A stretch of DNA of 64,000 nucleotides from an uncultured SAR86 cluster bacterium. GTDB lineage: Bacteria; Pseudomonadota; Gammaproteobacteria; Magnimaribacterales; D2472. A model generated the notes under the pieces. The model did not search any database. It worked only from the letters and a program-made list of their open reading frames with translations, and was not told the origin of the DNA. The stretch is from contig CACECP010000001.1 of NCBI GenBank assembly GCA_902558095.1, forward strand, positions 90,050 to 154,049, in the 5' to 3' direction. Numbering within the stretch: position 1 is the first letter of the stretch; every line of letters starts with the position of its first letter. Made by a program: the position numbers and the translations under genes. Of this stretch, positions 1 to 64,000 are shown piece by piece.

Positions 1-1009
1 TTTTGAATTCAATATTGCCATCTATTTTAATATCATTAGTTCCGTTATCTTTTTCAATTTCTTGGTCTAGTTGATCAAAAATTTCAGTAGCAGCAGCCAG
101 TCCCTTTTGAACAATCATATTAATATTAGATAGCTGTCTAATTGGTTTTGCCATAAGTCCAGCAGCAGTAAAAAATGCAACAAATGTTTCTGCATCTAGT
201 GATATTCCTAGTTTTGCACCAAGTGCAAAATAGGCAACTATAGATAATGATATTGATACAAGAACTTGAATAATAGGTGTTGCCATATTTCCAGTTGCTT
301 CTAGCTTCAAGTTTTGATTTCTATTTGATTCATTAGCAACGTGAAATCTTGAGTTTTCATAATCTTGAGCATTGAAACTTTTGATCTCAACATGGCCATC
401 AACAGCTTCAGAGGCAATATGTGTGACATCTCCCATAGCTGTTTGAATTTTTGTAGCTAATTTTTTTAATCTTTTACCGGCAACATAAACTATAAATGCT
501 ATTAGTGGCGCTGTCCCAATTAATAGTAATGTTAGCTTAAAATTTAGTATCAAAAGATATATAAATAGTCCGATTAAAAGAAAGCCTTCTCTTATAAGTG
601 TTTTGACGGCATTTGAGGCTGCACCTGAAACTTGGGTGGTTGTAAAAGTAATCCTATTTATTAATTGGCCTGATTGATTTGAGTCAAAATAAGATTTTGG
701 TAGATCATGTAATTTATGAAATAACTCAGCTCTTAAATCCCTAACTATTCCAAATCCAACTACAGACATAAAATAATTTCCAATAAAAAATCCAATACCC
801 CTACCTAATGCGATAAAAATTAATGATAGTGCTAATAGTGAACTAAAATTTTCTTCTTCAGAGTTGATAAATCCAATAATTCTTCTTATCCATTCAACAG
901 CAGCAATATCAGCAAAAGCAAAGCTAATAAAACCAAAGACACTTATAAGAAAGGACCACTTATATCTGAAAGTATAACCAAGTAATCTTTTTAAACTTCC
1001 TTTTTTCAT
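1..1009 (-). CDS. msbA: MsbA-like ABC exporter (lipid A/phospholipid flippase type), N-terminal transmembrane domain; gene continues beyond window start
   Basis: Not in the ORF track because it is open at the window edge. Manual translation from ATG 1009..1007 gives MKKGSLKRLLGYTFRYKWSFLISVFGFISFAFADIAAVEW..., a multi-helix type-I ABC exporter TMD. It ends at nt 2 with ...DIKIDGNIEFK, the usual entry into the nucleotide-binding domain. The ATG overlaps the exbD stop (ATGA). The exbB-exbD-msbA order is common in Gammaproteobacteria. Confidence 0.7.
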   Translation of the reverse strand, partial: MKKGSLKRLLGYTFRYKWSFLISVFGFISFAFADIAAVEWIRRIIGFINSEEENFSSLLALSLIFIALGRGIGFFIGNYFMSVVGFGIVRDLRAELFHKLHDLPKSYFDSNQSGQLINRITFTTTQVSGAASNAVKTLIREGFLLIGLFIYLLILNFKLTLLLIGTAPLIAFIVYVAGKRLKKLATKIQTAMGDVTHIASEAVDGHVEIKSFNAQDYENSRFHVANESNRNQNLKLEATGNMATPIIQVLVSISLSIVAYFALGAKLGISLDAETFVAFFTAAGLMAKPIRQLSNINMIVQKGLAAATEIFDQLDQEIEKDNGTNDIKIDGNIEFK

Positions 1010-1410
1010 TTTTCTATAGTTCTAATTTGAACTTCATTAAAGCCATACTTATTTAATATATCCATTATCGTAATAACCCATATATGCAAAGAATCAGACT
1101 CAGCACTAAGAATTATAGAATCATCAGTTAATTCTAAATCAAATATTGCTTGATCAATTTTATTTATATCCTCTATGTTAAATACATCATTATTTATATA
1201 TATGCTGCCATTATTAATAATTACAATCTCATTAACAGATTGGACAGCTTTATATTGAAATGATTCAGTCTTTGGTAGGTCAAGTGAAAGGAATTGTGAT
1301 TCGCCAACTTTTGAAGTTACAACAAAAAATATAACTAGTAAAAAAACAATATCTATAAGAGGCGTTATTTCTATTGAGAATGATTTTTTTTCATCTGTTA
1401 CAAATTTCAT
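1006..1410 (-). CDS. exbD: ExbD/TolR-family biopolymer transport protein
   Basis: 134 aa with a single N-terminal TM carrying the family signature and membrane Asp (ITPLIDIVFLLVIFF), followed by a periplasmic domain. Overlaps exbB by 4 nt. Confidence 0.85.
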   Translation of the reverse strand: MKFVTDEKKSFSIEITPLIDIVFLLVIFFVVTSKVGESQFLSLDLPKTESFQYKAVQSVNEIVIINNGSIYINNDVFNIEDINKIDQAIFDLELTDDSIILSAESDSLHIWVITIMDILNKYGFNEVQIRTIEK

Positions 1411-2006
1411 TTGTTAATAGTATCTATAAATTCAGAAACCTCTTTTTGAAGAGTAATAAGAAGATAAGTAATCTTTTGTTCGAAATATCTATGAAGAACA
1501 AGACCGGGTACTGCGATCAAAAGACCAAATGCAGTTGTTATCAAGGCTTGTGAGATACCTGCTGCTAAAAGATCAGGGTTAGCACCGGATGACTCTGTCA
1601 AACCTGTAAATGCAGTTATCATGCCAACTACAGTGCCAAGAAGACCAAGTAATGGACTGATAGTAGCAATAGTTCCAAGCATAGATAACCTTCTCTCTAG
1701 ATTGTATTTAACTTCTAAAGCCTTTTCTTCTATTTTTGATTCTAAGTTTTCTCTAGGAAGATTTTTGTATTTAATACAGTTAATTAATAAAAAACCAAGT
1801 GATGATAAAGATGATATCTCTATTGTTTGTTTTTTTGTCATTAAATTATTTTCTAATAGATTTTTTATTTGTTTTGAAAGGCCTTTTGGTGCAACCAGCC
1901 TATTTTTTAGAAACCATGATTTTTCAATAGAAATACTTATTATTAAAATGCTACATGCCAATAATGGCCACATAAAAGGTCCGCCAGCTGATATAAATTC
2001 ATTCAT
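1407..2006 (-). CDS. exbB: MotA/TolQ/ExbB-family proton channel
   Basis: 199 aa with three TM segments. Signature SPLLGLLGTVVGMITAF ... GISQALITTAFGLLIAVPGLV. Sits directly upstream of exbD. Confidence 0.85.
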   Translation of the reverse strand: MNEFISAGGPFMWPLLACSILIISISIEKSWFLKNRLVAPKGLSKQIKNLLENNLMTKKQTIEISSLSSLGFLLINCIKYKNLPRENLESKIEEKALEVKYNLERRLSMLGTIATISPLLGLLGTVVGMITAFTGLTESSGANPDLLAAGISQALITTAFGLLIAVPGLVLHRYFEQKITYLLITLQKEVSEFIDTINK

Positions 2007-2008
2007 TT

Positions 2009-2680
2009 CTATAAGTCTATTCGTGCATCAGAAAGTACGTGTACTTTACTAAAAGCTTTTATAAACTCATTATCATGAGTAGCTGTTATTAAAGCAACAC
2101 CATAATTATTTGATATATCAATAATAAGGTCTTGAATAATCCTTGCATTATCTCTGTCCAAATTTCCTGTTGGCTCATCAAGGAATAGAAATTTAGGTTT
2201 ATTCGTTAGAGCTCTTGCTATAGCTGCTCTCTGCTTTTCACCACCTGATAACTTCCATGGAAGATGATCTTTTCTATCGATAATATTTAAATTATGCATA
2301 ATTTCATGAATCTGATTTTTCATATCATTGTTATATGTTCCATTAAGCATAGCAGGTATTGATATATTTTCTTCTATTGTTAAATCTTCGAGCAAATAGT
2401 GAAATTGGTAAACAAAACCAAAATTTAATAATCGAATTTTACTTAGTTTGTTTAAAGAGATATTAGATAAATCATCTCCATTATATACAACCGATCCATT
2501 TGTTGGTTTGTCTAGTCCTGCCATTATATGAAGGAGTGTAGACTTCCCTGCACCAGATTTTCCCGATATTGCAATTTTTTCAGATTCTTCAATTTCTAGA
2601 TTAATATCTATTAGTACGTCAAGGGTCTCATTATTAATGACAAAAGATTTTGATAAATTTTTACAATTTAATTTATTCAT
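2009..2680 (-). CDS. lolD: Lipoprotein-releasing system ATP-binding protein LolD
   Basis: 223 aa with Walker A GKSGAGKST, ABC signature LSGGEKQR and Walker B FLFLDEPT. Overlaps the upstream LolC/E-type permease gene by 8 nt. Confidence 0.85.
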   Translation of the reverse strand: MNKLNCKNLSKSFVINNETLDVLIDINLEIEESEKIAISGKSGAGKSTLLHIMAGLDKPTNGSVVYNGDDLSNISLNKLSKIRLLNFGFVYQFHYLLEDLTIEENISIPAMLNGTYNNDMKNQIHEIMHNLNIIDRKDHLPWKLSGGEKQRAAIARALTNKPKFLFLDEPTGNLDRDNARIIQDLIIDISNNYGVALITATHDNEFIKAFSKVHVLSDARIDL

Positions 2681-3905
2681 GTCTTAGTATTTGAACTGGA
2701 TTTAATTTAACCGCTCTTAAAGATGGAATTAGAGACGATAATAGACTAATACCAAATGATATTAGACATATTATTAGTATCTGTTTGTAATCAATATAGT
2801 ATGGAAAATAATTTATAAAATAAGCTTCAAGAAGGTTTCTATCTAAAATAGATTCTAAAAAAGTAATTATATTTGTAAGATTTAGCGTAAGAACAAAGCC
2901 TAATAAAACACCAAAAATAATACCAATTAAGCTGACTATAAATCCTTGTGTAAAAAATATTAATATTATCTGTTTAGAACTAGCTCCTAAGGTTAATAAA
3001 ATACCTATTTCCCTCTCTTTTGATTTAACAGTCATGATTACTGTAGATAAAACTAATATTGAAGCTACTGCTACAATCAAAAATAACATTAAACTGATTA
3101 ATAATTTTTCAAACTTTATTGCTTCAAATAGAGTTCCATGAGTTGATTTCCAGGATGAAAAAATTAAATTATCTCTATTTAGATTTTCTATTAAATTTTT
3201 GCTTATATTATCTGCTTGAAATAAATTATCTGTTTTTATTCTTATGGACAACGTTTCATCTAAATCTATATTTTTTAACTTTTGTGCTGTCTTATGAGAA
3301 ACCAATGTCATGGTTTGATCTATTTCTGTTCTGAGTTCATATATTCCAACTATCTGAAAATTAACCGAAGTTGGATATGAGCCAATTAAAGAGGTTTTAA
3401 TATCCGAAGTAGTAATATTTATTTTATCGCCAACATATACACCAAGGTTAGCTGCTAACAAAGAGCCTATAATGATTGAGTTACCAGTATCAAGATTTGA
3501 TAGATTACCTACAAGCATATAATCAGGAATAATTGACATGCTTTCTTCCTTCTTTGTATCTATACCAATTATATTTATACCTTTACTATTATATTGAGAA
3601 GATACAAGTCCTTGAAGGGATATATAAGGTGATGCCTCTAATATATTTTTTTCATTTTTTATATCATTTACAAGTTGATCATAATTTTTAATTGGATCAT
3701 CTGAATAGATGACCGAATGAGGGATAACACCTAAGATTCTATTTTCTAGCTCTTTCTCAAAGCCATTCATTACTGAAGTTACAACAATTAGACTTGAGAT
3801 ACCAATCATTAAACCAATGATTGCAAGGAAAGTTGTAAAAGAAAATATACCTCCTTTATTAGATCTAAGGTATTTATAACCTAATTTCAGAGATATGGAA
3901 GCCAC
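2673..3905 (-). CDS. lolC: LolC/LolE-family lipoprotein-releasing system permease (only one copy in this locus)
   Basis: 410 aa with MacB/FtsX architecture: an N-terminal TM, a large periplasmic loop and three C-terminal TM. The N-terminus (SISLKLGYKYLRSNKGG) is typical of LolC/E. GTG start. Confidence 0.8.
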   Translation of the reverse strand: MASISLKLGYKYLRSNKGGIFSFTTFLAIIGLMIGISSLIVVTSVMNGFEKELENRILGVIPHSVIYSDDPIKNYDQLVNDIKNEKNILEASPYISLQGLVSSQYNSKGINIIGIDTKKEESMSIIPDYMLVGNLSNLDTGNSIIIGSLLAANLGVYVGDKINITTSDIKTSLIGSYPTSVNFQIVGIYELRTEIDQTMTLVSHKTAQKLKNIDLDETLSIRIKTDNLFQADNISKNLIENLNRDNLIFSSWKSTHGTLFEAIKFEKLLISLMLFLIVAVASILVLSTVIMTVKSKEREIGILLTLGASSKQIILIFFTQGFIVSLIGIIFGVLLGFVLTLNLTNIITFLESILDRNLLEAYFINYFPYYIDYKQILIICLISFGISLLSSLIPSLRAVKLNPVQILRHE

Positions 3906-3909
3906 AAAA

Positions 3910-5337
3910 CTATTTCATTAATTTTTTTAAAACTTTTTCAATATCACCCTTATAAGGAGGTCTAACAGCATCAAAGACTTTATCAAGCTTTGAACCTATA
4001 TCTTTATAATAAGCTCTTGGGTTAGAAAAGTTTTTAAAACCATCAAAAGATTTATATCTACCCATTCCTGAAGGCCCAACACCTCCAAAAGATAAATCAT
4101 TTTGCTGAAGATGACTTATTACATTATTTACTGTTACTCCACCAGATGATGTTTTATTTAGAAGCTCATCTTCTTCAGATTTATTATCTCCAAAATAATA
4201 CAATCCTAAAGGTCTATCTTTAGAATTAATTAAAGCAGTAGCCTCATCAATATCATCATATTCAACAACTGGTAAAAGTGGTCCAAAAATTTCTTCTTGC
4301 ATTATCTTCATATCATCAGTTGTGTTGGTAACAATGGTTGGTGGGATTTTATAGAATTCCTGTTGAGAAAAATCTTCATTTGAGGGATTAATTTCATCAA
4401 CATGTGCTCCCTTTTCAATTGCGTCATCTAGTAGGTCTTTTAATCTGTCATAGTGTTTTTCATTAATTATAGATGTGTAGTCATCGTTGTCTTTAAGTGA
4501 AGGAAAATACTCAGATACTGCAATTTTACTTTCATTAACAAAATCTTCTTTTTGATCTTTATGAATCACAACATAATCTGGAGCTAAGCAAATTTGTCCA
4601 GCATTAAGTGTTTTACCAAACATTATTCTTTTTGCAGATGTTTTTAGATCAGCTGATTTCCCTATAACAACTGGAGATTTTCCTCCAAGTTCTAATGTGC
4701 AAGGAACTAAATTTTGTGATGCGGCATTCATTACATGCTTAGCAACTGATCCACCACCTGTATAAAGAAGATGGTCAAATGTTAGTTTTGTGAATGACTC
4801 GCCTACTTCAGGCCCACCTAGAAAAGTTGCAAACTCATTCTCATCATAAGCTTTATCACATAAATCTTTTAAAAGCTGAGATGTTATAGGTGTATGCTCA
4901 CTTGGTTTATGCATGACTTGATTACCTGCAGCAAATATTGAAACTAGAGGAACAAATGCTAAATTAACAGGAAAATTCCACGGCGATATCATTCCAACTG
5001 TGCCAAGAGGCTCATATTTAATATATGATTTTGCACCTAAAAGTCCAAATGGAAAATTCGAGGATTTTTTTTCAGGTTTACTCCATTTTTTTACATTTTT
5101 AATTGCAAGATTAATAGCCGGCATAATGCCATATATATCAGATAACATAGATGCATTTTTTGATCTATTTCCAAAATCAGAATTTAAAGCATCAATAAAG
5201 TCATATCTATTATCCATGATCAATGATTTTAATCTTTGAAGTCTATCGATTCTTAAATCTACTGATGGAGCACCATTTTTAATAAAAAATTCCTTCTGTA
5301 GTTTTAAGATTTGATTCATTTGTTCATAACTACTCAT
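3910..5337 (-). CDS. NAD(P)-dependent aldehyde dehydrogenase (ALDH3 / coniferyl-aldehyde dehydrogenase-like)
   Basis: 475 aa with catalytic motifs ELGGKSP and GQICLAPDY (Cys nucleophile). Length and the PWNFP motif are typical of the family. Confidence 0.85.
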   Translation of the reverse strand: MSSYEQMNQILKLQKEFFIKNGAPSVDLRIDRLQRLKSLIMDNRYDFIDALNSDFGNRSKNASMLSDIYGIMPAINLAIKNVKKWSKPEKKSSNFPFGLLGAKSYIKYEPLGTVGMISPWNFPVNLAFVPLVSIFAAGNQVMHKPSEHTPITSQLLKDLCDKAYDENEFATFLGGPEVGESFTKLTFDHLLYTGGGSVAKHVMNAASQNLVPCTLELGGKSPVVIGKSADLKTSAKRIMFGKTLNAGQICLAPDYVVIHKDQKEDFVNESKIAVSEYFPSLKDNDDYTSIINEKHYDRLKDLLDDAIEKGAHVDEINPSNEDFSQQEFYKIPPTIVTNTTDDMKIMQEEIFGPLLPVVEYDDIDEATALINSKDRPLGLYYFGDNKSEEDELLNKTSSGGVTVNNVISHLQQNDLSFGGVGPSGMGRYKSFDGFKNFSNPRAYYKDIGSKLDKVFDAVRPPYKGDIEKVLKKLMK

Positions 5338-5351
5338 TATTATCTCCTTGG

Positions 5352-6224
5352 CTAACTTCTATCTGCTTTATCTTTATTATTAGCATTTCTAATTAATTTT
5401 CTCATATTTTCCCAGTCTTCGTCAGATAATTTATCAAGTTGTGAAAAAGTTCCTCCACCAGTTAAATATTGGGCTCCATCTAGACCAATTGTTTGACCTG
5501 TTAAATATTCACAACCATCTGCCATTAAGAAAGTAGCCAGATTTTGTAATTCAATCATTTCTCCAACTCTACCCATTGGAACGGCACTCATCATCCCATC
5601 ATCATTATTATTACCTGGATTTAGTCTTTCCCATGCTCCTTTTGTTGGAAATGGACCTGGAGCTATACCATTAACTTTTATACCATATTTGCCCCATTCA
5701 GCTGCTAAAGATTGAGTCATTGCATGAATACCAGACTTTGACATAGCTGATGGAACTACATATGGAGATCCAGTCCACACCCATGTAGCTAATATATTTA
5801 TTATTGAGCCTTTATGCTTATGCTCAATCCACCTTTTACCAACTGAATGAGTGATATAAAAAGTACCATGAAATACAATATTGGCTATAGCATCAAAACC
5901 TTTATGCGATAAATCTTTTGTTGGAGATATAAAATTTCCAGCTGCATTATTAACGAGGCCGTCTAGAGGTGCATTATCAAAGATAGATTCGATATAGTCC
6001 TCTACATCTTTTGAAGCTCTTATATCTAGAGTTTGATAATGAACATTTGTTTTATATTTATCAATTATTTCTTTTGCTGTATCTTGAAGGACGTTCTCTC
6101 TTCTTCCACATATATAAAGTTCAGCACCATGTTTTGCGAAATGACTTGCCATCTCTTTTCCAAGCCCAGTCCCACCTCCAGTTACCAGAATCCTTTTGTC
6201 TTTAAGTAGATCATTTTTAAACAT
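5352..6224 (-). CDS. SDR-family oxidoreductase, 2,4-dienoyl-CoA reductase-like
   Basis: 290 aa with Rossmann motif VTGGGTGLG. The active-site region SAMSKSGIHAMTQSLAAEWG resembles DECR-type SDRs. Confidence 0.7.
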   Translation of the reverse strand: MFKNDLLKDKRILVTGGGTGLGKEMASHFAKHGAELYICGRRENVLQDTAKEIIDKYKTNVHYQTLDIRASKDVEDYIESIFDNAPLDGLVNNAAGNFISPTKDLSHKGFDAIANIVFHGTFYITHSVGKRWIEHKHKGSIINILATWVWTGSPYVVPSAMSKSGIHAMTQSLAAEWGKYGIKVNGIAPGPFPTKGAWERLNPGNNNDDGMMSAVPMGRVGEMIELQNLATFLMADGCEYLTGQTIGLDGAQYLTGGGTFSQLDKLSDEDWENMRKLIRNANNKDKADRS

Positions 6225-6236
6225 ATTTATAAATTC

Positions 6237-7235
6237 CTATTTAATAATATCAATAATAGCATCAGCCCATAAATCTGAATAATTTAATGATTCAACATAA
6301 TCTAGATTTTTACCACCTACATTTTTAAATAACTCTGCATACTCATCACCAATTTCAATTATTGTTTCTAAACAATCTGCTGTAAATGCTGGTGAGAAAA
6401 CTAGCACATTTTTATGCCCCTTTTTGGGTAATTCTTTCAAAACTTGGTCAGTAAATGGAGTAAGCCATTTATTAGTGAGTCGAGATTGGTATGTTACTTG
6501 ATAATCATTAGGTTGAAGATTTAATCTATTAGCTAGAATTTTAGTTGTCTCATATGTAGTTGCTTTGTAACAAAACTTATTTGATTCTGAAATTCCTAAT
6601 TCGCAATTATGGTCACTACATAGAGACTCTGGATAAACATTATCGACATGGCTATTAGGTATTCCATGATAACTAAATACAATCTTATCGTAAGATTTAA
6701 TATCAAATTTAGATGCTTTATCAACCCATGCATCAATAAATTTATCATTATCATAAAATTGATTTATAAATTTTATATTAGGAACTACCCATTTTTTTGA
6801 GATTATCCTTGATATCTCTTGATAAACCGAACCTGTTGTAGCCGAAGCATAGTGAGGAAAAAGAGGTAGTACAATAATTTCATCTGGATTTTTTTCTAAT
6901 ATATTATCGATCACTTTTTCAATTGATGGGTTTTGATAGCGCATTGCAAAATAAACATCATATTCATTTTGTTTGGTAGTTAATTTCTTCGATAACTCAA
7001 TTGTGTTATGAAGTAATGGTGATCCTGTATCTTTGTCCCAAACTTCTTTATAAACTTTTGTTGATGAAAATGATCTAGTGGGGCAAATGATAAAATTTAC
7101 TAAAAAAAATCTTAATATGGGGTTGATGTTTATTACACGCCCATCCATTAAGAATTGTCTTAGATATTTAAAAACACTAAAGTAAGATGGTTTATCAGGG
7201 GTTCCTAAATTTACCAAAAGTAATGCTTTTTTCAT
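6237..7235 (-). CDS. hemH: Ferrochelatase
   Basis: N-terminal LLVNLGTPD, YHGIP and a C-terminal FTADCLETxxE-type motif. I place the start at MKKALLL (7235), which gives a 4-nt overlap with the upstream MFS gene. The 20 extra codons in the track ORF (to 7295) are probably untranslated. Confidence 0.9.
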   Translation of the reverse strand: MKKALLLVNLGTPDKPSYFSVFKYLRQFLMDGRVININPILRFFLVNFIICPTRSFSSTKVYKEVWDKDTGSPLLHNTIELSKKLTTKQNEYDVYFAMRYQNPSIEKVIDNILEKNPDEIIVLPLFPHYASATTGSVYQEISRIISKKWVVPNIKFINQFYDNDKFIDAWVDKASKFDIKSYDKIVFSYHGIPNSHVDNVYPESLCSDHNCELGISESNKFCYKATTYETTKILANRLNLQPNDYQVTYQSRLTNKWLTPFTDQVLKELPKKGHKNVLVFSPAFTADCLETIIEIGDEYAELFKNVGGKNLDYVESLNYSDLWADAIIDIIK

Positions 7236-8422
7236 ATTAAACTCGATTTTCTTATTGTTGGATGAAATATTATAAATAATATCAATCCTATACATAAGAT
7301 TGAACTGAAATAATACAAGTATGAAGGGTTAATTGCGTATATAGGCATAGCAATAAATGGTGTTGTCATATGACCAATTGGAATAACTGAGCCAAGATAG
7401 CCAGCTGCAGAGCCTTGATTCTCGGGACTTTGAGCTAGTGAAAGTGAGGATGCTAATGCTGGTCTAGTCATTCCAAAACCAAATCCAAGGATAATAATTG
7501 AAAGATAATAAACAGAGATGGATTGAAAGAAAGCCATAGTTGAATATGAAAAAACTAACAACAATGTGCCAAACAACAATAAATTAAAATTTTTCATTGG
7601 GAATGTGTCAGTAAAAAGATATTGACTGACAATTGTAGATATAGATAAAAGCGCAAACGTCATACTAATAAGAGTTGGTAAATCGTCAAACTCTCTAAAT
7701 AAGTCTGTAATATAAAAACCTATTGATTGTATTAATGATGCCTGACATAAACTTAAAACAGCTGCATATGCTAAAAAAGGTAGAATAGTTTTTGAGTACC
7801 ATTTTATTTTAATGGTATTTTTAGCATCATCTTTTTTTATAGATGTATTATTTACTTCTTTGTATATTCCAAAAGCTGCAATTAATGCCAGAAATGAAAA
7901 CACGTAAAACGGTGTTTCATTTGTAATTAAAAATAAAAAACCTCCTATTAATGGTCCTACAACCGTACCAACTAAAAAACTTGCCTCTAAACGCGCAAAT
8001 TTTACAGTTCTTTTTTCCTTCGATGAGGTATCTGCAATATAGGCGAATGATGCGGGTCTTGAGGCAGAGCCAACTAATCCATTTAACAACCTTCCAAGAA
8101 CAAGTGCTGGAAATAAGTAGACAACATCTAAAATATTCCTTTCTACAAGAAAAAGAGGTGTAATTAAGGCTATTAATGAAATTGAGTAGCCAACTAGACC
8201 TAATACAGCAATATTCCTTCTTCCATATTTATCACTTGTCCTCCCCCAAAAAGCGCTTGTTAATGCCCATGCAAAAGCGGATATAGCAAATATTGACGAA
8301 GTTTGAACCTCAGAAAGACCAAGATCTCTTGCAAGAGGTGGAACCAAGACAAAAACAAATGACTGTCCTAATCCGACTGTAAATAGGCCAAATTTTAACC
8401 ATGAAGATCCTGAAATAGACAT
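7232..8422 (-). CDS. MFS transporter
   Basis: 396 aa with about 12 hydrophobic segments. An MFS motif-A-like loop, GRTSDKYGRRN, follows TM2. Start overlaps the trpS stop by 1 nt and stop overlaps the hemH start. Confidence 0.8.
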   Translation of the reverse strand: MSISGSSWLKFGLFTVGLGQSFVFVLVPPLARDLGLSEVQTSSIFAISAFAWALTSAFWGRTSDKYGRRNIAVLGLVGYSISLIALITPLFLVERNILDVVYLFPALVLGRLLNGLVGSASRPASFAYIADTSSKEKRTVKFARLEASFLVGTVVGPLIGGFLFLITNETPFYVFSFLALIAAFGIYKEVNNTSIKKDDAKNTIKIKWYSKTILPFLAYAAVLSLCQASLIQSIGFYITDLFREFDDLPTLISMTFALLSISTIVSQYLFTDTFPMKNFNLLLFGTLLLVFSYSTMAFFQSISVYYLSIIILGFGFGMTRPALASSLSLAQSPENQGSAAGYLGSVIPIGHMTTPFIAMPIYAINPSYLYYFSSILCIGLILFIIFHPTIRKSSLI

Positions 8423-9414
8423 CAGGATATTCTTTTTATTCCTATAACTTCTCTGATTTCAGATATTTTTTCTTGTGCTAATAATCTAGTTTTTTTAGAG
8501 CCATCTGATAAAACATCATTAATATAGTTCTTATCTTTAATTAAATCCTCATAACGCGACCTAATAGGTTTTAATTCGGCGTTAATTGCATCAAATAGTA
8601 TTTCTTTAGCTTCGCCCCATGATATGCCGTTTTCATATTGCTTTTTAAATTCAGAAACAGAGTTGTCATCTGCAAAATTTTTATATAAATCAAAAACAGT
8701 ACAATCATCTGAATTCTTAGGAACACCCGGTTCAAGTGAGTTTGTTACTATTTTCATAACAGATTTACGTAACACTTTTTCATCTTCTAATAGAGGAATT
8801 ACGTTTCCATAAGATTTGCTCATTTTTCTTCCATCTAATCCTAAAACAACTTTCTCATCATCTTGGATTATAGGTTCAGGTAAGGTTAATAAAGGTTTAT
8901 ACAAATGATTAAATCTTGCAGCTATATCTCTAGTCATTTCTAAATGTTGAATTTGATCTGAGCCGACAGGCACATGAGTCGAATCAAACATTAATATATC
9001 AGCAGCCATTAAAACTGGATAAGAGAATAGGCCCATAGAGATACCTTTATCAGCATCTTCCTTGTTTAATGCCATTGCAGCTTTGTATGCGTGCGCCCTA
9101 TTCATTAATCCTTTAGCAGTAATGCAATTTAATATCCAAGTAAGTTCTAAAATTTCTGGTACATCAGATTGTCTGTAGAAGAAAGTTTCTTTTGGATCTA
9201 AGCCGCATGATAGCCATGCAAGTGCGATATCCTCAACCGATTTTTCAATTTTATCTGAATCTTGATTTTTAATTACAGCATGATAGTCAGCAAGAAAAAA
9301 AAACGACTGATCTTCACTATTTGCCATTTTTAATGCAGGTCTTATCGCACCTATATAATTTCCTATATGCGGTGTACCAGTGGTTGTAATTCCTGTTAGA
9401 ATTCGTTTTTTCAT
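8422..9414 (-). CDS. trpS: Tryptophan--tRNA ligase
   Basis: 330 aa with class I aaRS motifs HIGH (TPHIGNY) and KMSKS (RKMSKSYGN). Confidence 0.95.
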   Translation of the reverse strand: MKKRILTGITTTGTPHIGNYIGAIRPALKMANSEDQSFFFLADYHAVIKNQDSDKIEKSVEDIALAWLSCGLDPKETFFYRQSDVPEILELTWILNCITAKGLMNRAHAYKAAMALNKEDADKGISMGLFSYPVLMAADILMFDSTHVPVGSDQIQHLEMTRDIAARFNHLYKPLLTLPEPIIQDDEKVVLGLDGRKMSKSYGNVIPLLEDEKVLRKSVMKIVTNSLEPGVPKNSDDCTVFDLYKNFADDNSVSEFKKQYENGISWGEAKEILFDAINAELKPIRSRYEDLIKDKNYINDVLSDGSKKTRLLAQEKISEIREVIGIKRIS

Positions 9415-9447
9415 TTAGTATAATTATAAACATCATATATAAATATT

Positions 9448-10872
9448 GTGGAAACTAGTAAAGATTTATTTAAAGAGTTAGAAACAGCTGAAAAGCTGTT
9501 TTCTGATGGATCAATTAAAACTGCTCAAAAGAAAGTAAGAAATGTTTTTAACAAAACAAAAAATATTAAAAATATTCCAAATAAATTAAGACACAAATTA
9601 AATGCAGCAATAAATAAATCAAAATATTTTGATGATATTTCAGCATTTGCAACAAATCCTAAAAGAGATGAGTTGATAACTATGGTTAAAGCTTTAATTG
9701 ATAAGCCATTAAATAATCCTAGAAAACATGCTCATGCAATCCATGATATTCAAGGGCAATGGCAATTATTAGATTTATCAAGCAAGACTGCATCAAAAAA
9801 TCAATGGCTAAGTTTTAATGAATTAACAAATAAAGCATGGGAATTTTGTAAAGAATACTTTGAAGAAATTAAAGAATTGAAACTTAAAAATGCGATTGAA
9901 AGAGAAAAAATAATTAATGAAATTAATCACTTTGTAAATGAAAACAACCATAAATCAAAATCAATAAAAGAACTTGTATTATATTTACGTCAAATATTTA
10001 AAAGATGGCAAGAATATGCACCTGTTTTAGATAAAGATCTAAATAGATTAAAGAAATTATATACAGATGCCAAGAAACCAATTAATGAAGAAATAATTAA
10101 ACAAGAGCTAGCTAATAAACAAAATAAAGAACTATTAATTGTCAAAGTTGATGAAATTGATGATGATGACAATGAAGTTTGTATAAATAAATTTAAGGCA
10201 TTAAAAGATTCATGGATGAAGATTGGTCCAGCAGGAAAGAAAAACGATATCAAATTATGGTCTAAGTTTAATAAATCTGCAGATAGATTTTTTGTTGAAA
10301 AAAAGAAGGCTATAGATGAAGAAATAAAACTACTTAAACAACTTACAAAAGATTTGGATGCAGACATTAAGTCTCTTAATGAAACGGAAAATAATCTTAA
10401 AAATTTTACAAATGTTAAAAATACCAAAGAGTTTAAAGAAATAAAAAATTTAATAGATGAAAAGAAATCTTTACAAATTAAAAAACAAAACGATGAAAAG
10501 CTTTCTAAATATAAAAATATATTTAATGCCCTTCTAAAAAAAGAATCTATTGGTGATATTAATAATAACTTTAAAGAGGCAGTTAATAAGTCATTTGAAA
10601 ATACAAAATCTGATTTAGATGAATTGGTATATGCATGCGTAAAACTTGAGATTTTAGCTAATCTTGGATCTCTAAAAAAATATGATGATCTTCGAAAATC
10701 AATCCAATTAGAATTACTTCAAAATAAATTTAACAAAAATGATAAGTCTGAATTAAATGACCTTGATTCAATGGTTTGTCATTTCATAATAAATTTTTCT
10801 TCTCTCGACTCAGGAACAGAACACAAAAAATTATGGAATCGAATGACAAAATGCTTTGAAGTTCTTATTTAA
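9448..10872 (+). CDS. DUF349-like lysine-rich repeat protein
   Basis: 474 aa with a GTG start. Repeated helical modules carry the W...G/..LW..F....D.FF pattern (WMKIGPAGKKNDIKLWSKFNKSADRFF), typical of DUF349. Confidence 0.6.
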   Translation: METSKDLFKELETAEKLFSDGSIKTAQKKVRNVFNKTKNIKNIPNKLRHKLNAAINKSKYFDDISAFATNPKRDELITMVKALIDKPLNNPRKHAHAIHDIQGQWQLLDLSSKTASKNQWLSFNELTNKAWEFCKEYFEEIKELKLKNAIEREKIINEINHFVNENNHKSKSIKELVLYLRQIFKRWQEYAPVLDKDLNRLKKLYTDAKKPINEEIIKQELANKQNKELLIVKVDEIDDDDNEVCINKFKALKDSWMKIGPAGKKNDIKLWSKFNKSADRFFVEKKKAIDEEIKLLKQLTKDLDADIKSLNETENNLKNFTNVKNTKEFKEIKNLIDEKKSLQIKKQNDEKLSKYKNIFNALLKKESIGDINNNFKEAVNKSFENTKSDLDELVYACVKLEILANLGSLKKYDDLRKSIQLELLQNKFNKNDKSELNDLDSMVCHFIINFSSLDSGTEHKKLWNRMTKCFEVLI

Positions 10873-12301
10873 GGCTTTTCATTGTTTCTTTATATTCGGA
10901 TGATGATAAAGAGTAGCCTCTAAGACTTTTCATTATTTCTTTATGCCTGGATGATGATAATGAGTAACCTAGGAATATTATAAAAGGAACAATCATTAAT
11001 AAAGTTGTTCCAGGCCCTTGAACTACCGCCAATGTGTAGCCCTGCTCAATTGATGGATTATCTTTATCAAAACCTATAAATGTAAGAACTAAGCCTGCAA
11101 AAAATGATCCTAGACCTGCATTTAATTTCTGCATAAATCCAACTGTTGCATATAAAATACCTTCTTGTCTTTTACCACTTTGGAGTTCAACCTCATCAGC
11201 TATATCTCCAACCATTGAATCTCTGACCATGATTCCCATTACATTTAATGTAATAAGAAAAACAAGAAAGAAACTTATAAAAAATACTAGTTCTAATGAG
11301 CCTTTTTCCGGCGTTAAGCCCAAGTTATACATGATGAATGCTGCTGGAGAAAACAAACCAACACCTGCGATTGCTATTAGTACAATAGTACGTTTTTCTA
11401 AAATTCTTACAATTCTTGGAGTTATAAAAAATGCTAATAGAGTTGCAATAAGATAAATAGGTAGGAAGTATTTAATTTGAGTAGCTTCAAATTCCCAAAA
11501 ATAAGTGTTAACAAATAATGTTAAAGTATTAGCCAAACCCCAAGCTAAAGATAAAAATAAGTTACCAAAGAAAAATATTAAAAAGGCTTTATTAGTTATA
11601 GCAATTTTTAATTCTTTCAAAATTTCTATAAGTGCTATATTTCCTTGCCATTTTGATAACCCTTTAATTTCATCCCTTGTTGAAAAAGATGAATAGAGAA
11701 CAGATGCTATCATGATGATGGCTCCAGTAAGTGCAAATGGAAACCATGCATCAGGGTTTAATTGACCTTTAGGGTATTCAGCAGTTGATGCAAAAAAGAC
11801 ACCATATCCTAAAAACGCATTACTAAGTCCCGCAACCCATCCCATCATCTCTCTCCATGACATTAGGAGAGTTCTTTCTTCGTAATCTTTTGTTACCTCT
11901 CCACCAAAAGCTCTGTGCGGCACATCAAAAAGTGTCATACCTATTCTGGTAAGAATTGTAAATAAAGTCATCCAAATAAATAATTCATTTTGCGTCATAG
12001 CCCAGTCTTGTCTGGGGGCAAAAAGTAGAATATATCCTACTGACATAGGTATAAATGAAATCATCATAAATGGATGACGCCTACCATATTTGGTGTTTGT
12101 CCTATCAGAAATAGTTCCCATTAATGGATCTGTTACTGCATCAACACATAACGCAATTAGAATTGCCAGTCCTGCCAAGCCTGAATTTAAACCAATGATA
12201 TTGCTATAAAAGAATAATAAAAAGAACGTAAAAGTGTCTGTCTTAACTCCATTTGCAACAGCACCAATAGAATAATTAAATTTAAATTTATTAGTTAGCA
12301 T
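10865..12301 (-). CDS. GPH/MFS-family cation symporter (MelB-like)
   Basis: 478 aa with about 12 TM. GPH-type motif DAVTDPLMGTISDRTNTKYGRRHPF follows TM2. The C-terminus contains a 17-aa tandem duplication. The 3' end overlaps the convergent DUF349 gene by 8 nt. Confidence 0.8.
   Translation of the reverse strand: MLTNKFKFNYSIGAVANGVKTDTFTFFLLFFYSNIIGLNSGLAGLAILIALCVDAVTDPLMGTISDRTNTKYGRRHPFMMISFIPMSVGYILLFAPRQDWAMTQNELFIWMTLFTILTRIGMTLFDVPHRAFGGEVTKDYEERTLLMSWREMMGWVAGLSNAFLGYGVFFASTAEYPKGQLNPDAWFPFALTGAIIMIASVLYSSFSTRDEIKGLSKWQGNIALIEILKELKIAITNKAFLIFFFGNLFLSLAWGLANTLTLFVNTYFWEFEATQIKYFLPIYLIATLLAFFITPRIVRILEKRTIVLIAIAGVGLFSPAAFIMYNLGLTPEKGSLELVFFISFFLVFLITLNVMGIMVRDSMVGDIADEVELQSGKRQEGILYATVGFMQKLNAGLGSFFAGLVLTFIGFDKDNPSIEQGYTLAVVQGPGTTLLMIVPFIIFLGYSLSSSRHKEIMKSLRGYSLSSSEYKETMKSLK
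10871..10972 (-). repeat. Tandem 2 x 51-bp direct repeat at the 3' end of the transporter gene
   Basis: Unit 1 (10871..10921) and unit 2 (10922..10972) align without gaps at roughly four-fifths identity by eye. They encode LGYSLSSSRHKEIMKSL / RGYSLSSSEYKETMKSL. Confidence 0.85.
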
Positions 12302-12309
12302 TTTTTAAA

Positions 12310-13290
12310 TTACTTATTTAGATGAATCAATAAGTCTTCTTTAAATTGATCAAATACTGGTGGTTCAATTAAATGCCTCATATCAGGTATTATTTTTAAA
12401 GTACTATTTTGAATATGTTTATGAGCTTTATGAGCATTTTTAACTTTTATGAGAGGGTCTTGAGCTCCATGAATTATTAATGTTGGAGCAGTTATAGTCT
12501 CAATTCTTTCTATTCGATTGGGAGATCCTAAAATTGCTGTTATTTGTCTTCCAAAACCAGTATCGTCTTTACCTGCTCTTTCTATTGAAGTTTTGGTATT
12601 TTCATAAAATTCAGTTGTGTTTAAATCTGTACCTTCGTAACCAATTTCTTTAAAAATTTTTCTAGTTCTTTCAATACGTTCATCCATTGATGCATCAGGA
12701 TTTTTTGTTCTATTCATTAATAATTTTCTTACTTTTCTTGTTGGTCCATTAAAAGGAGATGGTGTTGAGGCTGTTGAAGCAATTAATGTAAAAGTCTTAA
12801 CCTTTTCTGGATAATTGGCAACAAGTACTTGAGCTATCATTCCACCCATCGAAATACCTAAAACGTGGGCATTTTCAATATTTAACTCGTTTAAGACTGC
12901 AACTGCATCGTCCGCCATATCATCAATAGTATATTCAGATTTAACTTGCATTCTGAGATAATACCTTATGTAACTTCGAACAATTGTGCTATCTATTTTA
13001 TCCTTTGAAAAAGCGTCACTTTCAATTCTAGAAGAAAGACCAGTATCTCTATTATCAAAAACAATTGGTCTAAAGTTATTATCAATAAGAAAATCAATTA
13101 AATGTTGAGGCCAATTTATTAATTGTCCCCCAAGCCCTTGGACTAATAAGATTGGCTCAGCATCAACAGGACCATAATCACGATAATATATTTCAATATC
13201 ATTGTTTTTTGCAACGCCTTCCTCGTATGAATATAGACTCGAGTTTGTGAACATAATTATTAGAAAAATTATTTTTTTATATAAATGCAT
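12310..13290 (-). CDS. Secreted alpha/beta hydrolase
   Basis: 326 aa with an N-terminal signal-like segment (IIFLIIMFTNSSLYS) and nucleophile elbow GISMGG. The C-terminal DxxH context is typical of the fold. Confidence 0.75.
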   Translation of the reverse strand: MHLYKKIIFLIIMFTNSSLYSYEEGVAKNNDIEIYYRDYGPVDAEPILLVQGLGGQLINWPQHLIDFLIDNNFRPIVFDNRDTGLSSRIESDAFSKDKIDSTIVRSYIRYYLRMQVKSEYTIDDMADDAVAVLNELNIENAHVLGISMGGMIAQVLVANYPEKVKTFTLIASTASTPSPFNGPTRKVRKLLMNRTKNPDASMDERIERTRKIFKEIGYEGTDLNTTEFYENTKTSIERAGKDDTGFGRQITAILGSPNRIERIETITAPTLIIHGAQDPLIKVKNAHKAHKHIQNSTLKIIPDMRHLIEPPVFDQFKEDLLIHLNK

Positions 13291-14371
13291 CTATTCTATC
13301 TTTAATATTTTGCCTTAATGTACCCCAAAAAAGCATGATATCAAAGGGATGAAGATCACCATTAAAGTATTTCATTTTCTTTATATTTTCTATTAATACT
13401 CCTTTAGCTTCTAGCAATCCTGATTCTTTATTAACCGAACATTTAAAACCTTGAATTCTTGTTAAACCAATAGATTTCTTAGATCCCGTATGTTCTACCC
13501 TAAGCCTATCAGTAAAATCATAATTTTGTGCCTTATTTATTATTGATTTATTTTTTTCATCTGAATGCCAATCATTATCGTTGGTCCATGAAAAAGGATT
13601 AGTAGAAATAATTTTTTGGCTCATTAATTCAACACTCCAACCTTTTGGTGTCCAAAAAAGAGTTTTTTCTCTATTTCTTTTAAATCCCTCAACAACAGAA
13701 GACCAGGAAACTATACAACCAGTATCATTAAAAGAAGATGATTTTTTTGTGTTAGGAAAAAGATCTGAATAATATTTTTCAGGAATGATATAACCAATAA
13801 CATATGCGCAAACTAATTTAGTTTTGAGGTGCGTATTATCAATCATTTTATTTATTAACCTGTGTGCATGTAATGCTCCTTGACTGTGAGCTGCGATTAT
13901 AAATGGCTTATCTTCATTTAAATTTTCAATAAAGAATTTAAAAGCAGATTCGATATCTGAATATGCGAGATCTAATGCACTTCTTCCATTGTTTTTAATG
14001 TCAAAAAAAGAATAGTAAGTTGCCTGTCTGTATTCAGGAGCATAAATATTACATGACTCATTAAATGCTGATGCTTGATTTCCTAACATAATTTCTGTTC
14101 TTTCATATGCTGACTTATTTTTATCCATATCGGAGTTCCAGTTCTTCTCATAAAATCCAGTAGGATGTATATAAAAAACATTAACTTCATTATTGTTTTT
14201 ATTAACAACAAATGATTCGTCAGGAACATAAAACTGCTGACCATCAATATCTGGTAATGCTGCCCAATTCTTAAGGTTTGAATAATCTGGTTTTGTGGGG
14301 GTGTTAGATATATCGAAGTCGACTTCTGGTTTTATAAGCTCAAGGAGCTTAAATGTGCTTTTATCTGTCAT
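13277..14371 (-). CDS. Alpha/beta-hydrolase-like lipase family protein (DUF3089-like)
   Basis: 364 aa with nucleophile elbow AAHSQGA. The DUF3089 assignment is from memory of the family pattern and is unverified. Confidence 0.5.
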   Translation of the reverse strand: MTDKSTFKLLELIKPEVDFDISNTPTKPDYSNLKNWAALPDIDGQQFYVPDESFVVNKNNNEVNVFYIHPTGFYEKNWNSDMDKNKSAYERTEIMLGNQASAFNESCNIYAPEYRQATYYSFFDIKNNGRSALDLAYSDIESAFKFFIENLNEDKPFIIAAHSQGALHAHRLINKMIDNTHLKTKLVCAYVIGYIIPEKYYSDLFPNTKKSSSFNDTGCIVSWSSVVEGFKRNREKTLFWTPKGWSVELMSQKIISTNPFSWTNDNDWHSDEKNKSIINKAQNYDFTDRLRVEHTGSKKSIGLTRIQGFKCSVNKESGLLEAKGVLIENIKKMKYFNGDLHPFDIMLFWGTLRQNIKDRIDAFI

Positions 14372-14944
14372 TTAAGATTGCAGATATATAGACTTTTTAG
14401 GTTTCTGAAATAGTTCTTTTACCATTGGAATGAAAAAATCTAAATCTAGTGTGTCGTAATCAGGATCAAAACTATTTTGATCATATTTCTCACAAAACTC
14501 TCTACAACTTTCAAAATATGGGTTATCTTTATATTTATCTCTCATATTTTTATCTAAACCAAGAAACTCAAAAAAATAATAGCCTTGGAATATACCGTGA
14601 TGTTTCACTATCCAGTAGTTCTCTTCAGATACAAAAGGTTCCAATATAGTTGCTGCTAATTCTGCGTGATTAGCAGGAGCAAGATTATCTCCTATATCAT
14701 GTATTAGAGCACATACAACATATTCATTATCCTTACCATCTCTGTATGCTCTTGTAGCGGTTTGGAGGCAGTGTGTAAGCCTAGTGACCTGGAATCCACC
14801 ATAATCATGCTCAAGCATCATTAAATGATCTATAACTTTATCTGCTAAATGGTCATAATCTTTTGCATTACTAGCAGCAATAATGGAGTAATCATCAGCG
14901 TCTCCATCTTTCATTTGAGTAAATTTTGCTCTCTGTTCAGACAT
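14372..14944 (-). CDS. HD-domain protein, COG4341/PhnZ-like (possible diiron oxygenase family)
   Basis: 190 aa with the ordered ligand-like residues H (LTHCLQTAT), HD (LIHDIGD), H (ANHAEL), HH (VKHHGIF) and D (DQNSFDPDY). This pattern resembles MIOX/PhnZ-type HD proteins. Confidence 0.5.
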   Translation of the reverse strand: MSEQRAKFTQMKDGDADDYSIIAASNAKDYDHLADKVIDHLMMLEHDYGGFQVTRLTHCLQTATRAYRDGKDNEYVVCALIHDIGDNLAPANHAELAATILEPFVSEENYWIVKHHGIFQGYYFFEFLGLDKNMRDKYKDNPYFESCREFCEKYDQNSFDPDYDTLDLDFFIPMVKELFQKPKKSIYLQS

Positions 14945-14968
14945 ATAAAAATTATATCTTAAAAAAGA

Positions 14969-15385
14969 TTAATCTTGTATGTGAATTATTTTGTTTGTTG
15001 CAGATGCAACAGCAACAAGATTGCCATCCTGATAAAGTTCGCCAGTTGTAAATGCCACAGATTTACCTTTTTTTACGATTTTACCAATCGCTGTTGTTTT
15101 TATATTTGGTGAGCAGGACTTAAGAAATTTAACATCAATATCTAATGTTAAAGGTAATGATTTACCTTTAGATTCAAACATTATAAATTGTGACATACAA
15201 GCGTCTATCATACCAGTTACAAACCCACCTTGAATAATAGTTCCATTAGAATGTGTTAACTTTTCACTAGGCGTATATTCATTAATCCAAGCATCTTTGT
15301 TTTCATCATAAAATGCATTAGTAAAACCTAACATAGATAGAAATTCAGGAGCTTCTTGAAAAAATTCTTTAAGATCTTTATTCAT
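14969..15385 (-). CDS. PaaI/4HBT-type hotdog-fold thioesterase
   Basis: 138 aa with motif GTIIQGGFVTGMIDA and a length typical of PaaI-family thioesterases. Confidence 0.7.
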   Translation of the reverse strand: MNKDLKEFFQEAPEFLSMLGFTNAFYDENKDAWINEYTPSEKLTHSNGTIIQGGFVTGMIDACMSQFIMFESKGKSLPLTLDIDVKFLKSCSPNIKTTAIGKIVKKGKSVAFTTGELYQDGNLVAVASATNKIIHIQD

Positions 15386-15392
15386 ATGTAAT

Positions 15393-15484
15393 TGGCGGAG
15401 GGGGTGGGATTCGAACCCACGGTGCCGATGAAGGCACGACGGTTTTCAAGACCGTTACAATAAACCAGACTCTGCCACCCCTCC
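15393..15484 (-). tRNA. tRNA-Ser (anticodon UGA)
   Basis: The reverse complement reads GGAGGGGTGGCAGAGTCTGGTTTATTGTAACGGTCTTGAAAACCGTCGTGCCTTCATCGGCACCGTGGGTTCGAATCCCACCCCCTCCGCCA. It has a 7-bp acceptor stem, an ACGGU/ACCGU anticodon stem with loop CUUGAAA, a long variable arm, a GTTCGAATC T-loop and an encoded CCA. Confidence 0.95.
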
Positions 15485-15540
15485 TATTGTAAATCGCTAT
15501 TTTATAGGGTTTTTAAAACTTATCAATATGTTAATAAAAG

Positions 15541-15570
15541 CAAAAAATCCCCATACGACACGTATACGGC
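15541..15570 (-). terminator. Possible weak rho-independent terminator after the small lipoprotein gene
   Basis: On the minus strand a short hairpin (AUACG-UGU-CGUAU core, flanked by G/C) is followed by a UUUUUUGCUUUUAUU tract. Confidence 0.35.
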
Positions 15571-15617
15571 ATTGATTTTGGCTATTTGTTAAAACAATAT
15601 ATTAAAACAACTTCTTT

Positions 15618-15941
15618 CTATTTTTTATCTCTTATGAAAGTAACTTGGTCGCCAACAACACTTGTTACAACTAAGGTATCTCCATCAATTAGTGACATAA
15701 TCAAGGTTTCACTATTACAATAAATTGTAGAAGTTTTTTCTTTTGGTTTTTCGATAGTGCAAACTTCTGAAAATTCCCCATCTTCGAAAACACTCATTGC
15801 TGACACTCCAACATCAGCATCTATTTCTCCTATTTCAATCGTGACGCCAGATGAATCAACAATGGACCAGTTACCTTCAAAGCCGGGTGAACCACAAGCA
15901 GTTAAAAATACTAATGCTAAAAACGCATATAATTTATTCAT
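15618..15941 (-). CDS. Small hypothetical lipoprotein
   Basis: 107 aa with a signal peptide and lipobox (FLALVFLTAC|GS). No recognisable domain. Confidence 0.6.
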   Translation of the reverse strand: MNKLYAFLALVFLTACGSPGFEGNWSIVDSSGVTIEIGEIDADVGVSAMSVFEDGEFSEVCTIEKPKEKTSTIYCNSETLIMSLIDGDTLVVTSVVGDQVTFIRDKK

Positions 15942-16069
15942 AATTTTCTACTCTTTTAATTACTATATCAAAAATGCCATAAATTTGTGTTTTTTAAAAA
16001 CATTTCTTAATGATAGGCGGACATGATAAGGTTAATAAGATATTTAGGTTTTTACTGATGCTTGAAATA

Positions 16070-16855
16070 TTATTCAGGTTTTTTAAATAACAAGGTCATC
16101 CTATCACTCTCGCCAATTTCTAGATATTTTTCCTTATCTTTGTCTTTTAACCTTAATGATGGTGGTAATGTCCATACACCTCTTTCATAATTTTTGAGAT
16201 CTTTTGGATTAGCATTTATTTCAGATTTATCTACTAATACAAAGCCATGTTTTTTTGCTATTGAAATAGCATAATCCTCAGTAACATAACCACTTTTTTT
16301 CATGGCATCAAGAGTTGTACCTGGATTAGCTCTGTGTTCCACTACACCAAAAATACCACCTGGTTTCAGTGTTTTATAACTATTTTCAAAAATTTTATCA
16401 ATTTGTGGCCCAATCCAATTATGTAAATTTCTGAATGTTACTACTGCATCAACAGAATTCTTAGGTGCTAAATTAGAACTCAAGTCTACAATAGAGACAT
16501 TATTATACATTTTGGAGCTTTTCATTTTTTTCTCAAAATTAGCTCTCCCTCTTTTAAAGTATTCTCTATCTGAATTAGAATCAAAATGTGCTGCAATAAG
16601 ATTACCTGGTTCATGCAAATAGTTAGCAAATATTTCTGTATACCATCCCGAACCTGGAGATAGTTCGACAACAGTCATATCTGGCTCTATTTTAAAAAAT
16701 GTAATAGTTTCATATGGATTTCTGTACTTATCTCTCATTACATTCTTTGGCGTTCTATCAGAACTATTGATAGCGCCCTTTAAATCATGTGCTTGTAAGA
16801 ATGAAGGAATTGATAACAAAATTACCAATGACATAAATATATTTATTTTTTTCAT
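16070..16855 (-). CDS. Exported class I SAM-dependent methyltransferase
   Basis: 261 aa with signal peptide MKKINIFMSLVILLSIPSFLQA and SAM motif I VVELSPGSGWYTE. Confidence 0.65.
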   Translation of the reverse strand: MKKINIFMSLVILLSIPSFLQAHDLKGAINSSDRTPKNVMRDKYRNPYETITFFKIEPDMTVVELSPGSGWYTEIFANYLHEPGNLIAAHFDSNSDREYFKRGRANFEKKMKSSKMYNNVSIVDLSSNLAPKNSVDAVVTFRNLHNWIGPQIDKIFENSYKTLKPGGIFGVVEHRANPGTTLDAMKKSGYVTEDYAISIAKKHGFVLVDKSEINANPKDLKNYERGVWTLPPSLRLKDKDKEKYLEIGESDRMTLLFKKPE

Positions 16856-16990
16856 TTATATATTTTAAAATATTTTAAATATAAAAGCTTTATTTAACTT
16901 ACTTGAGGAAAGTATTAAGTTAAATTAAAATTTTTAATGTTTAAATAATCTAGTTATTTTTGTTTTTAATAAAAAAATAACTATATCTCA

Positions 16991-17728
16991 ATGAAATTAA
17001 TCAAAGCTGATAATTATCAAACCTGGTACATAGAAAATAATAATAAGTCTATCCTGATAGATCCTTGGTTAAGTAATAAATTACAACCAGAAAATTCTTT
17101 TTTTATTCAGAGAAATAAAGACAATATTACAGTTTTAAATCAGGAACAAATCGAAAAAGTTAATGCAATAATTATTACAGCTCCTTTTGAAGATCATCTT
17201 CATTTTGACACAATTAAAATGTTTTCTAATGAAATAAAAATTTATACCTCAAATATTGTAAAAAAAGTTTTAGTAAAGAATAAGATAAATAACCCAATTA
17301 TTATTCTTAATGAAAATGGTCATATGATAAATTCAATAAAGGTAAAGTCTTTACCTACAAGTTATCCCTATTACAAGTCTACATTTTCTCTGCTCTTTGA
17401 AGATGAAGATCATAATAGAATTTTTCATGAGGGACATAGAGTCAATTTTAAATATATTCAAAGAAATAACATCAAAGCTGATATATCAATATTAACTGCA
17501 GAGGAAAGTAAATTATTTGGCTTTATCCAGCTTGGTATGAATTATAAAAATACCTTAAAAGCTACAGAATTATTAGAATCTAAGAAATTGTTTATAACAG
17601 GAAATTTTCCTAACAAAACGGAAGGCTTTATTAGTAAATTTTTGTATACAAAATCATTCAATATCGATGATATTACAAAAAAAATTGATACTTATATTAA
17701 CGAGGGTGATACTTTTGTATTTAAATAA
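16991..17728 (+). CDS. MBL-fold-like hydrolase with degenerate metal motif (hypothetical)
   Basis: 245 aa. The pattern ILIDPW ... AIIITAPFEDHLHFDT resembles UlaG/UPF0173-type MBL-fold proteins, but the HxHxDH motif is incomplete. Confidence 0.35.
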   Translation: MKLIKADNYQTWYIENNNKSILIDPWLSNKLQPENSFFIQRNKDNITVLNQEQIEKVNAIIITAPFEDHLHFDTIKMFSNEIKIYTSNIVKKVLVKNKINNPIIILNENGHMINSIKVKSLPTSYPYYKSTFSLLFEDEDHNRIFHEGHRVNFKYIQRNNIKADISILTAEESKLFGFIQLGMNYKNTLKATELLESKKLFITGNFPNKTEGFISKFLYTKSFNIDDITKKIDTYINEGDTFVFK

Positions 17729-18836
17729 CTTTGGCTATAGAGCTTAAGCAATGTTCTATATTTTGCTTGTTAGATGAGTGACCCATTAATCCGATTCTCC
17801 AGACTTTACCTGCAAGTGTTCCAAGACCAGCACCTATTTCAAGATTATACTCATTTAATAATTTAGATCTTGTTTTGGGATCGTCAATACCCTCTGGAAT
17901 AAATATAGTATTCAATTGAGGCAATCTGTCATCCTTGTTAACCAAAAAATTTATTCCAATTTGCTCTAAGCCATCTCGCAATAAAACATGATTTTCTAGA
18001 TGTCTTTTCCATGAATTCTCTATACCTTCTTCAGAAAGAATTAATAAAGCTTCATGTAAACCATATAAAGCATTTATTGGGGCGGTGTGATGATAAGATC
18101 GTGCTCCCTCACCTTCCCAATAGGACATGATTAAATTTAAGTCATGGAACCAACTTCTAACTTTAGTAGTTCTATTTTGAATTTTCTCTTTTGCTTTTTT
18201 AGAAAAACTTATTGGAGATAGGCCTGGAGATGCTGAAAGACACTTTTGAGTTCCAGAATAAACTGCATCAATTTCCCATTCATCAACTAATAAAGGTACT
18301 CCTGCTAATCCTGTAACAGTATCGACAATAGATAAACAGTTATAAGTATGTGCTAGTTTAGTCAGTGCTTCAGGATCAGATTTAACACCAGTAGACGTTT
18401 CAGCATGAACAAATGCAACTATTTTTGCGTCTTGATTTAGTTTCAAAGTTTCTTCGACTTTATTGATATCAATTTTTGTACCCCATTCGTCTTCTACCAT
18501 AATTGGTATGCCACCATACCTCTCAACGTTTTCTTTCATTCGTTCACCAAAAAAACCATTTTTACAAATGATTACTTTATCGTTTTCTTCTACAAGATTA
18601 GCAAAACAACATTCCATTCCTGCCATGCCTGGAGCAGAAATAGCATAGGTAAGTTCATTTGTTGTTTGAAATGCATATTGAATAAGGCTCTTAACTTCAT
18701 CCATCATTTTTATAAACACTGGATCTAGGTGACCAATTGTAGGCCTAGCCATAGCTTCAAGAACTCTAGGACTTACATCTGATGGTCCTGGTCCCATTAA
18801 AGTTCTTGATGGAGGTATAAAAGATTGAGATTTCAT
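17721..18836 (-). CDS. Class V aminotransferase (serine--pyruvate / alanine--glyoxylate aminotransferase family)
   Basis: 371 aa with the PLP-lysine context SGTQKCLSASPGLSP. Overall pattern is typical of AGXT-type enzymes. Confidence 0.8.
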   Translation of the reverse strand: MKSQSFIPPSRTLMGPGPSDVSPRVLEAMARPTIGHLDPVFIKMMDEVKSLIQYAFQTTNELTYAISAPGMAGMECCFANLVEENDKVIICKNGFFGERMKENVERYGGIPIMVEDEWGTKIDINKVEETLKLNQDAKIVAFVHAETSTGVKSDPEALTKLAHTYNCLSIVDTVTGLAGVPLLVDEWEIDAVYSGTQKCLSASPGLSPISFSKKAKEKIQNRTTKVRSWFHDLNLIMSYWEGEGARSYHHTAPINALYGLHEALLILSEEGIENSWKRHLENHVLLRDGLEQIGINFLVNKDDRLPQLNTIFIPEGIDDPKTRSKLLNEYNLEIGAGLGTLAGKVWRIGLMGHSSNKQNIEHCLSSIAKVI

Positions 18837-18865
18837 TTTAATAATAATACTAGAAATAAATTATT

Positions 18866-20545
18866 TTAATAGCCTGATGCTTGGCCATCTTTTCGACTAT
18901 CTGATGCGCCTATATAGATATCATTTTTTATCATAATTGCCTGATATCCGCCAAAACCTCCTAAATCATATTGAAATTTATGACCAAATTTCTTTAGTTT
19001 TTCTACTTCTATTGAAGATATTCCTTTTTCAAGACTTAGGTATCCTCCATCAGTCATTATCTCACCTGTAGGTTGAGATGATCCAACGTGTCTAATTCTG
19101 GGTGCATCACCAGCTTCCTGTAAGTTCATTTCAAAATCAACTAAGTTCACAACTATCTGAACATGTCCTTGCGGCTGCATTGCTCCTCCCATTAAACCAA
19201 AACTTATAAAAGGCTTATCATCTTTTGTAATAAATGCAGGTATTATTGTATGAAATGGTCTTTTTCCACCAACTAAAGAGTTTTTATGATTTTTATCTAA
19301 ACTAAACATTTCACCTCTATCTTGAAGCATAAAACCAAGATTATTAGGTACCATGCCAGAGCCCATCCCTCTATAGTTACTTTGAATTAATGAAACCATA
19401 TTCCCAAATTTATCAGCAACTGTTAGGTAAATAGTGTCTCCGTCCTCTAAATTTCCTGCATTAAAACTGCTTGAAGAATTTTTGAGATCAATTAAATTTA
19501 ATCTATCCTTTGCATATTCCTTAGAAATTAATTTTGATACTGGAATATTTGAAAAGTTAGGATCAGCATAATACTTAGCCCTGTCTTCATATACTATTTT
19601 TTTAGTTTCTGTAAATAAATGAATATATTCTGCTGAACCAAAACCTAAGTTTTTAATGTCAAAGTTTTCTAAAATATTTAACATCTGAAGAGCCGCTATA
19701 CCCTGACCATTTGGAGGAAGTTCCCATACATCATAACCACGATAATTAGTTGAAACAGGATTAATCCACTCAGGCTTATACATTTTCAAATCCTCAAATG
19801 TTAAGTAACCTCCCTGCTGATTAATAAAATTTGAAATTTCTTTTGCTATATCTCCCTTATAAAAATCTTCACCATATGATTGTGCAATTTTTTTATATGT
19901 TTCTGCTAAAGATGGATTTTTAAATAAGTCTCCTTTTTTTGGGGTACTTCCGTTAGGCATCCATGTTTCTTTAAAATTTGGATAGTCTATAAAGTTAATT
20001 GAAGATAAATTTAAATAATATGCGACTACCTCAGATACAGGAAATCCGTTTTCAGCATAATTTATTGCATCATTAAAAAGAAATTTAAAATCTAGTAAAC
20101 CAAATTTTTTATGAAGTTCTGCCCAGCCACCAACAGCCCCTGGCACAGTTACTGGCAAGGGTCCATATGGGGGTATCTTATCTAAGCCCTTATTTTTAAT
20201 TTTATCTATACTTATGCTTTTAGGTGATGGACCTGAGGCATTAAGACCATATAATTTTGCATCATCTGCGCTCCACACAATTGCAAATAAATCACCTCCA
20301 ACACCACATCCAGTTGGCTCAACTAACCCAAGAACTGCATTTGCTGCAATAGCAGCATCTATAGCATTTCCACCATTTTGTAAGATTGATAATGCGGTTT
20401 GAGTGGCTAATGGATGACTTGTAGCTGCCATCCCATTTGTCGATAAAACCTCTGATCTGCTTGCGAATTCTAAACCTGTAATACGGTCATATGCATTAGA
20501 ATTAAATGCAATAAAAATTGTTATTAATATAATAGAATTTTTCAT
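18866..20545 (-). CDS. ggt: Gamma-glutamyltransferase
   Basis: Autoprocessing Thr context GDTIYLTVADKFGN and motif GLMGGAMQPQGH. Likely start is MKNSIILITIFIAFNSNA (20545), which gives a signal peptide. The track ORF extends to 20560. Confidence 0.9.
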   Translation of the reverse strand: MKNSIILITIFIAFNSNAYDRITGLEFASRSEVLSTNGMAATSHPLATQTALSILQNGGNAIDAAIAANAVLGLVEPTGCGVGGDLFAIVWSADDAKLYGLNASGPSPKSISIDKIKNKGLDKIPPYGPLPVTVPGAVGGWAELHKKFGLLDFKFLFNDAINYAENGFPVSEVVAYYLNLSSINFIDYPNFKETWMPNGSTPKKGDLFKNPSLAETYKKIAQSYGEDFYKGDIAKEISNFINQQGGYLTFEDLKMYKPEWINPVSTNYRGYDVWELPPNGQGIAALQMLNILENFDIKNLGFGSAEYIHLFTETKKIVYEDRAKYYADPNFSNIPVSKLISKEYAKDRLNLIDLKNSSSSFNAGNLEDGDTIYLTVADKFGNMVSLIQSNYRGMGSGMVPNNLGFMLQDRGEMFSLDKNHKNSLVGGKRPFHTIIPAFITKDDKPFISFGLMGGAMQPQGHVQIVVNLVDFEMNLQEAGDAPRIRHVGSSQPTGEIMTDGGYLSLEKGISSIEVEKLKKFGHKFQYDLGGFGGYQAIMIKNDIYIGASDSRKDGQASGY

Positions 20546-20552
20546 ATGTAAG

Positions 20553-21497
20553 TTAATCAATCACAACTAATGTTCCACCATTTTGTTCAGTTAACTCTCT
20601 CATTAGGGTGAGATATTTATCATTATCTTCTGGAGTTGCATAAGCCTGATTCGAACTTCTTGAAGTTAAGAAACCTAAAGCATTAATTCTTACGTATTTA
20701 GATCCATCACTTTTTGTATTTATTCTATTAATTTCAAGCAGTCTTTTATCGACATCTTTATTTTCATTGATATCATCACCAACTATAAAAATACCTACGT
20801 CATCAAATTTTTTTCCATAAAAATTTATAGATTTCTCAATAGCTGGAATTGGGTTACTTTGGGAAACGACATTTACTGTTCGTAATTTATTGACAGCGTC
20901 TATCCTATTAGCTTTGGTAGGTTTTACCCAATTACCTGCACCAATAATAGTTCTTCCAGTATCATTCATAACCATGAATCCCTCAAGGTTTGGAAATGTT
21001 GTAATAATAGTTTCAATTTCTTTAATAACACTTCGCCAAGGAGCTGCATAAAACATGCTTCCAGAATTATCTATAATAAAAATTAAATATCGACTATCTA
21101 TTCTAATTCCACTTGCTACTACTTGTTTTTCAGGTTGTTTTTGGTCTGCTTTTTTTACAATTATTTGACTTTGTTTTAGTTGAGATGTTTCTGTAAGACT
21201 TTCAGCTATATTTGTTCTTTCATTGAGGTTTTCTTTTACTTTGTCTAGTTCTTCTTGAATTGATATTAAGTTCTTCAACTTTGATGTAAGTTCATTATCG
21301 AACTCATTTAGTTCATTATTCTTCGTTACTATTTCTTCCTGTTTCGTTAGAAATAATTCAGCAGTATATTTATTTTCAATAATTTCTACTTCATTAAACT
21401 CACTTATCAATAAAATTAATACAAGCGCACCAAATCCACAAGCCATAATGTCTAAAAATGACATTGAGAAAACTTCAGTCGTTTTCTTTTCTTTCAT
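20553..21497 (-). CDS. g9: membrane protein with ExbD/TolR-like Asp TM helix + coiled coil + vWA-like domain (paralog of g8)
   Basis: N-terminal TM FSMSFLDIMACGFGALVLILLI, then a heptad-rich segment (about residues 45-115), then a vWA start LIFIIDNSGSM. I prefer ATG 21497, which forms an ATGA overlap with the g8 stop. The track ORF begins at a TTG (21506). Confidence 0.7.
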   Translation of the reverse strand: MKEKKTTEVFSMSFLDIMACGFGALVLILLISEFNEVEIIENKYTAELFLTKQEEIVTKNNELNEFDNELTSKLKNLISIQEELDKVKENLNERTNIAESLTETSQLKQSQIIVKKADQKQPEKQVVASGIRIDSRYLIFIIDNSGSMFYAAPWRSVIKEIETIITTFPNLEGFMVMNDTGRTIIGAGNWVKPTKANRIDAVNKLRTVNVVSQSNPIPAIEKSINFYGKKFDDVGIFIVGDDINENKDVDKRLLEINRINTKSDGSKYVRINALGFLTSRSSNQAYATPEDNDKYLTLMRELTEQNGGTLVVID

Positions 21498-22573
21498 GAT
21501 GGCCAATCCTTGCTTGAAGTTAAAAAGCAGCCACCAGTCTGTTTTGAAAATAAAGAATAAGTAAAGGTTGCTTTTGGATCACCTTTTAAAGGTAATAAAA
21601 TTAAATTTAGCTTTGCATTATATGTATTTCGGTCTGCATCATAAAAAATATCTTTATAAGTATCTTTAAAAGCACTAAAAAAATTTAATCTACACTCCAA
21701 ATCAATTAACTCTTCTTTAAGACATCCTTTAATTCTTCCATCTTTTAAACTTGGTGTTGATGATTTCGGTTTTATTGCCTGTGTTGGCAAACCATCGGTA
21801 ATTAAATAAATACTATCAGCATCTTTCCATTGTTCTAATTTTTTAAAAGCAAGCTGTAGATTGGTGCCGTGATCAGGCGCTTCTGTTAACAAATGAACTA
21901 AATGACCTTCAATTTCTATCTTGTTGCGTGAATCTATCCAGTCATTGGTATTTGGCTTTATTTTTAAGTCTTTATTGAAACTAGCTAATATAACTTCAGA
22001 ATCCTCAGGTAAATTATTTACCAACCATCTATAAATTTGTTTTGCTTTTTTCCATTTCTCAGTATTCTGTTTTATAAAATCTGTTTGAACGCTCAAACGA
22101 ATTATTTCAACTAGTTCTTTGTGAAGCATGCTTTCAGAAGAATCTATTAACAAAATAATTTTTTTTCCCTCGACGTTACACCCAGATATATATATTTTTT
22201 TAACAGGTTTATATTTTGTGGCAGCACTTTTCTTGAGTTGTTCCAGGACCGATGTTAGGTTTGTATTTTCATCAACTAAATTATCAATAACAGTATTTGT
22301 TATTTCTGTTTTTAATTTAGCTGAATTGATTTCTGAGCTTACGTTATCAATTGATTTTTGTACGTTAGATAATTCATTAGTTTTTGATTCTATTAAATCA
22401 TCAATGTTTTCAATTTGAGCTTCTAATGGAAGGATTTCATCTTTAAAGCTCTCGGTAAGAGGTGAATATGTAGCCTCTTTTACAAAGATAAACATTAAAG
22501 CTACCGCACCTAATCCACAAGCCATAATATCTATAAAAGATAATGAGAATGGATTTAGTTGTTTACGTTTCAA
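21494..22573 (-). CDS. g8: membrane protein with ExbD/TolR-like Asp TM helix + coiled coil + vWA domain (complete MIDAS)
   Basis: 359 aa with N-terminal TM FSLSFIDIMACGLGAVALMFIF and a heptad-rich linker. vWA motifs are ILLIDSSESM (DxSxS), GTNLQLAF (Thr) and IYLITDGLPT (Asp). TTG start lies 4 nt after the g7 stop, with no in-frame ATG before the TM helix. Confidence 0.75.
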   Translation of the reverse strand: MKRKQLNPFSLSFIDIMACGLGAVALMFIFVKEATYSPLTESFKDEILPLEAQIENIDDLIESKTNELSNVQKSIDNVSSEINSAKLKTEITNTVIDNLVDENTNLTSVLEQLKKSAATKYKPVKKIYISGCNVEGKKIILLIDSSESMLHKELVEIIRLSVQTDFIKQNTEKWKKAKQIYRWLVNNLPEDSEVILASFNKDLKIKPNTNDWIDSRNKIEIEGHLVHLLTEAPDHGTNLQLAFKKLEQWKDADSIYLITDGLPTQAIKPKSSTPSLKDGRIKGCLKEELIDLECRLNFFSAFKDTYKDIFYDADRNTYNAKLNLILLPLKGDPKATFTYSLFSKQTGGCFLTSSKDWPS

Positions 22574-22577
22574 GTAT

Positions 22578-23234
22578 TTATTTAGCTAAAAATCTTGCTC
22601 TTAGCATTACAATAAGGTTATCTTGTTTATACTCAATTCTTGTTATAAAAAACATCAACATAATGCTTAATAAAAGAGCTGTGAATGTTGAGTTAAAAGC
22701 AACACCAAGGCTTGTAGTCATACCTGTAATGTCACCGTCTATTGCTTCAGCAGCTTGAGACAACGCCTCTCCAATTCCTCTGACAGTACCTATAAATCCA
22801 ATTGATGGTATTGCCCAAGAAATATATTTGATAAATGAAAGGTCTAATTGAAATAAATCAAATTTATTTTCAATTAAAATAGAGTATATTTCTTTATTTG
22901 AAGTTTCACTGTCAATTTTTTCGCTTAGCTCTTCGAGCAATGGATCGTTATTATTTTCAAGCGATTTATAGTCATCTTGGAGTAAATAATAATTAAATGC
23001 TCCTATAATTAAGCTCCATAAAAATAATATTAAGCATATTTTTTGTTCGGGGTCTTTTAAAATAACTGAAAAGTGTCTTTCGGGAGAAATATTATTTGCC
23101 TGTGCTATTGCCATGAATTCAAATGCCATTGGATTTATAAGTGCAAGATAAAAAATATGTACAATTATTAGAGATAAAAAGAATGACAAAAAGATAAAGA
23201 TTGAATAATAAGATTTATTAAAATATTTTTTCAT
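22578..23234 (-). CDS. g7: divergent MotA/TolQ/ExbB-family proton channel
   Basis: 218 aa. The C-terminal half carries the family signature IPSIGFIGTVRGIGEAL ... GMTTSLGVAFNSTFTALLLSIMLMFF, directly comparable with ExbB at 1407..2006. Confidence 0.8.
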   Translation of the reverse strand: MKKYFNKSYYSIFIFLSFFLSLIIVHIFYLALINPMAFEFMAIAQANNISPERHFSVILKDPEQKICLILFLWSLIIGAFNYYLLQDDYKSLENNNDPLLEELSEKIDSETSNKEIYSILIENKFDLFQLDLSFIKYISWAIPSIGFIGTVRGIGEALSQAAEAIDGDITGMTTSLGVAFNSTFTALLLSIMLMFFITRIEYKQDNLIVMLRARFLAK

Positions 23235-23362
23235 TATATATCCTTGGGTAAATCAATTGAGTTGTTAATACTTAGTCTATTTTTTAAATTTAAATTATTT
23301 GATTGAGAATAAACAGTACCCGCAACAATAACTATAATAATTAAATATATTAAATACCGCAT
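23234..23362 (-). CDS. g6: unannotated 42-codon ORF, small hydrophobic/secreted peptide
   Basis: Manual translation: MRYLIYLIIIVIVAGTVYSQSNNLNLKNRLSINNSIDLPKDI. The ATG lies 2 nt after the g5 stop and the TAA overlaps the g7 ATG (TAATG). It exactly fills the only apparent gap in the operon. It is absent from the ORF track, in which no ORF is shorter than 61 aa. Confidence 0.55.
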   Translation of the reverse strand: MRYLIYLIIIVIVAGTVYSQSNNLNLKNRLSINNSIDLPKDI

Positions 23363-23364
23363 TT

Positions 23365-25257
23365 TTAGTAGATCCATCTTGCTATCCTAAATCCTATAAG
23401 TTCATTTTCTGCATTACCATATGTCCTATATGATAAACCAAGTTGAAGGGGTGTGGATGAATAATGATTAGATCCTTTTATTACGTGAGTAGTTCCAACT
23501 GTGGGGCCAATATAATCAGTAAAAATTTCAGATGGATCTATTATCTCAATTGAATAAAAGTCATTTACCCATTCTGATAAATTTCCAGTGATATCATTGA
23601 GACCATTTTGATTTGATCTAAATGATCCAACAGGTGATCTTTCTAAGTAACCATCATCATAATCAGGCACAAAATTGGCTAGAATCCCTTCTGTAGTTTG
23701 GTCTGCTATATTTCCAACTAATTTTCTAATTTGCCTATCTGATCCCCATGCATATATTAGCTCACCCTGTGTGGGGTTGTTGGATTTTGCAGCATACTCC
23801 CATTCTGCCTCTGTAGGTAATCTGTAACCATTAGATTTTGTATTGAAATATAATAACCTATCACCTTTGATAATATAAAATTGGTCCAGGCCTTCTTTAC
23901 GACTCAACCAATTGCAAAATTTTGCAGCATCAATCCAAGACACATTATTTACAGGAAGATTAGATGCACTTGTAGATTTTTTAAATTTTTTATATTGATT
24001 TTCAGTAATTAAATTTTTACTTATAAAAAAATGTTTTGTAATTTTTACCTTTTTTTGTAATTCATTAATATCTCTTCTTGACTCTCTTTTTGGAGAGCCC
24101 ATAGTAATTGATCCTGGATTCATAAGTATCAATTTTGAACCAATGGAATTAGTAGAATTATTCTTACTATCTATTAACGACGCTTGTTTATCTGTTAGTA
24201 AATTTTTATATATTTGAACTTTATCATTTAATGGTTCAAATGATTCTCTAATCGATCTATGGCCTAATGCCTCATAACTAATTTTATGTTTAATTTTTTG
24301 GATATCTTTTTTTAATGGTGTTGAGCCAATATACCTACCATTCAAAATCACCTTTGCAGGAACGTTACTGCTAAATTGAACTTCTGCCATATCTTTTTCA
24401 AGAGTTGTGCTTATCGTTTTTGTTTGATTATTAGGACTTATCAATTTATCACGATATCCATATTTCTTTATTTTGATTGTTCCTTTTTTAATATTAGGAA
24501 ATTTTATTGGGGTTATGCCAATATACTCATCATCTAAGAATACTGATGCACTTGGTGGATTTGATGATAGAGAAATTAAATTTTCATCTTCGTCAAGCAA
24601 ATAATTGATTTCAGATTTGTTGTTATCATTAACAAAATACTTAACTTTTTTTTCTTTATACCCGGCTTTTTTTAGAATTATTTCATTATTAGATCTATCT
24701 AAATTTATTGTCAATGGCGTTACGCCAAGCTCAGTATTATTTAAAAAAACTTTAGCATTATTTGGATTTGAAGATATTTGTAACGATTTATCAATTTTTT
24801 TAAGAATTACCGGAATCAATAATTCATCTGTGTATTTCTCTATTTCAAAATTTGATTTATAGGTTAAATGATTATTTGATGTTATTTCGTATGAATGAGC
24901 ACCCTTTTTTAACTTGATATTATCTAATGAATTAAGAACTTTATTGTTAAGAATAAATTTATCATAAGTATCGTTGATTTTAAAAACCACATTTATAGGT
25001 TTCTCAATAAGAATAATTTCTTTATCAGAGTCACGATGGTTGAATTCAATAGTTTTTGATTCATAGCCATATGCTTCCACATTTAGTTTAAATTTTCGAA
25101 AAAAAGAATATACAGTATCATTTATAATAATAGAATTTGGTGAACTAACCTTAAGCTCAGGATATTCTTCTTTATAGTTTATATTTGATGATTTTAAAAG
25201 AAAAAGTGGAATTGCTATTAGCAATGTCACTATAACAATAATTGTTTTTTTGTTCAT
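23365..25257 (-). CDS. g5: membrane-anchored PEGA-repeat protein with C-terminal FGE/SUMF1-like domain
   Basis: 630 aa with N-terminal TM IIVIVTLLIAIPLFLL. There are at least three PEGA units (ISSNPNNAKVFLNNTELGVTPLTINL; LSSNPPSASVFLDDEYIGITPIKF; FSSNVPAKVILNGRYIGSTPLKK). FGE-sulfatase motifs are NNVSWIDAAKFCNWLS, GYRLPTEAEWEYAAK and GFRIAR. Confidence 0.8.
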   Translation of the reverse strand: MNKKTIIVIVTLLIAIPLFLLKSSNINYKEEYPELKVSSPNSIIINDTVYSFFRKFKLNVEAYGYESKTIEFNHRDSDKEIILIEKPINVVFKINDTYDKFILNNKVLNSLDNIKLKKGAHSYEITSNNHLTYKSNFEIEKYTDELLIPVILKKIDKSLQISSNPNNAKVFLNNTELGVTPLTINLDRSNNEIILKKAGYKEKKVKYFVNDNNKSEINYLLDEDENLISLSSNPPSASVFLDDEYIGITPIKFPNIKKGTIKIKKYGYRDKLISPNNQTKTISTTLEKDMAEVQFSSNVPAKVILNGRYIGSTPLKKDIQKIKHKISYEALGHRSIRESFEPLNDKVQIYKNLLTDKQASLIDSKNNSTNSIGSKLILMNPGSITMGSPKRESRRDINELQKKVKITKHFFISKNLITENQYKKFKKSTSASNLPVNNVSWIDAAKFCNWLSRKEGLDQFYIIKGDRLLYFNTKSNGYRLPTEAEWEYAAKSNNPTQGELIYAWGSDRQIRKLVGNIADQTTEGILANFVPDYDDGYLERSPVGSFRSNQNGLNDITGNLSEWVNDFYSIEIIDPSEIFTDYIGPTVGTTHVIKGSNHYSSTPLQLGLSYRTYGNAENELIGFRIARWIY

Positions 25258-27116
25258 GCAACACAGAATCCAGCTGGAACAACCACAACATGATTTATTT
25301 TTCCAACTTGAGGCTGACCATTAATTTTAGGCACTTTAAATTTTGATTTCTTTAATGCTTTTTCAATTATTACTATCACGGCTCTATCATCAGATTTAAG
25401 ATTTTTTGATAGAGTCATTTCCTGATGTACTCTTATTGATGTAACTCTTGATGCTACTACTTTACCAGCTTTATCTACATTTAAAGTAAATGTTAGACGA
25501 AGTGGACTATTTCTGGTTGTTTTTGTACATACAATATTTTTTGAAAAAGATGAGCTTATAATTTTTGCATTTTTAATAAATTTTTCATCTAAAATGTTTT
25601 GTGCAGAATTGGTATTTTGTTGATTGTTGAATATGTTTTCTTCTTGTTCTTCTACGTTTGATAAATCGACATCATCTTTTGTAATATTTCCTGTTTCATA
25701 TATGGAACACTTGTTTGTACATATTGCCGTAATAGATAAAAACTCTTTACCAGGCTCTAAATTAATTTCTTTTCGAGTTGATTGCATACCTCTCTTTTTT
25801 GCTACTAAAACATATTTTCCTGGATAGAGTTTTATATTTTCTTCAGAAAAAGGTTCGTAGTTTCTTGTCTTTTGTATATCTACATAAGTTTCATCATTAG
25901 ATATAAGATTTAAAACTACCATCTCACCATATTTTTTAAATGTCTCGTTCGCTTGCAATATTAGATTAATTAATTTTTTTTCATCTTTGAGAATAAGATT
26001 ATTAGCAACTCCTATAACTCTCTCAAAATTATTTCTTATATTTGGTGAACTTAATCTATCGACATTTCTTAAATATTTATTTAAATCGTCATAAGTTTGT
26101 TTTATAGATGAGGTTCTATTAAATTTTCTAACTAAATCTGAATTTGTTGGGTCAAGTTTTAAGGCTTTGTTATATGCATCTAAGGCTGATTCCCAATTTT
26201 CAGCAGCATAGCTTCTGTCACCAGAATTTGTGAATAGAGTTATATCATAATTTTTCTTTTTAATATCAATTTCTCTTTTGAGTATTGGTAACTCTGAATT
26301 ATTAGGAAGAATCGATTTAGCGTCATTATATAAAGATAGGGATTTAGAAAAATCATTAGAATTTAGAGCGCTATATGCTTTTTTTAAGTTCTGATCAAAA
26401 TAATAAACTTTAGATTCATTTATAATTTTTACTTTAATTTGTTTTGCGTCAGCTCTTTCTGGATCTATTTGAATGGCCTCATCAATGGTTTGAATTGCTA
26501 GACTGTATTTTTTAGAGGAAGAATAGTCTTCTGCCGATGATATTAAATCGGTGACTATATAGTAGTTATCAATACGTTTGTTTATGTTAATTAACTTTTT
26601 GTTTGCTGGGTCAATAGACAATCCTTCTTCAACAAGCGTTTTAGCTTCGTCAAGTTTAACTAAGTCAAAAGCTAATTGTGATCTATCAATAATTTCTAAA
26701 ACTTTTAATCTATTTCTATCATTAAAGCTAATTATTAATTCAGAGGCCTCTTTATATGAATCTCTAGATTTAAAGTAAAATTCATCAAAATAAAATTTAT
26801 CACCATCTTTTTTAAGTGACTCAACCTCACTTAAAATACTTTTAGCTTCAGCCATTTCAACATTTTTGAATGATTCATATAGAGGATCTAATTTTTTTAG
26901 TTCAACTAAAGCTTCATTTCTTTCTTTACAAAGAGGTGAATTAGCCCAAACACCTGTGCAATCAAGGGATGTATTTGGGTCTACAGTAAGAATGTTTTCG
27001 TTAGAATTGGTAATAGGCTCCTCATTGCTACAACTATATAGCAATGAGAAGACAATAATACTTGTTAAACTTTTATAAAATCTCAAATTCATTGGTTTGA
27101 CTAGACTCTGATTCAT
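25254..27116 (-). CDS. g4: TPR-repeat lipoprotein with PEGA-like segment and TonB-C-like C-terminus
   Basis: 620 aa with lipobox IIVFSLLYSC (alternative start 27092, MNLRFYK...). Several TPR-like units are present (e.g. NWESALDAYNKALKLDPTNSDL). The C-terminus LRLTFTLNVDKAGKVVASRV...ALKKSKFKVPKINGQP resembles the TonB C-terminal fold pattern, which is tentative. Confidence 0.6.
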   Translation of the reverse strand: MNQSLVKPMNLRFYKSLTSIIVFSLLYSCSNEEPITNSNENILTVDPNTSLDCTGVWANSPLCKERNEALVELKKLDPLYESFKNVEMAEAKSILSEVESLKKDGDKFYFDEFYFKSRDSYKEASELIISFNDRNRLKVLEIIDRSQLAFDLVKLDEAKTLVEEGLSIDPANKKLININKRIDNYYIVTDLISSAEDYSSSKKYSLAIQTIDEAIQIDPERADAKQIKVKIINESKVYYFDQNLKKAYSALNSNDFSKSLSLYNDAKSILPNNSELPILKREIDIKKKNYDITLFTNSGDRSYAAENWESALDAYNKALKLDPTNSDLVRKFNRTSSIKQTYDDLNKYLRNVDRLSSPNIRNNFERVIGVANNLILKDEKKLINLILQANETFKKYGEMVVLNLISNDETYVDIQKTRNYEPFSEENIKLYPGKYVLVAKKRGMQSTRKEINLEPGKEFLSITAICTNKCSIYETGNITKDDVDLSNVEEQEENIFNNQQNTNSAQNILDEKFIKNAKIISSSFSKNIVCTKTTRNSPLRLTFTLNVDKAGKVVASRVTSIRVHQEMTLSKNLKSDDRAVIVIIEKALKKSKFKVPKINGQPQVGKINHVVVVPAGFCVA

Positions 27117-28257
27117 ATATATCTATGAGTATAGTTTGCCATTGATCAAATTGATTTTGAATATTACCCTCAAGTTTAACTTGAAGATCTTCCATTTCAA
27201 CAACCTTAGGAGCAATTTCTCCATCAAATGACTTTGAAACCTCATTTATTGTTGATTCATGGACTTTAGCTTCTCTAGCATCACCTACAGCAGATGCTAT
27301 CAAACCTGCACCAAGAAGTGCTGCAGTTGAAGCTCCTGCACTATAGTCATAATTGTCACTACTAGAAGATGATGATGCAGCTGCTGCAACAATAAGAGCA
27401 CCAAGAATTGCTTTTCCAGCAGCAGCTCTTTGCGCTTCTCTCTTTTGTTTTGAAGCTGTTAATGCTGCCTCTTGCCAAATCTTATAACTCTCATCCATTG
27501 TGTCTGTGAATGAAATATAATGTTTTTGCATTTCATTTTTAAATTGGGCATCTTTTAATTGAACATTTTGTGCCCTAATAAACATAGGGTCATTCATAGC
27601 AGGAACAAATCCCAATGAATATCTTCCATTTTCAACATCTAAGGACTCATCAAACTCCATCTCGTTGAGTTTTTGTGCAAATCTTAAATCTGTAACTAAT
27701 TCAATCTGTTCAAGGTCTCTTTTTTTAAGCTCTTTTATTATATCGCCAGCAATAGATCTATAGACGACATCAAATGGATCTTTACCTTTATTTCTTATAT
27801 TTTGATAGAAGTATTCGCTTGTTCTATGTTTATAAAGTTTGTTTTTTATTATCGGTTTGCCTGTCGAATCTTTTGCATTTATTAAAAGATGAACATCCTC
27901 TCCGTTGGATTCTTGAATAGTTCCTTCAATCACAATGTCTGTTAAGAATTCGGCATTGGTTGTTACTGCAACATTTGCAAAAGCATTGGTTTCGTTAAGC
28001 GATCTCATCATTTTTACTGCAAACCTTCTAGCTTCTGCTCTTCTTAACTCAGGCCATAAGCCATTTTCACGATCGACCTCATCACTTCCTGATAGGCCTG
28101 GATCAAGCTCTACTATATTAATATCTAATTTAGTTGACATTGTTGAAGCGTCTAATTCAAGCTCTTCATATGTCATAGAATTAGTTATAGGCGCTGTAGT
28201 TTCGCAGCTAATTAATATAAAAGTTAGAGCGAATAAAGTTGTAATATTTTTTAACAT
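27073..28257 (-). CDS. g3: hypothetical lipoprotein
   Basis: 394 aa with signal and lipobox LFALTFILISC. It has an internal Ala/Ser/Gly-rich hydrophobic stretch (AILGALIVAAAASSSSSS...AALLGAGLIASAVG). No recognisable domain. Confidence 0.6.
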   Translation of the reverse strand: MLKNITTLFALTFILISCETTAPITNSMTYEELELDASTMSTKLDINIVELDPGLSGSDEVDRENGLWPELRRAEARRFAVKMMRSLNETNAFANVAVTTNAEFLTDIVIEGTIQESNGEDVHLLINAKDSTGKPIIKNKLYKHRTSEYFYQNIRNKGKDPFDVVYRSIAGDIIKELKKRDLEQIELVTDLRFAQKLNEMEFDESLDVENGRYSLGFVPAMNDPMFIRAQNVQLKDAQFKNEMQKHYISFTDTMDESYKIWQEAALTASKQKREAQRAAAGKAILGALIVAAAASSSSSSDNYDYSAGASTAALLGAGLIASAVGDAREAKVHESTINEVSKSFDGEIAPKVVEMEDLQVKLEGNIQNQFDQWQTILIDIYESESSQTNEFEIL

Positions 28258-28940
28258 TTTAAATTCTCCGGTTTAAGGTTGTTATAGATAGCATATTTTC
28301 TAATAAGCTCGTTTTTTAAAATTGGGTCATTCTCTTTAGCAATGCTTTCTTTAAGCTGCGCAGAAACTTGATTGTTATCCTTTATATTTGCTATACATGC
28401 CGGTACAGCTCCATTGTCAGCCATGTTTGAGTTTGTAGAGTTATTTACATTACCTGAATTTGTATTGGCTAAATTTGTATTGGCTGAATTCATATTGCCA
28501 GAATTTAAATTACCTGAATTTTGATTTCCTAAATTTTGATTTCCTGAATTTTGATTTCCTGAATTTTGACTTCCTGAATTTATATTATTTGCAACATTAT
28601 TATTACTTCCATTATTTAATTTTGGGGTTCCAAGAGTTTTTGATGGAGTGCTTACTTTTGTTTTTTGAACATCTGATCCAGAAATAGATCCACCAGAATT
28701 AGTTTGAGCTACATTGAGATCAGCTGTTTGTGCTAGCTGTGATATACATTCTTGGTTTGCTTGTGCTAAAAGTTTTTTAAAATATAAATCTTTAGCTTTA
28801 ACAATTTCTTCATTCGTCATATTAACTTCATCTATTTCAAGTTTAATCTCTTCATCACATGTTATTTGTATAACTTCTTGAGAATTAACTGAAAAAGGAA
28901 TAATTAAAAAAACAAAAAGTAAAAGTTTAATCATCGTCAT
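28251..28940 (-). CDS. g2: secreted low-complexity protein with N/S/G pentapeptide repeats
   Basis: 229 aa with signal peptide MIKLLLFVFLIIPFSVNS. Its core is SGNQNSGNQNSGNQNLGNQNSGNLNSGNMNSANTNLANTNSGN. Confidence 0.6.
   Translation of the reverse strand: MTMIKLLLFVFLIIPFSVNSQEVIQITCDEEIKLEIDEVNMTNEEIVKAKDLYFKKLLAQANQECISQLAQTADLNVAQTNSGGSISGSDVQKTKVSTPSKTLGTPKLNNGSNNNVANNINSGSQNSGNQNSGNQNLGNQNSGNLNSGNMNSANTNLANTNSGNVNNSTNSNMADNGAVPACIANIKDNNQVSAQLKESIAKENDPILKNELIRKYAIYNNLKPENLKC
28450..28584 (-). repeat. About 9 tandem 15-bp units (pentapeptide-coding microsatellite-like array) inside g2
   Basis: Plus-strand units include ttacctgaatttgta, ttggctaaatttgta, ttggctgaattcata, ttgccagaatttaaa, ttacctgaattttga, tttcctaaattttga, tttcctgaattttga (x2) and cttcctgaatttata. 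Confidence 0.85.
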
Positions 28941-29688
28941 TTTTAATAGCGGGCGGTATTCTTCTTAAATTAATTTCCACCTTAAATATCATTAAATAAA
29001 GAACAGCTGCAGCATACAAAGCAAGTCCATATAGAACATATTGCAAATTTGCATATCCTCTGGCGTTTTTAAAGGCAGATTCACTAATATTGGATTGAAT
29101 ATTATCTTGTCTTGCGGATATATTGTCCTGAAAATCATCAATGTACATTTCTAGAGCATCTCCAACTAAATCAAGTCTGTCATCAAAATTTCCAACCCTT
29201 TTAAAATCATTTATATTTTTAATATCATCAAAAAAATCTATTAATCCAGAAACTAAATCATCGTAATCGTCTCCCATATAACTGTAATTACTTTTAAAGA
29301 ATGCTTCTAAAGTTCTTGGTGTTATATTTTGATATAACCTATTAAGGTTTGCTTGTGAATCATCAAATTGTTTTGATATAGCAGTTCTTAAGTCTACAAA
29401 CCTTTTGTCTACTGGATTTTGATTATTTGATGGCGTCGCTGATCGAAGATTTTGAGGTGCTTTGAATTGTGTTACTGGAGCTTTAGGCTTAGGAAATAGT
29501 TTTGATTTAAAGCTTTCATCATATGTGATACTTGGCAGTCTTCCTTTAGATGTACTAGGTGAATCCCCTATTAAGGTCAAACTATATATAAGTGCGATTA
29601 AAGCACCAATCAGTGCTAAAGAACCTATCGCTATCAAAAAATATCTTGAAATAATAATTAATAGATTTTCAATCTTTTCTATCCACAT
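28927..29688 (-). CDS. g1: hypothetical membrane protein (N- and C-terminal TM helices)
   Basis: 253 aa. TM1 is YFLIAIGSLALIGALIALIYSLTLI and the C-terminal TM is LQYVLYGLALYAAAVLYLMIF. The central region is acidic (DDYDDLVSGLIDFFDD). It is the first gene of the operon. Confidence 0.55.
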   Translation of the reverse strand: MWIEKIENLLIIISRYFLIAIGSLALIGALIALIYSLTLIGDSPSTSKGRLPSITYDESFKSKLFPKPKAPVTQFKAPQNLRSATPSNNQNPVDKRFVDLRTAISKQFDDSQANLNRLYQNITPRTLEAFFKSNYSYMGDDYDDLVSGLIDFFDDIKNINDFKRVGNFDDRLDLVGDALEMYIDDFQDNISARQDNIQSNISESAFKNARGYANLQYVLYGLALYAAAVLYLMIFKVEINLRRIPPAIKNDDD

Positions 29689-29779
29689 AATAATTAAAAA
29701 TATTTATATATGTTTAAAATATATCACTATTCAATAAAATATAGAATATCTTATTGATTTTTATTTATACTTATTAAAT

Positions 29780-30112
29780 ATGAAGAAAATTTTTATCTTG
29801 ATTACTATATTTTTATCAACATCTGTTTTAAGTGATTTTGATAATAAGTGCTCTATTCTTATTACATTGAGGTTTCAATCAAATGAAGATGCATATAAAG
29901 ATGCTTTAGATAAAATAAAACAGTGTGAAAAATACGATATTCTTTCTGTTACAAGCTTTCTTGAAGAATCAATTAGCAAGGTATATATTACTGATATCAT
30001 TCAAAACATGTGTATGTTTAATCATGAAATAGTGACACTTCTAGATGCTAATACTTCCAACTTAAGTTGCGTTTACAGAGGTAAAAGCAGAAACGAACGA
30101 AAGTTTAAATAA
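29780..30112 (+). CDS. Small secreted cysteine-containing hypothetical protein
   Basis: 110 aa with signal peptide MKKIFILITIFLSTSVLS. Divergent from the g1-g9 operon. Confidence 0.45.
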   Translation: MKKIFILITIFLSTSVLSDFDNKCSILITLRFQSNEDAYKDALDKIKQCEKYDILSVTSFLEESISKVYITDIIQNMCMFNHEIVTLLDANTSNLSCVYRGKSRNERKFK

Positions 30113-30134
30113 ATAATATCTTTTAACTTAGTAT

Positions 30135-30524
30135 TTAACTAATACATAAATTTAAACCCATCATTACTAAAACTACAATAGACGGCAACCATATTAAAGG
30201 CCTAATCATTGGGATTTTGTAAATATTTATCACAGCGCCTAATAAATAAGCGATTCTTAAACCAAACCATACTTGTGCAAGCAATAAATTAATGTCGCCT
30301 TTTTCCATAACCACGGATAAAACAGCAAAAGCTAAGAATAATGGCAAAGATTGTCTTAGGTTGTCGCTAGCGGATGACATTCTGGAAGATAAATCTGTCA
30401 TTCCGGAAATATCACCACCTGTATAAGTCCAATTAATAAATGGTACTTTATGTAACGAAAAACTCATTGTAAAAAACAAATGAGCAATGTAAAACATCCC
30501 AACACAAATTATTAAATTTTCCAT
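30135..30524 (-). CDS. MAPEG-family membrane protein
   Basis: 129 aa with about 4 TM. Motifs are ASDNLRQSLPLFLAFAVL (N..E/Q..P.F pattern) and LRIAYLLG...IRPLIW. Confidence 0.55.
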   Translation of the reverse strand: MENLIICVGMFYIAHLFFTMSFSLHKVPFINWTYTGGDISGMTDLSSRMSSASDNLRQSLPLFLAFAVLSVVMEKGDINLLLAQVWFGLRIAYLLGAVINIYKIPMIRPLIWLPSIVVLVMMGLNLCIS

Positions 30525-30552
30525 CTTTATAACCTCAATTAAATTAATATAT

Positions 30553-32508
30553 TTAATATTTTAAATTATTTTTTAAATCATCTAAATATGGTTCATAGTT
30601 TTTCCAGTAATCCATTCCACTTGTATATATAGGTTGACGAACTTGCTCAGCACTTGGTGTTTTTACAGATCTTTTAGATTTATAGAATTCAAGACATTCT
30701 TTTTCAAAAGGAATTTCACAATATTCTAAGATATCTCTAACCGAATCCTCAAAGTTATTTACAACATCTTCGTAGTTAATTGAGAGTATTTGATTTGGTA
30801 AAACTTTATTCCAGTGATTCATTAACTCTACATAATTATTATAGTATCCAGCTAAATCTTTTAAGTCGTATGTAAATTCTTGTCCCTCAGCAAAAAGCTG
30901 TTTGAAACATGAAAAACAAGCAGACATTGATGATCTTCTAATATCAATTATTTTTGCATTAGGTAGAATAAGTTTTATTAAACCGATGTGTCTGAAGTTA
31001 TTCGGCATTTTGTCTATAAAATAAGGTTTATCTGATCTAAAGACCTCACTATCCTTTATATATTTATCTCCTATTAATTTTAATTGAGGCGAAGATAAGC
31101 TTAATAATATATCTGGGTATCTTGATTTTTTATCTTGTGACTTTCTTTCGTTTAATCTTAATGCAGTCGAAATAATGTTTGGTAGTTCATGGGTAGGTTC
31201 AACTAGTGAATGAGAAGATAGAATTTGTTCAATGAGGGTTGATCCAACACGAGGCAAGCCTAAAATAAATATAGGAGCCTTTGATTCACTACCCCATTTA
31301 GACTTCATTTCAAATAAATCGTCAGTACATACATCTATCTGGTTTGTACATTCTTTTTCAAAATCATTGACGTTAAATAAAGCTTTGCTTTTTTTAATTA
31401 AATTTCCTTCCTTGTAATGATTAAATGATTTTTCATACTCATTAAGGTCTTCATATGCTTTTCCTAGAGCAAAGTGCATGAAAGTTTTTTCATCTACTGA
31501 AACATATGGATCATTAACCATTTTGTCTATAGAGATCACCTCAGATTCAGAAAAAGTGTATGTTTTAAGATTGGCCAAACTCCAATATGAATCGCCAAAG
31601 TATTTATCAGTTTTATAAGCCGTTTGATAACAGTTAATTGATTTATCTATTTCACCTGAAGTTTTATAAAGGTGTCCCATAGATAACATCACATCCGTAT
31701 TTTTGGGTTCTAGTTTTAAAATATCATTGTAAATATCTATTGCTTCTTGGTATCTATCTGTTCTAAATAAGGCTGTTGATAATAGCTTCATTGCATTTAT
31801 ATTTTTTTTATCTTCATTATAAAAATCTTGAGCATGTTTTAATGCTTCGCCATACTTTTGTCTTTTAGTAAGTATGTTTATATAGTCATATTTAATTTTT
31901 GCATTTTCTGGATCAAATAAAAGCGCGCTTTCCAAAAGAAACTCTGCATCTTCATATATATTCAAATCTCTTCCGATATTAGCAAGCAATCTCATTGCTT
32001 CAATGTCATGAGGGTGATCTCTTAAATATTCTCTACAAATCCTATCTGCTCTTGATAGTTTTCCTTCATGTGTAAAACTAATTACTGTTTTTAATTCAGG
32101 TGGCAAGTCTTTTAGATATATTACATTTTGTTCTACAAATTTTATTAATTCTTCATTTTTGGTTTCTAATGCAAGTATGCCCAACCATGATGATTGAAGT
32201 GATGGATTATGTCTAACAGCTCTCAAGTATGCTTTAAGAGCTTTATTTTTGTTTTTAAGTAAAATATTTGTGTGTCCTATTTCTTGATAGGCTCTTCCAT
32301 AATTTGGATCAACTTGAATCAATTTATCTAAATTAATTAAAGCCTTTTTAGGTTCATTAAGGTATCTATAGCATACTGATGTTAAATAATAAAAATCTTT
32401 TTCTATTAATTGTTTAGAATTTTTTTTACATAAAGATAGCGCGTTTTTAAAATCTTTATTCTTAATAGAATTTTCAATAACTTTTTTAATTTCAGTTCTT
32501 TCGTTCAT
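30553..32508 (-). CDS. TPR-repeat sulfotransferase (copy 1)
   Basis: 651 aa with no signal peptide. The N-terminal half is TPR units. The C-terminal half has PAPS-binding-like motifs ILGLPRVGSTLIEQILSSHS (5'-PSB) and IIDIRRSSMSACFSCFKQ (3'-PB). Paralog of 38662..40254. Confidence 0.8.
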   Translation of the reverse strand: MNERTEIKKVIENSIKNKDFKNALSLCKKNSKQLIEKDFYYLTSVCYRYLNEPKKALINLDKLIQVDPNYGRAYQEIGHTNILLKNKNKALKAYLRAVRHNPSLQSSWLGILALETKNEELIKFVEQNVIYLKDLPPELKTVISFTHEGKLSRADRICREYLRDHPHDIEAMRLLANIGRDLNIYEDAEFLLESALLFDPENAKIKYDYINILTKRQKYGEALKHAQDFYNEDKKNINAMKLLSTALFRTDRYQEAIDIYNDILKLEPKNTDVMLSMGHLYKTSGEIDKSINCYQTAYKTDKYFGDSYWSLANLKTYTFSESEVISIDKMVNDPYVSVDEKTFMHFALGKAYEDLNEYEKSFNHYKEGNLIKKSKALFNVNDFEKECTNQIDVCTDDLFEMKSKWGSESKAPIFILGLPRVGSTLIEQILSSHSLVEPTHELPNIISTALRLNERKSQDKKSRYPDILLSLSSPQLKLIGDKYIKDSEVFRSDKPYFIDKMPNNFRHIGLIKLILPNAKIIDIRRSSMSACFSCFKQLFAEGQEFTYDLKDLAGYYNNYVELMNHWNKVLPNQILSINYEDVVNNFEDSVRDILEYCEIPFEKECLEFYKSKRSVKTPSAEQVRQPIYTSGMDYWKNYEPYLDDLKNNLKY

Positions 32509-32531
32509 AGAGTAATTTTAATACAGTTATA

Positions 32532-32563
32532 TAAAAAAAAGGCCAGTAAAAAACTGGCCTTTT
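32532..32563 (-). terminator. Rho-independent terminator after TBDR-1
   Basis: Palindrome ggccagt-aaaaa-actggcc extended by A/T pairs. On the minus strand it is followed by a run of about 9 U. It lies about 23 nt upstream of the sulfotransferase start. Confidence 0.8.
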
Positions 32564-32579
32564 AAAATACTATATCAGA

Positions 32580-35009
32580 TTAGAATTTATAAGATATTCT
32601 TACACCAATATTTCTAGGTCTATTAGTTGTAATTCTAGGAATATCATCCTGATCGTTATAATAGAAGTTTGCTCTTTCATCAGTAATATTTCTGATAAAG
32701 AACTCAACATCAGTTCCATTAATGCTTACGCCATATGCAGCATCCCATATTGTGTATGATGGTTGCTCTAAGCGTTTAGCTGCTTCAAGTGAGCTATAAG
32801 CTTTATCAGAACTCTTCACAGCAATTTGTGTATAAGCAGGATTACCACCTAGTTCTGAGTCAACCTTAACTCTAATGTTGTACTGAAGTTTTGGTGATAA
32901 TGGCATAGAACTTCCAACATTTGAAATTTGGATAATTCTAGACTTATCAGCAGTAACTTCTGTGTCATTATAAGAAACAGCACTAGCAACAGTTACATTG
33001 TCACTTGGATACCAAAGAATATCAGCTTCCATACCTTTAATCTCGGCATCAGCTGCATTTTCTATGAATGTTAATAATCCAACATTAACTGGATCAAACT
33101 GTGATACTTGAACATCTGTCCAATCCACCATGTAATATGATGCATTAAGTCTTAATGTTCCATCTAGCATTACAGTTTTAACACCTACCTCAGTATTGGT
33201 AGTATCATCAGTTCCGTATGTAATTAACACATTAGGTAAAGCTGAATTCCTTGATGCAAGACCTCCACCTCTATTAAATCCACCAGGTCTGTAACCTTCT
33301 GATCTTGTGAAATACCACATTGTGTCATCATCAACTGTATATTTAGCTGAAAGTTTTGTAATAGTATCATTCATGTTTAATGGTTCAGCACTATGATCAC
33401 CAGACACGTCGTAGTCTCTACCATTTGAAACATTTGAACCTCTATAACCAAACTTTGATTGACCTGTATAGTCAACATCTAAATCATACTTTCTAGCACC
33501 AACAATAAGATCTAACTTATCGCTAACTGGGAAAGTCACTTCAGCAAAGTATGCTGTTTGCTCTTCAGTTCTCTTAAGATCATTAAAGAATCTACAAGCT
33601 GGTCTTCTAACTCTACCTTCTCTTGACCATGCTCCAGGTAATGGATTATTAACCTGGTAAGCAGCCCATGTTCCAGCAGATGCAAACGGATGATCAGTAC
33701 CTAAGTAACAGTAATCATTTTCTGTTTCTAAAATACTTTCATCAATGAATACACCAGCAGTATATGAGAAAGGTAAGTCACTTTCTTCATTGCTTGATAC
33801 TCTAAATTCATGAGTTGTTCTTTGATTATCATCTAATAACTCTACAGATACTGTAGCAGGTCCGCATAAGTTATAAGCTGTATAGTTACAAACATAATAA
33901 GGCAACCATGCACCAACATTTGCATAACCACTATAGTCAACTTGTTGTTCAGATTCTCTCTCTAGATATGCTCCAGTATATAAAGCATCTAGCTTACCCA
34001 TTCTTCCTTCTAATGTAAGTGATGTTTGAGTAAATGAATCATCTAGTGTATCTGGTACAAATCTACTTACGTTAAGATCACCTTTTTCTGGATCGTAGTC
34101 AAAAACACCATCAGCACTAATATCTTGGCTCATGTGTGTGATTAACATTTCCCAATCTTCACCAATTGAAGATGCAGATGAAAGTCTAAAACCTTCATAT
34201 GTAGCATCATTAAAATTATCTTCAACTAAAGTTGAGTTAGTTTCAGTAACAAAAGTAGCCGCACCAGCTGCAGGGAAACTTCCTCTACCAGCACCTGACC
34301 ATGTTCCTGGAACGTTATCTATATAACCACCTTGTTGTGATTTATAGAAAACACCTCTTATAGACCAAACATCATTAATTAGGGGTACGTTTAAAAATGC
34401 GTCATATGAATAACTAGGATCACCATGTGCAGTTGCATAGTGAGACATATTAAATCCACCTTCTCTTTCATTATATTTTGGTTTATTAGTAATCATCCGA
34501 ACAGTACCAGCTTGAGAGCTAGCGCCATACAATGTTCCTTGTGGTCCAGGCAATACTTCAATTCTCTCCATATCAGCAACATACACATCTAAATTCCTTC
34601 CAGGAACTTGAAGTGGCTGTTCATCTAAGTAAAGCGCTACGTTTGGAGTAGATCCTTGAGCAGCAGAAAGGAAGACGTTTACCGGATCAACTGCCATACC
34701 TCTAATATAGATAGTTGATTGACCAGGCCCTCTACCACCTGATGAAACATTAGGTAAGAATTGAACGTACTCATCAAAGTTTGATACATTCATTTCTTTT
34801 AATGTTTCTTCTGTCAAAGCTGTTACTGTTACAGCAACCTTAGAAGCACTTTCATCCTTCTTTGTTGCAGAAACAACAACTTCTTCAATTTGTCTTTCTT
34901 GTGATTCAGCAGTTTGAGGAACTATTGCAGCAACAGTACCTAAAACACCCAAAGAAAGCTTATTTTTTATTTTATTTAATTGTTCTTTTGTATTAATAAA
35001 ATTAAACAT
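32580..35009 (-). CDS. TonB-dependent receptor (TBDR-1)
   Basis: The plug region has EEVVVSATKK and LPGPQGTLYGASSQAGTVRMI. A long beta-barrel ends in NIGVRISYKF. I prefer ATG 35009 (MFNFINTK...), which is preceded by GAGGA. The track ORF starts at 35021. Confidence 0.9.
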   Translation of the reverse strand: MFNFINTKEQLNKIKNKLSLGVLGTVAAIVPQTAESQERQIEEVVVSATKKDESASKVAVTVTALTEETLKEMNVSNFDEYVQFLPNVSSGGRGPGQSTIYIRGMAVDPVNVFLSAAQGSTPNVALYLDEQPLQVPGRNLDVYVADMERIEVLPGPQGTLYGASSQAGTVRMITNKPKYNEREGGFNMSHYATAHGDPSYSYDAFLNVPLINDVWSIRGVFYKSQQGGYIDNVPGTWSGAGRGSFPAAGAATFVTETNSTLVEDNFNDATYEGFRLSSASSIGEDWEMLITHMSQDISADGVFDYDPEKGDLNVSRFVPDTLDDSFTQTSLTLEGRMGKLDALYTGAYLERESEQQVDYSGYANVGAWLPYYVCNYTAYNLCGPATVSVELLDDNQRTTHEFRVSSNEESDLPFSYTAGVFIDESILETENDYCYLGTDHPFASAGTWAAYQVNNPLPGAWSREGRVRRPACRFFNDLKRTEEQTAYFAEVTFPVSDKLDLIVGARKYDLDVDYTGQSKFGYRGSNVSNGRDYDVSGDHSAEPLNMNDTITKLSAKYTVDDDTMWYFTRSEGYRPGGFNRGGGLASRNSALPNVLITYGTDDTTNTEVGVKTVMLDGTLRLNASYYMVDWTDVQVSQFDPVNVGLLTFIENAADAEIKGMEADILWYPSDNVTVASAVSYNDTEVTADKSRIIQISNVGSSMPLSPKLQYNIRVKVDSELGGNPAYTQIAVKSSDKAYSSLEAAKRLEQPSYTIWDAAYGVSINGTDVEFFIRNITDERANFYYNDQDDIPRITTNRPRNIGVRISYKF

Positions 35010-35050
35010 ATGAATCCTCATAGTTAGTTAATATAAATTGCAAAATAAAC

Positions 35051-35128
35051 AAGCCTGGTACCCCAGAAGTATTCCCCCTACGGAAGTTTAGCCATATTTA
35101 TAGACCAGCAATTTCTCTAAATCGGTCT
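35051..35128 (-). promoter_or_regulatory. Candidate structured 5' leader element of TBDR-1 (unclassified)
   Basis: A G+C-rich island sits in an AT-rich 240-nt intergenic region. On the minus strand it can form AGACC...GGUCU, UUCC...GGAA or the alternative GGAA...UUCU, and CUGG-GGUA-CCAG followed by GCUUGUUUAUUUUG. Confidence 0.3.
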
Positions 35129-35261
35129 TGAAACAATCATAACATCTTAAAATAATGATGCAATATAGATATAAACATTGGATATAATAAAAAATACACA
35201 TTATTTATAGCTAGATTAATGAAATTAATTATGTTTCACTAGATTAGATTAATTTACTCAT

Positions 35262-36791
35262 ATGAATAATATAAGCAAGTCAAGATTTATTACTTCAGTT
35301 ATTTTAATTGTTGGAATTGCTGTATTGACTGCTTTTATTTCAATAAATACTGCTTACACATTAGATAATGGAGCTCAATCAAATCTTATAAATGATTTAT
35401 TTGCAGAAATGCAAACTTTTCTATCAAAATACCTTGGGTGGATGATAATCATACTTGCAAACGGTTTTTTAGTATTTTCTATATTCTTAATTTTTACAAA
35501 ATATAAAAATATCAAATTAGGTGGCCCTTCTGCAATACCAAAATATTCATACACAAATTGGATTGCTATGCTCTTTAGTGCAGGCCTTGGTATAGGATTA
35601 CTTTTTTATGGTGTTGCAGAACCTATAATGCATTTATCGTCTTATCCTGGAATGGTTGATGGAGATATTTCTTATAACGCAGGTAAGGCTATTGGATTGG
35701 CTAATCTTCACTGGGGTCTTCATGGATGGGCAATATATTCAGCTCTTGGCTTATGTTTTGCCTTTGCAACATATAACAAAAATCTTCCTTTCAGAGTGAG
35801 TTCGCTGCTAGGATCAAAAGTAGCAAACAACAAACCACTTGCTGTAACAATAGATATCATTGCAATTGTTACAACCGTGTTTGGAGTTACTACATCACTT
35901 GGCCTTGGGACTGAGCAAATTAGCGCTGGGTTAAGTCATATATTCTCAATTAAAGAAACATTTTCTAACAAAATGCTAATTATCTTAGTGATTACGTTAA
36001 TCGGCCTTCTTAGTGTTTCGTTAGGCCTTGATTCAGGTATAAAAAAACTTTCACAAATAAATATGGTTTTGGCAATAGTACTACTTGCATTCGTATTTTT
36101 ATTCGGACCAACAGTTTTTATTGTAAATGCTCTAATTCAAAATTTTGGTGCATATGTCAATACATTAATTGAGTCAGCTACTTGGACAGAAGTTTATGAT
36201 TCATCATCGTGGCAAAATGGTTGGACCTTGTTCTATTACTCATGGTGGTTTGCATGGGCTCCTTTTGTATCTCTTTTTATCGCAAGAATCTCTTATGGAA
36301 GATCAATTAAAGAATTTGTAATTGGAGTTTTGTTTGTTCCTTCACTCATTGTATTTCTTTGGATGGGTATCTTTGGAAATGCCGCAATTCACCAAGTAAT
36401 TAATGAAACAAGTCAACTTGGACAAGTGGTGAACACTAACTTTGACGTTGCTTTATTTTCTTTATTTGAGATTTATCCAGTTACAAAGTTTATTTCAATA
36501 GTTTCTCTAATTTTAATTGTTACTTTCTTTGTAACCTCATCTGATTCAGGAGCATTAGTTGCTTCAATGCTTTCATCAAAAAAACAAACAAGTATAAATG
36601 ATGATTCACCGATAATTTCAAGAGCAACATGGGCAATTTTGTTAGGATTGTTGGCTGGAGTCTTATTATTTGCTGGCGGTCTTAAAGCTTTGCAAACATC
36701 AGTAGTTATAACAGGAGTTCCTTTTGCAATTATTGTTGTCTTTGCTTGTAGAAAATTCTATAAATCTTTGGAAAAAGAGCTAAATAAATAA
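35262..36791 (+). CDS. BCCT-family transporter (betaine/carnitine/choline type)
   Basis: 509 aa with 12 TM. BCCT signature [33 protein letters not shown]. Confidence 0.9.
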   Translation: [509 protein letters not shown]

Positions 36792-36992
36792 TTAGTTTAT
36801 TTCGTCGTCTAATTTTTTTAATTCTTGTTCATCCATTTGATCTTCATAAACAAGATTATCATTATTACTTTTTTTAGACTTATTTAAATAAATTACAAGA
36901 AATACAATTAAGCCTCCGACAATAACTGCAGCGATAGATAATATCGCAAACATTGATATAGCAGAATCGACAGGGTTAGTTACAGGTTCCAT
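36792..36992 (-). CDS. Small single-TM hypothetical protein
   Basis: 66 aa with one TM (MFAILSIAAVIVGGLIVFLVIYL) and an acidic C-terminal tail. Abuts the convergent BCCT stop. Confidence 0.4.
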   Translation of the reverse strand: MEPVTNPVDSAISMFAILSIAAVIVGGLIVFLVIYLNKSKKSNNDNLVYEDQMDEQELKKLDDEIN

Positions 36993-37040
36993 ATTAAAAA
37001 GTAAAATATTTAGTTAATTTAATTGTAATATAATTTACAA

Positions 37041-37592
37041 ATGGATGCTTTAAAAAATATTCTTAATAGAGTTTCGGCCAGAGAATTAGCTCAACCCTAT
37101 CCATCTAATGATGAGATGAAATTGATTTATCAAGCTGCTTTAAGAGCACCTGACCATGCGTGGCTCAGACCAAGCAGCTTTATTGAGGTTAAGGATGAAG
37201 GTCTAGACAAGTTATCAAAAATATTTCATGAATACGCATTAACTTTAGATGATTTATCTGAGGAAATTATTAATAAATACAAAAATGCTCCATACAGAGC
37301 CCCTATGATAATTATCCTTGTTAGTACTTTTAAAGAACATCACAAGGTACCTTCAATTGAGCAAAAACTTTCAACTGCAACTGCTGCACAAAATATTAGT
37401 CTCGCACTCAATGCTATGAAATATTCATGTATATGGAGAACAGGAAAATTAGCTTTTAACAAAACTATTCAAGAAAAATTAGGGCTTAGCTCAAATCAAG
37501 AAATCCTTGGATACTTGTATGTAGGAACAGAAGTTGGTAAGAAGAAAAAAATACCTTCACTAGATATAGATGATTTTGTAAGCTACTTATAA
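37041..37592 (+). CDS. ydjA: NAD(P)H nitroreductase, YdjA-like
   Basis: 183 aa that lines up along its length with the E. coli YdjA pattern (LNRxSAR..A.P.P....L..I..A..RAPDH...P..F; NAPYRAP.II; HKVP..EQ; IWRTG; GYLY.GT). Confidence 0.8.
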   Translation: MDALKNILNRVSARELAQPYPSNDEMKLIYQAALRAPDHAWLRPSSFIEVKDEGLDKLSKIFHEYALTLDDLSEEIINKYKNAPYRAPMIIILVSTFKEHHKVPSIEQKLSTATAAQNISLALNAMKYSCIWRTGKLAFNKTIQEKLGLSSNQEILGYLYVGTEVGKKKKIPSLDIDDFVSYL

Positions 37593-37964
37593 CTTATTCG
37601 ATTTATATAAAAACGCAGAAGTTAAAGCCATTGAACAAAAAATTATTTCTGATACTAAGGCAGAAAAGACAATTGGAGCTTCATGATTAAATGATGCTGT
37701 TATATTAAAAATAGCTGCTAAAAAATACACTAGTCCAGTGCAAAAAATCCATTGATGCTGTTTGGTAAAAAAAGATATAAATGACATTATAGAAGTGGCT
37801 AGAAAAAGAGCAGTAAAATCTCTAATTTGTGTATTTCTTCCATAACCTTCTAAAAAATCCATATAGAGTTGTTCAGCTGCAAATTTTGGAGTAAAAATCC
37901 ATAATACAGCCATTAATAAAAGTACTAAACCAAGGAAAACTGACAATATATCTTGAATTTTCAT
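37587..37964 (-). CDS. Hypothetical 4-TM membrane protein
   Basis: 125 aa with four hydrophobic segments. Overlaps the upstream S51 peptidase gene by 4 nt. Confidence 0.5.
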   Translation of the reverse strand: MKIQDILSVFLGLVLLLMAVLWIFTPKFAAEQLYMDFLEGYGRNTQIRDFTALFLATSIMSFISFFTKQHQWIFCTGLVYFLAAIFNITASFNHEAPIVFSALVSEIIFCSMALTSAFLYKSNKL

Positions 37965-38659
37965 AACGTAATTTTTTCTGTTTTACTAATTTGATTATGA
38001 ATTATTTTATTTTCTTTGCAACTTACATCATATGAATCAGTGTTATCTCCAAAACTAACTACAAATTTTGCTGCGTCATCAATCATATGAAGTGCACAAA
38101 ATCCATCAATTGCAAAACAATTATCAATAACAGCCTCTTCTAAAACTTTTTTTACAAAAGGAATTCTCTCTGGTTCCTCATCATAGTGAGGACAACATAT
38201 TCCATCTACAAATCCAAGACATGGCAATATAGCCTGATGATCTTTCCATGAATCTGTAATGCCTTTATCAAACCAACATATAGCACCTGCGCTTACTCCA
38301 CTCATAATCACGCCATTGTCATATGCGCTTTTTAGGATGCTATCAAGACCCCATTCTCTCCATACTGCAAGCATACTTTTAGTATTACCTCCTCCGACAA
38401 AAACAATATCTTGATTTGAAATGTGTTTATCTAATTTAATAGTCCTTTTAAAAAAATCTATATGCGAAGTTTTACAATTTAGAGAATCAAAAGCCTTATA
38501 AAAATTATCTATATATCCTTGATCATCGCCTGTAGCAGTTGGAATAAAACAAATTGAAGGACTATCATTATTTGATTGATTCACTATATATTTTTCAATT
38601 TTTAAGTCTTTAATTTCTCGCCCAAATCCACCTCCACCAATTGCAATAATTTGTTTCAT
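37961..38659 (-). CDS. Peptidase S51 (dipeptidase E-like) family protein
   Basis: Motifs MKQIIAIGGGGF, FIPTATGD, VFVGGGNT and nucleophile context MSGVSAGAICWF. I prefer the start at 38659, 2 nt after the sulfotransferase stop. The track ORF extends to 38707. Confidence 0.75.
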   Translation of the reverse strand: MKQIIAIGGGGFGREIKDLKIEKYIVNQSNNDSPSICFIPTATGDDQGYIDNFYKAFDSLNCKTSHIDFFKRTIKLDKHISNQDIVFVGGGNTKSMLAVWREWGLDSILKSAYDNGVIMSGVSAGAICWFDKGITDSWKDHQAILPCLGFVDGICCPHYDEEPERIPFVKKVLEEAVIDNCFAIDGFCALHMIDDAAKFVVSFGDNTDSYDVSCKENKIIHNQISKTEKITL

Positions 38660-38661
38660 TA

Positions 38662-40254
38662 TTATTTGTCCTCCATTTGTAAAACCTCTTTCAGGGGGTC
38701 TAACCAAGATTTAAAATATTCCCATTGACCTACTCCTTTTTTATATATTGGTTGTCGTACCTGTTCTGAGCTTGGTGTTCTAACTGTTCTTTTTGTTTTA
38801 AAAAAATTTAAACAACCTTCTTCAAAATCTAACTCACAAAAATCGAGTAATTTTCTTATCTCAACCTCTGTGTTTTCAACCATATCCTCATAAACAACTC
38901 TATGGACTTTTTTAGGTAAAACCTTATCCCAGTGATCCATTATTTTTAAATAATCTAGATAGTAATTGCCAATTCTGTTTTGTGAATAGGTAAATCCTTG
39001 ACCTGAGCCAAAAAGCTGTTTGTAGCAACTAAAACAACAATCCATAGGATTTCTTCGAGTATCAATTATTTTTGCATTGGGAAGAATTAGATGAATGAGA
39101 CCAATATGAACAAAATTATTGGGCATCTTATCAATAAAATATGGTTTATCTGTTACTCTTTGATCAAGTGTATTTTGAATATATGCCTTACCCATTTTTT
39201 TAAACTCAGATTTTTTCATATCTTTTAAAGCTGAGGGGTATTCAGATTTGCTGGAAGAATTCTTTTTATTAGCAATTTTTCTTGATAATGCAATTATGTT
39301 CTGCAATTCGGTTGTACCCTCAACAAGAGAATGAGAAGATAATATTTGCTCAACAAGGGTAGACCCTGACCTTGGAAGTCCCACAACAAATATTGGATCA
39401 GTATTTGTATCGCCCACTCCTTTAAATTGTTCTAAAAGATCTTTGTTAAAAAAAGTTATTATCTCATCACATTCTTTTGAAAAGTTTCTTGAATCCCAGG
39501 GAACCTGTTTGCTTTTTATAGTGTTACCCTTTGTATAGGCAGCCATAGCTAATTCAAATTTTTTTGCATCCTCCTCAGCTTTTCCTAATGCAAATAGTAA
39601 ATGGAAATAATCATCGATCTTACATTCTTTATCATTTAAAAGAGTATGTAAGTTGTTCATATCATCAGATGTAAATTTATAAGTTTTTAAATTTGCTAAA
39701 CTCCAATATGCTTCGCCATATCCTGTTTTGGTTGAGATTGCATTTTTATATGATTCAATTGCTTCATCCAATCTGCCAACTGCTCTTAATGTATGACCGT
39801 AACTAAGATGAAGTTGACTATGTTTTATTCCATGGTCTTTAATAATTTTTTCAAAGATTATAAGAGCCTGGTCATGCTGGTTAGCTAAAGCTAAATTTAC
39901 TGCCTTTAATGTTAAATATTGGTTATTTTGTGGTTCTTTTTCTAGAAGGATATTTATTTGTTCTAACGCTTCAAATGGAAGTTGTCTTTTGTATAGAAGA
40001 TTTGCATAACTTAATCTTGCTGGATCATAATCGGGTGATAAATCTAATGCACGAGTAAGTAAATATCCTGCATCTTTGTATGCTCTAAATTTAACACCAA
40101 TATCTGCCAACAACTTCATTGCGTTAACATCCATCGGATATTCTTTTAAATAATCCCTTAAAATTGGTTCAGCTTTTTTTAGTTTTTCTTCTGAAATATA
40201 TTTTGCAGCCTGCATTAAAGCTTCTGGAATATTATTTTTAGAATATGCGTTCAA
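38662..40254 (-). CDS. TPR-repeat sulfotransferase (copy 2)
   Basis: 530 aa with no signal peptide. TPR N-terminal half, then [20 protein letters not shown] and [18 protein letters not shown]. The C-terminal [19 protein letters not shown] is shared with copy 1. Confidence 0.8.
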   Translation of the reverse strand: [530 protein letters not shown]

Positions 40255-40263
40255 TTATTTAAA

Positions 40264-40294
40264 TAAAAAAGGCTGTATTTGAATACAGCCTTTT
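40264..40294 (-). terminator. Rho-independent terminator after TBDR-2
   Basis: An 8-bp stem ggctgtat/atacagcc with a 4-nt loop. On the minus strand it is followed by UUUUUUAUUU. It ends about 9 nt upstream of the sulfotransferase-2 start codon. Confidence 0.8.
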
Positions 40295-40313
40295 CATTAA
40301 TTTATAAAAACTA

Positions 40314-42581
40314 TTATTTATATTTCCAACTGAATTTAACACCAACAGTAGTTGGTCTATTTACAGTTGTTAATTTTTGAATATCTTCACTATTTATATA
40401 TAGTTGAGCAACTTCATCAAATATATTATCCATATATATCTGCATTGTAGAGTTGTCTCCAACTTGAGTAGTGAATGATAGATTAGCAATACCATATGAG
40501 TCTTGCATCTCTCTATCACTGTAGAATAGATCATTCCACATTTCATCTACAAATACATAGTTGAACTGAAGGCTTGAACTTTCACCAGTATCTACATTGA
40601 TAGTGACGTTATATTTAGTATCAGGGGTAAATGGCAGATCTTGGCCATCTTTAGCTTCTACCACTCCTCTTAATACATAATCCTCTTTGAGAACAGCTTC
40701 GTTACTAGCATAACCAAGTGCCACACTAACTGTATCACTTAGAATATACTTAGCATCGATCTCATAACCGTTACTGTTAGCCTTGCCTATATTATCAACA
40801 AGTCCAAGCAATGATATAGATGAATCAAACCATCCAAGCTGGATATCATCCCAGTCCATCTGATACATAGCAGCATTTAATCTCAATCTTCCATCCATAG
40901 ATATAGATTTAAATCCAAACTCTGTGCTGGTTAAGAAGTCAGCATCATAAGTAGCTCCTAGTTGGGTTGTTCTATTTGCACCACCAGGCCTGTAACCTTC
41001 AGATCTAGTGATATAAATCATGGAATTATTGTCAACCTGATAGGATAAATTAATTTTTGAAATGCTATCACTACCATCATATAAAGAATTAACATTATCA
41101 GGTCGTGTTGTGCTTCCTAAGATGTAATTAGGCCACCAAACAGTTCCAACAAAGCCTTTTAGGGTAGTTTCATTATCAAATTTTCTATGACCTAATGTAA
41201 GTTCGATTTTGTCATTAATTTGATAGTAAATTTCACCAAAAACAGCTGACTCATCTTCAGCTCTTACTTGATCTGTTTGATAATAAAGATCTTTAGAGCC
41301 TGGAACCGCCGCAGCAGGATTAATAGCTGGAACATGCCATTGGGAGTCATAATCCGTAACATTTTCAGTTTGGAAAGCACCAATGATCCAGTTTAGCTTT
41401 TCACCCTCTTTGGAAGATAATCTAATTTCAGTTGTGTCATATTCTTGATGAGTATCATTTTCAAATTGAATACTTGGATCAACACATGGTCCAAAATAAT
41501 ATGTATAACAAGTGTAGTAACCCTCAACGTATCCATCAATTGCATAATGAGAATAATCACTCAAAACTTCAAAGTCTCTTTCAAGACTTGATGTAGTGAA
41601 AGTTAAATCAGCAAATCCAAGATCGCCAGTTACTGTTGCTGAAAATCTGGTCCACTCGTCGTGAGTTTTATCATCATAGAATCTGCTCACATTATATTCT
41701 CCAAGCTCATCTGGATTATGATCCCAGACACCGTTTGTTGAAGTTTCCTGACCCATGTAATTGACATCAATTTGCCAATTTTCATTAAGATCTACTCTTA
41801 AAGCAGCTCTGTAGCCTTCTTTTACAGCATCATTGAAGTTATCTTCTACAAAAACTTCATTTGATCTTGTTATACCACTTACTGGATAGGTAATTGAATC
41901 ATTTACTGAATCAATAAAACCACCGTCTCTATCATTAAAACCTACAAATCTTAATGCAGCATTTTGTGAAAGAGGAATGTTTACAAAACCTTCTACCATC
42001 GTACTTCCATCGCCACCTCTTGTAGATTCAGCACTTAAGTTAAAACCAGAATCAAATTCTGAAGATGGTTTTTTTGTAATTATTTTTAAATTACCAGCTT
42101 GTGACGCTGCACCATAAAGCGTTCCTTGAGGTCCAGTTAATGACTCAACTCTCTCTATATCATAAACATGCACATCTAGGTTATCGCCAATCATTGTGAC
42201 TGGTGATTCATCAAGATAAATTGCTACTGCTGGTCCTTGAAGTGATTGGTTGTTATTACCACCATCAGATATACCTCTCATGAAAATTTGTCCTTGGCCA
42301 GGTCTTCTTTGAACAGCAGAAGCCGCAGGTAGTTGAAGAACGTAATCAGCAAAATCTTTTATATTTAATGAGTCCAACTCATCCGAAGATAATGTTGTAA
42401 CACTGATTGGTACATTTTGAAGGTTTTCAGTTTTCTTTTGCGCGCTAACGATAACTTCCTCAATCATCATGTCATCTTGTGCAATTGTGTTTGCACTTAC
42501 AAGCACAGCAGAAGCTATTGCGGTAGCTTTAGTAGTCTTAACCACAGCATCGTGAACCTTCTCTGCGTGAAATATATTCAT
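40314..42581 (-). CDS. TonB-dependent receptor (TBDR-2, paralog of TBDR-1)
   Basis: 755 aa with plug motifs EEVIVSAQKK and LTGPQGTLYGAASQAGNLKII. The barrel ends in TVGVKFSWKYK. Confidence 0.9.
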   Translation of the reverse strand: MNIFHAEKVHDAVVKTTKATAIASAVLVSANTIAQDDMMIEEVIVSAQKKTENLQNVPISVTTLSSDELDSLNIKDFADYVLQLPAASAVQRRPGQGQIFMRGISDGGNNNQSLQGPAVAIYLDESPVTMIGDNLDVHVYDIERVESLTGPQGTLYGAASQAGNLKIITKKPSSEFDSGFNLSAESTRGGDGSTMVEGFVNIPLSQNAALRFVGFNDRDGGFIDSVNDSITYPVSGITRSNEVFVEDNFNDAVKEGYRAALRVDLNENWQIDVNYMGQETSTNGVWDHNPDELGEYNVSRFYDDKTHDEWTRFSATVTGDLGFADLTFTTSSLERDFEVLSDYSHYAIDGYVEGYYTCYTYYFGPCVDPSIQFENDTHQEYDTTEIRLSSKEGEKLNWIIGAFQTENVTDYDSQWHVPAINPAAAVPGSKDLYYQTDQVRAEDESAVFGEIYYQINDKIELTLGHRKFDNETTLKGFVGTVWWPNYILGSTTRPDNVNSLYDGSDSISKINLSYQVDNNSMIYITRSEGYRPGGANRTTQLGATYDADFLTSTEFGFKSISMDGRLRLNAAMYQMDWDDIQLGWFDSSISLLGLVDNIGKANSNGYEIDAKYILSDTVSVALGYASNEAVLKEDYVLRGVVEAKDGQDLPFTPDTKYNVTINVDTGESSSLQFNYVFVDEMWNDLFYSDREMQDSYGIANLSFTTQVGDNSTMQIYMDNIFDEVAQLYINSEDIQKLTTVNRPTTVGVKFSWKYK

Positions 42582-42679
42582 AGTCTCTCCCTAAATTTAT
42601 AAAAAAATCTAAATAAAATATACAATAATTTTAAAATATAGTAAATTTTTATTACAAATAATTAATTAAACGTAATTAA

Positions 42680-44377
42680 ATGAAAAACTATCTCAAATTT
42701 ATATTGTCTCCATTAATCTTAATATTGATTTTATCCTGCTCTAAAGAGGATTTTTCTTTTTTACCTTTAAATGAACAATGGATTGTTGATGAAAGAGAAG
42801 CAACAAGATGGTCAATGGTAAAGCATGAAAATTTACCTACACTTACTGGAACAGTTGAATGGCAAAACTATATGAATTTCTTAGAAAATGAGTTTAAAAA
42901 ATATGGTGTCGTAGATATTTATAAAAACTCATGGGAATTCGATAGATGGGATATATCTGAAGATCCTTCAAACTGGACTCTTTCAGTTGAAGATAAGCAA
43001 GTAAGAGTGGCATATTATGGTGCTTATTCAGGAAAAACCGGTCCCGAAGGTATTTCAGCCGAAATGATTTACTATGATCATACAAATCCTCCAAATAATA
43101 TTAAAGACAAAATTGTTGTTATTCCAACAAGAAAGCATCCAGAAAAGCCTTACAGTATTAATTATTTAACTAATTACACATACAATGATTATGAATATGT
43201 TCTTGATGGTGAGACTTTGCCTAAACCTTTTGAATTTGTAGATCCTGAAACATCATTTACATTTGATATATGGTATCAGCTTGCTCAAAGACTCGATCAA
43301 ATTCCAGAAGATGGAGAAGCTGCTGGTGCCGTAATTGTTTATGACATGGCATATGATAGAACTAAGGGACTTTATACCTTCCCTGTTCCTGATTATTACG
43401 AATCGCCTACATTAATCCTTTCAAGAGAAGACGGAAATGAAGTTATTGAGGCAGCAAAAAACAGTAAAACAGCCACAATTGTTCTTAACAGTAATATTGT
43501 TAAATCAGAAGCATATCAATTGATTGGATATTTACCTGGTAAAAATTATGGAACTGATAAAGACGAGCAAATTATCTTAACAAATCACACAGATGGCCCA
43601 TCAATTACTCAAGATAATGGAGCCTTGGGAATTCTAGGTATTATTAAATATTTTTCTAATATTCCTCAAGAAAAGAGAGATAGGACATTACTTATTTATC
43701 TTGATTGCAGGCATTACATGCCAGGAATGGAACAATCTCATAAGAATGTTTCTTGGCTTAAGAAAAATCCTGATTTAAAAGACAAGGTTGTTGGTTTAAT
43801 TCAAACAGAGCATTTAGGTGAAATGGATTATAAAGAAGTGAACGGAGAGGTATTACCAACTGGTTATACAGAACAATCATATCTATGGACACGAAACAAT
43901 GAATATCTTATAAGTTCTGCAAAAAAAGCTTTAGATAGATACGGTTGGTCAAGAGGCATTCTGTCAGTACCAGAAAGACCTGGGCCTAATGGTGAACTTC
44001 AGCAGGTTTGGTGGGGTGTTGGAATTATCGCGTTGGCTAACGAACTCAGAAATAATGAAAATTGTGATGAATATAGTTGTGATGATGACTCAAGTTCAAA
44101 CAGTCCTTTGTTATGGAATGGTTCTAGTTGTGAAGTGTGGACATGCTTAAATGTGCCTGCTTATGGCCAAGGCGGTTTCTTAGGTTATTATTGGAATAAA
44201 TATTCTGATATTGATAAATGGAATTCAGAATTATTTATTCAACAAACCTCTACAATGATAGATCTAACTGGGATATTAATGTATAGCGATCTTGAAAAAA
44301 TTAAGCCTATTCTTACAGATCAAAGTTTTAGAAAAACTGATATGAGTATTGCAGCTCCTATTGATATTTCTAATTAA
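42680..44377 (+). CDS. Hypothetical lipoprotein with weak M28/PA-like peptidase motifs
   Basis: 565 aa with lipobox LILILILSC. NHTDGPS and QDNGALGILG resemble M28 HxD / DNxxG metal motifs, but the EE motif is not evident. Confidence 0.35.
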   Translation: MKNYLKFILSPLILILILSCSKEDFSFLPLNEQWIVDEREATRWSMVKHENLPTLTGTVEWQNYMNFLENEFKKYGVVDIYKNSWEFDRWDISEDPSNWTLSVEDKQVRVAYYGAYSGKTGPEGISAEMIYYDHTNPPNNIKDKIVVIPTRKHPEKPYSINYLTNYTYNDYEYVLDGETLPKPFEFVDPETSFTFDIWYQLAQRLDQIPEDGEAAGAVIVYDMAYDRTKGLYTFPVPDYYESPTLILSREDGNEVIEAAKNSKTATIVLNSNIVKSEAYQLIGYLPGKNYGTDKDEQIILTNHTDGPSITQDNGALGILGIIKYFSNIPQEKRDRTLLIYLDCRHYMPGMEQSHKNVSWLKKNPDLKDKVVGLIQTEHLGEMDYKEVNGEVLPTGYTEQSYLWTRNNEYLISSAKKALDRYGWSRGILSVPERPGPNGELQQVWWGVGIIALANELRNNENCDEYSCDDDSSSNSPLLWNGSSCEVWTCLNVPAYGQGGFLGYYWNKYSDIDKWNSELFIQQTSTMIDLTGILMYSDLEKIKPILTDQSFRKTDMSIAAPIDISN

Positions 44378-44380
44378 GAT

Positions 44381-45061
44381 TCACCATTTAAAACTATTGT
44401 GAAATTGTAATAATTTTTTTTTCCAAATATTTGTATAGTGAGTAAATTCAGATTCTTTAATTACAAATTTCTTATAAATTAAATCTCTATCAACCATTAG
44501 TATAGCAATTTGAGAGATATTGGTATCGAACATCACATTATGTGCATTTGCATATGCACAGCATTGAAGAAAATAGTCGCTAATCCATTCTTTTCTTTTG
44601 ATTTTTTTTGATGTTTTGAAATCAATAAGTGTTTCCTTTCCATCAAAAATACCAACACAATCTGCTGTGCCAGCATACAAATTAGTTAAAAACAAATGCA
44701 CTTCTAAACCAAAAACTTCAGATATATCAACAAGTGCTTCTTTTTTTAATTTATCTGACATTTTTTTTGCTAAATTTCCCAAACTATCATCAGTAAATAT
44801 ATCTTTATCTATACTATTTAGATGATTTTCTAGTGCTAGATGAACCATAGTGCCAATATCGGTGGCTTCTTTCATGACTCTATCAGCTTCTATATCACCT
44901 ACTCTGTTCCTCCATTGATCTAAAGATGACTTTTTGTCTGAAAGATTATCCAGAACTGTAGTTACACTTGGTATTTCGTTACCTTCAGAATCTATATAGA
45001 ACCTTCCTAATTTATTTTGAATTCTTTTTAGCTCTGGATATTTATATTTATTTGTTATCAT
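44381..45061 (-). CDS. PD-(D/E)XK (RecB/Cas4-like) nuclease family protein
   Basis: 226 aa. Motif order is GTMVHLALE ... GLEVHLF ... GTADCVG ... LIDFKTSKK (D/ExK) ... QCCAYA (QxxxY). No Cys cluster. Confidence 0.65.
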   Translation of the reverse strand: MITNKYKYPELKRIQNKLGRFYIDSEGNEIPSVTTVLDNLSDKKSSLDQWRNRVGDIEADRVMKEATDIGTMVHLALENHLNSIDKDIFTDDSLGNLAKKMSDKLKKEALVDISEVFGLEVHLFLTNLYAGTADCVGIFDGKETLIDFKTSKKIKRKEWISDYFLQCCAYANAHNVMFDTNISQIAILMVDRDLIYKKFVIKESEFTHYTNIWKKKLLQFHNSFKW

Positions 45062-45082
45062 TAACGATATTCTATATTTAAT

Positions 45083-46558
45083 ATGATTAATATAAAATTA
45101 AATCCACTTTGGAGTAAAACTGTTTTAGTAATAACATTTAGTTTTTTGTTATTACTGTCATCTTATGTACTTCTAGATCCGGATGGAAGTTCAAAAAACT
45201 TATCAAATATCTACAATTTTTTTGCAACAAACTTTGAATCCTTTTTTTTATATTTTGGATTTGGTGTATTGCTAATTTTAATATTTGTAGGTATCTCTTC
45301 AGCAGGCTCAAAAAAGATTATTTTAGAAGGTAGAAAAGATTATTCATATTTTTCTTGGTATTCAATGTTGTTTGCTACAGGAATGGGTGCTGCCCTTTTA
45401 TATTGGTCTACATATGAATGGCTTGTTTACTATACAGATCCTATTGCTGGAGAAGAAAAATCATTGTTAAAAGCAAGATCGTATCCATTATTTCATTGGA
45501 CATTCACAGGTTGGGCACTCTACATATTACCTACTGTAGCGTTTGTTTTTTCGTTAATGAAAAATTCAAACACATCTTTAACTTTTTCAGGAATACTTCT
45601 AAAAAAACAATCTGGACCAATTAGAATAATTTTAGATATATTTTTTATTGGAGCAATTCTTACCGGAGCTGGAGTTGGCTTGGCATTATCTTTTCCTCTT
45701 CTATCTGCTGCTATATCCAAATTATTAAACATAAATCAATCATTATATTTAGATTTTTTAATGTTATTTATCTGTATGTGTATCGTCGCTATAAGCGTGT
45801 ATAGAGGACTCCAAAATGGCATTAAAAAATTAAGTAATTTTAATATTATTCTTGTGATAATTTTTTTATTTTTAATTCTAATAACTGGGCCTACAAAATA
45901 TATTATTTTTAATACACTAGAATCTTTTTCATATGTAATAAAAAACTATTTTTCCTTAAGCTTAACTAAATCTAAATACTCTCTGGATTGGACGGTATTT
46001 TATTGGGCATGGTATATAGCACTTGCCCCTGCTGTCGGTGCTTTTATTGTCAACATATCTAACAATAAGACTATAAGAGAGCTTATTTTTGGAGCCATAA
46101 TTGTTGGATCACTTGGTTGTATTTTTCATATTGGAGTTTTATCAAATATATCAATTTATTTTTACGAAAATGCCATATTGGATGCACCAAAAATTTACGA
46201 AGATGGGTCATTAACATCACATGCTCTTGTGGTTGAAACTATTTCATCATTAAACTTTGGTTTAGTATTTTTAATAATTTTTGCAATTATTGCAGTTGTG
46301 TTTTTATGTACAACTTATGATTCACTTTCTTATATATTAGCTACTGCATCTATGAAAAACTTTAAAGATAAACCCACAAGAAGCTTAAGGGTATTCTTTG
46401 CAATAATTCTTATGATTCAACCAGCTTTAATAATGTTTATGGGTGGAAAAGACTCTTTTATGTGGCTTTTAGTAGTAATATCTGTACCATTGATGGTTAT
46501 TTACATATTCTTAATATTATCGATATTTAAAAATGCAATTAAATTTAAAAAATCATAG
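45083..46558 (+). CDS. Divergent BCCT-family transporter
   Basis: 491 aa with about 12 TM. The signature region is DWTVFYWAWYIALAPAVGAFIVNISNNKTIREL, a BCCT core with substitutions of the usual WW and Arg residues. Confidence 0.7.
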   Translation: MINIKLNPLWSKTVLVITFSFLLLLSSYVLLDPDGSSKNLSNIYNFFATNFESFFLYFGFGVLLILIFVGISSAGSKKIILEGRKDYSYFSWYSMLFATGMGAALLYWSTYEWLVYYTDPIAGEEKSLLKARSYPLFHWTFTGWALYILPTVAFVFSLMKNSNTSLTFSGILLKKQSGPIRIILDIFFIGAILTGAGVGLALSFPLLSAAISKLLNINQSLYLDFLMLFICMCIVAISVYRGLQNGIKKLSNFNIILVIIFLFLILITGPTKYIIFNTLESFSYVIKNYFSLSLTKSKYSLDWTVFYWAWYIALAPAVGAFIVNISNNKTIRELIFGAIIVGSLGCIFHIGVLSNISIYFYENAILDAPKIYEDGSLTSHALVVETISSLNFGLVFLIIFAIIAVVFLCTTYDSLSYILATASMKNFKDKPTRSLRVFFAIILMIQPALIMFMGGKDSFMWLLVVISVPLMVIYIFLILSIFKNAIKFKKS

Positions 46559-47411
46559 AGCAAATATATTTGAAAAAAATCCATTCGATGTAAATAAAAC
46601 ATCAATTGTGTTTGTTCCTGGTGCAGGAATGGACCATCGGATAATTTCTATGTTCAATCTAGACGACCTTGATAATGAATATAATGTTTTAGGCATAGAT
46701 TTACCAGGACATGGATATACATCAGGCCCAATAGTAGATTCAATAAGAGATCATACAGATTTCTGTATAGATATTTTTAATGAAATTAACATTAAGAAAC
46801 CAATTGTAATTGGTCATAGCTGGGGTGGATTAGTTGCACTTGATCTGGCAACAGAATTTGAGAACAAAATGACTATTTGTATGAATATTGCATACCCATT
46901 TTTAGTTGGAGATATGTTGCTTGATTTTGCAAAAGGAAATTTAGATCAAGCAGTGGAATTTTTAATGAAATATGGAATATATAAATTTCCAAAAACTGAA
47001 ATTAAAACAAAAGGATTTGGAACAATGGGTTCAGGGTTTTATGGAAGATCAAAAGGACAAATCAAATCTCCCTATGGAACAAAAGTTGTTGAAGACGATC
47101 CAGAAAGAGAAATTAAACTTTATCCTTTAAAAAGATTGTTTAATCAATCAGAAAAAGAAATAAGCTCCATAGACTTAAAATCATGTAATGTTTTTAGATT
47201 ATCGGATGATCAAATATCAAAATTGAAAAATGTAAAATATATATTTAGCGAAAAGGATAAATTAGCGAGATATAATCCTGAAAATATTCTCTTGAAAAAT
47301 GTCGATCATGAAAAAGATATAATAATGTTGAAGGACGTAGGACATTTTCCATATTTTGAAGAACCAGATGTCATATCTAAAGAATTAGTTCAAATCATTA
47401 AGGCTAAATAA
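46533..47411 (+). CDS. Alpha/beta hydrolase
   Basis: 292 aa with VFVPGAGMDH, nucleophile elbow IGHSWGG and a C-terminal GHFPYFEEP. Confidence 0.75.
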   Translation: MQLNLKNHRANIFEKNPFDVNKTSIVFVPGAGMDHRIISMFNLDDLDNEYNVLGIDLPGHGYTSGPIVDSIRDHTDFCIDIFNEINIKKPIVIGHSWGGLVALDLATEFENKMTICMNIAYPFLVGDMLLDFAKGNLDQAVEFLMKYGIYKFPKTEIKTKGFGTMGSGFYGRSKGQIKSPYGTKVVEDDPEREIKLYPLKRLFNQSEKEISSIDLKSCNVFRLSDDQISKLKNVKYIFSEKDKLARYNPENILLKNVDHEKDIIMLKDVGHFPYFEEPDVISKELVQIIKAK

Positions 47412-48431
47412 CTTTCTTAAGATATATTCACTGCCCCATCTATCATTTGTTCTATAACACTTAGCTGTATTCAAATCATTTTGTATGTCACTTACACATG
47501 TACCAAAATTTGTGTAAGAACTAGTCTTTGATTCTTGGTCATATCCTGCCTCTGGCCACATATGATCTGAATTTAAATTTAAAATTGACATAATTTTTAT
47601 ATTCTCATCGCATTCAAAAAAAGTTTTTTCTTCAAATTCTTCATAATGTTTAAATAATGACTTCTTTTGATTTTTACAATTAAATGCATTCTTCCAATTT
47701 TCAATAAATTCAGATTGTGTTTCATAAAAAAGTCCATCATATGAAATCTTTCCAATAGGTGGAATGGTTTTGTCTTTTAATGAAGCATATGAAATAAAGT
47801 TAACTGGCTCATCAGGCACACAGGAAAAACCATACCTAGGCAATCCATTTATACTTATAGCTGCTTTAACTGATTTAGGGTATTTGCAAACATATGAATT
47901 TACAAACATTCCACCAGTGCTATTCCCAATTAAATATACATCTTTTACATTGAATTCAATTTTTAGGTTATCAATTAATTTTTTTATAAATTTTGTATCA
48001 TCAACACAGGGTGCCCAACCACATCTACCACGATCACAGTTTGGAAACTTTGGATAAATAATTCTTTTGTTATCAGCTAAACAATTATTTGAAATTTCGT
48101 CATTAGAAGTTTGTCTTATGATGTCATTAAAGGTTGTAACTAAAGTATTTTCTTTATCATAAAAATATGTCGATTCAGGATATACGGCTATAAAGTTGTA
48201 TTTATCTGCTAGTTTGTTAAAACCACCAGAGACTTCACTCTCAAAACCTGAAGCAGTCCCGCCATACCCATGAAATCCAAATACTATGTTTGTTTTTATG
48301 GCTTTATCGTATGTGTCTGGAACATAAATAAGATAATGCCTTGAGGTGTCATCTTCTAAGAGATATATCTTTTGCATTTCACCGCTAAAGAGTATATTGC
48401 TTATGAATATAAGATAAATTAAATATTTCAT
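47385..48431 (-). CDS. Secreted esterase, PHB-depolymerase/LpqC-like family
   Basis: 348 aa with a signal peptide. Motifs are FGFHGYGGTASGF and nucleophile elbow LIGNSTGGMF. Multiple Cys residues are present. Confidence 0.6.
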   Translation of the reverse strand: MKYLIYLIFISNILFSGEMQKIYLLEDDTSRHYLIYVPDTYDKAIKTNIVFGFHGYGGTASGFESEVSGGFNKLADKYNFIAVYPESTYFYDKENTLVTTFNDIIRQTSNDEISNNCLADNKRIIYPKFPNCDRGRCGWAPCVDDTKFIKKLIDNLKIEFNVKDVYLIGNSTGGMFVNSYVCKYPKSVKAAISINGLPRYGFSCVPDEPVNFISYASLKDKTIPPIGKISYDGLFYETQSEFIENWKNAFNCKNQKKSLFKHYEEFEEKTFFECDENIKIMSILNLNSDHMWPEAGYDQESKTSSYTNFGTCVSDIQNDLNTAKCYRTNDRWGSEYILRKLFSLNDLN

Positions 48432-48432
48432 T

Positions 48433-49332
48433 TTAATTGATATCTAAAAAGGATTTTAATTCATTATATGCCAATTCTTTTTGTAGGCCGCTAAAAACTT
48501 CATGCCTATCATTTTCAATTTTTATATTCTTAACGTTAGAAAAAACTTTTGATAGCATCTTGTATAAAGATTCTATTCCTTTGCCAAAATCACTAACAGG
48601 ATCTTTAGTTCCTGATATCATTAAAATTGGAAGATTTTTATCAGAATTAATATAATTTTTTTCTTTAAAAGCTTTTGTGCATCCTATAGCAATATCTTTC
48701 CACATAGAATTAGTTACGCTAAAACCACAAAACTCATCTCTTACATAATCATCAACATTTACAGGATCAGATGATATCCAATCAAAGGAAGTTCTATTAG
48801 GTTTAAATTTTTTATTCCACGACGTATCTGTTAAATAATTAAGGATTGAGTTAACTGAATCTTTTCCAAAAAATATTATTGATATATTTATTAAGAATTT
48901 TTGAGCAAACATTATAAAGTTTGGAAACTTTGAGGAACCAGAAATAATTAATCCTTTTATTTTTATATCTTTCATTATTAAATTTAGGCCTACCCATGAA
49001 CCCATGCTATGCGCTATAAGGTATTGATCAAGATTAGGAAAATTATTATTTGTATTGATAATAAGATTTCTAAGATCATCTGTAATTACCTCCCATCCAT
49101 TATCTTTTGCGAAAACCCCCTTCTTATGGTTATTTTTTATCCATTTACCATGCCCTCTATGATCAATAGAAATGACATGATATCCATCATTATTTAATTT
49201 ATTTATTAGCCATTTATATCTTCCAATATGTTCTCCTTTTCCATGACATATATGAACTATGCCATTTGGATTTGGTAAATTTGATAAATGCTTATAAATA
49301 TATTTATTTTCAATAGAGGTGTTTAAATTCAT
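48433..49332 (-). CDS. Alpha/beta hydrolase (lysophospholipase / monoacylglycerol lipase-like)
   Basis: 299 aa with HGKGEH, IDHRGHG, nucleophile elbow AHSMGS and a C-terminal DRHEVF. Confidence 0.7.
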   Translation of the reverse strand: MNLNTSIENKYIYKHLSNLPNPNGIVHICHGKGEHIGRYKWLINKLNNDGYHVISIDHRGHGKWIKNNHKKGVFAKDNGWEVITDDLRNLIINTNNNFPNLDQYLIAHSMGSWVGLNLIMKDIKIKGLIISGSSKFPNFIMFAQKFLINISIIFFGKDSVNSILNYLTDTSWNKKFKPNRTSFDWISSDPVNVDDYVRDEFCGFSVTNSMWKDIAIGCTKAFKEKNYINSDKNLPILMISGTKDPVSDFGKGIESLYKMLSKVFSNVKNIKIENDRHEVFSGLQKELAYNELKSFLDIN

Positions 49333-49371
49333 AATTTATAATAAACTGATAACCAAAATATTGAAATCAAC

Positions 49372-50487
49372 ATGGAAGAAATACATATTGCAGGAACAGG
49401 GATTTGGTACCCAGAGGATGTGATTACCAATGATGAGATCGTATCTTCATTTAATGCATATGTAGATGATTTTAATTATAAGAATAAAGAGGCTATTGAT
49501 TCTGGCAATACAGAGCAACTAGACCACTCTTCATCTGCCTTTATTGAAAAAGCCTCTGGAATTAAAACACGGCATGTAATTGATAAAAAGAATATTTTAG
49601 ATATCAATAGAATGATGCCTTTAGTTGAACATGAGGATGAATCTAAATTATCTATTCATACTATCGTAGGAATTCAGGCTGCAAAGAAAGCTATGAAAGC
49701 AGCAAATGTAGAACCATCTGATATTGATGCTGTTATTTTAGGCACATCTCATGCAGCAAGAAATTATCCATCAGTGGCTATTGAAATTCAGAATGAATTA
49801 GGTATTGATGGATACGCATATGATATGCTTGTTGGTTGCTCATCAACTACTTTTGCCATTAATAATGCTATTAGTGATATTGCTTCTGGATTGGCAGAAA
49901 CAATTTTGGTTATAAATCCAGAAATTTCAACTCCTTTTGTTAACTATAAGAAAAGAGATATTCATTTCATATTCGGAGATGGTTGTGTTGCTTCAATTAT
50001 TTCTAAAAAGAATAATTCAAATAATGCATTTAAGATAATAGATCGTAAGCTAATTACAAAATTTTCAAACAATATCAGAAGTGATTGGAGTTACCTGGCC
50101 AGGGCAGCTGGTGATGAAAAATCATTTGATGATCTTCTTTTTTATCAAAATGGTAACAGTGTATTTAAAGAGGTATGTCCTTTGGTTGCTAAATTTATCA
50201 AAAACCAACTAGAAAAGGTTAATTTGAGCCCCAATGAAATAAGTAAATTTTGGTTACATCAAGCTAACTCAAGAATGGTGAACTTAATAGTTTCAAAAAT
50301 TATTGGTTCTGATAATTTTGATACTGATCTTGCTCCGCTACCAATTGAAAAATTTGGTAATTTAGCTAGCGCTGGATCAATGTTTGCATTCAATCTTCAC
50401 AATGATCTAAAAAAAGGTGAAAAAGGTCTAATTTGTTCTTTTGGTGCAGGATATTCCGTTTGTTCAATTATTGTAGAAAAAGTCTAA
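49372..50487 (+). CDS. Beta-ketoacyl-ACP synthase III-like condensing enzyme (long FabH-type)
   Basis: 371 aa with Cys-His-Asn triad contexts LVGCSSTTFA, WLHQANSRM and FGNLASAGS. Confidence 0.75.
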   Translation: MEEIHIAGTGIWYPEDVITNDEIVSSFNAYVDDFNYKNKEAIDSGNTEQLDHSSSAFIEKASGIKTRHVIDKKNILDINRMMPLVEHEDESKLSIHTIVGIQAAKKAMKAANVEPSDIDAVILGTSHAARNYPSVAIEIQNELGIDGYAYDMLVGCSSTTFAINNAISDIASGLAETILVINPEISTPFVNYKKRDIHFIFGDGCVASIISKKNNSNNAFKIIDRKLITKFSNNIRSDWSYLARAAGDEKSFDDLLFYQNGNSVFKEVCPLVAKFIKNQLEKVNLSPNEISKFWLHQANSRMVNLIVSKIIGSDNFDTDLAPLPIEKFGNLASAGSMFAFNLHNDLKKGEKGLICSFGAGYSVCSIIVEKV

Positions 50488-50528
50488 ATTAAATTTATTT
50501 AAATGATTAAAGGATTTATAATTCGGGT

Positions 50529-50672
50529 ATGGGTGAATACGACGCAGTTTGGGTTTTCTTAATTTGTTTAGCTTTTGTAGGTTTTTATATCTATATTGAA
50601 GCAAGACCCAAGGGATCTAATTTTTTTGGAGGTATCTCAGAAACAATAAGTAGATTCTTTAGAAGCAAATAA
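50529..50672 (+). CDS. Unannotated 47-codon ORF, small TM peptide coupled to tspO
   Basis: Manual translation: MGEYDAVWVFLICLAFVGFYIYIEARPKGSNFFGGISETISRFFRSK. The TAA overlaps the tspO ATG (TAATG). Confidence 0.4.
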   Translation: MGEYDAVWVFLICLAFVGFYIYIEARPKGSNFFGGISETISRFFRSK

Positions 50673-51118
50673 TGCACGCGGTTAATCCGAAAATAAGTGT
50701 CATTGCCTTAGTCCTTATTACTTATATTGTTGGTAGTCTAGCATCATCGAGCGCAGGCACCGATTTATGGTATCAAAGCCTTGTTAAATCTAATTTAAAT
50801 CCTCCTGGATATGTGTTTGGAATAGTTTGGTCAATATTATATTTGTTGATGGGAATAACAGCCTGGAGAACCTTTTACACAATAAAAAATCTTTTTTATA
50901 TTCAATTATTTTTTAACGCTATATGGTCGTGGTTATTCTTTTCATTTCATTTGCCAGTAATATCTTTAATTGATATTTGGCTCTTGATATTTATAAATAT
51001 AAAAATATTATTTATGATTTTAAAGCAAGATAAGTTAGCTGCATTTCTATATACACCTTATATAGTGTGGTTATTATTTGCTTCATATTTAAACTTATTT
51101 ATCGTTCTAAATAATTAG
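50672..51118 (+). CDS. tspO: TspO/MBR family tryptophan-rich sensory protein
   Basis: 148 aa with 5 TM. Motif WYQSLVKSNLNPPGYVFGIVWSILYLLMGITAW. Confidence 0.85.
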   Translation: MHAVNPKISVIALVLITYIVGSLASSSAGTDLWYQSLVKSNLNPPGYVFGIVWSILYLLMGITAWRTFYTIKNLFYIQLFFNAIWSWLFFSFHLPVISLIDIWLLIFINIKILFMILKQDKLAAFLYTPYIVWLLFASYLNLFIVLNN

Positions 51119-52365
51119 ATAAATATTCCTACTATCAGCCCTGTCATGCATGATGCTAATGTAGCACCTACTAGAGCTTTAAAAGATACTTTAATTAGAT
51201 CGTCTTTCCTTTCGGGGGCCATTGCAGTAATACCTGAAATTAATATCCCAACAGATGAAAGATTTGCGAAACCACATAAGCTATAAAATGTTATAAGTTT
51301 AGATCTTTCAGAAAGTGCGCCGCTTTCTATACCAGCAAGAGCCGGATAAGCTACAAATTCATTTAATGTTGTTTTTATACCCAATAGTTCACCAGCGATT
51401 ATTGCTTCGTCCCAGGGTATTCCCATCAGCCAAGCAATTGGTGCAAAAATATATCCTAGGATAATTTCTATCGATAAATCAAAACCAAATTGAGATGTTA
51501 TAAATCCTAGAATAGAATTTACAATATAAACAAGAGCTATTACTGCAATTAGTATTGTTCCAACACTAACTGCGATACTTGCTCCATCAGATGTACCTTT
51601 TGTAACAGCATCCATTGAGCTTTTATATACTTTTGGAACCTTTTTTTCGTCAAAATCTGTTATTGAGTTTGAAGGTATCATTATATTTGCATACATAATT
51701 GCTGCCGGAACAGATAATACAGACGCTGTTATAAAATGTTGAATTAAATTCTGATCAACAAATACATCTTTTAAAATAGCTATTAAAGCAACCATGACCG
51801 AACCAGCAACAGTCGCCATTCCAGCAGTCATTAAAATTAAAAGTTCTTTATTTGATAACTTACTTACGTAAGGTCTTACTAGTAAAGGAGCCTCGACTTG
51901 ACCAACAAAAACATTTGCAGCTGCTCCAAGGCCAACAGGTCCACCAATATTAAACAACTTTTGACATGCTTTTGAAATTAAATTAACTATAAAAGGAAGA
52001 ATACCCCAATGCCACAATATTGCAGATATACACGCCATTACAATTATGTAAGGCAATACGCCGAAAGCGAACGTTTCTAGAAGAGATATATATGGAGTTG
52101 ACATATCACTTGGTGGATATCCAAAAACAAATTTTGCTCCCTCAACTGTTGCATTTTGAAGTACAACTACTCCATTTCCCAGCACTTCAAAGGCTTCAAT
52201 TACAAATGGTACTTTTAGAAGAATAGCTGCTAATATTATTTGAGAAAGTATCCCGTAACCGACATACTTATAATTGATAATCTTAAAATTATCTGAAAAT
52301 GGTATAGCTATTGCTATCAAGCCAATGAAGCCAATTATTATTTGTAATACTGTCATAATATCCAT
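51115..52365 (-). CDS. nupC: NupC-family concentrative nucleoside transporter
   Basis: 416 aa polytopic protein with CNT C-terminal motif LCGFANLSSVGI. Confidence 0.8.
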   Translation of the reverse strand: MDIMTVLQIIIGFIGLIAIAIPFSDNFKIINYKYVGYGILSQIILAAILLKVPFVIEAFEVLGNGVVVLQNATVEGAKFVFGYPPSDMSTPYISLLETFAFGVLPYIIVMACISAILWHWGILPFIVNLISKACQKLFNIGGPVGLGAAANVFVGQVEAPLLVRPYVSKLSNKELLILMTAGMATVAGSVMVALIAILKDVFVDQNLIQHFITASVLSVPAAIMYANIMIPSNSITDFDEKKVPKVYKSSMDAVTKGTSDGASIAVSVGTILIAVIALVYIVNSILGFITSQFGFDLSIEIILGYIFAPIAWLMGIPWDEAIIAGELLGIKTTLNEFVAYPALAGIESGALSERSKLITFYSLCGFANLSSVGILISGITAMAPERKDDLIKVSFKALVGATLASCMTGLIVGIFI

Positions 52366-52366
52366 A

Positions 52367-53269
52367 TTAATAGAGCTTGATTTCTTTTAATCTTTGATTT
52401 AAAAAATCATCTGCAAGTATGCCTTTATCATCATCTCTATATATGGATTTTAAATTAATTGAGGGGGCTGGGTGCAAGAAAAATGGAATACTATATCTTG
52501 GTTTAGATTCAGATTTTTTGTCTTGAATTACTCTATGAGTAGTACTTTTTAATTTATTATCTGTAACTAATTGCATCATATCTCCAATATTACAAACAAT
52601 TGCTTTAGAGCTCGGTGCAACTTTTATCCAATTACCATCTTTGCTTAACACCTCTAAACCACCCTCTTCTGCTCCAATTAAAAGTGTTATTAAATTTATA
52701 TCTTCATGAGCACGAGCTCTGTGAGGATTAGATTCAGAGTCTACAGGAGGATAATGTATTGATCTCAAGAGTGAATTCCCTTTCTTGACCCATGATTCAA
52801 AATAATCACTTTCAAGTTCTAATGAAAGTGCTATAACAGAAAGAACTCTTGATCCAATGTTGTGTAATTCTGAATATAAATTATCAAAATTTTTATTAAA
52901 ATTTGGTACCTGTTCAATTATTAAATTTTGAGGTATTTTTTTATCAAAAGATTCGTCGATAACTGGTCCATGATGCCAAAATTCTTTTTGGTCTGCTATC
53001 TTTTCACCTACTGCGGTTTCAATACCTTTAGGTGTATAACCTCTTGCACCTTTTGAGCCTACCGAACTATATGTATTTTTAATATCGTAATCTAAATCAA
53101 AAAACTCTTTTGATGATTTATAACAATCATCAACAAGACTATCGGACAAACCATGTTCAGTTATTGAAAAAAAGCCATGATTAGATAAAGCATCTTTTAA
53201 TAAATTAATAGAGAATGTATCTCCTCTTTCAATTTGTTTAAAAGATAGTTCAGGTATTAAATTATTCAT
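52367..53269 (-). CDS. 2-oxoglutarate/Fe(II)-dependent oxygenase (isopenicillin N synthase-like family)
   Basis: 300 aa with facial triad HEDINLITLL (HxD) plus STTHRV, and an RYSIPFF (RxS) 2OG-binding motif. Confidence 0.8.
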   Translation of the reverse strand: MNNLIPELSFKQIERGDTFSINLLKDALSNHGFFSITEHGLSDSLVDDCYKSSKEFFDLDYDIKNTYSSVGSKGARGYTPKGIETAVGEKIADQKEFWHHGPVIDESFDKKIPQNLIIEQVPNFNKNFDNLYSELHNIGSRVLSVIALSLELESDYFESWVKKGNSLLRSIHYPPVDSESNPHRARAHEDINLITLLIGAEEGGLEVLSKDGNWIKVAPSSKAIVCNIGDMMQLVTDNKLKSTTHRVIQDKKSESKPRYSIPFFLHPAPSINLKSIYRDDDKGILADDFLNQRLKEIKLY

Positions 53270-53271
53270 AA

Positions 53272-53298
53272 TAAAAAGGCGGTAAAAAAACCGCCTTT
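53272..53298 (-). terminator. Rho-independent terminator after TBDR-3
   Basis: Stem ggcgg/ccgcc extended by A/T pairs. On the minus strand it is followed by UUUUUAU, which runs directly into the oxygenase ATG (53269). Confidence 0.7.
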
Positions 53299-53317
53299 AA
53301 ATTATATATAAGTATGA

Positions 53318-56300
53318 TTAGAAATTATACTTAAATCCTAATTGAGCTCTCCAAACACTCTGAGTTGCTGATAGGCTCATGTTGTATGGGTCATCAAAGC
53401 TATATCTATATGCATTTCTGCTGTAATCATACTTTGTACCATCAACAATTCTTAAGTCTATTACAGGTATTCTTCCTGAATAATATCCATACCTAACAAC
53501 ACCTTTATCGTCATCTATAAGATTCAGAAGATTCTCAATACCTAGTGTTATAACAAACTCATCGTTGTCTCTAAAGCCAGGTAATATCTGGGTAACCTTG
53601 AAATCTAATGAAGACTGCCATGGGAATCTCATAGAACCTCTATCAGCTATTTCACCAGCCTTACCTTCAAGACCAAATACGTTATAAAGAAGATTTAAAA
53701 CAGCCTCTTCACGTGCAAGAGCATCAGCTGAACCTTCATCTAAACATTTATATGAATAACAAACGATTGGATCATTTCTTGTTGGTATATATAGTAATGC
53801 TGAACTATCATCATTTAAGTTATAATCATAACCAAAAGCCTTAGTTTTGTAATCGCCTGTCCAGCCAGTGAATGTGTCAAAAGTTGGATAAGCTGGTAAT
53901 CCAGATTTTCTTTCAAAAATTAAAGTAAAGGTTGTTGGTTTATCAGGTCCAAAGAAATAATGTTTGGATCTTAATGTAGCTAAAAGTCTATGCTCTGTTT
54001 CGTAAATTGACGTCATTGCTCTTCTGTTATTGAAGTCAATCGCACCAGTTTTACCAAAATTAGAGTTTGATGTAGATGAAGTCATCCCACTCAGCTCTGT
54101 ATTATTCTGACCTGTATAACTTACAGAAAGAACTGTATCTCCATCTCTAAATGCCTTATTTAGAGTTGCTGAAATAACCTCTCTTTCACCACAACAGTCG
54201 TTATATAGACCAGCCTTATATGTTCTTCTGCCAGTCATGTTATAAATAGGTCTGCCATCTGGTGCAACTTCAGTAGGCACTGTTGGTATATCTCCATCTA
54301 AAGGATATCCAGTATCTATAACTTTATATAAAGCTTCCTCTTGTTTAGATTTTAAATATGTAACACTGATGTCCATATTGTACGGAAGATCTCTTTCATA
54401 AGTTATGTTAAGAATTTTTGAATCAGGCCATTCAAAGCTTGGTGCAATAAAGTCAATCTTTGAATCCGTTAAAGGAGCATCCTGAATTGCTTGTTGAACA
54501 CAAGCAGGTAAACCTGAGCCTGGAGATGTTAATGGATCACATCCTGCTGGAGCATTTGCACTGTTATATGCTGAAACTCTTACACCATCATTTGTATAAG
54601 CGTTTGAAATCCAAACAGCTGGCAGTTTTGCAGAATAAGTTCCGTATGTAACATTTAAATCACTTACATCATCAATCATTACATCTAGTCCAAGTCTTAC
54701 ATTGGTAAGGCTTGTTCCATCAATACCTGCATTAGCAAAACCATATGTTTGTTCAAAAGCAGCATTTTTAGCTGGCGCGTCGTTTGAATCATATTCATCA
54801 TGCCTAATACCAGCAGTTACACTTAATCTATCAGAGATTGTAATTTCATCCATTACATATAAAGATGTTAAACCATAATCAAAAACAGCAGCTGCATCAT
54901 CAACATTTCCTGTCTTAGCATTATTTGCACTAAATGAGCTTGCAACACCTGCCTGATAGTCGGCTAATGTATCAAATTCCCATTCACCATCTTGGGCAAC
55001 AATAAATACGTTATATATATCATATGTTGTATTTTCATAGCCAGCTGTAATTTTATGATTACCTGTATAATAAGTAAGTTTTGCTTTCAAGAAATCTGTT
55101 TCAGTGGCTAATTTATTCGCACTTCTATATATATCAGCACCTAAATATACCCTCATCCCATATGCATCATCGATATAAAAATTGGGGACATCCTGCCCTG
55201 CAGGAGAATTTTGACTTGTGTCAGTAGATTTATTGGAATAGTAAATTTCTGATATTAAGTTATCTGACCAGTCTGAAACCAAAAGAATACTAGATGTATC
55301 AGTTTTTTCACCCTTAAAGTATGAAGCTGATTCAAAGTAAAAAGATGAATTACTTCCACTGGCTCTTAAACGGTCACCTTCAGTGTTTTTATAATTATAA
55401 GTTAATCTATGGTTGTCATTTAAAATATAGTCGATTCTTAGAGAAGTATTTTCTTGTTTAGATTCTGTTGTTGATGCTACTCCAAGAGGATCCCAACCAT
55501 ACTTGCTAATTGTTAATTGTCTTAGACTATCAACTTGTTCAAGAGTTATAGCTTGCTCATTAGCAGCGCCTGATCCTGCTGGACCATATAAAACTGGATT
55601 AGTTACAGTCGTATCTTCATAGGTAACATAAAAGAAAGCTTTATCTTTGATAATTGGACCACCAAAGGTAAAACTTTGAGCTGTATCTTCTTTATCAAAA
55701 GTATATTTTTTGCCTTCAATTTTATCACCGTAAAATTGATCACCTCTGTCATAATAGCCTACGCTTCCCTCAAATTCATTTGTACCACCTTTAGTAACAA
55801 ATTCGATGATACCGCCTCTAAAATTAGAATATTCAACAGAAGCAGGAGCTACTTTTACAGACATTTGTTCTATTGCATCGAGATTTATAGGGCTTCTTTG
55901 TGATGGATAGCCATTGTCATTCAAACCAAAATCATCATTAAATGATACGCCATCAACTTTTATATCATTACTTCTTGGATGAGCTCCTCCAATTGAAATA
56001 CTTGCATAATCGTCTTCAGCGTCATCCAAAGAAACTAATGGGTTTAATTTAATTAAATCTTTAATGTCTCTTGTAACAGATGGTGTTTCTTGGATTGTTT
56101 GGGCATCAATTGTAGATGAAAAACCAAGACCATCATCTGCGGTTATCCTTTGAGCTGTTACAACAACATCATCAACAGATGTTGACGATTTAAGGTTAAA
56201 AGATAATCTAGAAGTTTCACCGACAACAAGACTTGTAGTTACTTTATCTGATAGTAAACCAGCTGCACTTACTTTTATAGTGTAAGGACCGCCTGGTCTT

Positions 56301-56509
56301 AGTCCACCAGCAGAATATCTACCTGAAGAATCAGTTGTTCTAGTTACAGTAGTATTTGTTGGTTCATAAGTTATCTCAACCTGAGCACCACTAACAGATC
56401 CGCTTGAAGAAGATACTGTACCTGTGATGTCTGAGGTTAATTCTTGTGAGATAAGAAATGGTGAAATAAAGATTGAAAGAAAAGATATTGTTAAAAAATT
56501 CCGGAACAT
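53318..56509 (-). CDS. TonB-dependent receptor with N-terminal carboxypeptidase-regulatory-like domain (TBDR-3)
   Basis: Signal peptide MFRNFLTISFLSIFISPFLIS. An N-terminal beta-sandwich reads ITGTVSS..GAQVEITYEPTN..TDSSGRYSAGGLRPGGPYTIKVSAAGL. A plug and a large barrel follow, ending in QLGFKYNF. The track ORF starts 15 nt earlier (56524). Confidence 0.85.
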   Translation of the reverse strand: MFRNFLTISFLSIFISPFLISQELTSDITGTVSSSSGSVSGAQVEITYEPTNTTVTRTTDSSGRYSAGGLRPGGPYTIKVSAAGLLSDKVTTSLVVGETSRLSFNLKSSTSVDDVVVTAQRITADDGLGFSSTIDAQTIQETPSVTRDIKDLIKLNPLVSLDDAEDDYASISIGGAHPRSNDIKVDGVSFNDDFGLNDNGYPSQRSPINLDAIEQMSVKVAPASVEYSNFRGGIIEFVTKGGTNEFEGSVGYYDRGDQFYGDKIEGKKYTFDKEDTAQSFTFGGPIIKDKAFFYVTYEDTTVTNPVLYGPAGSGAANEQAITLEQVDSLRQLTISKYGWDPLGVASTTESKQENTSLRIDYILNDNHRLTYNYKNTEGDRLRASGSNSSFYFESASYFKGEKTDTSSILLVSDWSDNLISEIYYSNKSTDTSQNSPAGQDVPNFYIDDAYGMRVYLGADIYRSANKLATETDFLKAKLTYYTGNHKITAGYENTTYDIYNVFIVAQDGEWEFDTLADYQAGVASSFSANNAKTGNVDDAAAVFDYGLTSLYVMDEITISDRLSVTAGIRHDEYDSNDAPAKNAAFEQTYGFANAGIDGTSLTNVRLGLDVMIDDVSDLNVTYGTYSAKLPAVWISNAYTNDGVRVSAYNSANAPAGCDPLTSPGSGLPACVQQAIQDAPLTDSKIDFIAPSFEWPDSKILNITYERDLPYNMDISVTYLKSKQEEALYKVIDTGYPLDGDIPTVPTEVAPDGRPIYNMTGRRTYKAGLYNDCCGEREVISATLNKAFRDGDTVLSVSYTGQNNTELSGMTSSTSNSNFGKTGAIDFNNRRAMTSIYETEHRLLATLRSKHYFFGPDKPTTFTLIFERKSGLPAYPTFDTFTGWTGDYKTKAFGYDYNLNDDSSALLYIPTRNDPIVCYSYKCLDEGSADALAREEAVLNLLYNVFGLEGKAGEIADRGSMRFPWQSSLDFKVTQILPGFRDNDEFVITLGIENLLNLIDDDKGVVRYGYYSGRIPVIDLRIVDGTKYDYSRNAYRYSFDDPYNMSLSATQSVWRAQLGFKYNF

Positions 56510-56617
56510 AATGTCACACCCCATTGTGAAAAATTAATCTATATACATAATATATATCAAAAATTAATATTGCACTAATACAATTTAGAAATTTTTATGT
56601 GAAATTAATGTGACTTT

Positions 56618-57865
56618 TTAATTTATCTTAATTTGATCAGATCCAAAATACTTTTCAAGACAGCTAGGGATTTTGATAATATCAGAGCCATCATAATTAT
56701 TTTCAATAAGAGCTATCAAACATCTTCCAACAGCCAGTCCTGAGCCATTAATTGTATGAACAAAATGGTTACCATCTTTAGTTTTATATTTAATATTAGC
56801 TCTTCTAGCTTGAAAATCAGTAAAGTTAGAACAGGATGATATCTCTCTATACTTATTTTGACTAGGCATCCAAACTTCAATATCAAAAGTTTTAGCAGAT
56901 GAAAAACCCAAATCTCCAGTACATAACTCTATAACTTGATAAGGAAGTTCCAATAGATCTAAAATCTGACATGCATTAGATAAAAGATTATCAAGGCATG
57001 TCATAGAGTTCTCAGGTTTTGTTAATTGAACAAGTTCAATTTTCTCAAACTGATGTTGTCTAATTAACCCTCTTGTATCTTTTCCATAACTGCCAGCCTC
57101 AGATCTAAAACATGGGGTGTGAGATGTAACTTTTATTGGTAGCTCATTCTCGTTGACAAACTCATCTCTAAAAAGATTAGTGAGAGGAACTTCTGCAGTT
57201 GGAATCAAATAAAGGTTTTCATTTGCCTTAAATAAATCTTCTTCAAATTTAGGCAGTTGTCCGGTACCGATTAGTGAATCTGCATTAGCCATAAATGGAA
57301 CATAGTATTCTTCATATCCATTTTTTACTGCATTATCGATCATGAAGGAAATCAAAGCTCGTTGTAACTTAGGCAACTCTCCTTTTAATACTGAAAAGCG
57401 AGAGCCAGCTATCTTAGCTGCAATATCAGTATCTATATCGTTAGTAATTTCAAGATGATCTAAAGTATTTTTTGAAGTTATAGAACCATACTTTTTTATA
57501 ACAACGTTATCATTTTCATCCCTACCATTCGGAACAGATTGATCAGGTATATTTGGGATATCAAGTAAAAGATTATTGAGATCTTTTAGAATAGATTGAA
57601 GTTCTTTGTCATTTTCATCTAATTTAGTATTTGTTTCATCAATGATAGTTTTCAATTCATCTACGCTCTCACCTGAAGCCTTGAGCTTCCCAAATTCTGA
57701 TGAAAGTTTTTTTCTATCAGCTTGAAGATCTTCAACAGTAACTTGGAGAACTTTTCTTTTTTTATCTAATGATTTAAAACTATCTTCATCAATATTATAG
57801 CCACGGCTAGATAGCATCTTTTTGATGTCATCAAAATTATCTCTTAAATTTTTTAAATCCAACAT
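56618..57865 (-). CDS. serS: Serine--tRNA ligase
   Basis: 415 aa with an N-terminal coiled-coil arm. Class II motifs are CFRSEAGSYGKDTRGLIRQHQF and NGSGLAVGRCLIALIEN. Confidence 0.95.
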   Translation of the reverse strand: MLDLKNLRDNFDDIKKMLSSRGYNIDEDSFKSLDKKRKVLQVTVEDLQADRKKLSSEFGKLKASGESVDELKTIIDETNTKLDENDKELQSILKDLNNLLLDIPNIPDQSVPNGRDENDNVVIKKYGSITSKNTLDHLEITNDIDTDIAAKIAGSRFSVLKGELPKLQRALISFMIDNAVKNGYEEYYVPFMANADSLIGTGQLPKFEEDLFKANENLYLIPTAEVPLTNLFRDEFVNENELPIKVTSHTPCFRSEAGSYGKDTRGLIRQHQFEKIELVQLTKPENSMTCLDNLLSNACQILDLLELPYQVIELCTGDLGFSSAKTFDIEVWMPSQNKYREISSCSNFTDFQARRANIKYKTKDGNHFVHTINGSGLAVGRCLIALIENNYDGSDIIKIPSCLEKYFGSDQIKIN

Positions 57866-58224
57866 TATTTAGAAATTACAACCCCTGCGTATGTAGCAAA
57901 AATACTTAATATCAAAGTTAGCATTATATATGAAAGAGCAATAATTAAATTCGAATTTGCCATCATAATTGTTTGGTGTGTGAAAGCAGACATTGTTGTA
58001 AATGATCCAAGAAACCCAATTATAAAAAAATAATAAGAACTATCTTTTACTGGAAATGATAAACCTATTAAAAAACCAATAAAAAAACATCCTATAATAT
58101 TTACTAAAAGAGTTGCGTAATGAGAGGATAGCGAAAAAAAATTTTCAATTACTTCATTAACACCAAATCTTGATACAGCTCCTAAGGCTCCTCCGATTCC
58201 GATGTATATGATGTTGTATAACAT
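57865..58224 (-). CDS. crcB: Fluoride ion channel CrcB
   Basis: 119 aa with 4 TM. Motifs are GGALGAVSRF and GFLGSFTTMSAF. Confidence 0.85.
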   Translation of the reverse strand: MLYNIIYIGIGGALGAVSRFGVNEVIENFFSLSSHYATLLVNIIGCFFIGFLIGLSFPVKDSSYYFFIIGFLGSFTTMSAFTHQTIMMANSNLIIALSYIMLTLILSIFATYAGVVISK

Positions 58225-58712
58225 TATTTTTTTGTAAATTTAATTAAATTATTTACTTCCATATTATCTTTAAATTTAATTTGTAATGTATTTTGATCGA
58301 GAAATTCAAAATAAAACTTTGAATTATCTTCAATGATTGAAAAAGAATTTTCATTGAGATTATTAATTTTTGAATTATCAATATCTCCATTAATTATAAA
58401 GTTAACTAAAAAGTTATCTATTTCATCGATTGGAATATTTTTAACTTGATCAAACTCTAAATCATGAATTTCAAGACCTTCTTTATTTAAAAAATAAATT
58501 TCTTTGAATGGTGATTTGACATCAACTCTGACAGAGTTATCAGAATTTCTGACAAATGTACCTTCAGATATATCGTAGTTTTTATCTAATTTATTAAAGC
58601 TAGACTGGATAAAAGATAATTCTGTATTAAAAAATAATTTTAAGTCATCAACAGGTGATGCAAGAATTATTGAGGTATATATAAACAAAAAATTTATATA
58701 AAAATATTTCAA
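58224..58712 (-). CDS. lolA: Outer-membrane lipoprotein carrier LolA (short, divergent)
   Basis: 162 aa with a signal peptide. It shows the pattern F.Q......G.F.....N..R.DV.SPF.E.....K.GL.I.D.EF.QV. Its position between ftsK and serS matches the E. coli ftsK-lolA synteny. Confidence 0.65.
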   Translation of the reverse strand: MKYFYINFLFIYTSIILASPVDDLKLFFNTELSFIQSSFNKLDKNYDISEGTFVRNSDNSVRVDVKSPFKEIYFLNKEGLEIHDLEFDQVKNIPIDEIDNFLVNFIINGDIDNSKINNLNENSFSIIEDNSKFYFEFLDQNTLQIKFKDNMEVNNLIKFTKK

Positions 58713-58713
58713 A

Positions 58714-61017
58714 TTAATCTCTTTTTGGAACCAGGACTTCTCTTGATCCGTTCGAGCTCATCTCGGAAACAAGCCCAGCCTCTTCCATAGTTTCTATTAA
58801 TCTTGCTGCCCTGTTATATCCTATTCTAAGTTTTCTTTGAACAGCAGATATTGAAGCTCTTCTTGAATCAATTACAAAGCTAACTGCCTCATCATATAAT
58901 TCATCTTGCTCATCGGAAGATCCAGTTTCTGTTCCTGACCATCCTGGTATTGGGCCTGTATCTTGATTGGAGGAAATAATATCATCAACATAATTTGGTT
59001 CTGCTCTTGATTTCCAATCGTTAACAACTCTATGAACCTCATCATCACCAACGAAAGCTCCATGAACTCTAACAGGAACACCAACGCCTGGTGGAAGGTA
59101 TAACATATCCCCATATCCAAGAAGTTGTTCTGCACCACCCTGATCTAATATAGTCCTAGAATCAATTTTTGTTGAAACTTGAAAACCAATTCTAGTGGGA
59201 ATATTTGCTTTAATTAAACCGGTGATAACATCAACAGAAGGTCTTTGTGTTGCTAATATTAAATGTATACCCGCAGCTCGGGCTTTTTGTGCAATCCTGG
59301 CAATCAAATGCTCGACTTTCTTTCCAACTAACATCATCATGTCTGCAAACTCGTCAACTACAACAACAATAGATGGAAGAACTTCTAAAAATTCTTCTTC
59401 ATCTTCATTTAATGGATTTAAAATTTGTTTTCCACTTTTGTCAGCTTCTTGTATTTTCTTATTAAAGCTAGCTAGATTACGAACACCCATCATAGACATC
59501 AATTTATATCTTCGATCCATTTCTGCTACACACCATCTAAGACCATTAGATGCATCTGTCATATCGGTTATAACTGGGGTTAATAAGTGAGGAATGCCAT
59601 CATAAACAGCCAACTCTAACATTTTAGGGTCAACTAAAATTAATCTAACGTCTTCAGGATCAGATTTAAATAAAAGACTCAGAAGCATTGCATTAAGGCC
59701 AACTGATTTACCAGAACCAGTTGTTCCAGCTACAAGTAGATGCGGCATTTTAGCCAAATCAACAACAATTGGATTGCCTGAAATATCATGACCTAAAGCT
59801 AAGCTTAAATTTGAAGGTGATGATTTAAAGGCCTTAGAAGATAATATTTCAGTAAGACGTACCATTTTTCTATTAGTATTTGGTATTTCAATACCGACAT
59901 ATGACTTACCCTCTATTACTTCGACAACTCTAACACTACTAACTGATAATGATCTAGCAATATCTTGAGCAATATTTGTAATCTTGCTTGCTTTAGTTCC
60001 TGGTGCTGGCTGAATTTCAAATCTTGTAACTACAGGTCCAGGTAATACAGACTCTACAGTGGCTTCTATGCCAAATTCTAAAAGTTTGGTTTCTAATAAT
60101 GATGCTATTTGGTTTAACTCGGCTTCGGATAATGAACTTCCATCATCAAGCGCTCTATCAAGCAATTCTGTACTAGGCATGACGCTTTTTTCTTTTTTAA
60201 TTTCAGAACTATCAGAACTCTCCGGTTTTGAAACTTCTTTAAGAGGAATCTTTGGTTCAATAGGTAAATCACCCTGCTTTAGATCATTTTTAAGTTCTTG
60301 AGATGGATTTTTATTAAACCCAGATTCAGTAGAAGTTTTAGACTTTGAAGATTTCACTTTCTTAACTTTTGAAGAATCTTGCATTGTATTAACAATTTTT
60401 TTTGAATTGGCAAAAAATGAACTAATAATATTTTTTATTTTGACCAAAAAATTTTTAAATACCTTAAAGCCATATTTGAATGTACTTATTAATAATTTTC
60501 CAAATTGATCTAATTTTTCTAGCCAAGAAAAATTAAAAGAAAAAGAGGTTGTTGGAATTAACAGAACAACTAAGAAAATAAGTGATCCTACACTTCCAAA
60601 CAAGGAAGTTAAAGCTTTTAAAACAATTACCCCGATAGCACCGCCAAAATCATCAGTGATATATAGTTGCCCTACTGAACAAAAACATACAATAAAAAAG
60701 ATTGAGCTTATTAACCTTACAAGGATTTTAGTTAGTGAATTGTTCGGATCTTCATAAAATAATGTTTGAATTGACCATACACACCCTATTAACAGAAGAG
60801 CATATCCACCATATCCGATTAGCGTATATAAAAAATCTGAAATTATTGCTCCAAGTGGACCACCAAGATTTTCTATTGGATCTTCGTTATTATTGATATT
60901 AAACGAGCCTGAGTCACTTGGGTTATATGAAACTAGAGAAATAAATATATACAAAGAAAATGCAATAAGAAAAAAACTAAAAAAATTTAACAGTGTATTT
61001 TTAATATAAGGGGGCAT
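58714..61017 (-). CDS. ftsK: DNA translocase FtsK
   Basis: 767 aa with N-terminal TM helices and a low-complexity linker. Walker A is AGTTGSGKS and Walker B is VVVVDEFAD. The C-terminal gamma winged helix reads [30 protein letters not shown]. Confidence 0.95.
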
Positions 61018-61058
61018 ATATTTAAATTATTTAATTATAGTTGTAATTATAGGCATAA

Positions 61059-62036
<978 letters not shown>

Positions 62037-62038
62037 AT

Positions 62039-63022
62039 ATGAAATACAAAGCTTATATTGTTGAAGATAATAATGGAGCATTTAACGGTTCAATCAAAGA
62101 GCTTGAAGTTCCAAAATTAGAAGAAGGAAAAGTTTTAATAAAAGTAATCAATTCATCACTGAATTATAAAGATGCTCTTGCAGCAACAGGTGCTAAAGGG
62201 GTTGTAAAATCATACCCATTTGTTCCTGGTATTGATATTGCTGGCAAAGTAATAGGAAGCTCTTCATTACATTTTACTGAGGGCGATGATGTTATAGCTA
62301 CTGGATATAAAATTGGAATGTCTGAATTTGGTGGTTTTGGAGAAATTGTTCATCTTCCTGAAAATTGGATTTTAAAACTACCAAAAAATTTATCTCATTT
62401 TGATGCCATGAGTTATGGGACTGCAGGATTAACTGCTGCTGCATGCGTTAAAAAGATTCTTGATGCTAATGTAAAAAAAGATCTACCTGTCATAGTATCC
62501 GGAGCAACTGGAGGAGTTGGATCTATTTCTGTTGGATTATTATCTAAACTTGGATATGAGGTTCATGCTGTTACAGGAAAATCATCTGAAATTGAGATAT
62601 TAAAAATTATGGGCGCAACCGAGATTATATCGAGAGATGATTATATGTCTGAGCCGATTAAACCACTTGATAAAGCATTATATTCTGCAGCAGTTGATAC
62701 TGTCGGTGGAGATATATTGGCAAAAATAATCTCAATGGTTTCAAATCATGGTGTTGTATCTTGTTGTGGTAATGTTGGTGGTGCAACATTTAGTTCATCA
62801 GTTTTTCCATTTATATTAAGAGGCATTCAACTATCAGGTATTGATTCTGCTGAATCATCTATCGATCTCAAATCTGAACTATGGAATCTATTATCTGATG
62901 AATGGTCATTAGATTTGGTTAATCAAACTAAAACAATTAAAATTGATGATGTTGGATCTGAAATAAATAAAATTTTAAAGGGCGATCAAATAGGAAGGGT
63001 TGTTATTCAACATGGAGAATAA
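62039..63022 (+). CDS. acuI: YhdH/AcuI-family MDR oxidoreductase (acrylyl-CoA reductase type)
   Basis: 327 aa with SSLNYKDALAATG and FVPGIDIAG as in E. coli YhdH. Nucleotide-binding motif VSGATGGVGS. Confidence 0.75.
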   Translation: MKYKAYIVEDNNGAFNGSIKELEVPKLEEGKVLIKVINSSLNYKDALAATGAKGVVKSYPFVPGIDIAGKVIGSSSLHFTEGDDVIATGYKIGMSEFGGFGEIVHLPENWILKLPKNLSHFDAMSYGTAGLTAAACVKKILDANVKKDLPVIVSGATGGVGSISVGLLSKLGYEVHAVTGKSSEIEILKIMGATEIISRDDYMSEPIKPLDKALYSAAVDTVGGDILAKIISMVSNHGVVSCCGNVGGATFSSSVFPFILRGIQLSGIDSAESSIDLKSELWNLLSDEWSLDLVNQTKTIKIDDVGSEINKILKGDQIGRVVIQHGE

Positions 63023-63024
63023 AC

Positions 63025-63156
63025 ATGAAAGATGAATATAAAGAATTTTTTGAAACAGACGAAAACGATAAAGACAGCAAGAGCGATGCTAAAGTTATCT
63101 TATTCCTGATTGTTGTAGCTGTTATTGCTATGACCTATTGGGTAGCTGTTCAATAG
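63025..63156 (+). CDS. Unannotated 43-codon ORF, small tail-anchored peptide
   Basis: Manual translation: MKDEYKEFFETDENDKDSKSDAKVILFLIVVAVIAMTYWVAVQ. The ATG is 2 nt after the acuI stop, and the ORF fills the space up to the convergent SDR gene. Confidence 0.35.
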   Translation: MKDEYKEFFETDENDKDSKSDAKVILFLIVVAVIAMTYWVAVQ

Positions 63157-63157
63157 T

Positions 63158-63928
63158 TTATCTAGGCTTCATCCTCATACCAGAATCTAATCTAATTGTT
63201 TCACCATTCAGATATGTATTCTCTACTATATGCACTGCTAAATCAGCAAACTCATTAGGCTGGCCAAATCGATGAGGGAACTGGGTTGACTCCAATAAAG
63301 GTTCTCTAACTTTATCTGGTGCTAATTGCATTAAAGGTGTATCAAAAATTCCTGGCGCTATAGTGCAAACTCTTATTGCATGCCTTGCTAAATCTCTAGC
63401 AGCAGTTATTGTTAATCCAATTACACCAGCTTTTGATGCACTATATGCTGATTGACCAATTTGTCCCTCAATACCTGCGATAGAAGCTGTATTAATGATT
63501 ACCCCCTTCTCACCTTTTTGATCAGGCTCATTTTTATCCATTAACTCAGCAGCTATTCTCATGACATTAAAGGTTCCAACAAGATTTAAATTAACTATAA
63601 ATTGAAAGGCATCTAAGGGATGGGGTGCTTCTTTACCTAATATTCTTCCTGGATATCCAGTGCCAGCACAATTAACTGCAATGTGCAGACCTCCAAATTT
63701 TTCTTTTATTTGATTGACTGCCTCTATTACAGGATCTTCTTTCATAATATCAGTAGAGATAAACATAACATTATCTTCTCCCAAATTATTTATTATCTCT
63801 TTGGCTTTATCCTCATTAATATCTAATATTACTGCCTTAGCCTCTTTAGCTACATAAGCTTCTACAGTTGCTTGTCCTAAGCCAGATGCACCACCAGTAA
63901 CAAGAGCTACTTTATCTTTTAATTCCAT
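63158..63928 (-). CDS. SDR-family 3-hydroxyacyl-CoA dehydrogenase type II-like
   Basis: 256 aa with VALVTGGASGLGQAT and catalytic YSASKAG. Resembles HSD17B10/FadB2-type SDRs. Confidence 0.75.
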   Translation of the reverse strand: MELKDKVALVTGGASGLGQATVEAYVAKEAKAVILDINEDKAKEIINNLGEDNVMFISTDIMKEDPVIEAVNQIKEKFGGLHIAVNCAGTGYPGRILGKEAPHPLDAFQFIVNLNLVGTFNVMRIAAELMDKNEPDQKGEKGVIINTASIAGIEGQIGQSAYSASKAGVIGLTITAARDLARHAIRVCTIAPGIFDTPLMQLAPDKVREPLLESTQFPHRFGQPNEFADLAVHIVENTYLNGETIRLDSGMRMKPR

Positions 63929-64000
63929 AATTTACCTCGTAATTATTGATCAAATTATATCTTTATATAGCAATAAATAATATTTATTTTTATTGGCACG

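Follow-up and report, generated by a model that had tools for sequence, protein, structure and literature searches.

Ion-driven 5:2 motors power flagella, nutrient import, outer-membrane maintenance, gliding and type 9 secretion, and phage defense. A study based on computer analysis described "TPH-vWA" proteins of Proteobacteria, which are encoded as heterologous pairs next to tolQ-like genes and were seeded from Idiomarina (I. loihiensis) (Mol Biol Evol 2025, PMC12204202). In that work the TPH-vWA helix is TolR/ExbD-like, keeps a conserved Asp, and lacks an SHLS motif, the pentamer contains a Thr ring, and an AF3 5:2 model of the Idiomarina cluster holds one of each vWA protein; a first vWA family treated in the same paper was proposed to bind the ring exterior in the manner of TonB/TolA (PMC12204202).

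The 64,000-nucleotide stretch of DNA analyzed here (the window) carries three adjacent genes, g7, g8, and g9, that are best read as a member of this computationally described family, and nothing we found contradicts membership. A tolQ/MotA_ExbB gene adjoins two different genes for transmembrane (TM)-tethered vWA-fold proteins that form a heterologous pair, tolR, exbD, and motB are absent, and the helices carry an Asp but neither a His nor an SHLS motif. An orthologous operon occurs in Idiomarina sp. A28L, an Idiomarina other than the I. loihiensis seed of the paper, and orthologs are also present in Aliidiomarina. The first-pass annotation of the window knew of no described stator family with this architecture, a statement overtaken by PMC12204202, which describes exactly such an arrangement; as to its further question of a named and characterized family, this one has been described and modeled (PMC12204202), but not characterized by experiment. 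The coiled-coil stalk, the status of the metal-ion-dependent adhesion site (MIDAS), the neighboring genes B-C-D-E, and the X peptide are unmentioned in PMC12204202. What is new here is the fixed gene cluster of the trio, including a PEGA plus FGE-sulfatase protein, a TPR protein, a lipoprotein, and a small secreted peptide, and a literature search for PEGA/FGE-sulfatase proteins associated with ExbB/TolQ/MotA and vWA returned nothing beyond that paper.

g7 and the Asp-bearing helices of g8 and g9

The trio is encoded on the minus strand, with the following products and helix features.

22578..23234, minus strand: g7, a MotA/TolQ/ExbB family protein with four TM segments, the presumed pentameric A-subunit (Pfam, TM prediction, alignment)
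21494..22573, minus strand: g8, 359 aa from a TTG start, with a TM helix bearing Asp15, a coiled coil, and a vWA domain whose MIDAS is canonical (sequence, conservation, AF2, Foldseek)
20553..21497, minus strand: g9, 314 aa from the ATG at 21497, with a TM helix bearing Asp19, a coiled coil, and a vWA domain whose MIDAS has Ser in place of Thr (sequence, conservation, AF2, Foldseek)
22472..22549, minus strand: putative trans-pore helix of g8, residues 9-34 (conservation; AF2 helix 14-34)
22529-22531, minus strand: Asp15 of g8, with invariant Cys19 four residues on
21396..21470, minus strand: putative trans-pore helix of g9, residues 13-37 (conservation; AF2 helix 15-37)
21450-21452, minus strand: Asp19 of g9, with invariant Cys23 after it

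The g7 protein matches Pfam MotA_ExbB (3.8e-12), and the NCBI name of an identical-cluster member is "MotA/TolQ/ExbB proton channel family protein." A single-sequence search of the PDB gave nothing relevant, and a 21-sequence profile reached TolQ and MotA at E 0.15-0.34 (solved TolQ, 0.15); because these PDB matches are weak, family membership rests on Pfam. Like ExbB and TolQ, g7 has conserved A-subunit Thr residues, T150 and T183, both invariant and aligned with T145 and T178 of TolQ (8odt_A), but it has four TM segments (12-30, 66-84, ∼137-157, and 179-200) rather than three, the extra one being N-terminal.

The Zorya A-subunit ZorA belongs to the same MotA/ExbB superfamily. PADLOC made no defense-system assignment, reporting weak ZorA matches for g7 alone (E 0.0018) and no ZorB, ZorC, or ZorD match for g8, g9, or their neighbors, and we rejected Zorya on these grounds. 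The long coiled coil of Zorya is cytoplasmic and sits on ZorA, whereas that of the window is predicted to be periplasmic and sits on the B-subunits g8 and g9.

The g8 sequence begins MKRKQLNPFSLSFIDIMACGLGAVALMFIF... and includes IDSSESM, GTN, and ITDG. The TTG at 22573 is its sole possible start (ATG, GTG, or TTG) between an in-frame upstream TAG (22586-22588) and the helix, in agreement with the first-pass annotation; the next ATG is Met17, within the helix, and the TTG start is needed because distant homologs span residues 1-16. Gene callers often place the start of close g8 homologs at an internal ATG (343-347 aa), which deletes the Asp and thereby hides the family from domain-architecture searches. 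The g9 sequence, ...EVFSMSFLDIMACGFGALVLILLI..., includes DNSGS, SQSNPIPAIEKSI, and VGDD; its database record is the 314-aa product, but the residue numbers we give for g9 follow the 317-aa TTG open reading frame.

Both proteins share one full-length plan, consisting of a positively charged N-terminus, a single TM helix, a 70- to 77-residue heptad helix, and a vWA domain. BLASTP aligned them at E 3e-14 over the first 150 residues, and profile-profile comparison (hhalign) extended the match to 302 columns with a probability of 99.85%, E 1.4e-30, and 17% identity; homology over the full length at such low identity indicates that the duplication is old. The initial description of g8 and g9 as paralogs combining an Asp-bearing TM helix, a heptad coiled coil, and a vWA domain was thus borne out by BLASTP, profile-profile comparison, AF2, sequence shuffles, and Foldseek.

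Conservation is concentrated in a motif, F-[LI]-D-[IV]-x-x-C-G-[FL]-G-A, that is invariant across phyla in both families. The Asp, whose loss among homologs was to have counted against a role as B-subunits, is kept in 76/76 g8-type and 81/81 g9-type sequences, together with M17, C19, G20, and G22 of g8 (82/82) and F17, L18, C23, F25, and A27 of g9 (81/81). As in ExbD and TolR, each protein has a single N-in TM helix with the Asp near its cytoplasmic end, and F-I-D-[IV]-M is common to g8/g9 and E. coli ExbD (PFIDVM in 6tyi_Y). Calling the helix "ExbD/TolR-type" therefore holds as a functional analogy with a short shared motif, but not as demonstrated descent: neither protein matches PF02472 (ExbD/TolR) in Pfam, and searches of the PDB and Pfam with a profile built from the g8/g9 helix recovered neither ExbD nor TolR nor MotB, so that homology is not demonstrable and the motif alone is shared. 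The strongly basic N-terminus would place the vWA heads of both proteins in the periplasm, not the cytoplasm, the opposite of the topology that would have spoken against the original proposal. In place of the ExbD/TolR periplasmic domain, and with no TonB/TolA partner, the periplasmic part would be a coiled coil plus vWA; there is likewise no OmpA-like peptidoglycan-binding C-terminus of the MotB/PomB kind in g8 or g9, the C-terminal domain being the vWA. Pfam and NCBIfam searches of the nine operon proteins found no ExbD, TolR, MotB, or OmpA-like domain. With the Asp invariant, g7 always adjacent, and no ExbD/TolR/MotB gene at hand, g8 and g9 are most likely the Asp-bearing B-subunit of g7, as first proposed.

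Predicted stalks and metal-ion sites of the paired vWA proteins

Beyond the membrane, g8 and g9 each continue as a predicted helical stalk capped by a vWA domain.

22214..22444, minus strand: stalk helix of g8, residues 44-120, ∼11 nm if straight (AF2 single helix, pLDDT 85-93; heptad pattern)
21153..21362, minus strand: stalk helix of g9, residues 49-118, ∼10 nm (AF2 single helix; heptad pattern)
21497..22165, minus strand: vWA domain of g8, residues 137-359 (VWA_2, 7e-6; pLDDT >95; Foldseek)
22130-22144, 21863-21865, and 21794-21796, minus strand: MIDAS of g8, comprising D144, S146, and S148, then T237, then D260 (sequence, conservation)
20556..21119, minus strand: vWA domain of g9, residues 130-317 (Foldseek, conservation, alignment to g8)
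21057-21071, 20856-20858, and 20775-20777, minus strand: site residues of g9, comprising D146, S148, and S150, then S217, then D244 (sequence, conservation)

The hydrophobic a/d heptad pattern of g8 was beaten by 0/2000 shuffles, and that of g9 gave p = 0.0055; a g8 profile run against PDB sequences matched solved coiled coils and no close solved relative. A TM helix leading through an extended linker to a C-terminal globular domain is also the plan of TonB and TolA, and g8 and g9 could in principle be force transducers of that kind on the outside of the g7 ring. We consider this extremely improbable, given that their helices carry the Asp without the His or SHLS motif, that the linker is a heptad helix rather than Pro-rich or disordered, and that the cluster offers no separate B-subunit gene to fill the pore.

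Foldseek searches with the g8 vWA model returned the vWA domains of CLCA1, ITIH1, and BatB at E 1e-6, and the best match of the g9 model was the BatB vWA domain (3ibs, E 7e-7). The Pfam VWA_2 match of g9 itself is sub-threshold; a g9 orthologue passes at 28.8 bits. The canonical MIDAS of g8 is complete, with all five coordinating residues present and its positions 100% conserved in 82 sequences (T237 being T in 77 and S in 5). The motifs originally listed for both heads were confirmed in the sequence, but the proposal built on them, one ligand-binding and one structural head, is not supported: D146, S148, S150, S217, and D244 of g9 are all invariant (81 and 85 homologs), and since profile alignment places S217 at g8 T237 and D244 at g8 D260, the sole change is from Thr to Ser. 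We read the g9 site as a conserved Thr-to-Ser MIDAS variant rather than a decayed one, with a geometry predicted from the alignment and secondary-structure position, and metal binding by the g9 head is plausible.

Whether the two proteins share one axle can be weighed from their numbers, lengths, and arrangement. In the solved 5:2 motors ExbBD, TolQR, and MotAB, two copies of a single kind of B-subunit make up the axle, and by that precedent g8 and g9 might form separate homodimers, giving two motor species (g7 with a g8 pair, and g7 with a g9 pair) that differ in their heads and possibly in their targets. The length difference between the stalks ranges from -2 to +14 residues and does not come in whole heptads, which also fits homodimers. 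The spacing between the TM Asp and the MIDAS Asp varies in step in the two proteins, overall (r = 0.93, 75 loci) and within the long-stalk clade (rho = 0.83), in favor of a shared axle, but not within the short-stalk clade (rho 0.19), and the covariation is weak evidence because it lies largely between the two clades. One g8-type gene is followed by one g9-type gene in fixed order at 82/82 loci, a strict co-occurrence that speaks against separate homodimers, and the g8 stop and g9 start overlap as ATGA, which favors equimolar synthesis. The published AF3 model likewise has one of each (PMC12204202). Taken with these points, separate homodimers seem unlikely to us, and a g8/g9 heterodimer most likely.

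A conserved gene cluster around the trio

The g7-g8-g9 trio is part of a conserved cluster, B-C-D-E-X-g7-g8-g9, in 57/82 loci, ranging over Gamma-, Alpha-, and Zetaproteobacteria, Binatia, and Desulfobacterales. Locus comparison identified no further conserved genes around the trio besides these five.

28251..28940, minus strand: B, an N-rich secreted protein with a signal peptide (profile matches in 60 loci; N-terminal hydrophobic signal)
27073..28257, minus strand: C, a lipoprotein with lipobox LISC, a conserved FDPGL motif, and a Gly/Ala-rich hydrophobic stretch (orthologs in 63 loci)
25254..27116, minus strand: D, a TPR protein (TPR_2, 1e-11; orthologs in 67 loci)
23365..25257, minus strand: E, an N-terminal membrane anchor followed by three PEGA domains and an FGE-sulfatase (SUMF1/GldK-like) domain (orthologs in 74 loci)
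23234..23377, minus strand: X, a 47-aa small open reading frame that has a signal/TM segment and ends in a conserved tail, ...LSINNSIDLPKDI (conserved tail, position)

In the order B-C-D-E-7-8-9, B is always first (60 loci), and it belongs to no Pfam or NCBIfam family. A lipobox-like motif is present in 54/63 C orthologs; C has no Pfam match, and its profile matched nothing in the PDB, i.e., it has no solved relative. Most D orthologs are bitopic inner-membrane proteins with N-terminal TM segments, and some carry an N-terminal protein kinase (Pkinase, 1.7e-12 at locus L003 and 7.5e-9 at locus L020). For E, Pfam identified FGE-sulfatase (2.8e-34) and PEGA (1.4e-23) domains; Pfam did not bear out a suspected N-terminal FHA domain in long E orthologs. 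The best NCBIfam match of E is GldK (TIGR03525), at 92.4 bits against a 350-bit cut-off, and with a score this far under the cut-off and an N-terminal TM anchor without a lipobox, we rejected its assignment as GldK/PorK.

X is a small secreted peptide ending ...SFPVDI that is unannotated in the window; in close relatives it is called as a 47-aa gene. An X-like open reading frame ending ...[IL]S[LE][DN]xx[VA]x[F]P[VIT][DN]I lies directly upstream of g7 in 73/77 loci. It belongs to no Pfam or NCBIfam family, and a literature search for the FPVDI tail motif found no relevant paper. The X stop codon overlaps the ATG of g7, and g7 lies upstream of g8 with a gap of 4 nt; together with the overlap of g8 and g9, this spacing suggests coupled translation.

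The vWA fold with 3ibs as top or near-top Foldseek match, the membrane tether, and the TPR neighbor all recall BatA and BatB. Bat-type operons also contain TPR proteins. With the BatB vWA domain among the best solved structural neighbors, g8 and g9 might be anchored periplasmic vWA proteins of this type, their helices serving as plain anchors, with g7 using a B-subunit encoded elsewhere. A plain anchor, however, would not keep the helix motif invariant across phyla in paralogs only 17% identical, and g7 adjoins the g8/g9 pair in 77/77 loci with enough sequence, without an ExbD or TolR gene. The invariant-Asp helix, the coiled-coil stalk, and the obligatory MotA/ExbB neighbor all set g8 and g9 apart from BatA/BatB, as does the lack of a MoxR ATPase, searches of the window operon and of the loci from P. 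xiamenensis and Idiomarina having turned up no AAA/MoxR domain. We therefore hold a Bat-like role to be very unlikely and retain g8 and g9 as the B-subunit of g7.

As an analogy only, the cluster resembles GldLM/PorLM with GldK/PorK, which likewise combine an ion-driven inner-membrane motor, a long dimeric periplasmic arm, and an FGE-sulfatase-fold envelope protein encoded alongside. It differs in that g8 and g9 have no detectable GldM homology, that no other type 9 secretion genes are present, and that E is membrane anchored, whereas GldK is a lipoprotein.

The cluster version in the window is minimal: its g7 loop is short, its stalks are the shortest, and it has neither a kinase nor an FHA gene. 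The host DNA has a G+C content of ∼30%, and its relatives come from marine metagenomes, on contigs of ∼1.2 to 1.3 Mb; in a scan of genome contigs for relatives, identity was ≤32% among the matches listed. The cluster is also carried by cultured bacteria, among them Pseudoalteromonas, Idiomarina, and Microbulbifer.

A putative proton-driven motor with vWA heads

We think it probable that the products of g7, g8, and g9 assemble in the inner membrane into a proton-driven motor akin to MotAB, ExbBD, and TolQR (5:2), with the g8/g9 pair as the B-subunit. Its 5:2 stoichiometry, the choice of hetero- over homodimer, rotation, the identity of the ligand, and the cellular role are points that we infer. 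In such a motor g7 would form the outer ring, and g8 and g9 would each put one N-terminal helix into the ring pore, where the invariant Asp of each helix could take and release protons against the conserved Thr residues of g7, so that proton flow would turn ring and axle relative to each other. In place of the ExbD/TolR or OmpA-like domain, g8 and g9 would extend into the periplasm as a parallel coiled-coil stalk of ∼10 to 11 nm, most likely a g8/g9 heterodimer, tipped by two different vWA heads that both keep the metal-ion site. These heads may grip acidic residues of periplasmic or outer-envelope partners, for which the products of E, D, C, B, and X are the best candidates, and the motor would thus use the proton-motive force to exert a pull or a torque on the envelope.

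A more speculative proposal, and one that we regard as rather doubtful, is that the cluster forms a nine-gene envelope machine (B, C, D, E, X, g7, g8, and g9, with kinase/FHA add-ons in some lineages) functionally distinct from the Ton, Tol, flagellar, gliding, and Zorya motors, in which one MIDAS head captures the ...SFPVDI tail of X through its Asp or terminal carboxylate and the other captures the PEGA/FGE-sulfatase or TPR partner at an acidic site. If this were true, the X-capturing motor would be a force transducer driven by protons and gated by, or coupled to, a peptide, and such a machine would be new.

Each new output module of the 5:2 motors has revealed new envelope biology. Here the usual B-subunit head is predicted to give way to two integrin-like domains for metal-dependent binding, carried on a coiled-coil stalk, in a motor family that is kept even in a streamlined-looking genome and whose envelope partners form a fixed, unstudied set. 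The list of partners, the Thr-to-Ser MIDAS variant, and the ...FPVDI peptide provide concrete handles on what this motor may pull.

Architecture and start codons of g8 and g9

The tandem genes g8 and g9 are paralogs built on the same four-part plan. BLASTP aligns their first 150 residues (E = 3e-14), and profile-profile comparison covers 302 columns at 17% identity (probability 99.85%, E = 1.4e-30).

Features of the g7-g9 region (positions in the window)
20553-21506, minus strand: g9 as an open reading frame; the ATG at 21497 gives a 314-aa product
21494-22573, minus strand: g8, 359 aa, TTG start
22578-23234, minus strand: g7, MotA_ExbB family (3.8e-12)
23234-23377, minus strand: X, an unannotated reading frame of 47 aa that separates E from g7, its stop codon overlapping the ATG of g7

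The g8 and g9 sequences quoted in the first-pass annotation match the minus-strand translation exactly, and its g8 start holds: TTG 22573, 4 nt after the g7 stop, is the only start codon available before the hydrophobic helix, the next ATG being Met17 within it. Homologs of 26 to 34% identity begin their alignment at residues 1 to 5, so the N-terminal peptide is real. The g9 ATG at 21497 overlaps the g8 stop as ATGA, and the recorded g9 sequence is the 314-aa product (residue numbers here follow the 317-aa TTG ORF). We note that for close g8 homologs (P0001-P0053, L082-L084) gene callers choose an ATG inside the transmembrane helix, yielding proteins of 343 to 347 aa. Such internal calls remove the invariant Asp and the basic N-terminus, and the architecture is therefore hidden in protein databases.

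AlphaFold2 models (mean pLDDT 86 for g8 and 79 for g9) contain a transmembrane helix (residues 14-34 and 15-37, respectively), a single long helix (44-120 and 49-118), and a confident alpha/beta domain in both proteins. With Foldseek, the C-terminal domains match solved vWA domains at E values near 1e-6, including those of CLCA1, ITIH1, BatB, integrin I, and the anthrax receptor. Pfam VWA_2 is significant for g8 (7e-6) and sub-threshold for g9, although the orthologue of g9 from Pseudoalteromonas xiamenensis does reach the threshold. Paralogy, models, and fold matches, together with a transmembrane Asp kept in 76/76 g8-type and 81/81 g9-type proteins, bear out the original description of a tandem pair with an Asp helix, a long helix, and a vWA head. 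A search of 1.84 billion entries with the g8 profile returned 496 cluster representatives at E < 1e-30; the architecture is uniform, since nearly all of these are 330 to 370 aa long and match end to end.

The transmembrane Asp and the presumed partner g7

Conservation was assessed across 82 loci, comprising 80 from species-representative genomes (among the matches listed), one from P. xiamenensis, and the window. The motif around the Asp is almost invariant (S-F-[LI]-D-[IV]-x-x-C-G-[FL]-G-A), and the residues ahead of the helix are strongly basic (consensus MxRRKRxxxF) whereas those after it are not, which by the positive-inside rule would make the N-terminus cytoplasmic and the vWA heads periplasmic. 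The helix had been described as ExbD/TolR type. Its Asp has the same position as in Escherichia coli ExbD (6tyi_Y), with which it also shares the local string F-I-D-[IV]-M, but the helix profile retrieved no ExbD, TolR, or MotB from PDB or Pfam, and the label is therefore best read as a probable mode of working rather than demonstrated homology. A Cys four residues past the Asp is also invariant (g8 residue 19, 22517-22519, 82/82; g9 residue 23, 21438-21440, 81/81), a spacing that puts it on the same helix face; the ExbD helix (PFIDVMLVLLIIFMV) has no Cys there.

The adjoining MotA/TolQ/ExbB-family protein g7 differs from TolQ in having four hydrophobic segments, the extra one N-terminal. Two motifs, P-S-[IVL]-G-F-[IVL]-G-T-V-R-G-I-G and G-V-A-F-N-S-T, show little or no variation among 21 orthologs, and in a weak profile match to 8odt_A (E = 0.15) T150 and T183 fall on TolQ T145 and T178. 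About 40 residues of the cytoplasmic loop are missing from the window g7. Residues D61-x-E63-Q64-x-x-C67, immediately before the second transmembrane segment, are invariant, have no alignable counterpart in TolQ, and would lie at the periplasmic mouth given an N-in topology. No operon protein matched the ExbD, TolR, MotB, or OmpA-like families, and PADLOC gave no match for g8 or g9 and weak ZorA matches for g7.

MIDAS sites, stalks, and pairing

In g8, the metal-ion-dependent adhesion site (MIDAS) residues D144, S146, S148, and D260 are invariant in 82 sequences, and position 237 is Thr in 77 and Ser in 5. The g9 motifs are, as first reported, not textbook. In 81 locus-derived g9 sequences, however, D146, S148, G149, S150, M151, S217, P219, G243, and D244 are invariant, and an independent alignment of 85 sequences finds the same for D146, S148, S150, S217, P219, G243, and D244. 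Profile alignment places g9 S217 on g8 T237 and g9 D244 on g8 D260; in the g9 model S217 sits in the loop preceding helix 220-231, and D244 directly follows strand 237-243, the canonical sites of the MIDAS Thr and Asp in integrin I domains. Because these residues are invariant, aligned, and canonically placed, the g9 head is predicted to carry a conserved Thr-to-Ser variant of the MIDAS, not a decayed one. The asymmetry between the heads is real, with g8 having extra helices and an invariant E-G-D-P...D-W-P C-terminus, but the proposal of one binding and one structural head is not supported, g9 retaining aligned, invariant D146, S148, S150, S217, and D244.

The hydrophobic a/d heptad pattern of the long helices exceeds that of shuffled sequences (0/2000 shuffles beat g8; p = 0.0055 for g9), and among PDB entries the g8 profile matched solved coiled coils. 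With a rise of 0.15 nm per residue, the modeled stalks would be about 10 to 11 nm long. Those of the window are the shortest of all, with 129 (g8) and 127 (g9) residues between the transmembrane Asp and the MIDAS Asp. This distance covaries between g8 and g9, with r = 0.93 across 75 loci and rho = 0.85 across the 31 distinct pairs. A large part of the signal is a split into two clades (long, rho = 0.83, p = 3e-4; short, rho = 0.19). Length covariation, strict co-occurrence, and the ATGA overlap make a g8/g9 heterodimer the likelier arrangement.

The gene cluster and its interpretation

Profiles built from window proteins and iterated over all ORFs of the 82 loci recovered the order B-C-D-E-g7-g8-g9 in 57. 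Nearly all other loci are truncated where a contig stops. In one locus E is divided between two ORFs, and two loci, the window among them, have an extra match to the D (TPR) profile outside the cluster. Each locus contains a single g8-type gene and, after it, a single g9-type gene. Among the matches listed, hosts include Gammaproteobacteria, Alphaproteobacteria, Zetaproteobacteria, Binatia, and one Desulfobacterales MAG. B carries a signal peptide, and C is a lipoprotein, with a lipobox-like motif in 54/63; D, a TPR protein, usually has its N-terminus in the cytoplasm and a single transmembrane helix, and E combines a membrane anchor with PEGA and FGE-sulfatase domains.

The following genes also lie on the minus strand. 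A gamma-glutamyltranspeptidase gene (18866-20560) lies between g9 and an aminotransferase gene; its listed TTG overlaps g9 by 8 nt, and a later ATG (MKNSII...) looks the likelier start. In L082-L084 the aminotransferase directly follows g9 and the transpeptidase is missing at that position. Directly upstream of B, a 253-aa protein with transmembrane segments at both ends (28927-29688) is a possible lineage-specific addition to the cluster; a similar 266-aa gene occurs in close marine relatives (L082), with none in the 81 other loci. Farther away are two pairs in which a TonB-dependent receptor (Plug domain) precedes a TPR and sulfotransferase protein (30553-35021 and 38662-42581), and a tRNA gene (15396-15484), the sole Rfam match at gathering threshold in the window.

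The small ORF X has a signal or transmembrane segment and ends in a conserved tail, ...LSINNSIDLPKDI (consensus of the family, ...ISLNSPVSFPVDI). An ORF with the tail ...[IL]-S-[LE]-[DN]-x-x-[VA]-x-F-P-[VIT]-[DN]-I ends just before g7 in 73 of the 77 loci having g7, and three of the remaining four lack upstream sequence. Only the last five positions were fixed in the search, for which we roughly estimate 0.01 chance matches per locus; residues that the pattern left free are conserved as well, namely, of 73 sequences, F at -5 (63), V at -7 (52), D/N at -10 (68), S at -12 (58), and I at -13 (53). Family members span 35 to 139 aa, with signal-peptide-like N-termini, often an AxA site, and a variable middle; X is called as a 47-aa gene in close marine relatives and has no family match in Pfam or NCBIfam. 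We regard X as a candidate ligand or regulator of the motor. Its penultimate Asp is unlikely to be a metal ligand, since 8/73 sequences have Asn there against invariant MIDAS residues; the carboxylate at the C-terminus or acidic residues farther upstream are candidates instead.

In the forty loci with the longer stalks, g7 and g8 are separated by an additional gene of about 440 aa (e.g., L003:8671-9987), which the window lacks. The protein, which is cytoplasmic, has no Pfam match, and by profile its C-terminal 70 or so residues match solved FHA domains (EssC 5fwh, E = 1.5e-4; KIF13B; Ki-67). In some long-clade loci D bears an N-terminal Ser/Thr protein-kinase domain (Pkinase 1.7e-12 at L003:3216-5516 and 7.5e-9 at L020:2999-5314), lacking in the window D. 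The kinase domain and FHA gene together suggest phospho-regulation of the machine in those lineages.

A computational study seeded with Idiomarina loihiensis described TPH-vWA proteins, mostly heterologous pairs from Proteobacteria and Verrucomicrobia encoded beside tolQ-like genes, with a TolR/ExbD-like trans-pore helix that has a conserved Asp and no SHLS motif; in the AlphaFold3 model they sit within a TolQ-like pentamer that has a Thr ring (Mol Biol Evol 2025;42:msaf138, PMC12204202). Both Idiomarina and Aliidiomarina have g9 orthologs, and the B-C-D-E-g7-g8-g9 operon of the window is also found in Idiomarina sp. A28L. Coiled coils, MIDAS, PEGA, and sulfatase-like neighbors go unmentioned in that study, and our full-text literature search found no other paper joining these components. 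The best explanation of g8 and g9, and in our judgment a probable one, is that they are stator-B subunits of a TolQ-like motor; as this coincides with the published proposal, the architecture is not undescribed. To that proposal the present analysis adds a predicted, conserved MIDAS variant in the g9 head, a heptad stalk of covarying length, a fixed eight-gene core that includes the small peptide X, kinase and FHA additions in one clade, and a recurrent start-codon error that deletes the Asp of g8 homologs.

Follow-up and report, generated by a model that had tools for sequence, protein, structure and literature searches.

Flagella, TonB-dependent uptake, the maintenance of the envelope by Tol-Pal, gliding and type IX secretion, and Zorya defense all depend on proton-driven 5:2 motors, and with every branch that came to be understood, another way of supplying the cell envelope with energy came to light. 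The window analyzed here, a stretch of 64,000 nucleotides from an uncultured SAR86 cluster bacterium, carries a canonical exbD-exbB pair at 1006..2006 (exbD, 1006..1410; exbB, 1407..2006) and a second gene of the same Pfam family, g7, at 22578..23234 on the minus strand. This arrangement raises the question of which partner the g7 product serves. The original prediction, made from the DNA sequence and its open reading frames, took g7 to be a dedicated A-subunit for the proteins encoded by g8 and g9 and not a spare Ton component. All of the peptides that it quoted were found in the open reading frames at the positions given for them.

Assignment of g7 to the MotA/ExbB/TolQ superfamily

The g7 product is a divergent A-subunit of the MotA/ExbB/TolQ superfamily, with a length of 218 amino acids and four predicted transmembrane (TM) helices in an N-in orientation. 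The Pfam MotA_ExbB profile matched residues 108 to 210 (E value, 3.8e−12; 46.5 bits against a cut-off of 22.9), whereas direct BLASTP comparison with the ExbB of the window was nonsignificant on its own (E value, 0.11; 23% identity over 130 amino acids). The kinship, and with it the channel core that the two proteins had been proposed to have in common, is therefore borne out by the Pfam profile and not by a pairwise match. The g7 family signature, WAIPSIGFIGTVRGIGEAL...SLGVAFNST, includes P143, T150, and T183. All three residues were invariant in an alignment of 16 g7-family sequences, and they align with P138/T145/T178 of Escherichia coli TolQ and P141/T148/T181 of ExbB. When aligned to the E. 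coli references, g7 has a Val at the position of ExbB E176/TolQ E173 and is missing the Pro of the last TM helix (TolQ P187, MotA P222); gating details may therefore differ.

The N-terminal half of g7 had been described as unrelated to ExbB, which is essentially right. An AF2 model (pLDDT, 83) contained four long helices (residues 7 to 46, 62 to 93, 113 to 159, and 170 to 215), and the N-terminus is Lys-rich. From this model, g7 is predicted to carry an extra N-terminal TM helix and to adopt the MotA-like, four-TM, N-in topology, not the three-TM topology of ExbB and TolQ. Foldseek searches of the PDB with the model returned A-subunits of 5:2 motors for all of the top 50 matches, each of them weak (E values, 0.02 to 0.4; TM scores, 0.27 to 0.47). 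In the model, approximately 20 residues follow the last TM helix, and a long tail of the ZorA type is missing.

An acidic insert between hydrophobic segments had also been noted. The acidic string is present, with 13 acidic and 4 basic residues between positions 86 and 135, and homology of TM3 and TM4 places it in the cytoplasmic loop of ∼50 residues between TM2 and TM3. It is not an insertion, as this loop is ∼40 to 45 residues shorter in the clade of the window than in most g7-family members. The family has a median length of 266 amino acids, compared with 218 for g7.

All NCBIfam equivalog scores were low (16.3 bits against a cut-off of 135.35 for TIGR02805 exbB2 and 15.6 against 221 for TIGR02796 tolQ), and the MotA/PomA NCBIfam models did not match g7. 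A single-sequence search of the PDB with g7 identified only a chance match to a phage tail protein, and a family profile was required. With this profile, MotA and TolQ structures were reached at E values of 0.045 to 0.08, the best being Bacillus subtilis MotA (6ysl), and only 3250 of 1.84 billion representative proteins were matched at an E value of ≤1e−3. The tight clustering with ordinary ExbB or TolQ orthologs that would speak for a spare component was therefore not observed, as judged by HMM scores and the whole-library count. The nearest canonical relative by phmmer was E. coli TolQ, which was matched weakly by 64 of 86 members (best E value, 1e−4). In public databases, homologs of g7 are annotated as "biopolymer transport protein ExbB/TolQ." On these sequence comparisons, the g7 family is a compact, separate clade, and g7 is a true but very divergent superfamily protein that is not an ortholog of ExbB, TolQ, MotA, or ZorA.

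The probable vWA partners g8 and g9 and the wider cassette

The genes g8 (21494..22573; 359 amino acids) and g9 (20553..21506; 317 amino acids) follow g7 on the minus strand. Each encodes a B-subunit-like protein consisting of an N-terminal transpore-type helix, a coiled coil, and a vWA domain. Both proteins open with FSLSF(I/L)DIMACG(L/F)GA, a motif that is at least 90% conserved in the g8 and g9 families alike. The helix carries D15 and an invariant C19 in g8, and D19 and C23 in g9; in a MAFFT alignment, the two Asp residues coincide with TolR D23, ExbD D25, and MotB D32. Neither helix contains a His, and the SHLS/His motif of the TonB type is not present. No match to Pfam ExbD or OmpA/MotB was obtained for g8 or g9, in agreement with the original statement that no ordinary ExbD, TolR, or MotB gene follows g7.

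In g8, the coiled coil spans residues ∼35 to 130 and is followed by a vWA domain in which the MIDAS motif is complete (D144-x-S146-x-S148, T237, and D260) and then by a conserved C-terminal extension. The Pfam VWA_2 score of g8 was 27.1 bits against a cut-off of 27, and VWA_2 was matched by 23 of 25 g8-family members (best E value, 3.3e−10). The vWA domain of g9 is divergent (D146-x-S148-x-S150, a Ser replacing the MIDAS Thr, and D244/D245), and direct VWA_2 matches in its family were weak (4 of 18 members). HHalign comparison of the two families gave a probability of 99.8% (E value, 4.4e−29; 237 columns), identifying g8 and g9 as paralogs at the sequence level. Profile searches of the PDB with both families returned essentially only coiled-coil proteins (for g8, profile positions ∼39 to 142). 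These matches confirm the stalk and not the vWA fold, so the assignment of vWA domains to g8 and g9 is based on Pfam and HHalign. The stalks of the two proteins, 129 and 127 residues long in the window, covaried in length across loci (Pearson 0.88, n = 62, computed without correction for shared ancestry), as expected of a paired stalk.

To place the window in context, 86 related loci, each with up to 10 kb of flanking sequence per side, were compared. At least one transpore-helix (TPH) vWA gene followed the g7 homolog in all 66 loci having at least 4 kb downstream, and 59 of these had two. In these loci, g7-like genes thus always neighbored genes for vWA-bearing proteins with an ExbD-type TM helix, the pattern for which the original prediction had proposed a test. 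Counted as ORFs, 57 loci had two TPH genes and 17 had one, the second group including some that were truncated. Six related loci have a single TPH-vWA gene, which indicates that members of the family do not strictly require a heterodimer. The only ExbD-like ORF lay ∼10 kb away on the opposite strand, leaving 85 of the 86 loci with none, and no canonical ExbB, TolQ, or MotA homologs were identified in any of them. The order g7-g8-g9 was constant in Gamma-, Alpha-, and Deltaproteobacteria, Acidobacteriota, and Verrucomicrobia. This fixed order and the Asp-bearing helices of g8 and g9 support the proposal that g7 would act as their dedicated A-subunit.

This branch of the superfamily is widespread and little studied. 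A genome scan identified at least 589 confirmed matching stretches, and more than 7800 protein clusters (90% identity) matched g7. Carriers of the locus include abundant marine and sediment bacteria. The GC content of the cassette (29.6%) lies inside the range of the window, and that of the genome is 31%.

Upstream of g7, the order g4-g5-g6-g7-g8-g9 recurs across phyla, and in the window these genes overlap. A scan of positions 18500..30300 found 57 promoter-like sites against 70.6 expected and was uninformative; in the same interval, no internal terminator was identified on the coding strand. An overlooked mini-ORF (23234..23377, minus strand) lies between g6 and g7. It encodes 47 amino acids (MDLLKMRYLIYLIIIVIVAGTVYSQSNNLNLKNRLSINNSIDLPKDI) with a signal-peptide-like N-terminus and a conserved C-terminus, ...(F/L)P-x-D-I-COOH; the ORF overlaps the end of g6 at its start, and its stop codon (TAA) runs into the ATG of g7. 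An ORF of 46 to 143 amino acids ending in ...f.p.e.i..d..v.FPvDI directly precedes the g7 homolog in at least 70 of the 82 loci with room for one, and gene callers had picked up homologs of 47 amino acids in locus L004 and 96 amino acids in locus L001.

The product of g6 (23365..25257, minus strand; 630 amino acids, compared with 802 in the family) has an N-terminal TM anchor without a lipobox Cys, approximately three PEGA beta-sandwich domains (Pfam, 83 bits in three stretches), and a C-terminal domain of the FGE-sulfatase fold (Pfam, 119 bits). A homolog lies immediately upstream of the g7 homolog in 64 of 70 loci. In FGE, the catalytic Cys pair sits in a C-terminal RGGS-x-x-C-x-x-x-x-C motif. 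The alignment of g6 to Streptomyces coelicolor FGE stops just short of this motif, and the Cys pair is missing both from the window sequence (KGSNHYSSTPLQLGLSYR) and from the Cys-free family consensus (rGssWr....eLRl.yRd); a nonenzymatic role for the domain is therefore likely. Relatives of g6 may carry a cytoplasmic FHA domain (weak match; E value, 0.016).

The adjacent g5 (25254..27116, minus strand) encodes a TPR protein (Pfam TPR_2 and others) whose N-terminus resembles a lipobox (LLYSC) and whose residues ∼400 to 470 form a conserved, beta-rich region. Of the 86 loci, 67 had a homolog in the fixed gene order, and in 28 of the 86 an N-terminal Ser/Thr kinase domain is fused to the g5 homolog. 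A TonB-C-like domain considered for the lineage-specific C-terminal ∼120 residues was dropped, having no Pfam support at an E value of ≤10. The g4 product (27073..28257, minus strand; 394 amino acids) is a conserved lipoprotein with an LISC lipobox, for which Pfam has no family; homologs were present in 56 of 86 loci. Its AF2 model (pLDDT, 76.5) starts with an N-terminal domain and ends with a small alpha/beta domain at the C-terminus; between them lie a long helix and then a Gly/Ser/Ala-rich segment that is disordered. Foldseek matches of the N-terminal domain were marginal (TolB N-domain, E value 2.3e−3; PelC, 1.1e−2; LptE and GNA1162 weaker), and the model marginally suggests a TolB-N/PelC/LptE-like fold.

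The g3 product (28251..28940, minus strand) is secreted, with an Asn/Ser/Gly-rich low-complexity middle and a helical C-terminal region. It was found in 14 of 86 loci by phmmer using the window sequence as query. Its C-terminus resembles, more weakly and as judged by eye, that of "unk421" of L001, a low-complexity lipoprotein encoded upstream of g4 homologs and detected in 46 of the 86 loci. The run of overlapping genes starts with g2 (28927..29688, minus strand), which overlaps g3 by 14 nucleotides and encodes a membrane protein of 253 amino acids with hydrophobic segments at both ends. A homolog was present in only 3 of the 86 loci, and a family search with g2 gave no match; whether g2 belongs to the system is uncertain.

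Many relatives carry modules that are all missing from the system in the window. In addition to the kinase domain on g5, a cytoplasmic FHA protein is encoded directly after the g7 homolog in 53 of 86 relatives, and a PP2C gene is present in 12. An OmpA-like gene was found in 17. Loss of the FHA gene tracking with the g7 loop length was ruled out, as L004 has a long loop yet no FHA gene.

Proposed motor and alternative readings

We consider it likely that g7, g8, and g9 form a proton-driven 5:2 motor of the MotAB/ExbBD/TolQR type, a module of a conserved envelope cassette that energizes periplasmic or outer-membrane partners. Five copies of g7 would surround two N-terminal transpore helices, one from g8 and one from g9, with D15 of g8 and D19 of g9 facing the ring of g7 T150 and T183. 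Driven by proton flow, the g8/g9 pair would rotate, or be pulled, with respect to g7. The paired coiled-coil stalk of ∼90 residues (∼13 nm) would replace the periplasmic domain of ExbD/TolR or the peptidoglycan-binding domain of MotB, and both proteins would terminate in an adhesion-type vWA head that bears a metal site of the MIDAS type. Such sites classically grip an acidic residue of a protein ligand. Judging from synteny, g3-g4-g5-g6-mini-ORF-g7-g8-g9 may encode a wider complex comprising two lipoproteins, a TPR protein, an inner-membrane-anchored PEGA and noncatalytic FGE-like protein, and a secreted mini-peptide. Its most likely role would be to pass inner-membrane energy to these partners in the periplasm or outer membrane, much as Tol-Pal/Ton or GldLM do. 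In many relatives, it would be controlled by Ser/Thr phosphorylation through the kinase on g5, FHA, and PP2C, modules that the version in the window has lost.

A more detailed reading, which we hold only tentatively, is that the whole nine-gene run 20553..29688 encodes a complete trans-envelope machine and a further branch beside Ton, Tol, Mot, and GldLM. A heterodimeric, rotating, vWA-headed stalk would engage the FGE/PEGA scaffold, the TolB-N-like and TPR lipoproteins, and the mini-peptide, whose invariant ...FP-x-D-I carboxy-terminus could serve as MIDAS ligand or plug. Assembly or activity could, in most lineages, be gated by a switch made up of Ser/Thr kinase, FHA, and PP2C, and the output might be a new energized envelope function. 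The threonine-phosphorylation pathway of the T6SS provides an analogy for such gating.

The alternative that survives best, although it is unlikely, is a machine resembling the type IX secretion (T9SS) and gliding apparatus, in which g6 would correspond to GldK/PorK, g7 to GldL, and g8/g9 to GldM, and which would drive a ring or track close to the outer membrane in secretion or surface movement. The order of an FGE-like protein, a motor A-subunit, and long periplasmic B-type proteins recalls gldK-L-M, and GldK was the best NCBIfam match of g6. However, its 92.4 bits fall far below the cut-off of 350, and GldL, GldM, and GldN gave no matches. In PDB comparisons, PorK/GldK was as close to the g6 domain, with its missing Cys pair, as true FGE enzymes were (∼46 bits for each); against this, g6 is TM anchored without a lipobox, and its relatives have the possible cytoplasmic FHA domain. 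Membership of g7 in the Pfam MotA_ExbB family, its four predicted TM helices, and the planktonic, streamlined marine lifestyle of the host clades also argue against this reading.

It is improbable that the vWA proteins act as a static, MotB-like anchor while a moving g7 pentamer acts on a cytoplasmic target, as in a mechanosensing or signaling device with kinase, FHA, and PP2C as input or output. The frequency of the FHA (53/86), kinase-g5 fusion (28/86), and PP2C (12/86) modules would fit such a device, as would the description of PEGA as peptidoglycan associating and the OmpA-like gene in 17 loci. However, the system in the window is without any cytoplasmic signaling part, and the cytoplasmic loop of g7 has only ∼50 residues. 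The conserved core function therefore cannot be an output into the cytoplasm.

There is still less in favor of a Zorya-type antiphage or conflict system, in which a MotAB-like membrane sensor-motor would use vWA heads to detect invasion. ZorA topped the Foldseek list of g7 (8vvn; E value, 0.02), the PADLOC ZorA model matched g7 weakly (14 to 15 bits), and bacterial conflict systems commonly contain vWA domains (PMC7159879). Against these points, PADLOC searches with ZorB, ZorC, ZorD, or other models gave nothing beyond coiled-coil noise for g8, g9, g6, g5, and g4, and neither a long ZorA-type tail on g7 nor a nuclease or helicase effector was present. The cassette also keeps its order across phyla at a GC content within the range of the window, and the proteins encoded alongside the motor are lipoproteins, TPR proteins, and PEGA proteins of the envelope. 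Finally, that g7 is a spare or auxiliary ExbB/TolQ paralog using an ExbD or TolR from elsewhere (e.g., the 1006..2006 pair), with g8 and g9 as unrelated neighbors, is the least credible reading: its membership in one Pfam family with ExbB, TolQ as its nearest canonical relative, and the public annotation are outweighed by equivalog scores of ∼16 bits against 135 to 221, the compact separate clade, the B-subunit Asp helix in proteins whose genes always follow g7 homologs, and the 85 of 86 loci without canonical B genes.

Comparison with known systems

The proposed g7/g8/g9 motor recalls Tol-Pal in its partners. TolQ is the weak nearest canonical relative of g7, and loose counterparts exist in the TPR protein (CpoB), the TolB-N-like lipoprotein, and the OmpA-like gene of 17 of 86 relatives (Pal). 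Unlike in Tol-Pal, the roles of TolR and TolA would merge in one protein (TPH, coiled coil, and head), the head is a vWA domain and not TolA-III or a TonB-CTD, g7 has the extra predicted TM helix, a beta-propeller TolB is not present, and all equivalog HMM cut-offs were missed. With GldLM and GldK/GldN, the locus would share an ion-driven motor whose long periplasmic B dimer extends toward a noncatalytic partner of the FGE-sulfatase fold, in the same FGE-like, A, B order. It differs in giving no GldL, GldM, or GldN sequence match, in having a TM-anchored g6 in place of a lipoprotein, and in B-subunits that end in vWA domains.

The Myxococcus gliding motor AglRQS, with one TolQ-like and two different TolR-like proteins, is a precedent for two B paralogs per A-subunit. 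AglQ and AglS are short and TolR-like, without coiled-coil or vWA extensions, and their partner is the Glt complex. MotAB and PomAB resemble the locus in the predicted four-TM, N-in A-subunit and the Asp on the B helix, and B. subtilis MotA (6ysl) was the best PDB profile match. In contrast to these, the cytoplasmic loop of g7 is short, with no detected match to the rotor-binding domain of MotA, and g8 and g9 are without an OmpA-like peptidoglycan-binding domain.

The literature searched reported no phenotype for a g7-type motor and, beyond one study, nothing on a cassette of FGE, PEGA, vWA, TolQ, FHA, and PP2C proteins. In that study, a tolQ-like gene with a pair of heterologous TPH-vWA genes was predicted in silico from an Idiomarina loihiensis seed (Mol Biol Evol 2025, PMC12204202, Fig. 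4c-d). Its AF3 models of homologous loci put both Asp residues inside the Thr ring, so that the same conclusion on this kind of locus was reached independently with AF3 (PMC12204202). Its text makes no mention of the PEGA/FGE-like protein, the kinase, FHA, and PP2C modules, or the mini-ORF. Those motors and the g7 locus are alike in a TolQ/ExbB-superfamily gene without adjacent tolR, exbD, or motB; in two different single-pass vWA proteins that follow it and carry the MotB/ExbD/TolR Asp in the N-terminal helix; in the missing SHLS/His motif of the TonB type and the conserved Thr ring of the A-subunit; and in their occurrence in Proteobacteria and Verrucomicrobia. The comparison is one of features, and the form in the window is shortened (g7, 218 against a median of 266 amino acids; g6, 630 against 802). 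Because PMC12204202 had already described the kind, the locus in the window is a streamlined example of it. As a minimal version without signaling modules, it helps to define the indispensable core. The parts of this core are the motor and both vWA axle proteins, one FGE/PEGA and one TPR protein, the lipoproteins, and the mini-peptide, and with such a list the purpose of the motor becomes testable.

Sequence and predicted topology of the putative A-subunit g7

The motor gene g7 (22578..23234, minus strand) encodes a 218-aa protein in which residues 108 to 210 match Pfam MotA_ExbB (46.5 bits; E = 3.8e-12; cut-off, 22.9 bits). The same family was matched by the window ExbB (1407..2006, minus strand; 101 bits), and Pfam ExbD by the window ExbD (1006..1410). 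The g7 and ExbB peptides quoted in the original prediction are present in the ORFs at 22578..23234 and 1407..2006, and the channel core it proposed for both was recovered with the Pfam profile and a shared Pro/Thr/Thr set but not by direct BLASTP, where no significant pairwise match was obtained (E = 0.11). Judged from sequence, the similarity is real at the level of the superfamily profile rather than pairwise. In a MAFFT alignment with the E. coli proteins, P143/T150/T183 of g7 aligned with TolQ P138/T145/T178, ExbB P141/T148/T181, and MotA P173/-/T209. These three residues showed no variation in an alignment of 16 g7-family sequences, which carried the signature WAIPSIGFIGTVRGIGEAL...GDI..MT.SLGVAFNST. 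In the MAFFT alignment, the position of ExbB E176/TolQ E173 was occupied by Val178, and the Pro of the last TM helix (TolQ P187, MotA P222) was not found in g7.

An N-in, four-TM, MotA-like topology was predicted from the four long helices of the AF2 model (pLDDT, 83.4; residues 7-46, 62-93, 113-159, and 170-215), the Lys-rich N terminus, and the homology of TM3/TM4 to the TolQ/ExbB/MotA channel helices. Across the 16 sequences, the periplasmic TM1-TM2 loop was strongly conserved (P35, R53, D61, E63, Q64, and C67); residue 67, at the periplasmic end of TM2, was Cys without variation. The acidic string previously described as an insert is present (13 acidic and 4 basic residues between positions 86 and 135), but it is the cytoplasmic TM2-TM3 loop and no insertion; in most family members (median length, 266 aa) this loop is ∼40 to 45 residues longer.

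Using NCBIfam, g7 scored 16.3 bits with exbB2 (cut-off, 135) and 15.6 bits with tolQ (cut-off, 221), and was not matched by the MotA/PomA models. A PDB search with the single sequence returned nothing relevant, and the g7-family profile reached B. subtilis MotA (E = 0.045) and E. coli TolQ (E = 0.08). Foldseek placed only 5:2-motor A-subunits among the top 50 PDB matches of the g7 model, including ZorA (8vvn), TolQ (8vlw), ExbB (5sv0), MotA (6ysl), and PomA (8zyv), all of them distant (E values of 0.02 to 0.4; TM-scores <0.5). Of the 86 family ORFs, none was detected at E <= 1e-5 when E. coli TolQ, ExbB, or MotA or the window ExbB served as query; once thresholds were relaxed, TolQ came closest (64/86 ORFs; best E value, 1e-4). 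With NCBIfam scores of about 16 bits and no detection at 1e-5, the tight clustering with ordinary ExbB/TolQ that would have spoken against a dedicated subunit was not observed, and by its sequence g7 is not an ordinary ExbB or TolQ. Since the family profile matched few of 1.84 billion representative proteins (3250 at E <= 1e-3, 1555 at 1e-10, and 138 at 1e-30), the g7 family can be read as a compact, well-separated clade.

The proposed partner proteins g8 and g9

The two genes after g7 encode paralogues, each with an N-terminal transpore helix (TPH) and a vWA domain: g8 (21494..22573, minus strand; TPH with D15, VWA_2 with MIDAS) and g9 (20553..21506, minus strand; TPH with D19, divergent vWA). 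Their N-terminal segments (g8, ...FSLSFIDIMACGLGA...; g9, ...FSMSFLDIMACGFGA...) were aligned with TolR, MotB, and the E. coli and window ExbD, and D15 and D19 fell on TolR D23, ExbD D25, and MotB D32. The motif fslSFLD.m.CGFGA was at least 90% conserved among 79 g8-type and 72 g9-type sequences. Both paralogues keep an invariant Cys at Asp+4 (g8 residue 19, g9 residue 23; D-x-x-x-C-G-x-G-A), therefore on the same helix face as the Asp; no Cys occupied this position in the aligned ExbD, TolR, and MotB sequences.

By direct search, g8 matched VWA_2 at threshold (27.1 bits against 27); VWA_2 was also matched by 23 of 25 relatives (best E value, 3.3e-10). The g8 MIDAS residues (D144-x-S146-x-S148, T237, and D260) were invariant or nearly so. 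The direct match of g9 to VWA was marginal; g9 retains D146-x-S148-x-S150 and D244/D245, with Ser replacing the MIDAS Thr of g8. HHalign related the two families across helix, stalk, and vWA (99.8% probability; E = 4.4e-29). The stretch between helix and vWA was not conserved in sequence and matched only coiled-coil proteins in the PDB; we estimate that its ∼90 residues would reach across some 13 nm. The distances from TPH Asp to MIDAS Asp (129 residues in g8 and 127 in g9 in the window) covaried across 62 loci (Pearson, 0.88; Spearman, 0.59), a statistic that ignores shared ancestry and fits a paired g8/g9 stalk.

Conservation of the cassette

A scan for the pattern, with each GTDB species represented by one genome, yielded at least 600 stretches, at least 589 of them confirmed relatives; 80 were kept and joined by six metagenomic loci to give the 86-locus set. 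The 80 came from Gammaproteobacteria (SAR92, Woeseiaceae, Porticoccaceae, Pseudomonadales, and others), Alphaproteobacteria, Deltaproteobacteria, Acidobacteriota, and Verrucomicrobia. Every locus with at least 4 kb downstream (66/66) carried a TPH-vWA ORF within 4.5 kb, and 59 carried two. Six loci with ample downstream sequence (L026, L034, L036, L051, L065, and L083) seem to have a single, g8-type gene and may represent a homodimeric variant. An ExbD-like ORF was seen in 1/86 loci, ∼10 kb off on the opposite strand, in keeping with the claim that no ordinary ExbD/TolR/MotB follows g7. Synteny, the TPH Asp alignment, and paralogy likewise support the original prediction that g7 is the A-subunit for g8/g9.

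The commonest order was g4>g5>g6>g7>g8>g9, with or without g3, and the PEGA/FGE gene ended at most 1.2 kb upstream of the g7 homologue in 64 of 70 loci. The window genes between 29688 and 20553 are tightly packed, each overlapping or all but touching the next, and cassette GC (29.6% versus 31.0% for the window) lies inside the window's own range. A 564-aa ORF (18866..20560, minus strand), putatively gamma-glutamyltranspeptidase-like, may be cotranscribed with the cassette, because its start lies 8 nt ahead of the g9 stop. At 30553..32508, 32580..35021, and 38662..40254 (minus strand), two paralogues, with a repeat-like N-terminal region and a C-terminal part that looks sulfotransferase-like by eye, flank an 813-aa ORF for a putative TonB-dependent receptor.

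Upstream of g7, g5 is a TPR protein with a lipobox-like N terminus, and g4 (27073..28257, minus strand) is a conserved predicted lipoprotein without a Pfam family. Its AF2 model (pLDDT, 76.5) shows a ∼70-residue helix, disorder across the Gly/Ser/Ala-rich residues 282-326, and a small domain at the C terminus, while the N-terminal domain bears a marginal likeness to the TolB N-domain, PelC, and LptE-type outer-membrane lipoproteins (E values of 2e-3 to 5e-2). An Asn/Ser/Gly-rich repeat tract (NSGNQNSGNQNLGNQNSGNLNSGNMNSANTN) occurs in g3 (28251..28940, minus strand), and a long Gly/Ser-rich tract in its counterpart in the related locus L001; low-complexity linkers seem to be conserved in g3-type lipoproteins. 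A 47-aa mini-ORF (23234..23377, minus strand) that the original prediction did not list sits between g6 and g7 and has a signal-peptide-like start and the C terminus ...IDLPKDI. It was also annotated by independent gene callers, and in at least 70 of the 82 related loci an equivalent of 46 to 143 aa stands ahead of the motor gene. The homologues share a signal peptide, an acidic linker, and the C terminus f.p.e.i..d..v.FPvDI-COOH, with an invariant FP-x-D-I end; that the peptide is a MIDAS ligand or plug is speculation.

A proposed motor and its relation to known systems

For g7/g8/g9, the evidence establishes family membership, the channel residues, the Asp-bearing B-type helix, the paralogy of g8 and g9, the synteny, and the covariation of the stalks. 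The best-supported reading is a 5:2-type (pentamer:dimer) proton motor, for which we infer stoichiometry, rotation, ligand, and output. In this motor, g7 would form the ring and g8/g9 a heterodimeric axle, whose vWA/MIDAS heads at the coiled-coil end would engage a partner that the same cassette encodes, in the periplasm or at the outer membrane; either stalk or ring could be the moving part.

That the locus is instead a T9SS-like machine is unlikely. In g6, an N-terminal TM segment is joined to three PEGA stretches and a domain of the FGE-sulfatase fold (Pfam). The best NCBIfam match of g6 was GldK, at 92 bits against a cut-off of 350, and its sequence is as far from true FGE enzymes as from PorK/GldK structures. 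The FGE Cys pair was not found in the g6 family, and a structural or binding role is therefore more likely than catalysis. A cytoplasm-directed signalling device is quite improbable. Relatives do carry further modules: a cytoplasmic FHA protein immediately after the motor gene (53/86 loci; in L001, locus 1320..15148, 451 aa with a C-terminal FHA domain), a Ser/Thr kinase fused to the g5 TPR protein (28/86), PP2C upstream (12/86), or an OmpA-like (OmpA/Gly-zipper) gene downstream (17/86), and one weak match (L001; E = 0.016) suggests an FHA domain at the N terminus of g6. The window cassette, in which none of these modules was found, is a minimal version. Zorya-like defence is highly improbable, PADLOC having given ZorA matches of 14 to 15 bits for g7 and nothing else. 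Hardly any weight falls on g7 as a spare Ton component. The window exbB-exbD pair, earlier called bona fide, has its Pfam matches, but its Ton assignment is unproven, because it scores higher on TolQ/TolR than on ExbB/ExbD models, falls below all equivalog cut-offs, and has no tonB or tolA adjacent. The pair belongs to a minus-strand stretch (1..3905) in which it is flanked by lolC/lolD-like genes (2009..3905) on one side and by an msbA-like ORF, crossing the window start, on the other.

The preferred proton-motor reading can be set beside a published locus kind. Exactly this kind was described in Mol Biol Evol in 2025 (PMC12204202), where AF3 models place the Asp pair inside the Thr ring. Compared by described features, the window locus has every sequence-level feature defining that kind, and no other description was found in the literature searched; it is therefore a streamlined new example of a recently predicted kind described in silico. 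Sulfatase/FGE, PEGA, and kinase are not mentioned in the text of PMC12204202, and its sole "FHA" match is FhaC. Interest would be greater should the cassette turn out to be a distinct trans-envelope machine. What the window locus appears to add to the published description is the conserved cassette, together with the mini-peptide.

Follow-up and report, generated by a model that had tools for sequence, protein, structure and literature searches.

Results

Genes of the locus

The window, by which we mean the whole 64-kb stretch of DNA that was analysed, comes from an uncultured SAR86 cluster bacterium and contains the genes g1 to g9, all encoded on the minus strand, to which every coordinate below refers. 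The gene of main interest, g5 (23365..25257), starts with an ATG that overlaps the stop codon of g4 (ATGA), and encodes a protein of 630 residues built as a stalk and a head. Upstream of it, g4 (25254..27116) encodes a tetratricopeptide repeat (TPR) protein of 620 residues, conserved over residues ~40-470. Orthologues of g4 are bitopic inner-membrane proteins; the SAR86 protein has a weakly hydrophobic N-terminus with a lipobox-like site (LLYSC) and a lineage-specific C-terminal extension of 150 residues. A TonB_C domain was considered for this SAR86-specific C-terminus and rejected, being detectable neither by Pfam nor by comparison with the TPR+TonB_C protein of a related locus (L002).

The next gene, g3 (27073..28257), encodes a predicted lipoprotein of 394 residues with a LISC lipobox, from a family without Pfam domain. 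Its parts are an alpha/beta domain, a long helix, a segment rich in Gly/Ala/Ser and, at the C-terminus, an alpha/beta unit. The fold weakly resembles those of the TolB N-domain, PelC and LptE (best E 3.7e-3), a match that we take as a lead only. In about 29 genome loci, g3 is immediately preceded by g2 (28251..28940), which encodes a secreted low-complexity protein of 229 residues, and g1 (28927..29688), a membrane protein of 253 residues found in 8 loci only, is an accessory component. On the downstream side of g5 lie the small gene g6 and the motor genes g7, g8 and g9.

Conservation of the cluster

Genes g2 to g9 are tightly packed, and their order and strand are kept in about 40 of 45 genome loci from divergent genomes. 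Gene overlaps within the cluster measure 4-44 nt, and start and stop codons overlap along its length; no minus-strand terminator was found inside it, the g5-g7 interval included, and promoter and terminator sites occurred no more often than by chance. The synteny extends over Gamma- and Alphaproteobacteria, Acidobacteriota and one Bacteroidota MAG. The hosts are mainly Proteobacteria, and include the cultured Microbulbifer variabilis (CP092418.1, cluster at 753-775 kb) and Glaciecola sp. SC05. Relatives of g5 number at least 2,900 in the sequence collections.

The association was also examined from the other side. Among metagenome loci seeded on the von Willebrand factor A (vWA) genes and extending far enough upstream, g5 was present in 42/42, and in control loci carrying an FGE domain without PEGA stalk the motor genes were present in 0/10. 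The tolQ-like gene went undetected in five of the most divergent loci. The g5 gene is co-inherited in fixed order with g2-g4 and g6-g9, and always travels with a TolQ-like/vWA motor. The initial annotation had proposed g5 as a possible input or output end of a unit formed by g7-g9: the link is much strengthened by these counts in both directions, and the unit has to be redrawn, as it consists of eight conserved genes including g6, within which g7-g9 correspond to a published motor class.

Domain architecture of g5

In the AF2 model of g5 (mean pLDDT 86.5), a transmembrane (TM) helix at residues 3-22 (25192..25251) leads into about five beta-sandwich modules (24-351), which a linker helix connects to an FGE fold at residues 375-628. 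The modules form a PEGA-type stalk, delimited at residues 24-352 (24202..25188) from the AF2 strands and from the three PEGA repeats recognised by Pfam (E 1.4e-23). The three PEGA units counted in the initial annotation are therefore real as far as Pfam goes, but the model contains two more PEGA-like units than were recognised in this way.

A single N-terminal TM helix, already noticed in g5 itself, occurs in every orthologue, and is always preceded by an R/K-rich segment; in g5, K3/K4 lie on the cytoplasmic side of the helix. This arrangement predicts an N-in topology that leaves most of the protein in the periplasm, in agreement with the periplasmic rather than cytoplasmic placement first suggested for the C-terminal domain. 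A single N-terminal helix thus either holds g5 in the inner membrane or directs it across. The periplasmic part, counted from the end of the TM helix, varies little in length among the orthologues that were checked (~600-650 residues), and conservation is unevenly spread along it, being lowest in the stalk (15-22% identity to orthologues) and highest in the FGE-fold domain (38% identity to distant orthologues).

The head, residues 375-627 (23377..24135), has an FGE-sulfatase fold, which is C-type-lectin-like, and was assigned by Pfam and Foldseek. PF03781 covers these residues with profile positions 4-255 of 255 (E 2.8e-34), and all the FGE-sulfatase motifs quoted in the initial annotation were found in place: NNVSWIDAAKFCNWLS at residues 437-452, GYRLPTEAEWEYAAK at 477-491 and GFRIAR at 622-627. 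The residues that define the fold are kept. Moreover, the positions that we take to be the Ca2+ ligands of FGE align with N516, D535, D555 and E562 of g5, where they are retained. Foldseek matched the head with TvpA, PvdO, human FGE and CarF at a TM-target of 0.67-0.70, the best structural match being TvpA (E 8e-14); TvpA and PvdO, which are non-catalytic binders, score as high as true FGEs. A Foldseek comparison of g5 with viral structures returned generic beta-repeat tail proteins only, and was uninformative. Family-invariant residues pointed to no specific binding surface on g5, because all of them belong to generic fold motifs.

Absence of the catalytic cysteines

FGE catalysis requires two active-site cysteines. 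We fixed their positions with wild-type human FGE and its C336S and C341S mutants (1y1e; 2aft, C336S; 2afy, C341S), and a profile alignment places Cys336 at Ser600 and Cys341 at Pro603 of g5, within residues 591-611 (HVIKGSNHYSSTPLQLGLSYR); the codons for Ser600-Pro603 lie at 23449..23460. The missing cysteine pair, a central claim of the initial annotation, is thus a property of the family, as none of 43 g5 orthologues has a Cys in either catalytic column. The only cysteine of g5, C448, sits in the structural CNWLS helix and corresponds to the sole Cys column of the FGE domain across the 43 orthologues. Furthermore, Trp299 of FGE is replaced by Ser561, and the FGE-specific insert of about 45 residues (...APWWLPVKGANWRHPEGP...), located between the N-terminal strand region and the CNW helix, is absent from the g5 family in the profile alignment to human FGE. 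With Ser600 and Pro603 in place of the cysteines and with no insert, the g5 head is predicted from its sequence to be unable to produce formylglycine by the known mechanism.

The genomic context points the same way. Sulfatase or ergothioneine partner genes nearby, which the initial annotation had weighed as a sign against a binding role, were searched for in the 64-kb window: no ORF carries a sulfatase motif ((C/S)-x-P-x-R), and the scanned ORFs gave no sulfatase, EgtB or EgtD match in Pfam. The g5 cluster contains no pyoverdine genes. Within g5 itself, Pfam detects no DinB/iron domain of the EgtB type, the N-terminal region being occupied by the TM helix and PEGA modules. Every equivalog score of g5 in NCBIfam lies far under its cutoff: scores against the models of PvdO, EgtB, SenA and OvoA range from 27 to 52 bits for cutoffs of 360-500, with 51.6 bits for NF051459 (PvdO, cutoff 500), 40.5 bits for SenA (cutoff 420) and 34.6 bits for TIGR03440 (cutoff 360). 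A true FGE, EgtB or PvdO enzyme is thus ruled out by the missing catalytic residues and domains, the low scores and the lack of a partner gene, in line with the initial view that g5 is not an FGE. Names carried by members of the family, namely 'formylglycine-generating enzyme required for sulfatase activity' (JGI) and 'nonheme iron enzyme' (NCBI), are misleading. Loss of the cysteine pair is nevertheless the common state in the FGE-sulfatase Pfam family, being found in PorK/GldK/GldJ, PvdO and TvpA, so that taken alone the dead head of g5 is ordinary.

A small secreted protein between g5 and g7

The 130-nt spacing between g5 and g7 is filled by g6 (23234..23362), an ORF of 42 codons, MRYLIYLIIIVIVAGTVYSQSNNLNLKNRLSINNSIDLPKDI, whose stop codon overlaps the ATG of g7. 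Its N-terminus resembles a signal peptide, and a conserved Phi-P-x-D-I motif stands at its extreme C-terminus. Orthologues were found at 91/91 loci, with the strict motif in 83 and the variants FPTNI, FPTNL or FPISI in the other 8. The motif is largely confined to this position: ORFs ending in it number 93 among 49,818, and 85 of these 93 stand at the g6 position. The residue two before the proline is variable (S, D, P, G or A). These features predict that g6 is a conserved small secreted protein, previously unnoticed.

Variable positions of the g6 tail were screened for co-variation with g3, g4, g5, g7, g8 and g9. Columns that partition perfectly were few and lay in g7, g8 and g9, with none in g5; the screen singled out no partner. 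As the L-type tail is structured by clade, co-variation does not discriminate between partners.

The motor genes

The gene g7 (22578..23234) encodes a TolQ/ExbB/MotA-like proton-channel subunit of 218 residues (Pfam PF01618, 46.5 bits). It is followed by g8 (21494..22573), which combines an ExbD-like TM helix bearing an Asp, a coiled coil and a vWA domain (Pfam VWA_2), and by its paralogue g9 (20553..21506), in which alignment with g8 reveals the same TM-Asp helix and coiled coil, and a vWA-like domain; the g9 orthologue of locus L002 matches Pfam VWA. The metal ion-dependent adhesion site (MIDAS) motif is intact in both proteins (D-S-S-E-S ... D in g8, D-N-S-G-S in g9). Residues F13, D15, C19, G22, A23, D144, S146, S148 and D260 are invariant in the alignment of the two proteins, and their helix Asp aligns with Asp25 of E. 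coli ExbD. A stretch of 59 nt at the 5' end of g9 is 81% identical between the two genes. Neither protein contains a recognisable peptidoglycan-binding domain, OmpA-like or TolR-like, and no product of the cluster matches an ExbD or MotB family in Pfam or NCBIfam.

A TolQ-like protein together with a heterologous pair of Asp-helix vWA proteins defines a class of 5:2 motors described in 2025 ('Origin and Evolution of Bacterial Periplasmic Force Transducers', Mol Biol Evol 2025, PMC12204202; second vWA family, Fig. 4c-d). Its 5:2 assembly, with the Asp pair inside the Thr ring of the pentamer, was asserted from AF3 models, and in the published model the vWA proteins are the force transducers (PMC12204202). 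Judged by this published description, g7-g9 fit the class point by point: a tolQ-like gene (PF01618) lies in the cluster, g8 and g9 are a heterologous pair of TM-tethered vWA proteins with the helix Asp of the ExbD/TolR/MotB type, no tolR, exbD or motB gene accompanies them, and the host is proteobacterial. What is new here is the company that the motor keeps: its obligate PEGA-FGE partner g5 and, with it, g2, the lipoprotein g3, the TPR protein g4 and g6, the Phi-P-x-D-I peptide. PEGA, FGE/SUMF1/formylglycine, lectin and GldK go unmentioned in the main text and supplements of that work that were searched (PMC12204202), and a search for literature on PEGA with FGE and MotA/vWA, or on the FPVDI motif, found nothing relevant.

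An anti-phage defence system of the Zorya type was also considered and rejected, since PADLOC gave marginal matches only (ZorA, E 0.0018, on the MotA-like core) and coiled-coil noise.

Discussion

Proposed role of g5

The g5 protein carries a Cys-less FGE fold on a periplasmic stalk, and is inherited with a putative proton-driven motor. On balance, and with moderate confidence, we favour for g5 a non-enzymatic role, structural or binding, as a subunit of a conserved envelope machine driven by the proton motive force. We infer in particular that its head is a binding module, as the initial annotation had it, rather than the seat of some other chemistry.

Such a machine could work as follows. 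The products of g7, g8 and g9 would form a 5:2 motor as proposed for their class (PMC12204202). From typical domain sizes, the g5 stalk would measure about 15-20 nm if extended and the coiled coils of g8 and g9 about 12-15 nm, which would bring the FGE head and the vWA heads to a similar height near the cell wall and outer membrane. There, the FGE head may serve as a hub on which one or more candidate partners dock, namely the vWA MIDAS faces, g3/g4 and the g6 tail. The hub would couple movement of the motor to the outer layers of the envelope, much as PorK/GldK does with the GldLM/PorLM motor. This docking role of the g5 head is modelled on that of PorK in type IX secretion, and is put forward by analogy.

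A bolder version can be offered tentatively, as a possibility that we would not yet rely on: g2-g9 may encode a machine, undescribed so far and widespread in marine and sediment Proteobacteria, that crosses the envelope and is driven by protons. In it, g5, with its Cys-less FGE fold on a PEGA stalk of fixed length, would be the PorK-like mechanical hub of a TolQ-like/vWA 5:2 motor, and the free Phi-P-x-D-I-COOH tail of g6 would be a ligand that latches onto the g5 head, the MIDAS site of the vWA proteins or the TPR protein. SAR86 is an abundant group of ocean bacteria, generally regarded as genome-streamlined, and retention of the system even there suggests a housekeeping role in the envelope. 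The TolQ-like/vWA motor was recognised only in 2025, without known function, phenotype or partner, and can now be placed in a defined system of eight genes, where its companions include the PEGA-FGE stalk protein, a TPR protein, a Pfam-less lipoprotein family and a small secreted peptide.

Alternative explanations

A different division of labour, which we consider unlikely, would make g5 a force transducer of the TonB/TolA kind, a moving output arm rather than a passive dock. Its TM helix would dock outside the TolQ-like pentamer, its stalk span the periplasm and its head grip a target in the outer membrane or cell wall, which would be pulled as the pentamer turns around a g8/g9 dimer itself held via the vWA heads. 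Indeed, g5 shares the three-part plan of TonB and TolA, in which a TM helix at the N-terminus is followed by a long middle that spans the periplasm and by a globular C-terminal domain, and g5 is likewise linked genetically to a channel of the TolQ/ExbB type. The lack of a recognisable peptidoglycan-binding domain in g8/g9 would suit this arrangement, and the TPR+TonB_C proteins encoded in 15 related loci suggest a Ton-like logic. However, TolA and TonB dock through a conserved SHLS/His motif (PMC12204202), whereas the TM helices of 45 g5 orthologues have no conserved polar residue. Pfam detects no TonB_C domain in g5, and no TolA_C domain was found; its spacer is made of beta-sandwich repeats and is not Pro-rich or helical. 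Moreover, the published model gives force transduction to the vWA proteins (PMC12204202).

The same lack of an OmpA-like or TolR-like domain in g8/g9 could be read in another way, with g5 as an anchor or sensor that binds glycan or peptidoglycan through its PEGA modules, its lectin-like head or both. It would then fix the stator, taking the role of the MotB/TolR C-domain that is missing in g8/g9, or gate the motor according to the state of the envelope, as the input end of the system. PEGA domains are regarded as peptidoglycan-associating (PMC7159879). The C-type-lectin-like nature of the FGE fold also agrees with such a role. In addition, the residues aligned with the presumed Ca2+ ligands of FGE are retained. 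However, carbohydrate binding finds no support in the g5 family, and the stalk, at 15-22% identity the least conserved part of the protein, looks more like a spacer than like a specific binder of the cell wall, so that we judge this role quite improbable.

We strongly doubt that the head is an enzyme with non-FGE chemistry, such as a PvdO-like oxidoreductase or another metal-dependent enzyme, acting on a periplasmic substrate that might be the g6 tail. The matches do include PvdO, CalU17 and ToxD, Cys-less members of the fold tied to biosynthetic chemistry; g6 is encoded directly downstream with a Pro-containing tail loosely like the FGE substrate (C/S)-x-P-x-R, and some family members bear the NCBI name 'nonheme iron enzyme', which is a generic label. 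Against this, the family has no invariant polar cluster of its own beyond generic fold motifs, g5 has no DinB/iron domain, its scores against the PvdO, EgtB, SenA and OvoA models stay far below the cutoffs, and the g6 residue two before the proline is not conserved. Finally, the idea that g5 is a mere neighbour of g7-g9, functionally unrelated, could once be drawn from the 130-nt gap that is now known to contain g6, and is effectively refuted, with next to no probability left to it, by the two-way synteny across phyla, the reverse test and its control, and the overlapping start and stop codons.

Comparison with known systems

The structural or binding role that we favour for g5 can be set beside several known uses of the FGE fold. 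With FGE/SUMF1 itself g5 shares the full length of PF03781, a TM-target of 0.68 to the human enzyme and the residues aligned with the presumed Ca2+ ligands. It differs in Ser600/Pro603 for the cysteine pair, Ser561 for Trp299, the absence of the insert of ~45 residues and the absence of a sulfatase gene in the window. EgtB, OvoA and SenA are sulfoxide synthases in which a DinB-type domain with an iron-binding His triad is fused to the FGE-like domain, and g5 has no such fusion.

TvpA, the variable protein of a diversity-generating retroelement (DGR), is the top structural match and, like the g5 head, a Cys-less binding module of the FGE/CLec fold. A DGR-diversified binding protein was ruled out for g5, given that no template repeat involving its 3' end and no reverse transcriptase nearby were found, and that among 52 close variants the C-terminal 90 residues are nearly invariant and residues 541-600 invariant. 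Cys-less binding domains associated with vWA proteins are also known from the FGS domains of vWA-MoxR conflict systems (PMC7159879). The g5 cluster differs from these in having no MoxR ATPase or STAND NTPase, and its vWA proteins are here the motor subunits.

A functional parallel is offered by PorK/GldK/GldJ of the type IX secretion and gliding machinery. There, an FGE-like fold that lacks both catalytic cysteines has a structural use, as docking hub or track, and is mechanically coupled to a 5:2 motor driven by protons, the dimer subunit of which reaches across the periplasm (PMC12421860, PMC12635249). Common to both are the Cys-less FGE-like fold and the proximity, at the level of genes, to a proton-driven motor. 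GldK also gives the best partial NCBIfam match of g5 (TIGR03525, 92 bits for a cutoff of 350, C-terminal half only). On the other hand, the fold match with PorK is weak (Foldseek TM ~0.30), and PorK is an outer-membrane lipoprotein whereas g5 has an inner-membrane TM helix and no lipobox. The PEGA stalk is particular to g5, which has none of the insertion domains by which PorK binds PorN; its neighbours are TolQ-like and vWA genes, with no match to GldL, GldM or GldN, and its hosts are mainly Proteobacteria, not Bacteroidota. With these differences in anchor, stalk, score, motor and host, g5 is PorK-like in its working at most, and not a member of the PorK family. After PorK/GldK, the g5 cluster would provide a second, independent example in which a dead FGE fold is associated with a 5:2 motor. 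If the proposed role is correct, two unrelated systems with 5:2 motors would each have recruited an FGE-fold hub independently.

Architecture and fold of g5

g5 (window positions 23365-25257, minus strand, ATG start) encodes a 630-residue protein containing all the motifs quoted in the initial annotation. Pfam finds three PEGA repeats and a full-length match to the FGE-sulfatase family PF03781 (residues 375-627, profile positions 4-255 of 255, E 2.8e-34). The AlphaFold2 model, for which 64 sequences were aligned, is confident, with a mean pLDDT of 86.5, and displays a TM helix (residues 3-22), about five tandem β-sandwich modules (24-351), i.e. two beyond Pfam's count, and, after a short helical linker, the FGE fold (375-628). 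The three PEGA units behind a single N-terminal TM segment, as first read from the sequence, are thus recovered. Furthermore, every orthologue possesses one N-terminal TM segment after an R/K-rich segment, implying by topology rules that the bulk of g5 is periplasmic and not cytoplasmic, the location named initially as counter-evidence. Periplasmic length is roughly constant among the orthologues checked (about 600-650 aa), the cytoplasmic N-terminal extension ranges from 3 to about 200 residues, and identity to orthologues is 38% in the FGE head vs 15-22% in the stalk. The window is from a gammaproteobacterium of the SAR86 clade, and the genome locus nearest to it is 80% identical, with about 30% G+C.

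A profile of 24 divergent g5 orthologues was aligned to human FGE (1y1e) and to the mutant chains 2aft (C336S) and 2afy (C341S). The catalytic positions marked by these chains fall opposite Ser600 and Pro603, in agreement with the claim that g5 lacks the catalytic cysteine pair. Its sole cysteine, C448, lies in the structural CNWLS helix, in the only Cys column of the FGE domain among 43 orthologues. In the same alignment the family lacks a ~45-residue segment found in FGE (...APWWLPVKGANWRHPEGP...), and FGE Trp299 is replaced by Ser. N516, D535, D555 and E562 of g5, invariant or nearly so across the family, align with human FGE Asn259, Asp273, Asn293 and Glu300, which we take to form its two Ca2+ sites; conservation at these positions points to an intact fold. 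By Foldseek, g5 is closest to TvpA (E 8e-14, TM-target 0.67), PvdO (0.70) and human FGE (0.68), the last two answering the structural comparison proposed initially. Since PorK, PvdO, TvpA, CarF, CalU17 and ToxD are all Cys-less relatives in the PDB by sequence and fold, an FGE domain without the pair is, taken by itself, ordinary, and g5 is one of the many modules that have the FGE fold and are non-catalytic.

The defining features tested place g5 outside the FGE, EgtB, PvdO, PorK/GldK, DGR-target and TonB families. An FGE is rejected by the absence of both catalytic cysteines and the ~45-residue segment, and the other enzyme families of this fold by NCBIfam scores of 27-92 bits for EgtB, SenA, OvoA, PvdO, GldK and GldJ (cutoffs 350-500) and by the lack of a DinB/iron domain in Pfam. 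No sulfatase-motif ORF, sulfatase gene or ergothioneine gene, the partners named initially as counter-evidence, occurs within the 64-kb window. The TvpA match prompted consideration of g5 as a DGR target, which was rejected: a template repeat is absent, and across 52 near-identical variants from the environment the last 90 residues hardly differ. The database names of the family, 'formylglycine-generating enzyme required for sulfatase activity' (JGI) and 'SUMF1/EgtB/PvdO family nonheme iron enzyme' (NCBI), are misleading.

A conserved gene cluster

On the minus strand, g5 is one of a series of genes whose start and stop codons overlap or abut and which no terminator-like site separates. Forty-five genome loci that have a gene for a stalk+FGE orthologue (23-34% identity) were compared by BLASTP and HMM and revealed a common order and strand, g2-g3-g4-g5-g7-g8-g9, where g2 is a secreted protein of low complexity, g3 a lipoprotein, g4 a TPR protein, g7 is MotA/TolQ/ExbB-like (PF01618), g8 is a vWA protein and g9 is vWA-like. 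Hosts are Gamma- and Alphaproteobacteria, Ca. Sulfomarinibacter and a Cryomorphaceae MAG, as well as isolates, among them Glaciecola sp. SC05 and Microbulbifer variabilis. Both vWA genes are present in 40/45 loci and all five of g3, g4, g7, g8 and g9 in 34/45; several incomplete loci end at contig borders and five form the most divergent clade. These five (L021, L025, L039, L043 and L045; ~23% identity) have long cytoplasmic N-terminal extensions and retain the two vWA genes. In the ~2-kb interval expected to hold the tolQ-like gene, HMM search detected none, and their channel may be very divergent or replaced.

In a reverse test, metagenomes were seeded on the vWA N-terminal motif: a PEGA-FGE gene precedes the tolQ-like gene in 42/42 loci with at least 2.3 kb of upstream DNA. 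An internal control of loci matching the FGE domain only, with no PEGA stalk, contained tolQ-like or vWA genes in 0/10 cases. g5 is thus co-inherited with the motor genes, and its link to g7-g9, initially raised as a possibility, is borne out by these results and the shared gene order.

Many non-SAR86 loci carry a ~440-aa gene with no Pfam domain between tolQ-like and vWA-1 (L002 13040-14380; L056 13179-14483, M. variabilis), and, downstream of vWA-2, genes for two small lipoproteins and an M48 (BepA-like) peptidase; the SAR86 cluster has none of these. Other lineages also encode a TPR+TonB_C protein upstream (e.g. L002 4833-6164). The SAR86 cluster therefore appears to be the minimal version.

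A gamma-glutamyltranspeptidase gene (18866-20560, minus strand) has a start that shares 8 nt with the g9 stop, and looks co-transcribed with the cluster; it is found at this position neither in the other SAR86 locus, L001, nor in any other lineage compared. Two TPR + Sulfotransfer_3 proteins (30553-32508 and 38662-40254, minus strand), which are sulfotransferases and not sulfatases, are kept with the cluster only within SAR86; between them lie a TonB-dependent receptor (32580-35021) and a BCCT transporter (35262-36791). A 565-aa ORF (42680-44377, plus strand) has no Pfam match at E <= 1e-5.

The predicted g7-g9 motor and the accessory proteins

At all loci g8 and g9 are paralogous to each other. 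The N-terminal helix that they share, F-[SN]-L-[SA]-F-[IL]-D-[IV]-[MI]-x-C-G-[FL]-G-A, is invariant, and its Asp lines up with E. coli ExbD Asp25. Both have a predicted helical segment of ~90-100 residues, probably a coiled coil, and vWA domains in which the MIDAS residues (D-x-S-x-S ... D) are intact. No ExbD, TolR or MotB homologue occurs among the cluster products. A 'second family', comprising a gene like tolQ along with a heterologous TM-tethered vWA pair whose 'transpore helix', predicted to lie within the pentamer, bears a conserved Asp, has been described (PMC12204202; Mol Biol Evol 2025, section 8, Fig. 4c-d), and g7-g9 is a member of this motor class, fitting the description exactly. 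The common ExbD-like Asp helix is encoded by a direct repeat of 59 nt with 81% identity, which lies in g9 (21412-21470) and g8 (22491-22549) at the 5' end of each gene; such nucleotide likeness is unusually high for paralogues ~21% identical overall, and may reflect strong constraint or gene conversion.

The family of the lipoprotein g3 has no Pfam domain and carries no annotation other than 'hypothetical'; the g3 model (pLDDT 79, pTM 0.80) shows an α/β domain that only weakly resembles the TolB N-domain, PelC and folds of LptE type (best E 3.7e-3). Among TPR proteins, the orthologues of g4 are bitopic. In g4 itself the last ~150 aa (25254-25700, minus strand) are a SAR86-specific extension, TonB_C-like by eye, for which neither Pfam nor pairwise comparison gave a family. 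About 29 genome loci keep a member of the g2 family upstream of g3; a 15-nt tandem repeat in g2 (28428-28607, minus strand), which has some 9 or more copies and codes for (N-S-G-N-Q/L)n, looks lineage-specific.

The 130-nt spacer between g5 and g7 holds g6, an unannotated 42-codon ORF for a small secreted protein (23234-23362, minus strand; MRYLIYLIIIVIVAGTVYSQSNNLNLKNRLSINNSIDLPKDI); its stop codon overlaps the ATG of g7. Among 91 loci having the tolQ-like gene plus upstream DNA, 83 encode an equivalent and the remaining 8 have the variant tails FPTNI, FPTNL or FPISI. The N-terminus resembles a signal peptide in all of them and often includes an A-x-A site, cleavage at which would yield a mature peptide no longer than 17-80 residues; next comes a variable acidic linker. 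The extreme C-terminus reads [F/L/Y]-P-x-D-I-stop, with Pro, Asp and Ile 100% conserved in 72 distinct tails (extended consensus [EK]-I-S-x-D-x-x-V-x-F-P-V-D-I); this ending occurs in 93 of the 49,818 stop-terminated ORFs of all loci, 85 of them at the g6 position. Free C-terminal acidic tails are the kind of ligand bound by vWA MIDAS sites and TPR 'carboxylate clamps', and the FGE fold natively binds peptides; thus g8/g9, g4 and g5 are candidate g6 receptors, among which an exploratory co-variation screen picked out no single one.

Discussion

The cluster context of g5, and not its Cys-less domain, is the real finding. We lean towards g5 being a non-catalytic docking subunit. If extended, its five ~65-residue β-sandwiches would span about 15-20 nm and the g8/g9 helical segments about 12-15 nm; the stalk could be a spacer that keeps a specific docking module, the FGE head, at one set height, in contact with the heads of the vWA proteins, the products of g3 and g4 and/or the tail of g6. 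The roughly constant periplasmic length, and a head conserved far above the stalk, fit such a spacer. That g5 instead moves, as a TonB/TolA-like arm, seems unlikely, and a role as anchor or sensor for cell wall or glycan a little more so. Some other chemistry in the head, possibly acting on g6, is improbable.

PEGA, FGE/SUMF1/formylglycine, lectin and GldK are not mentioned in the main text and supplements searched of the work describing the motor class (PMC12204202), and full-text literature searches for PEGA combined with FGE-sulfatase or with MotA/vWA returned nothing relevant. The obligate make-up of eight genes, the partner with an FGE fold and the Phi-P-x-D-I peptide appear to be new, and the g5 system would constitute a 5:2-motor envelope machine; it has clear experimental handles. 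Non-catalytic use of the fold has precedents: 'FGS' domains are treated as binding effectors in vWA-MoxR systems (PMC7159879), and in PorK, GldK and GldJ a 'repurposed FGE fold' serves as a docking hub (PMC12421860). The docking role proposed for g5 beside g7-g9 would parallel that of PorK/GldK, which serves the PorLM/GldLM motor.
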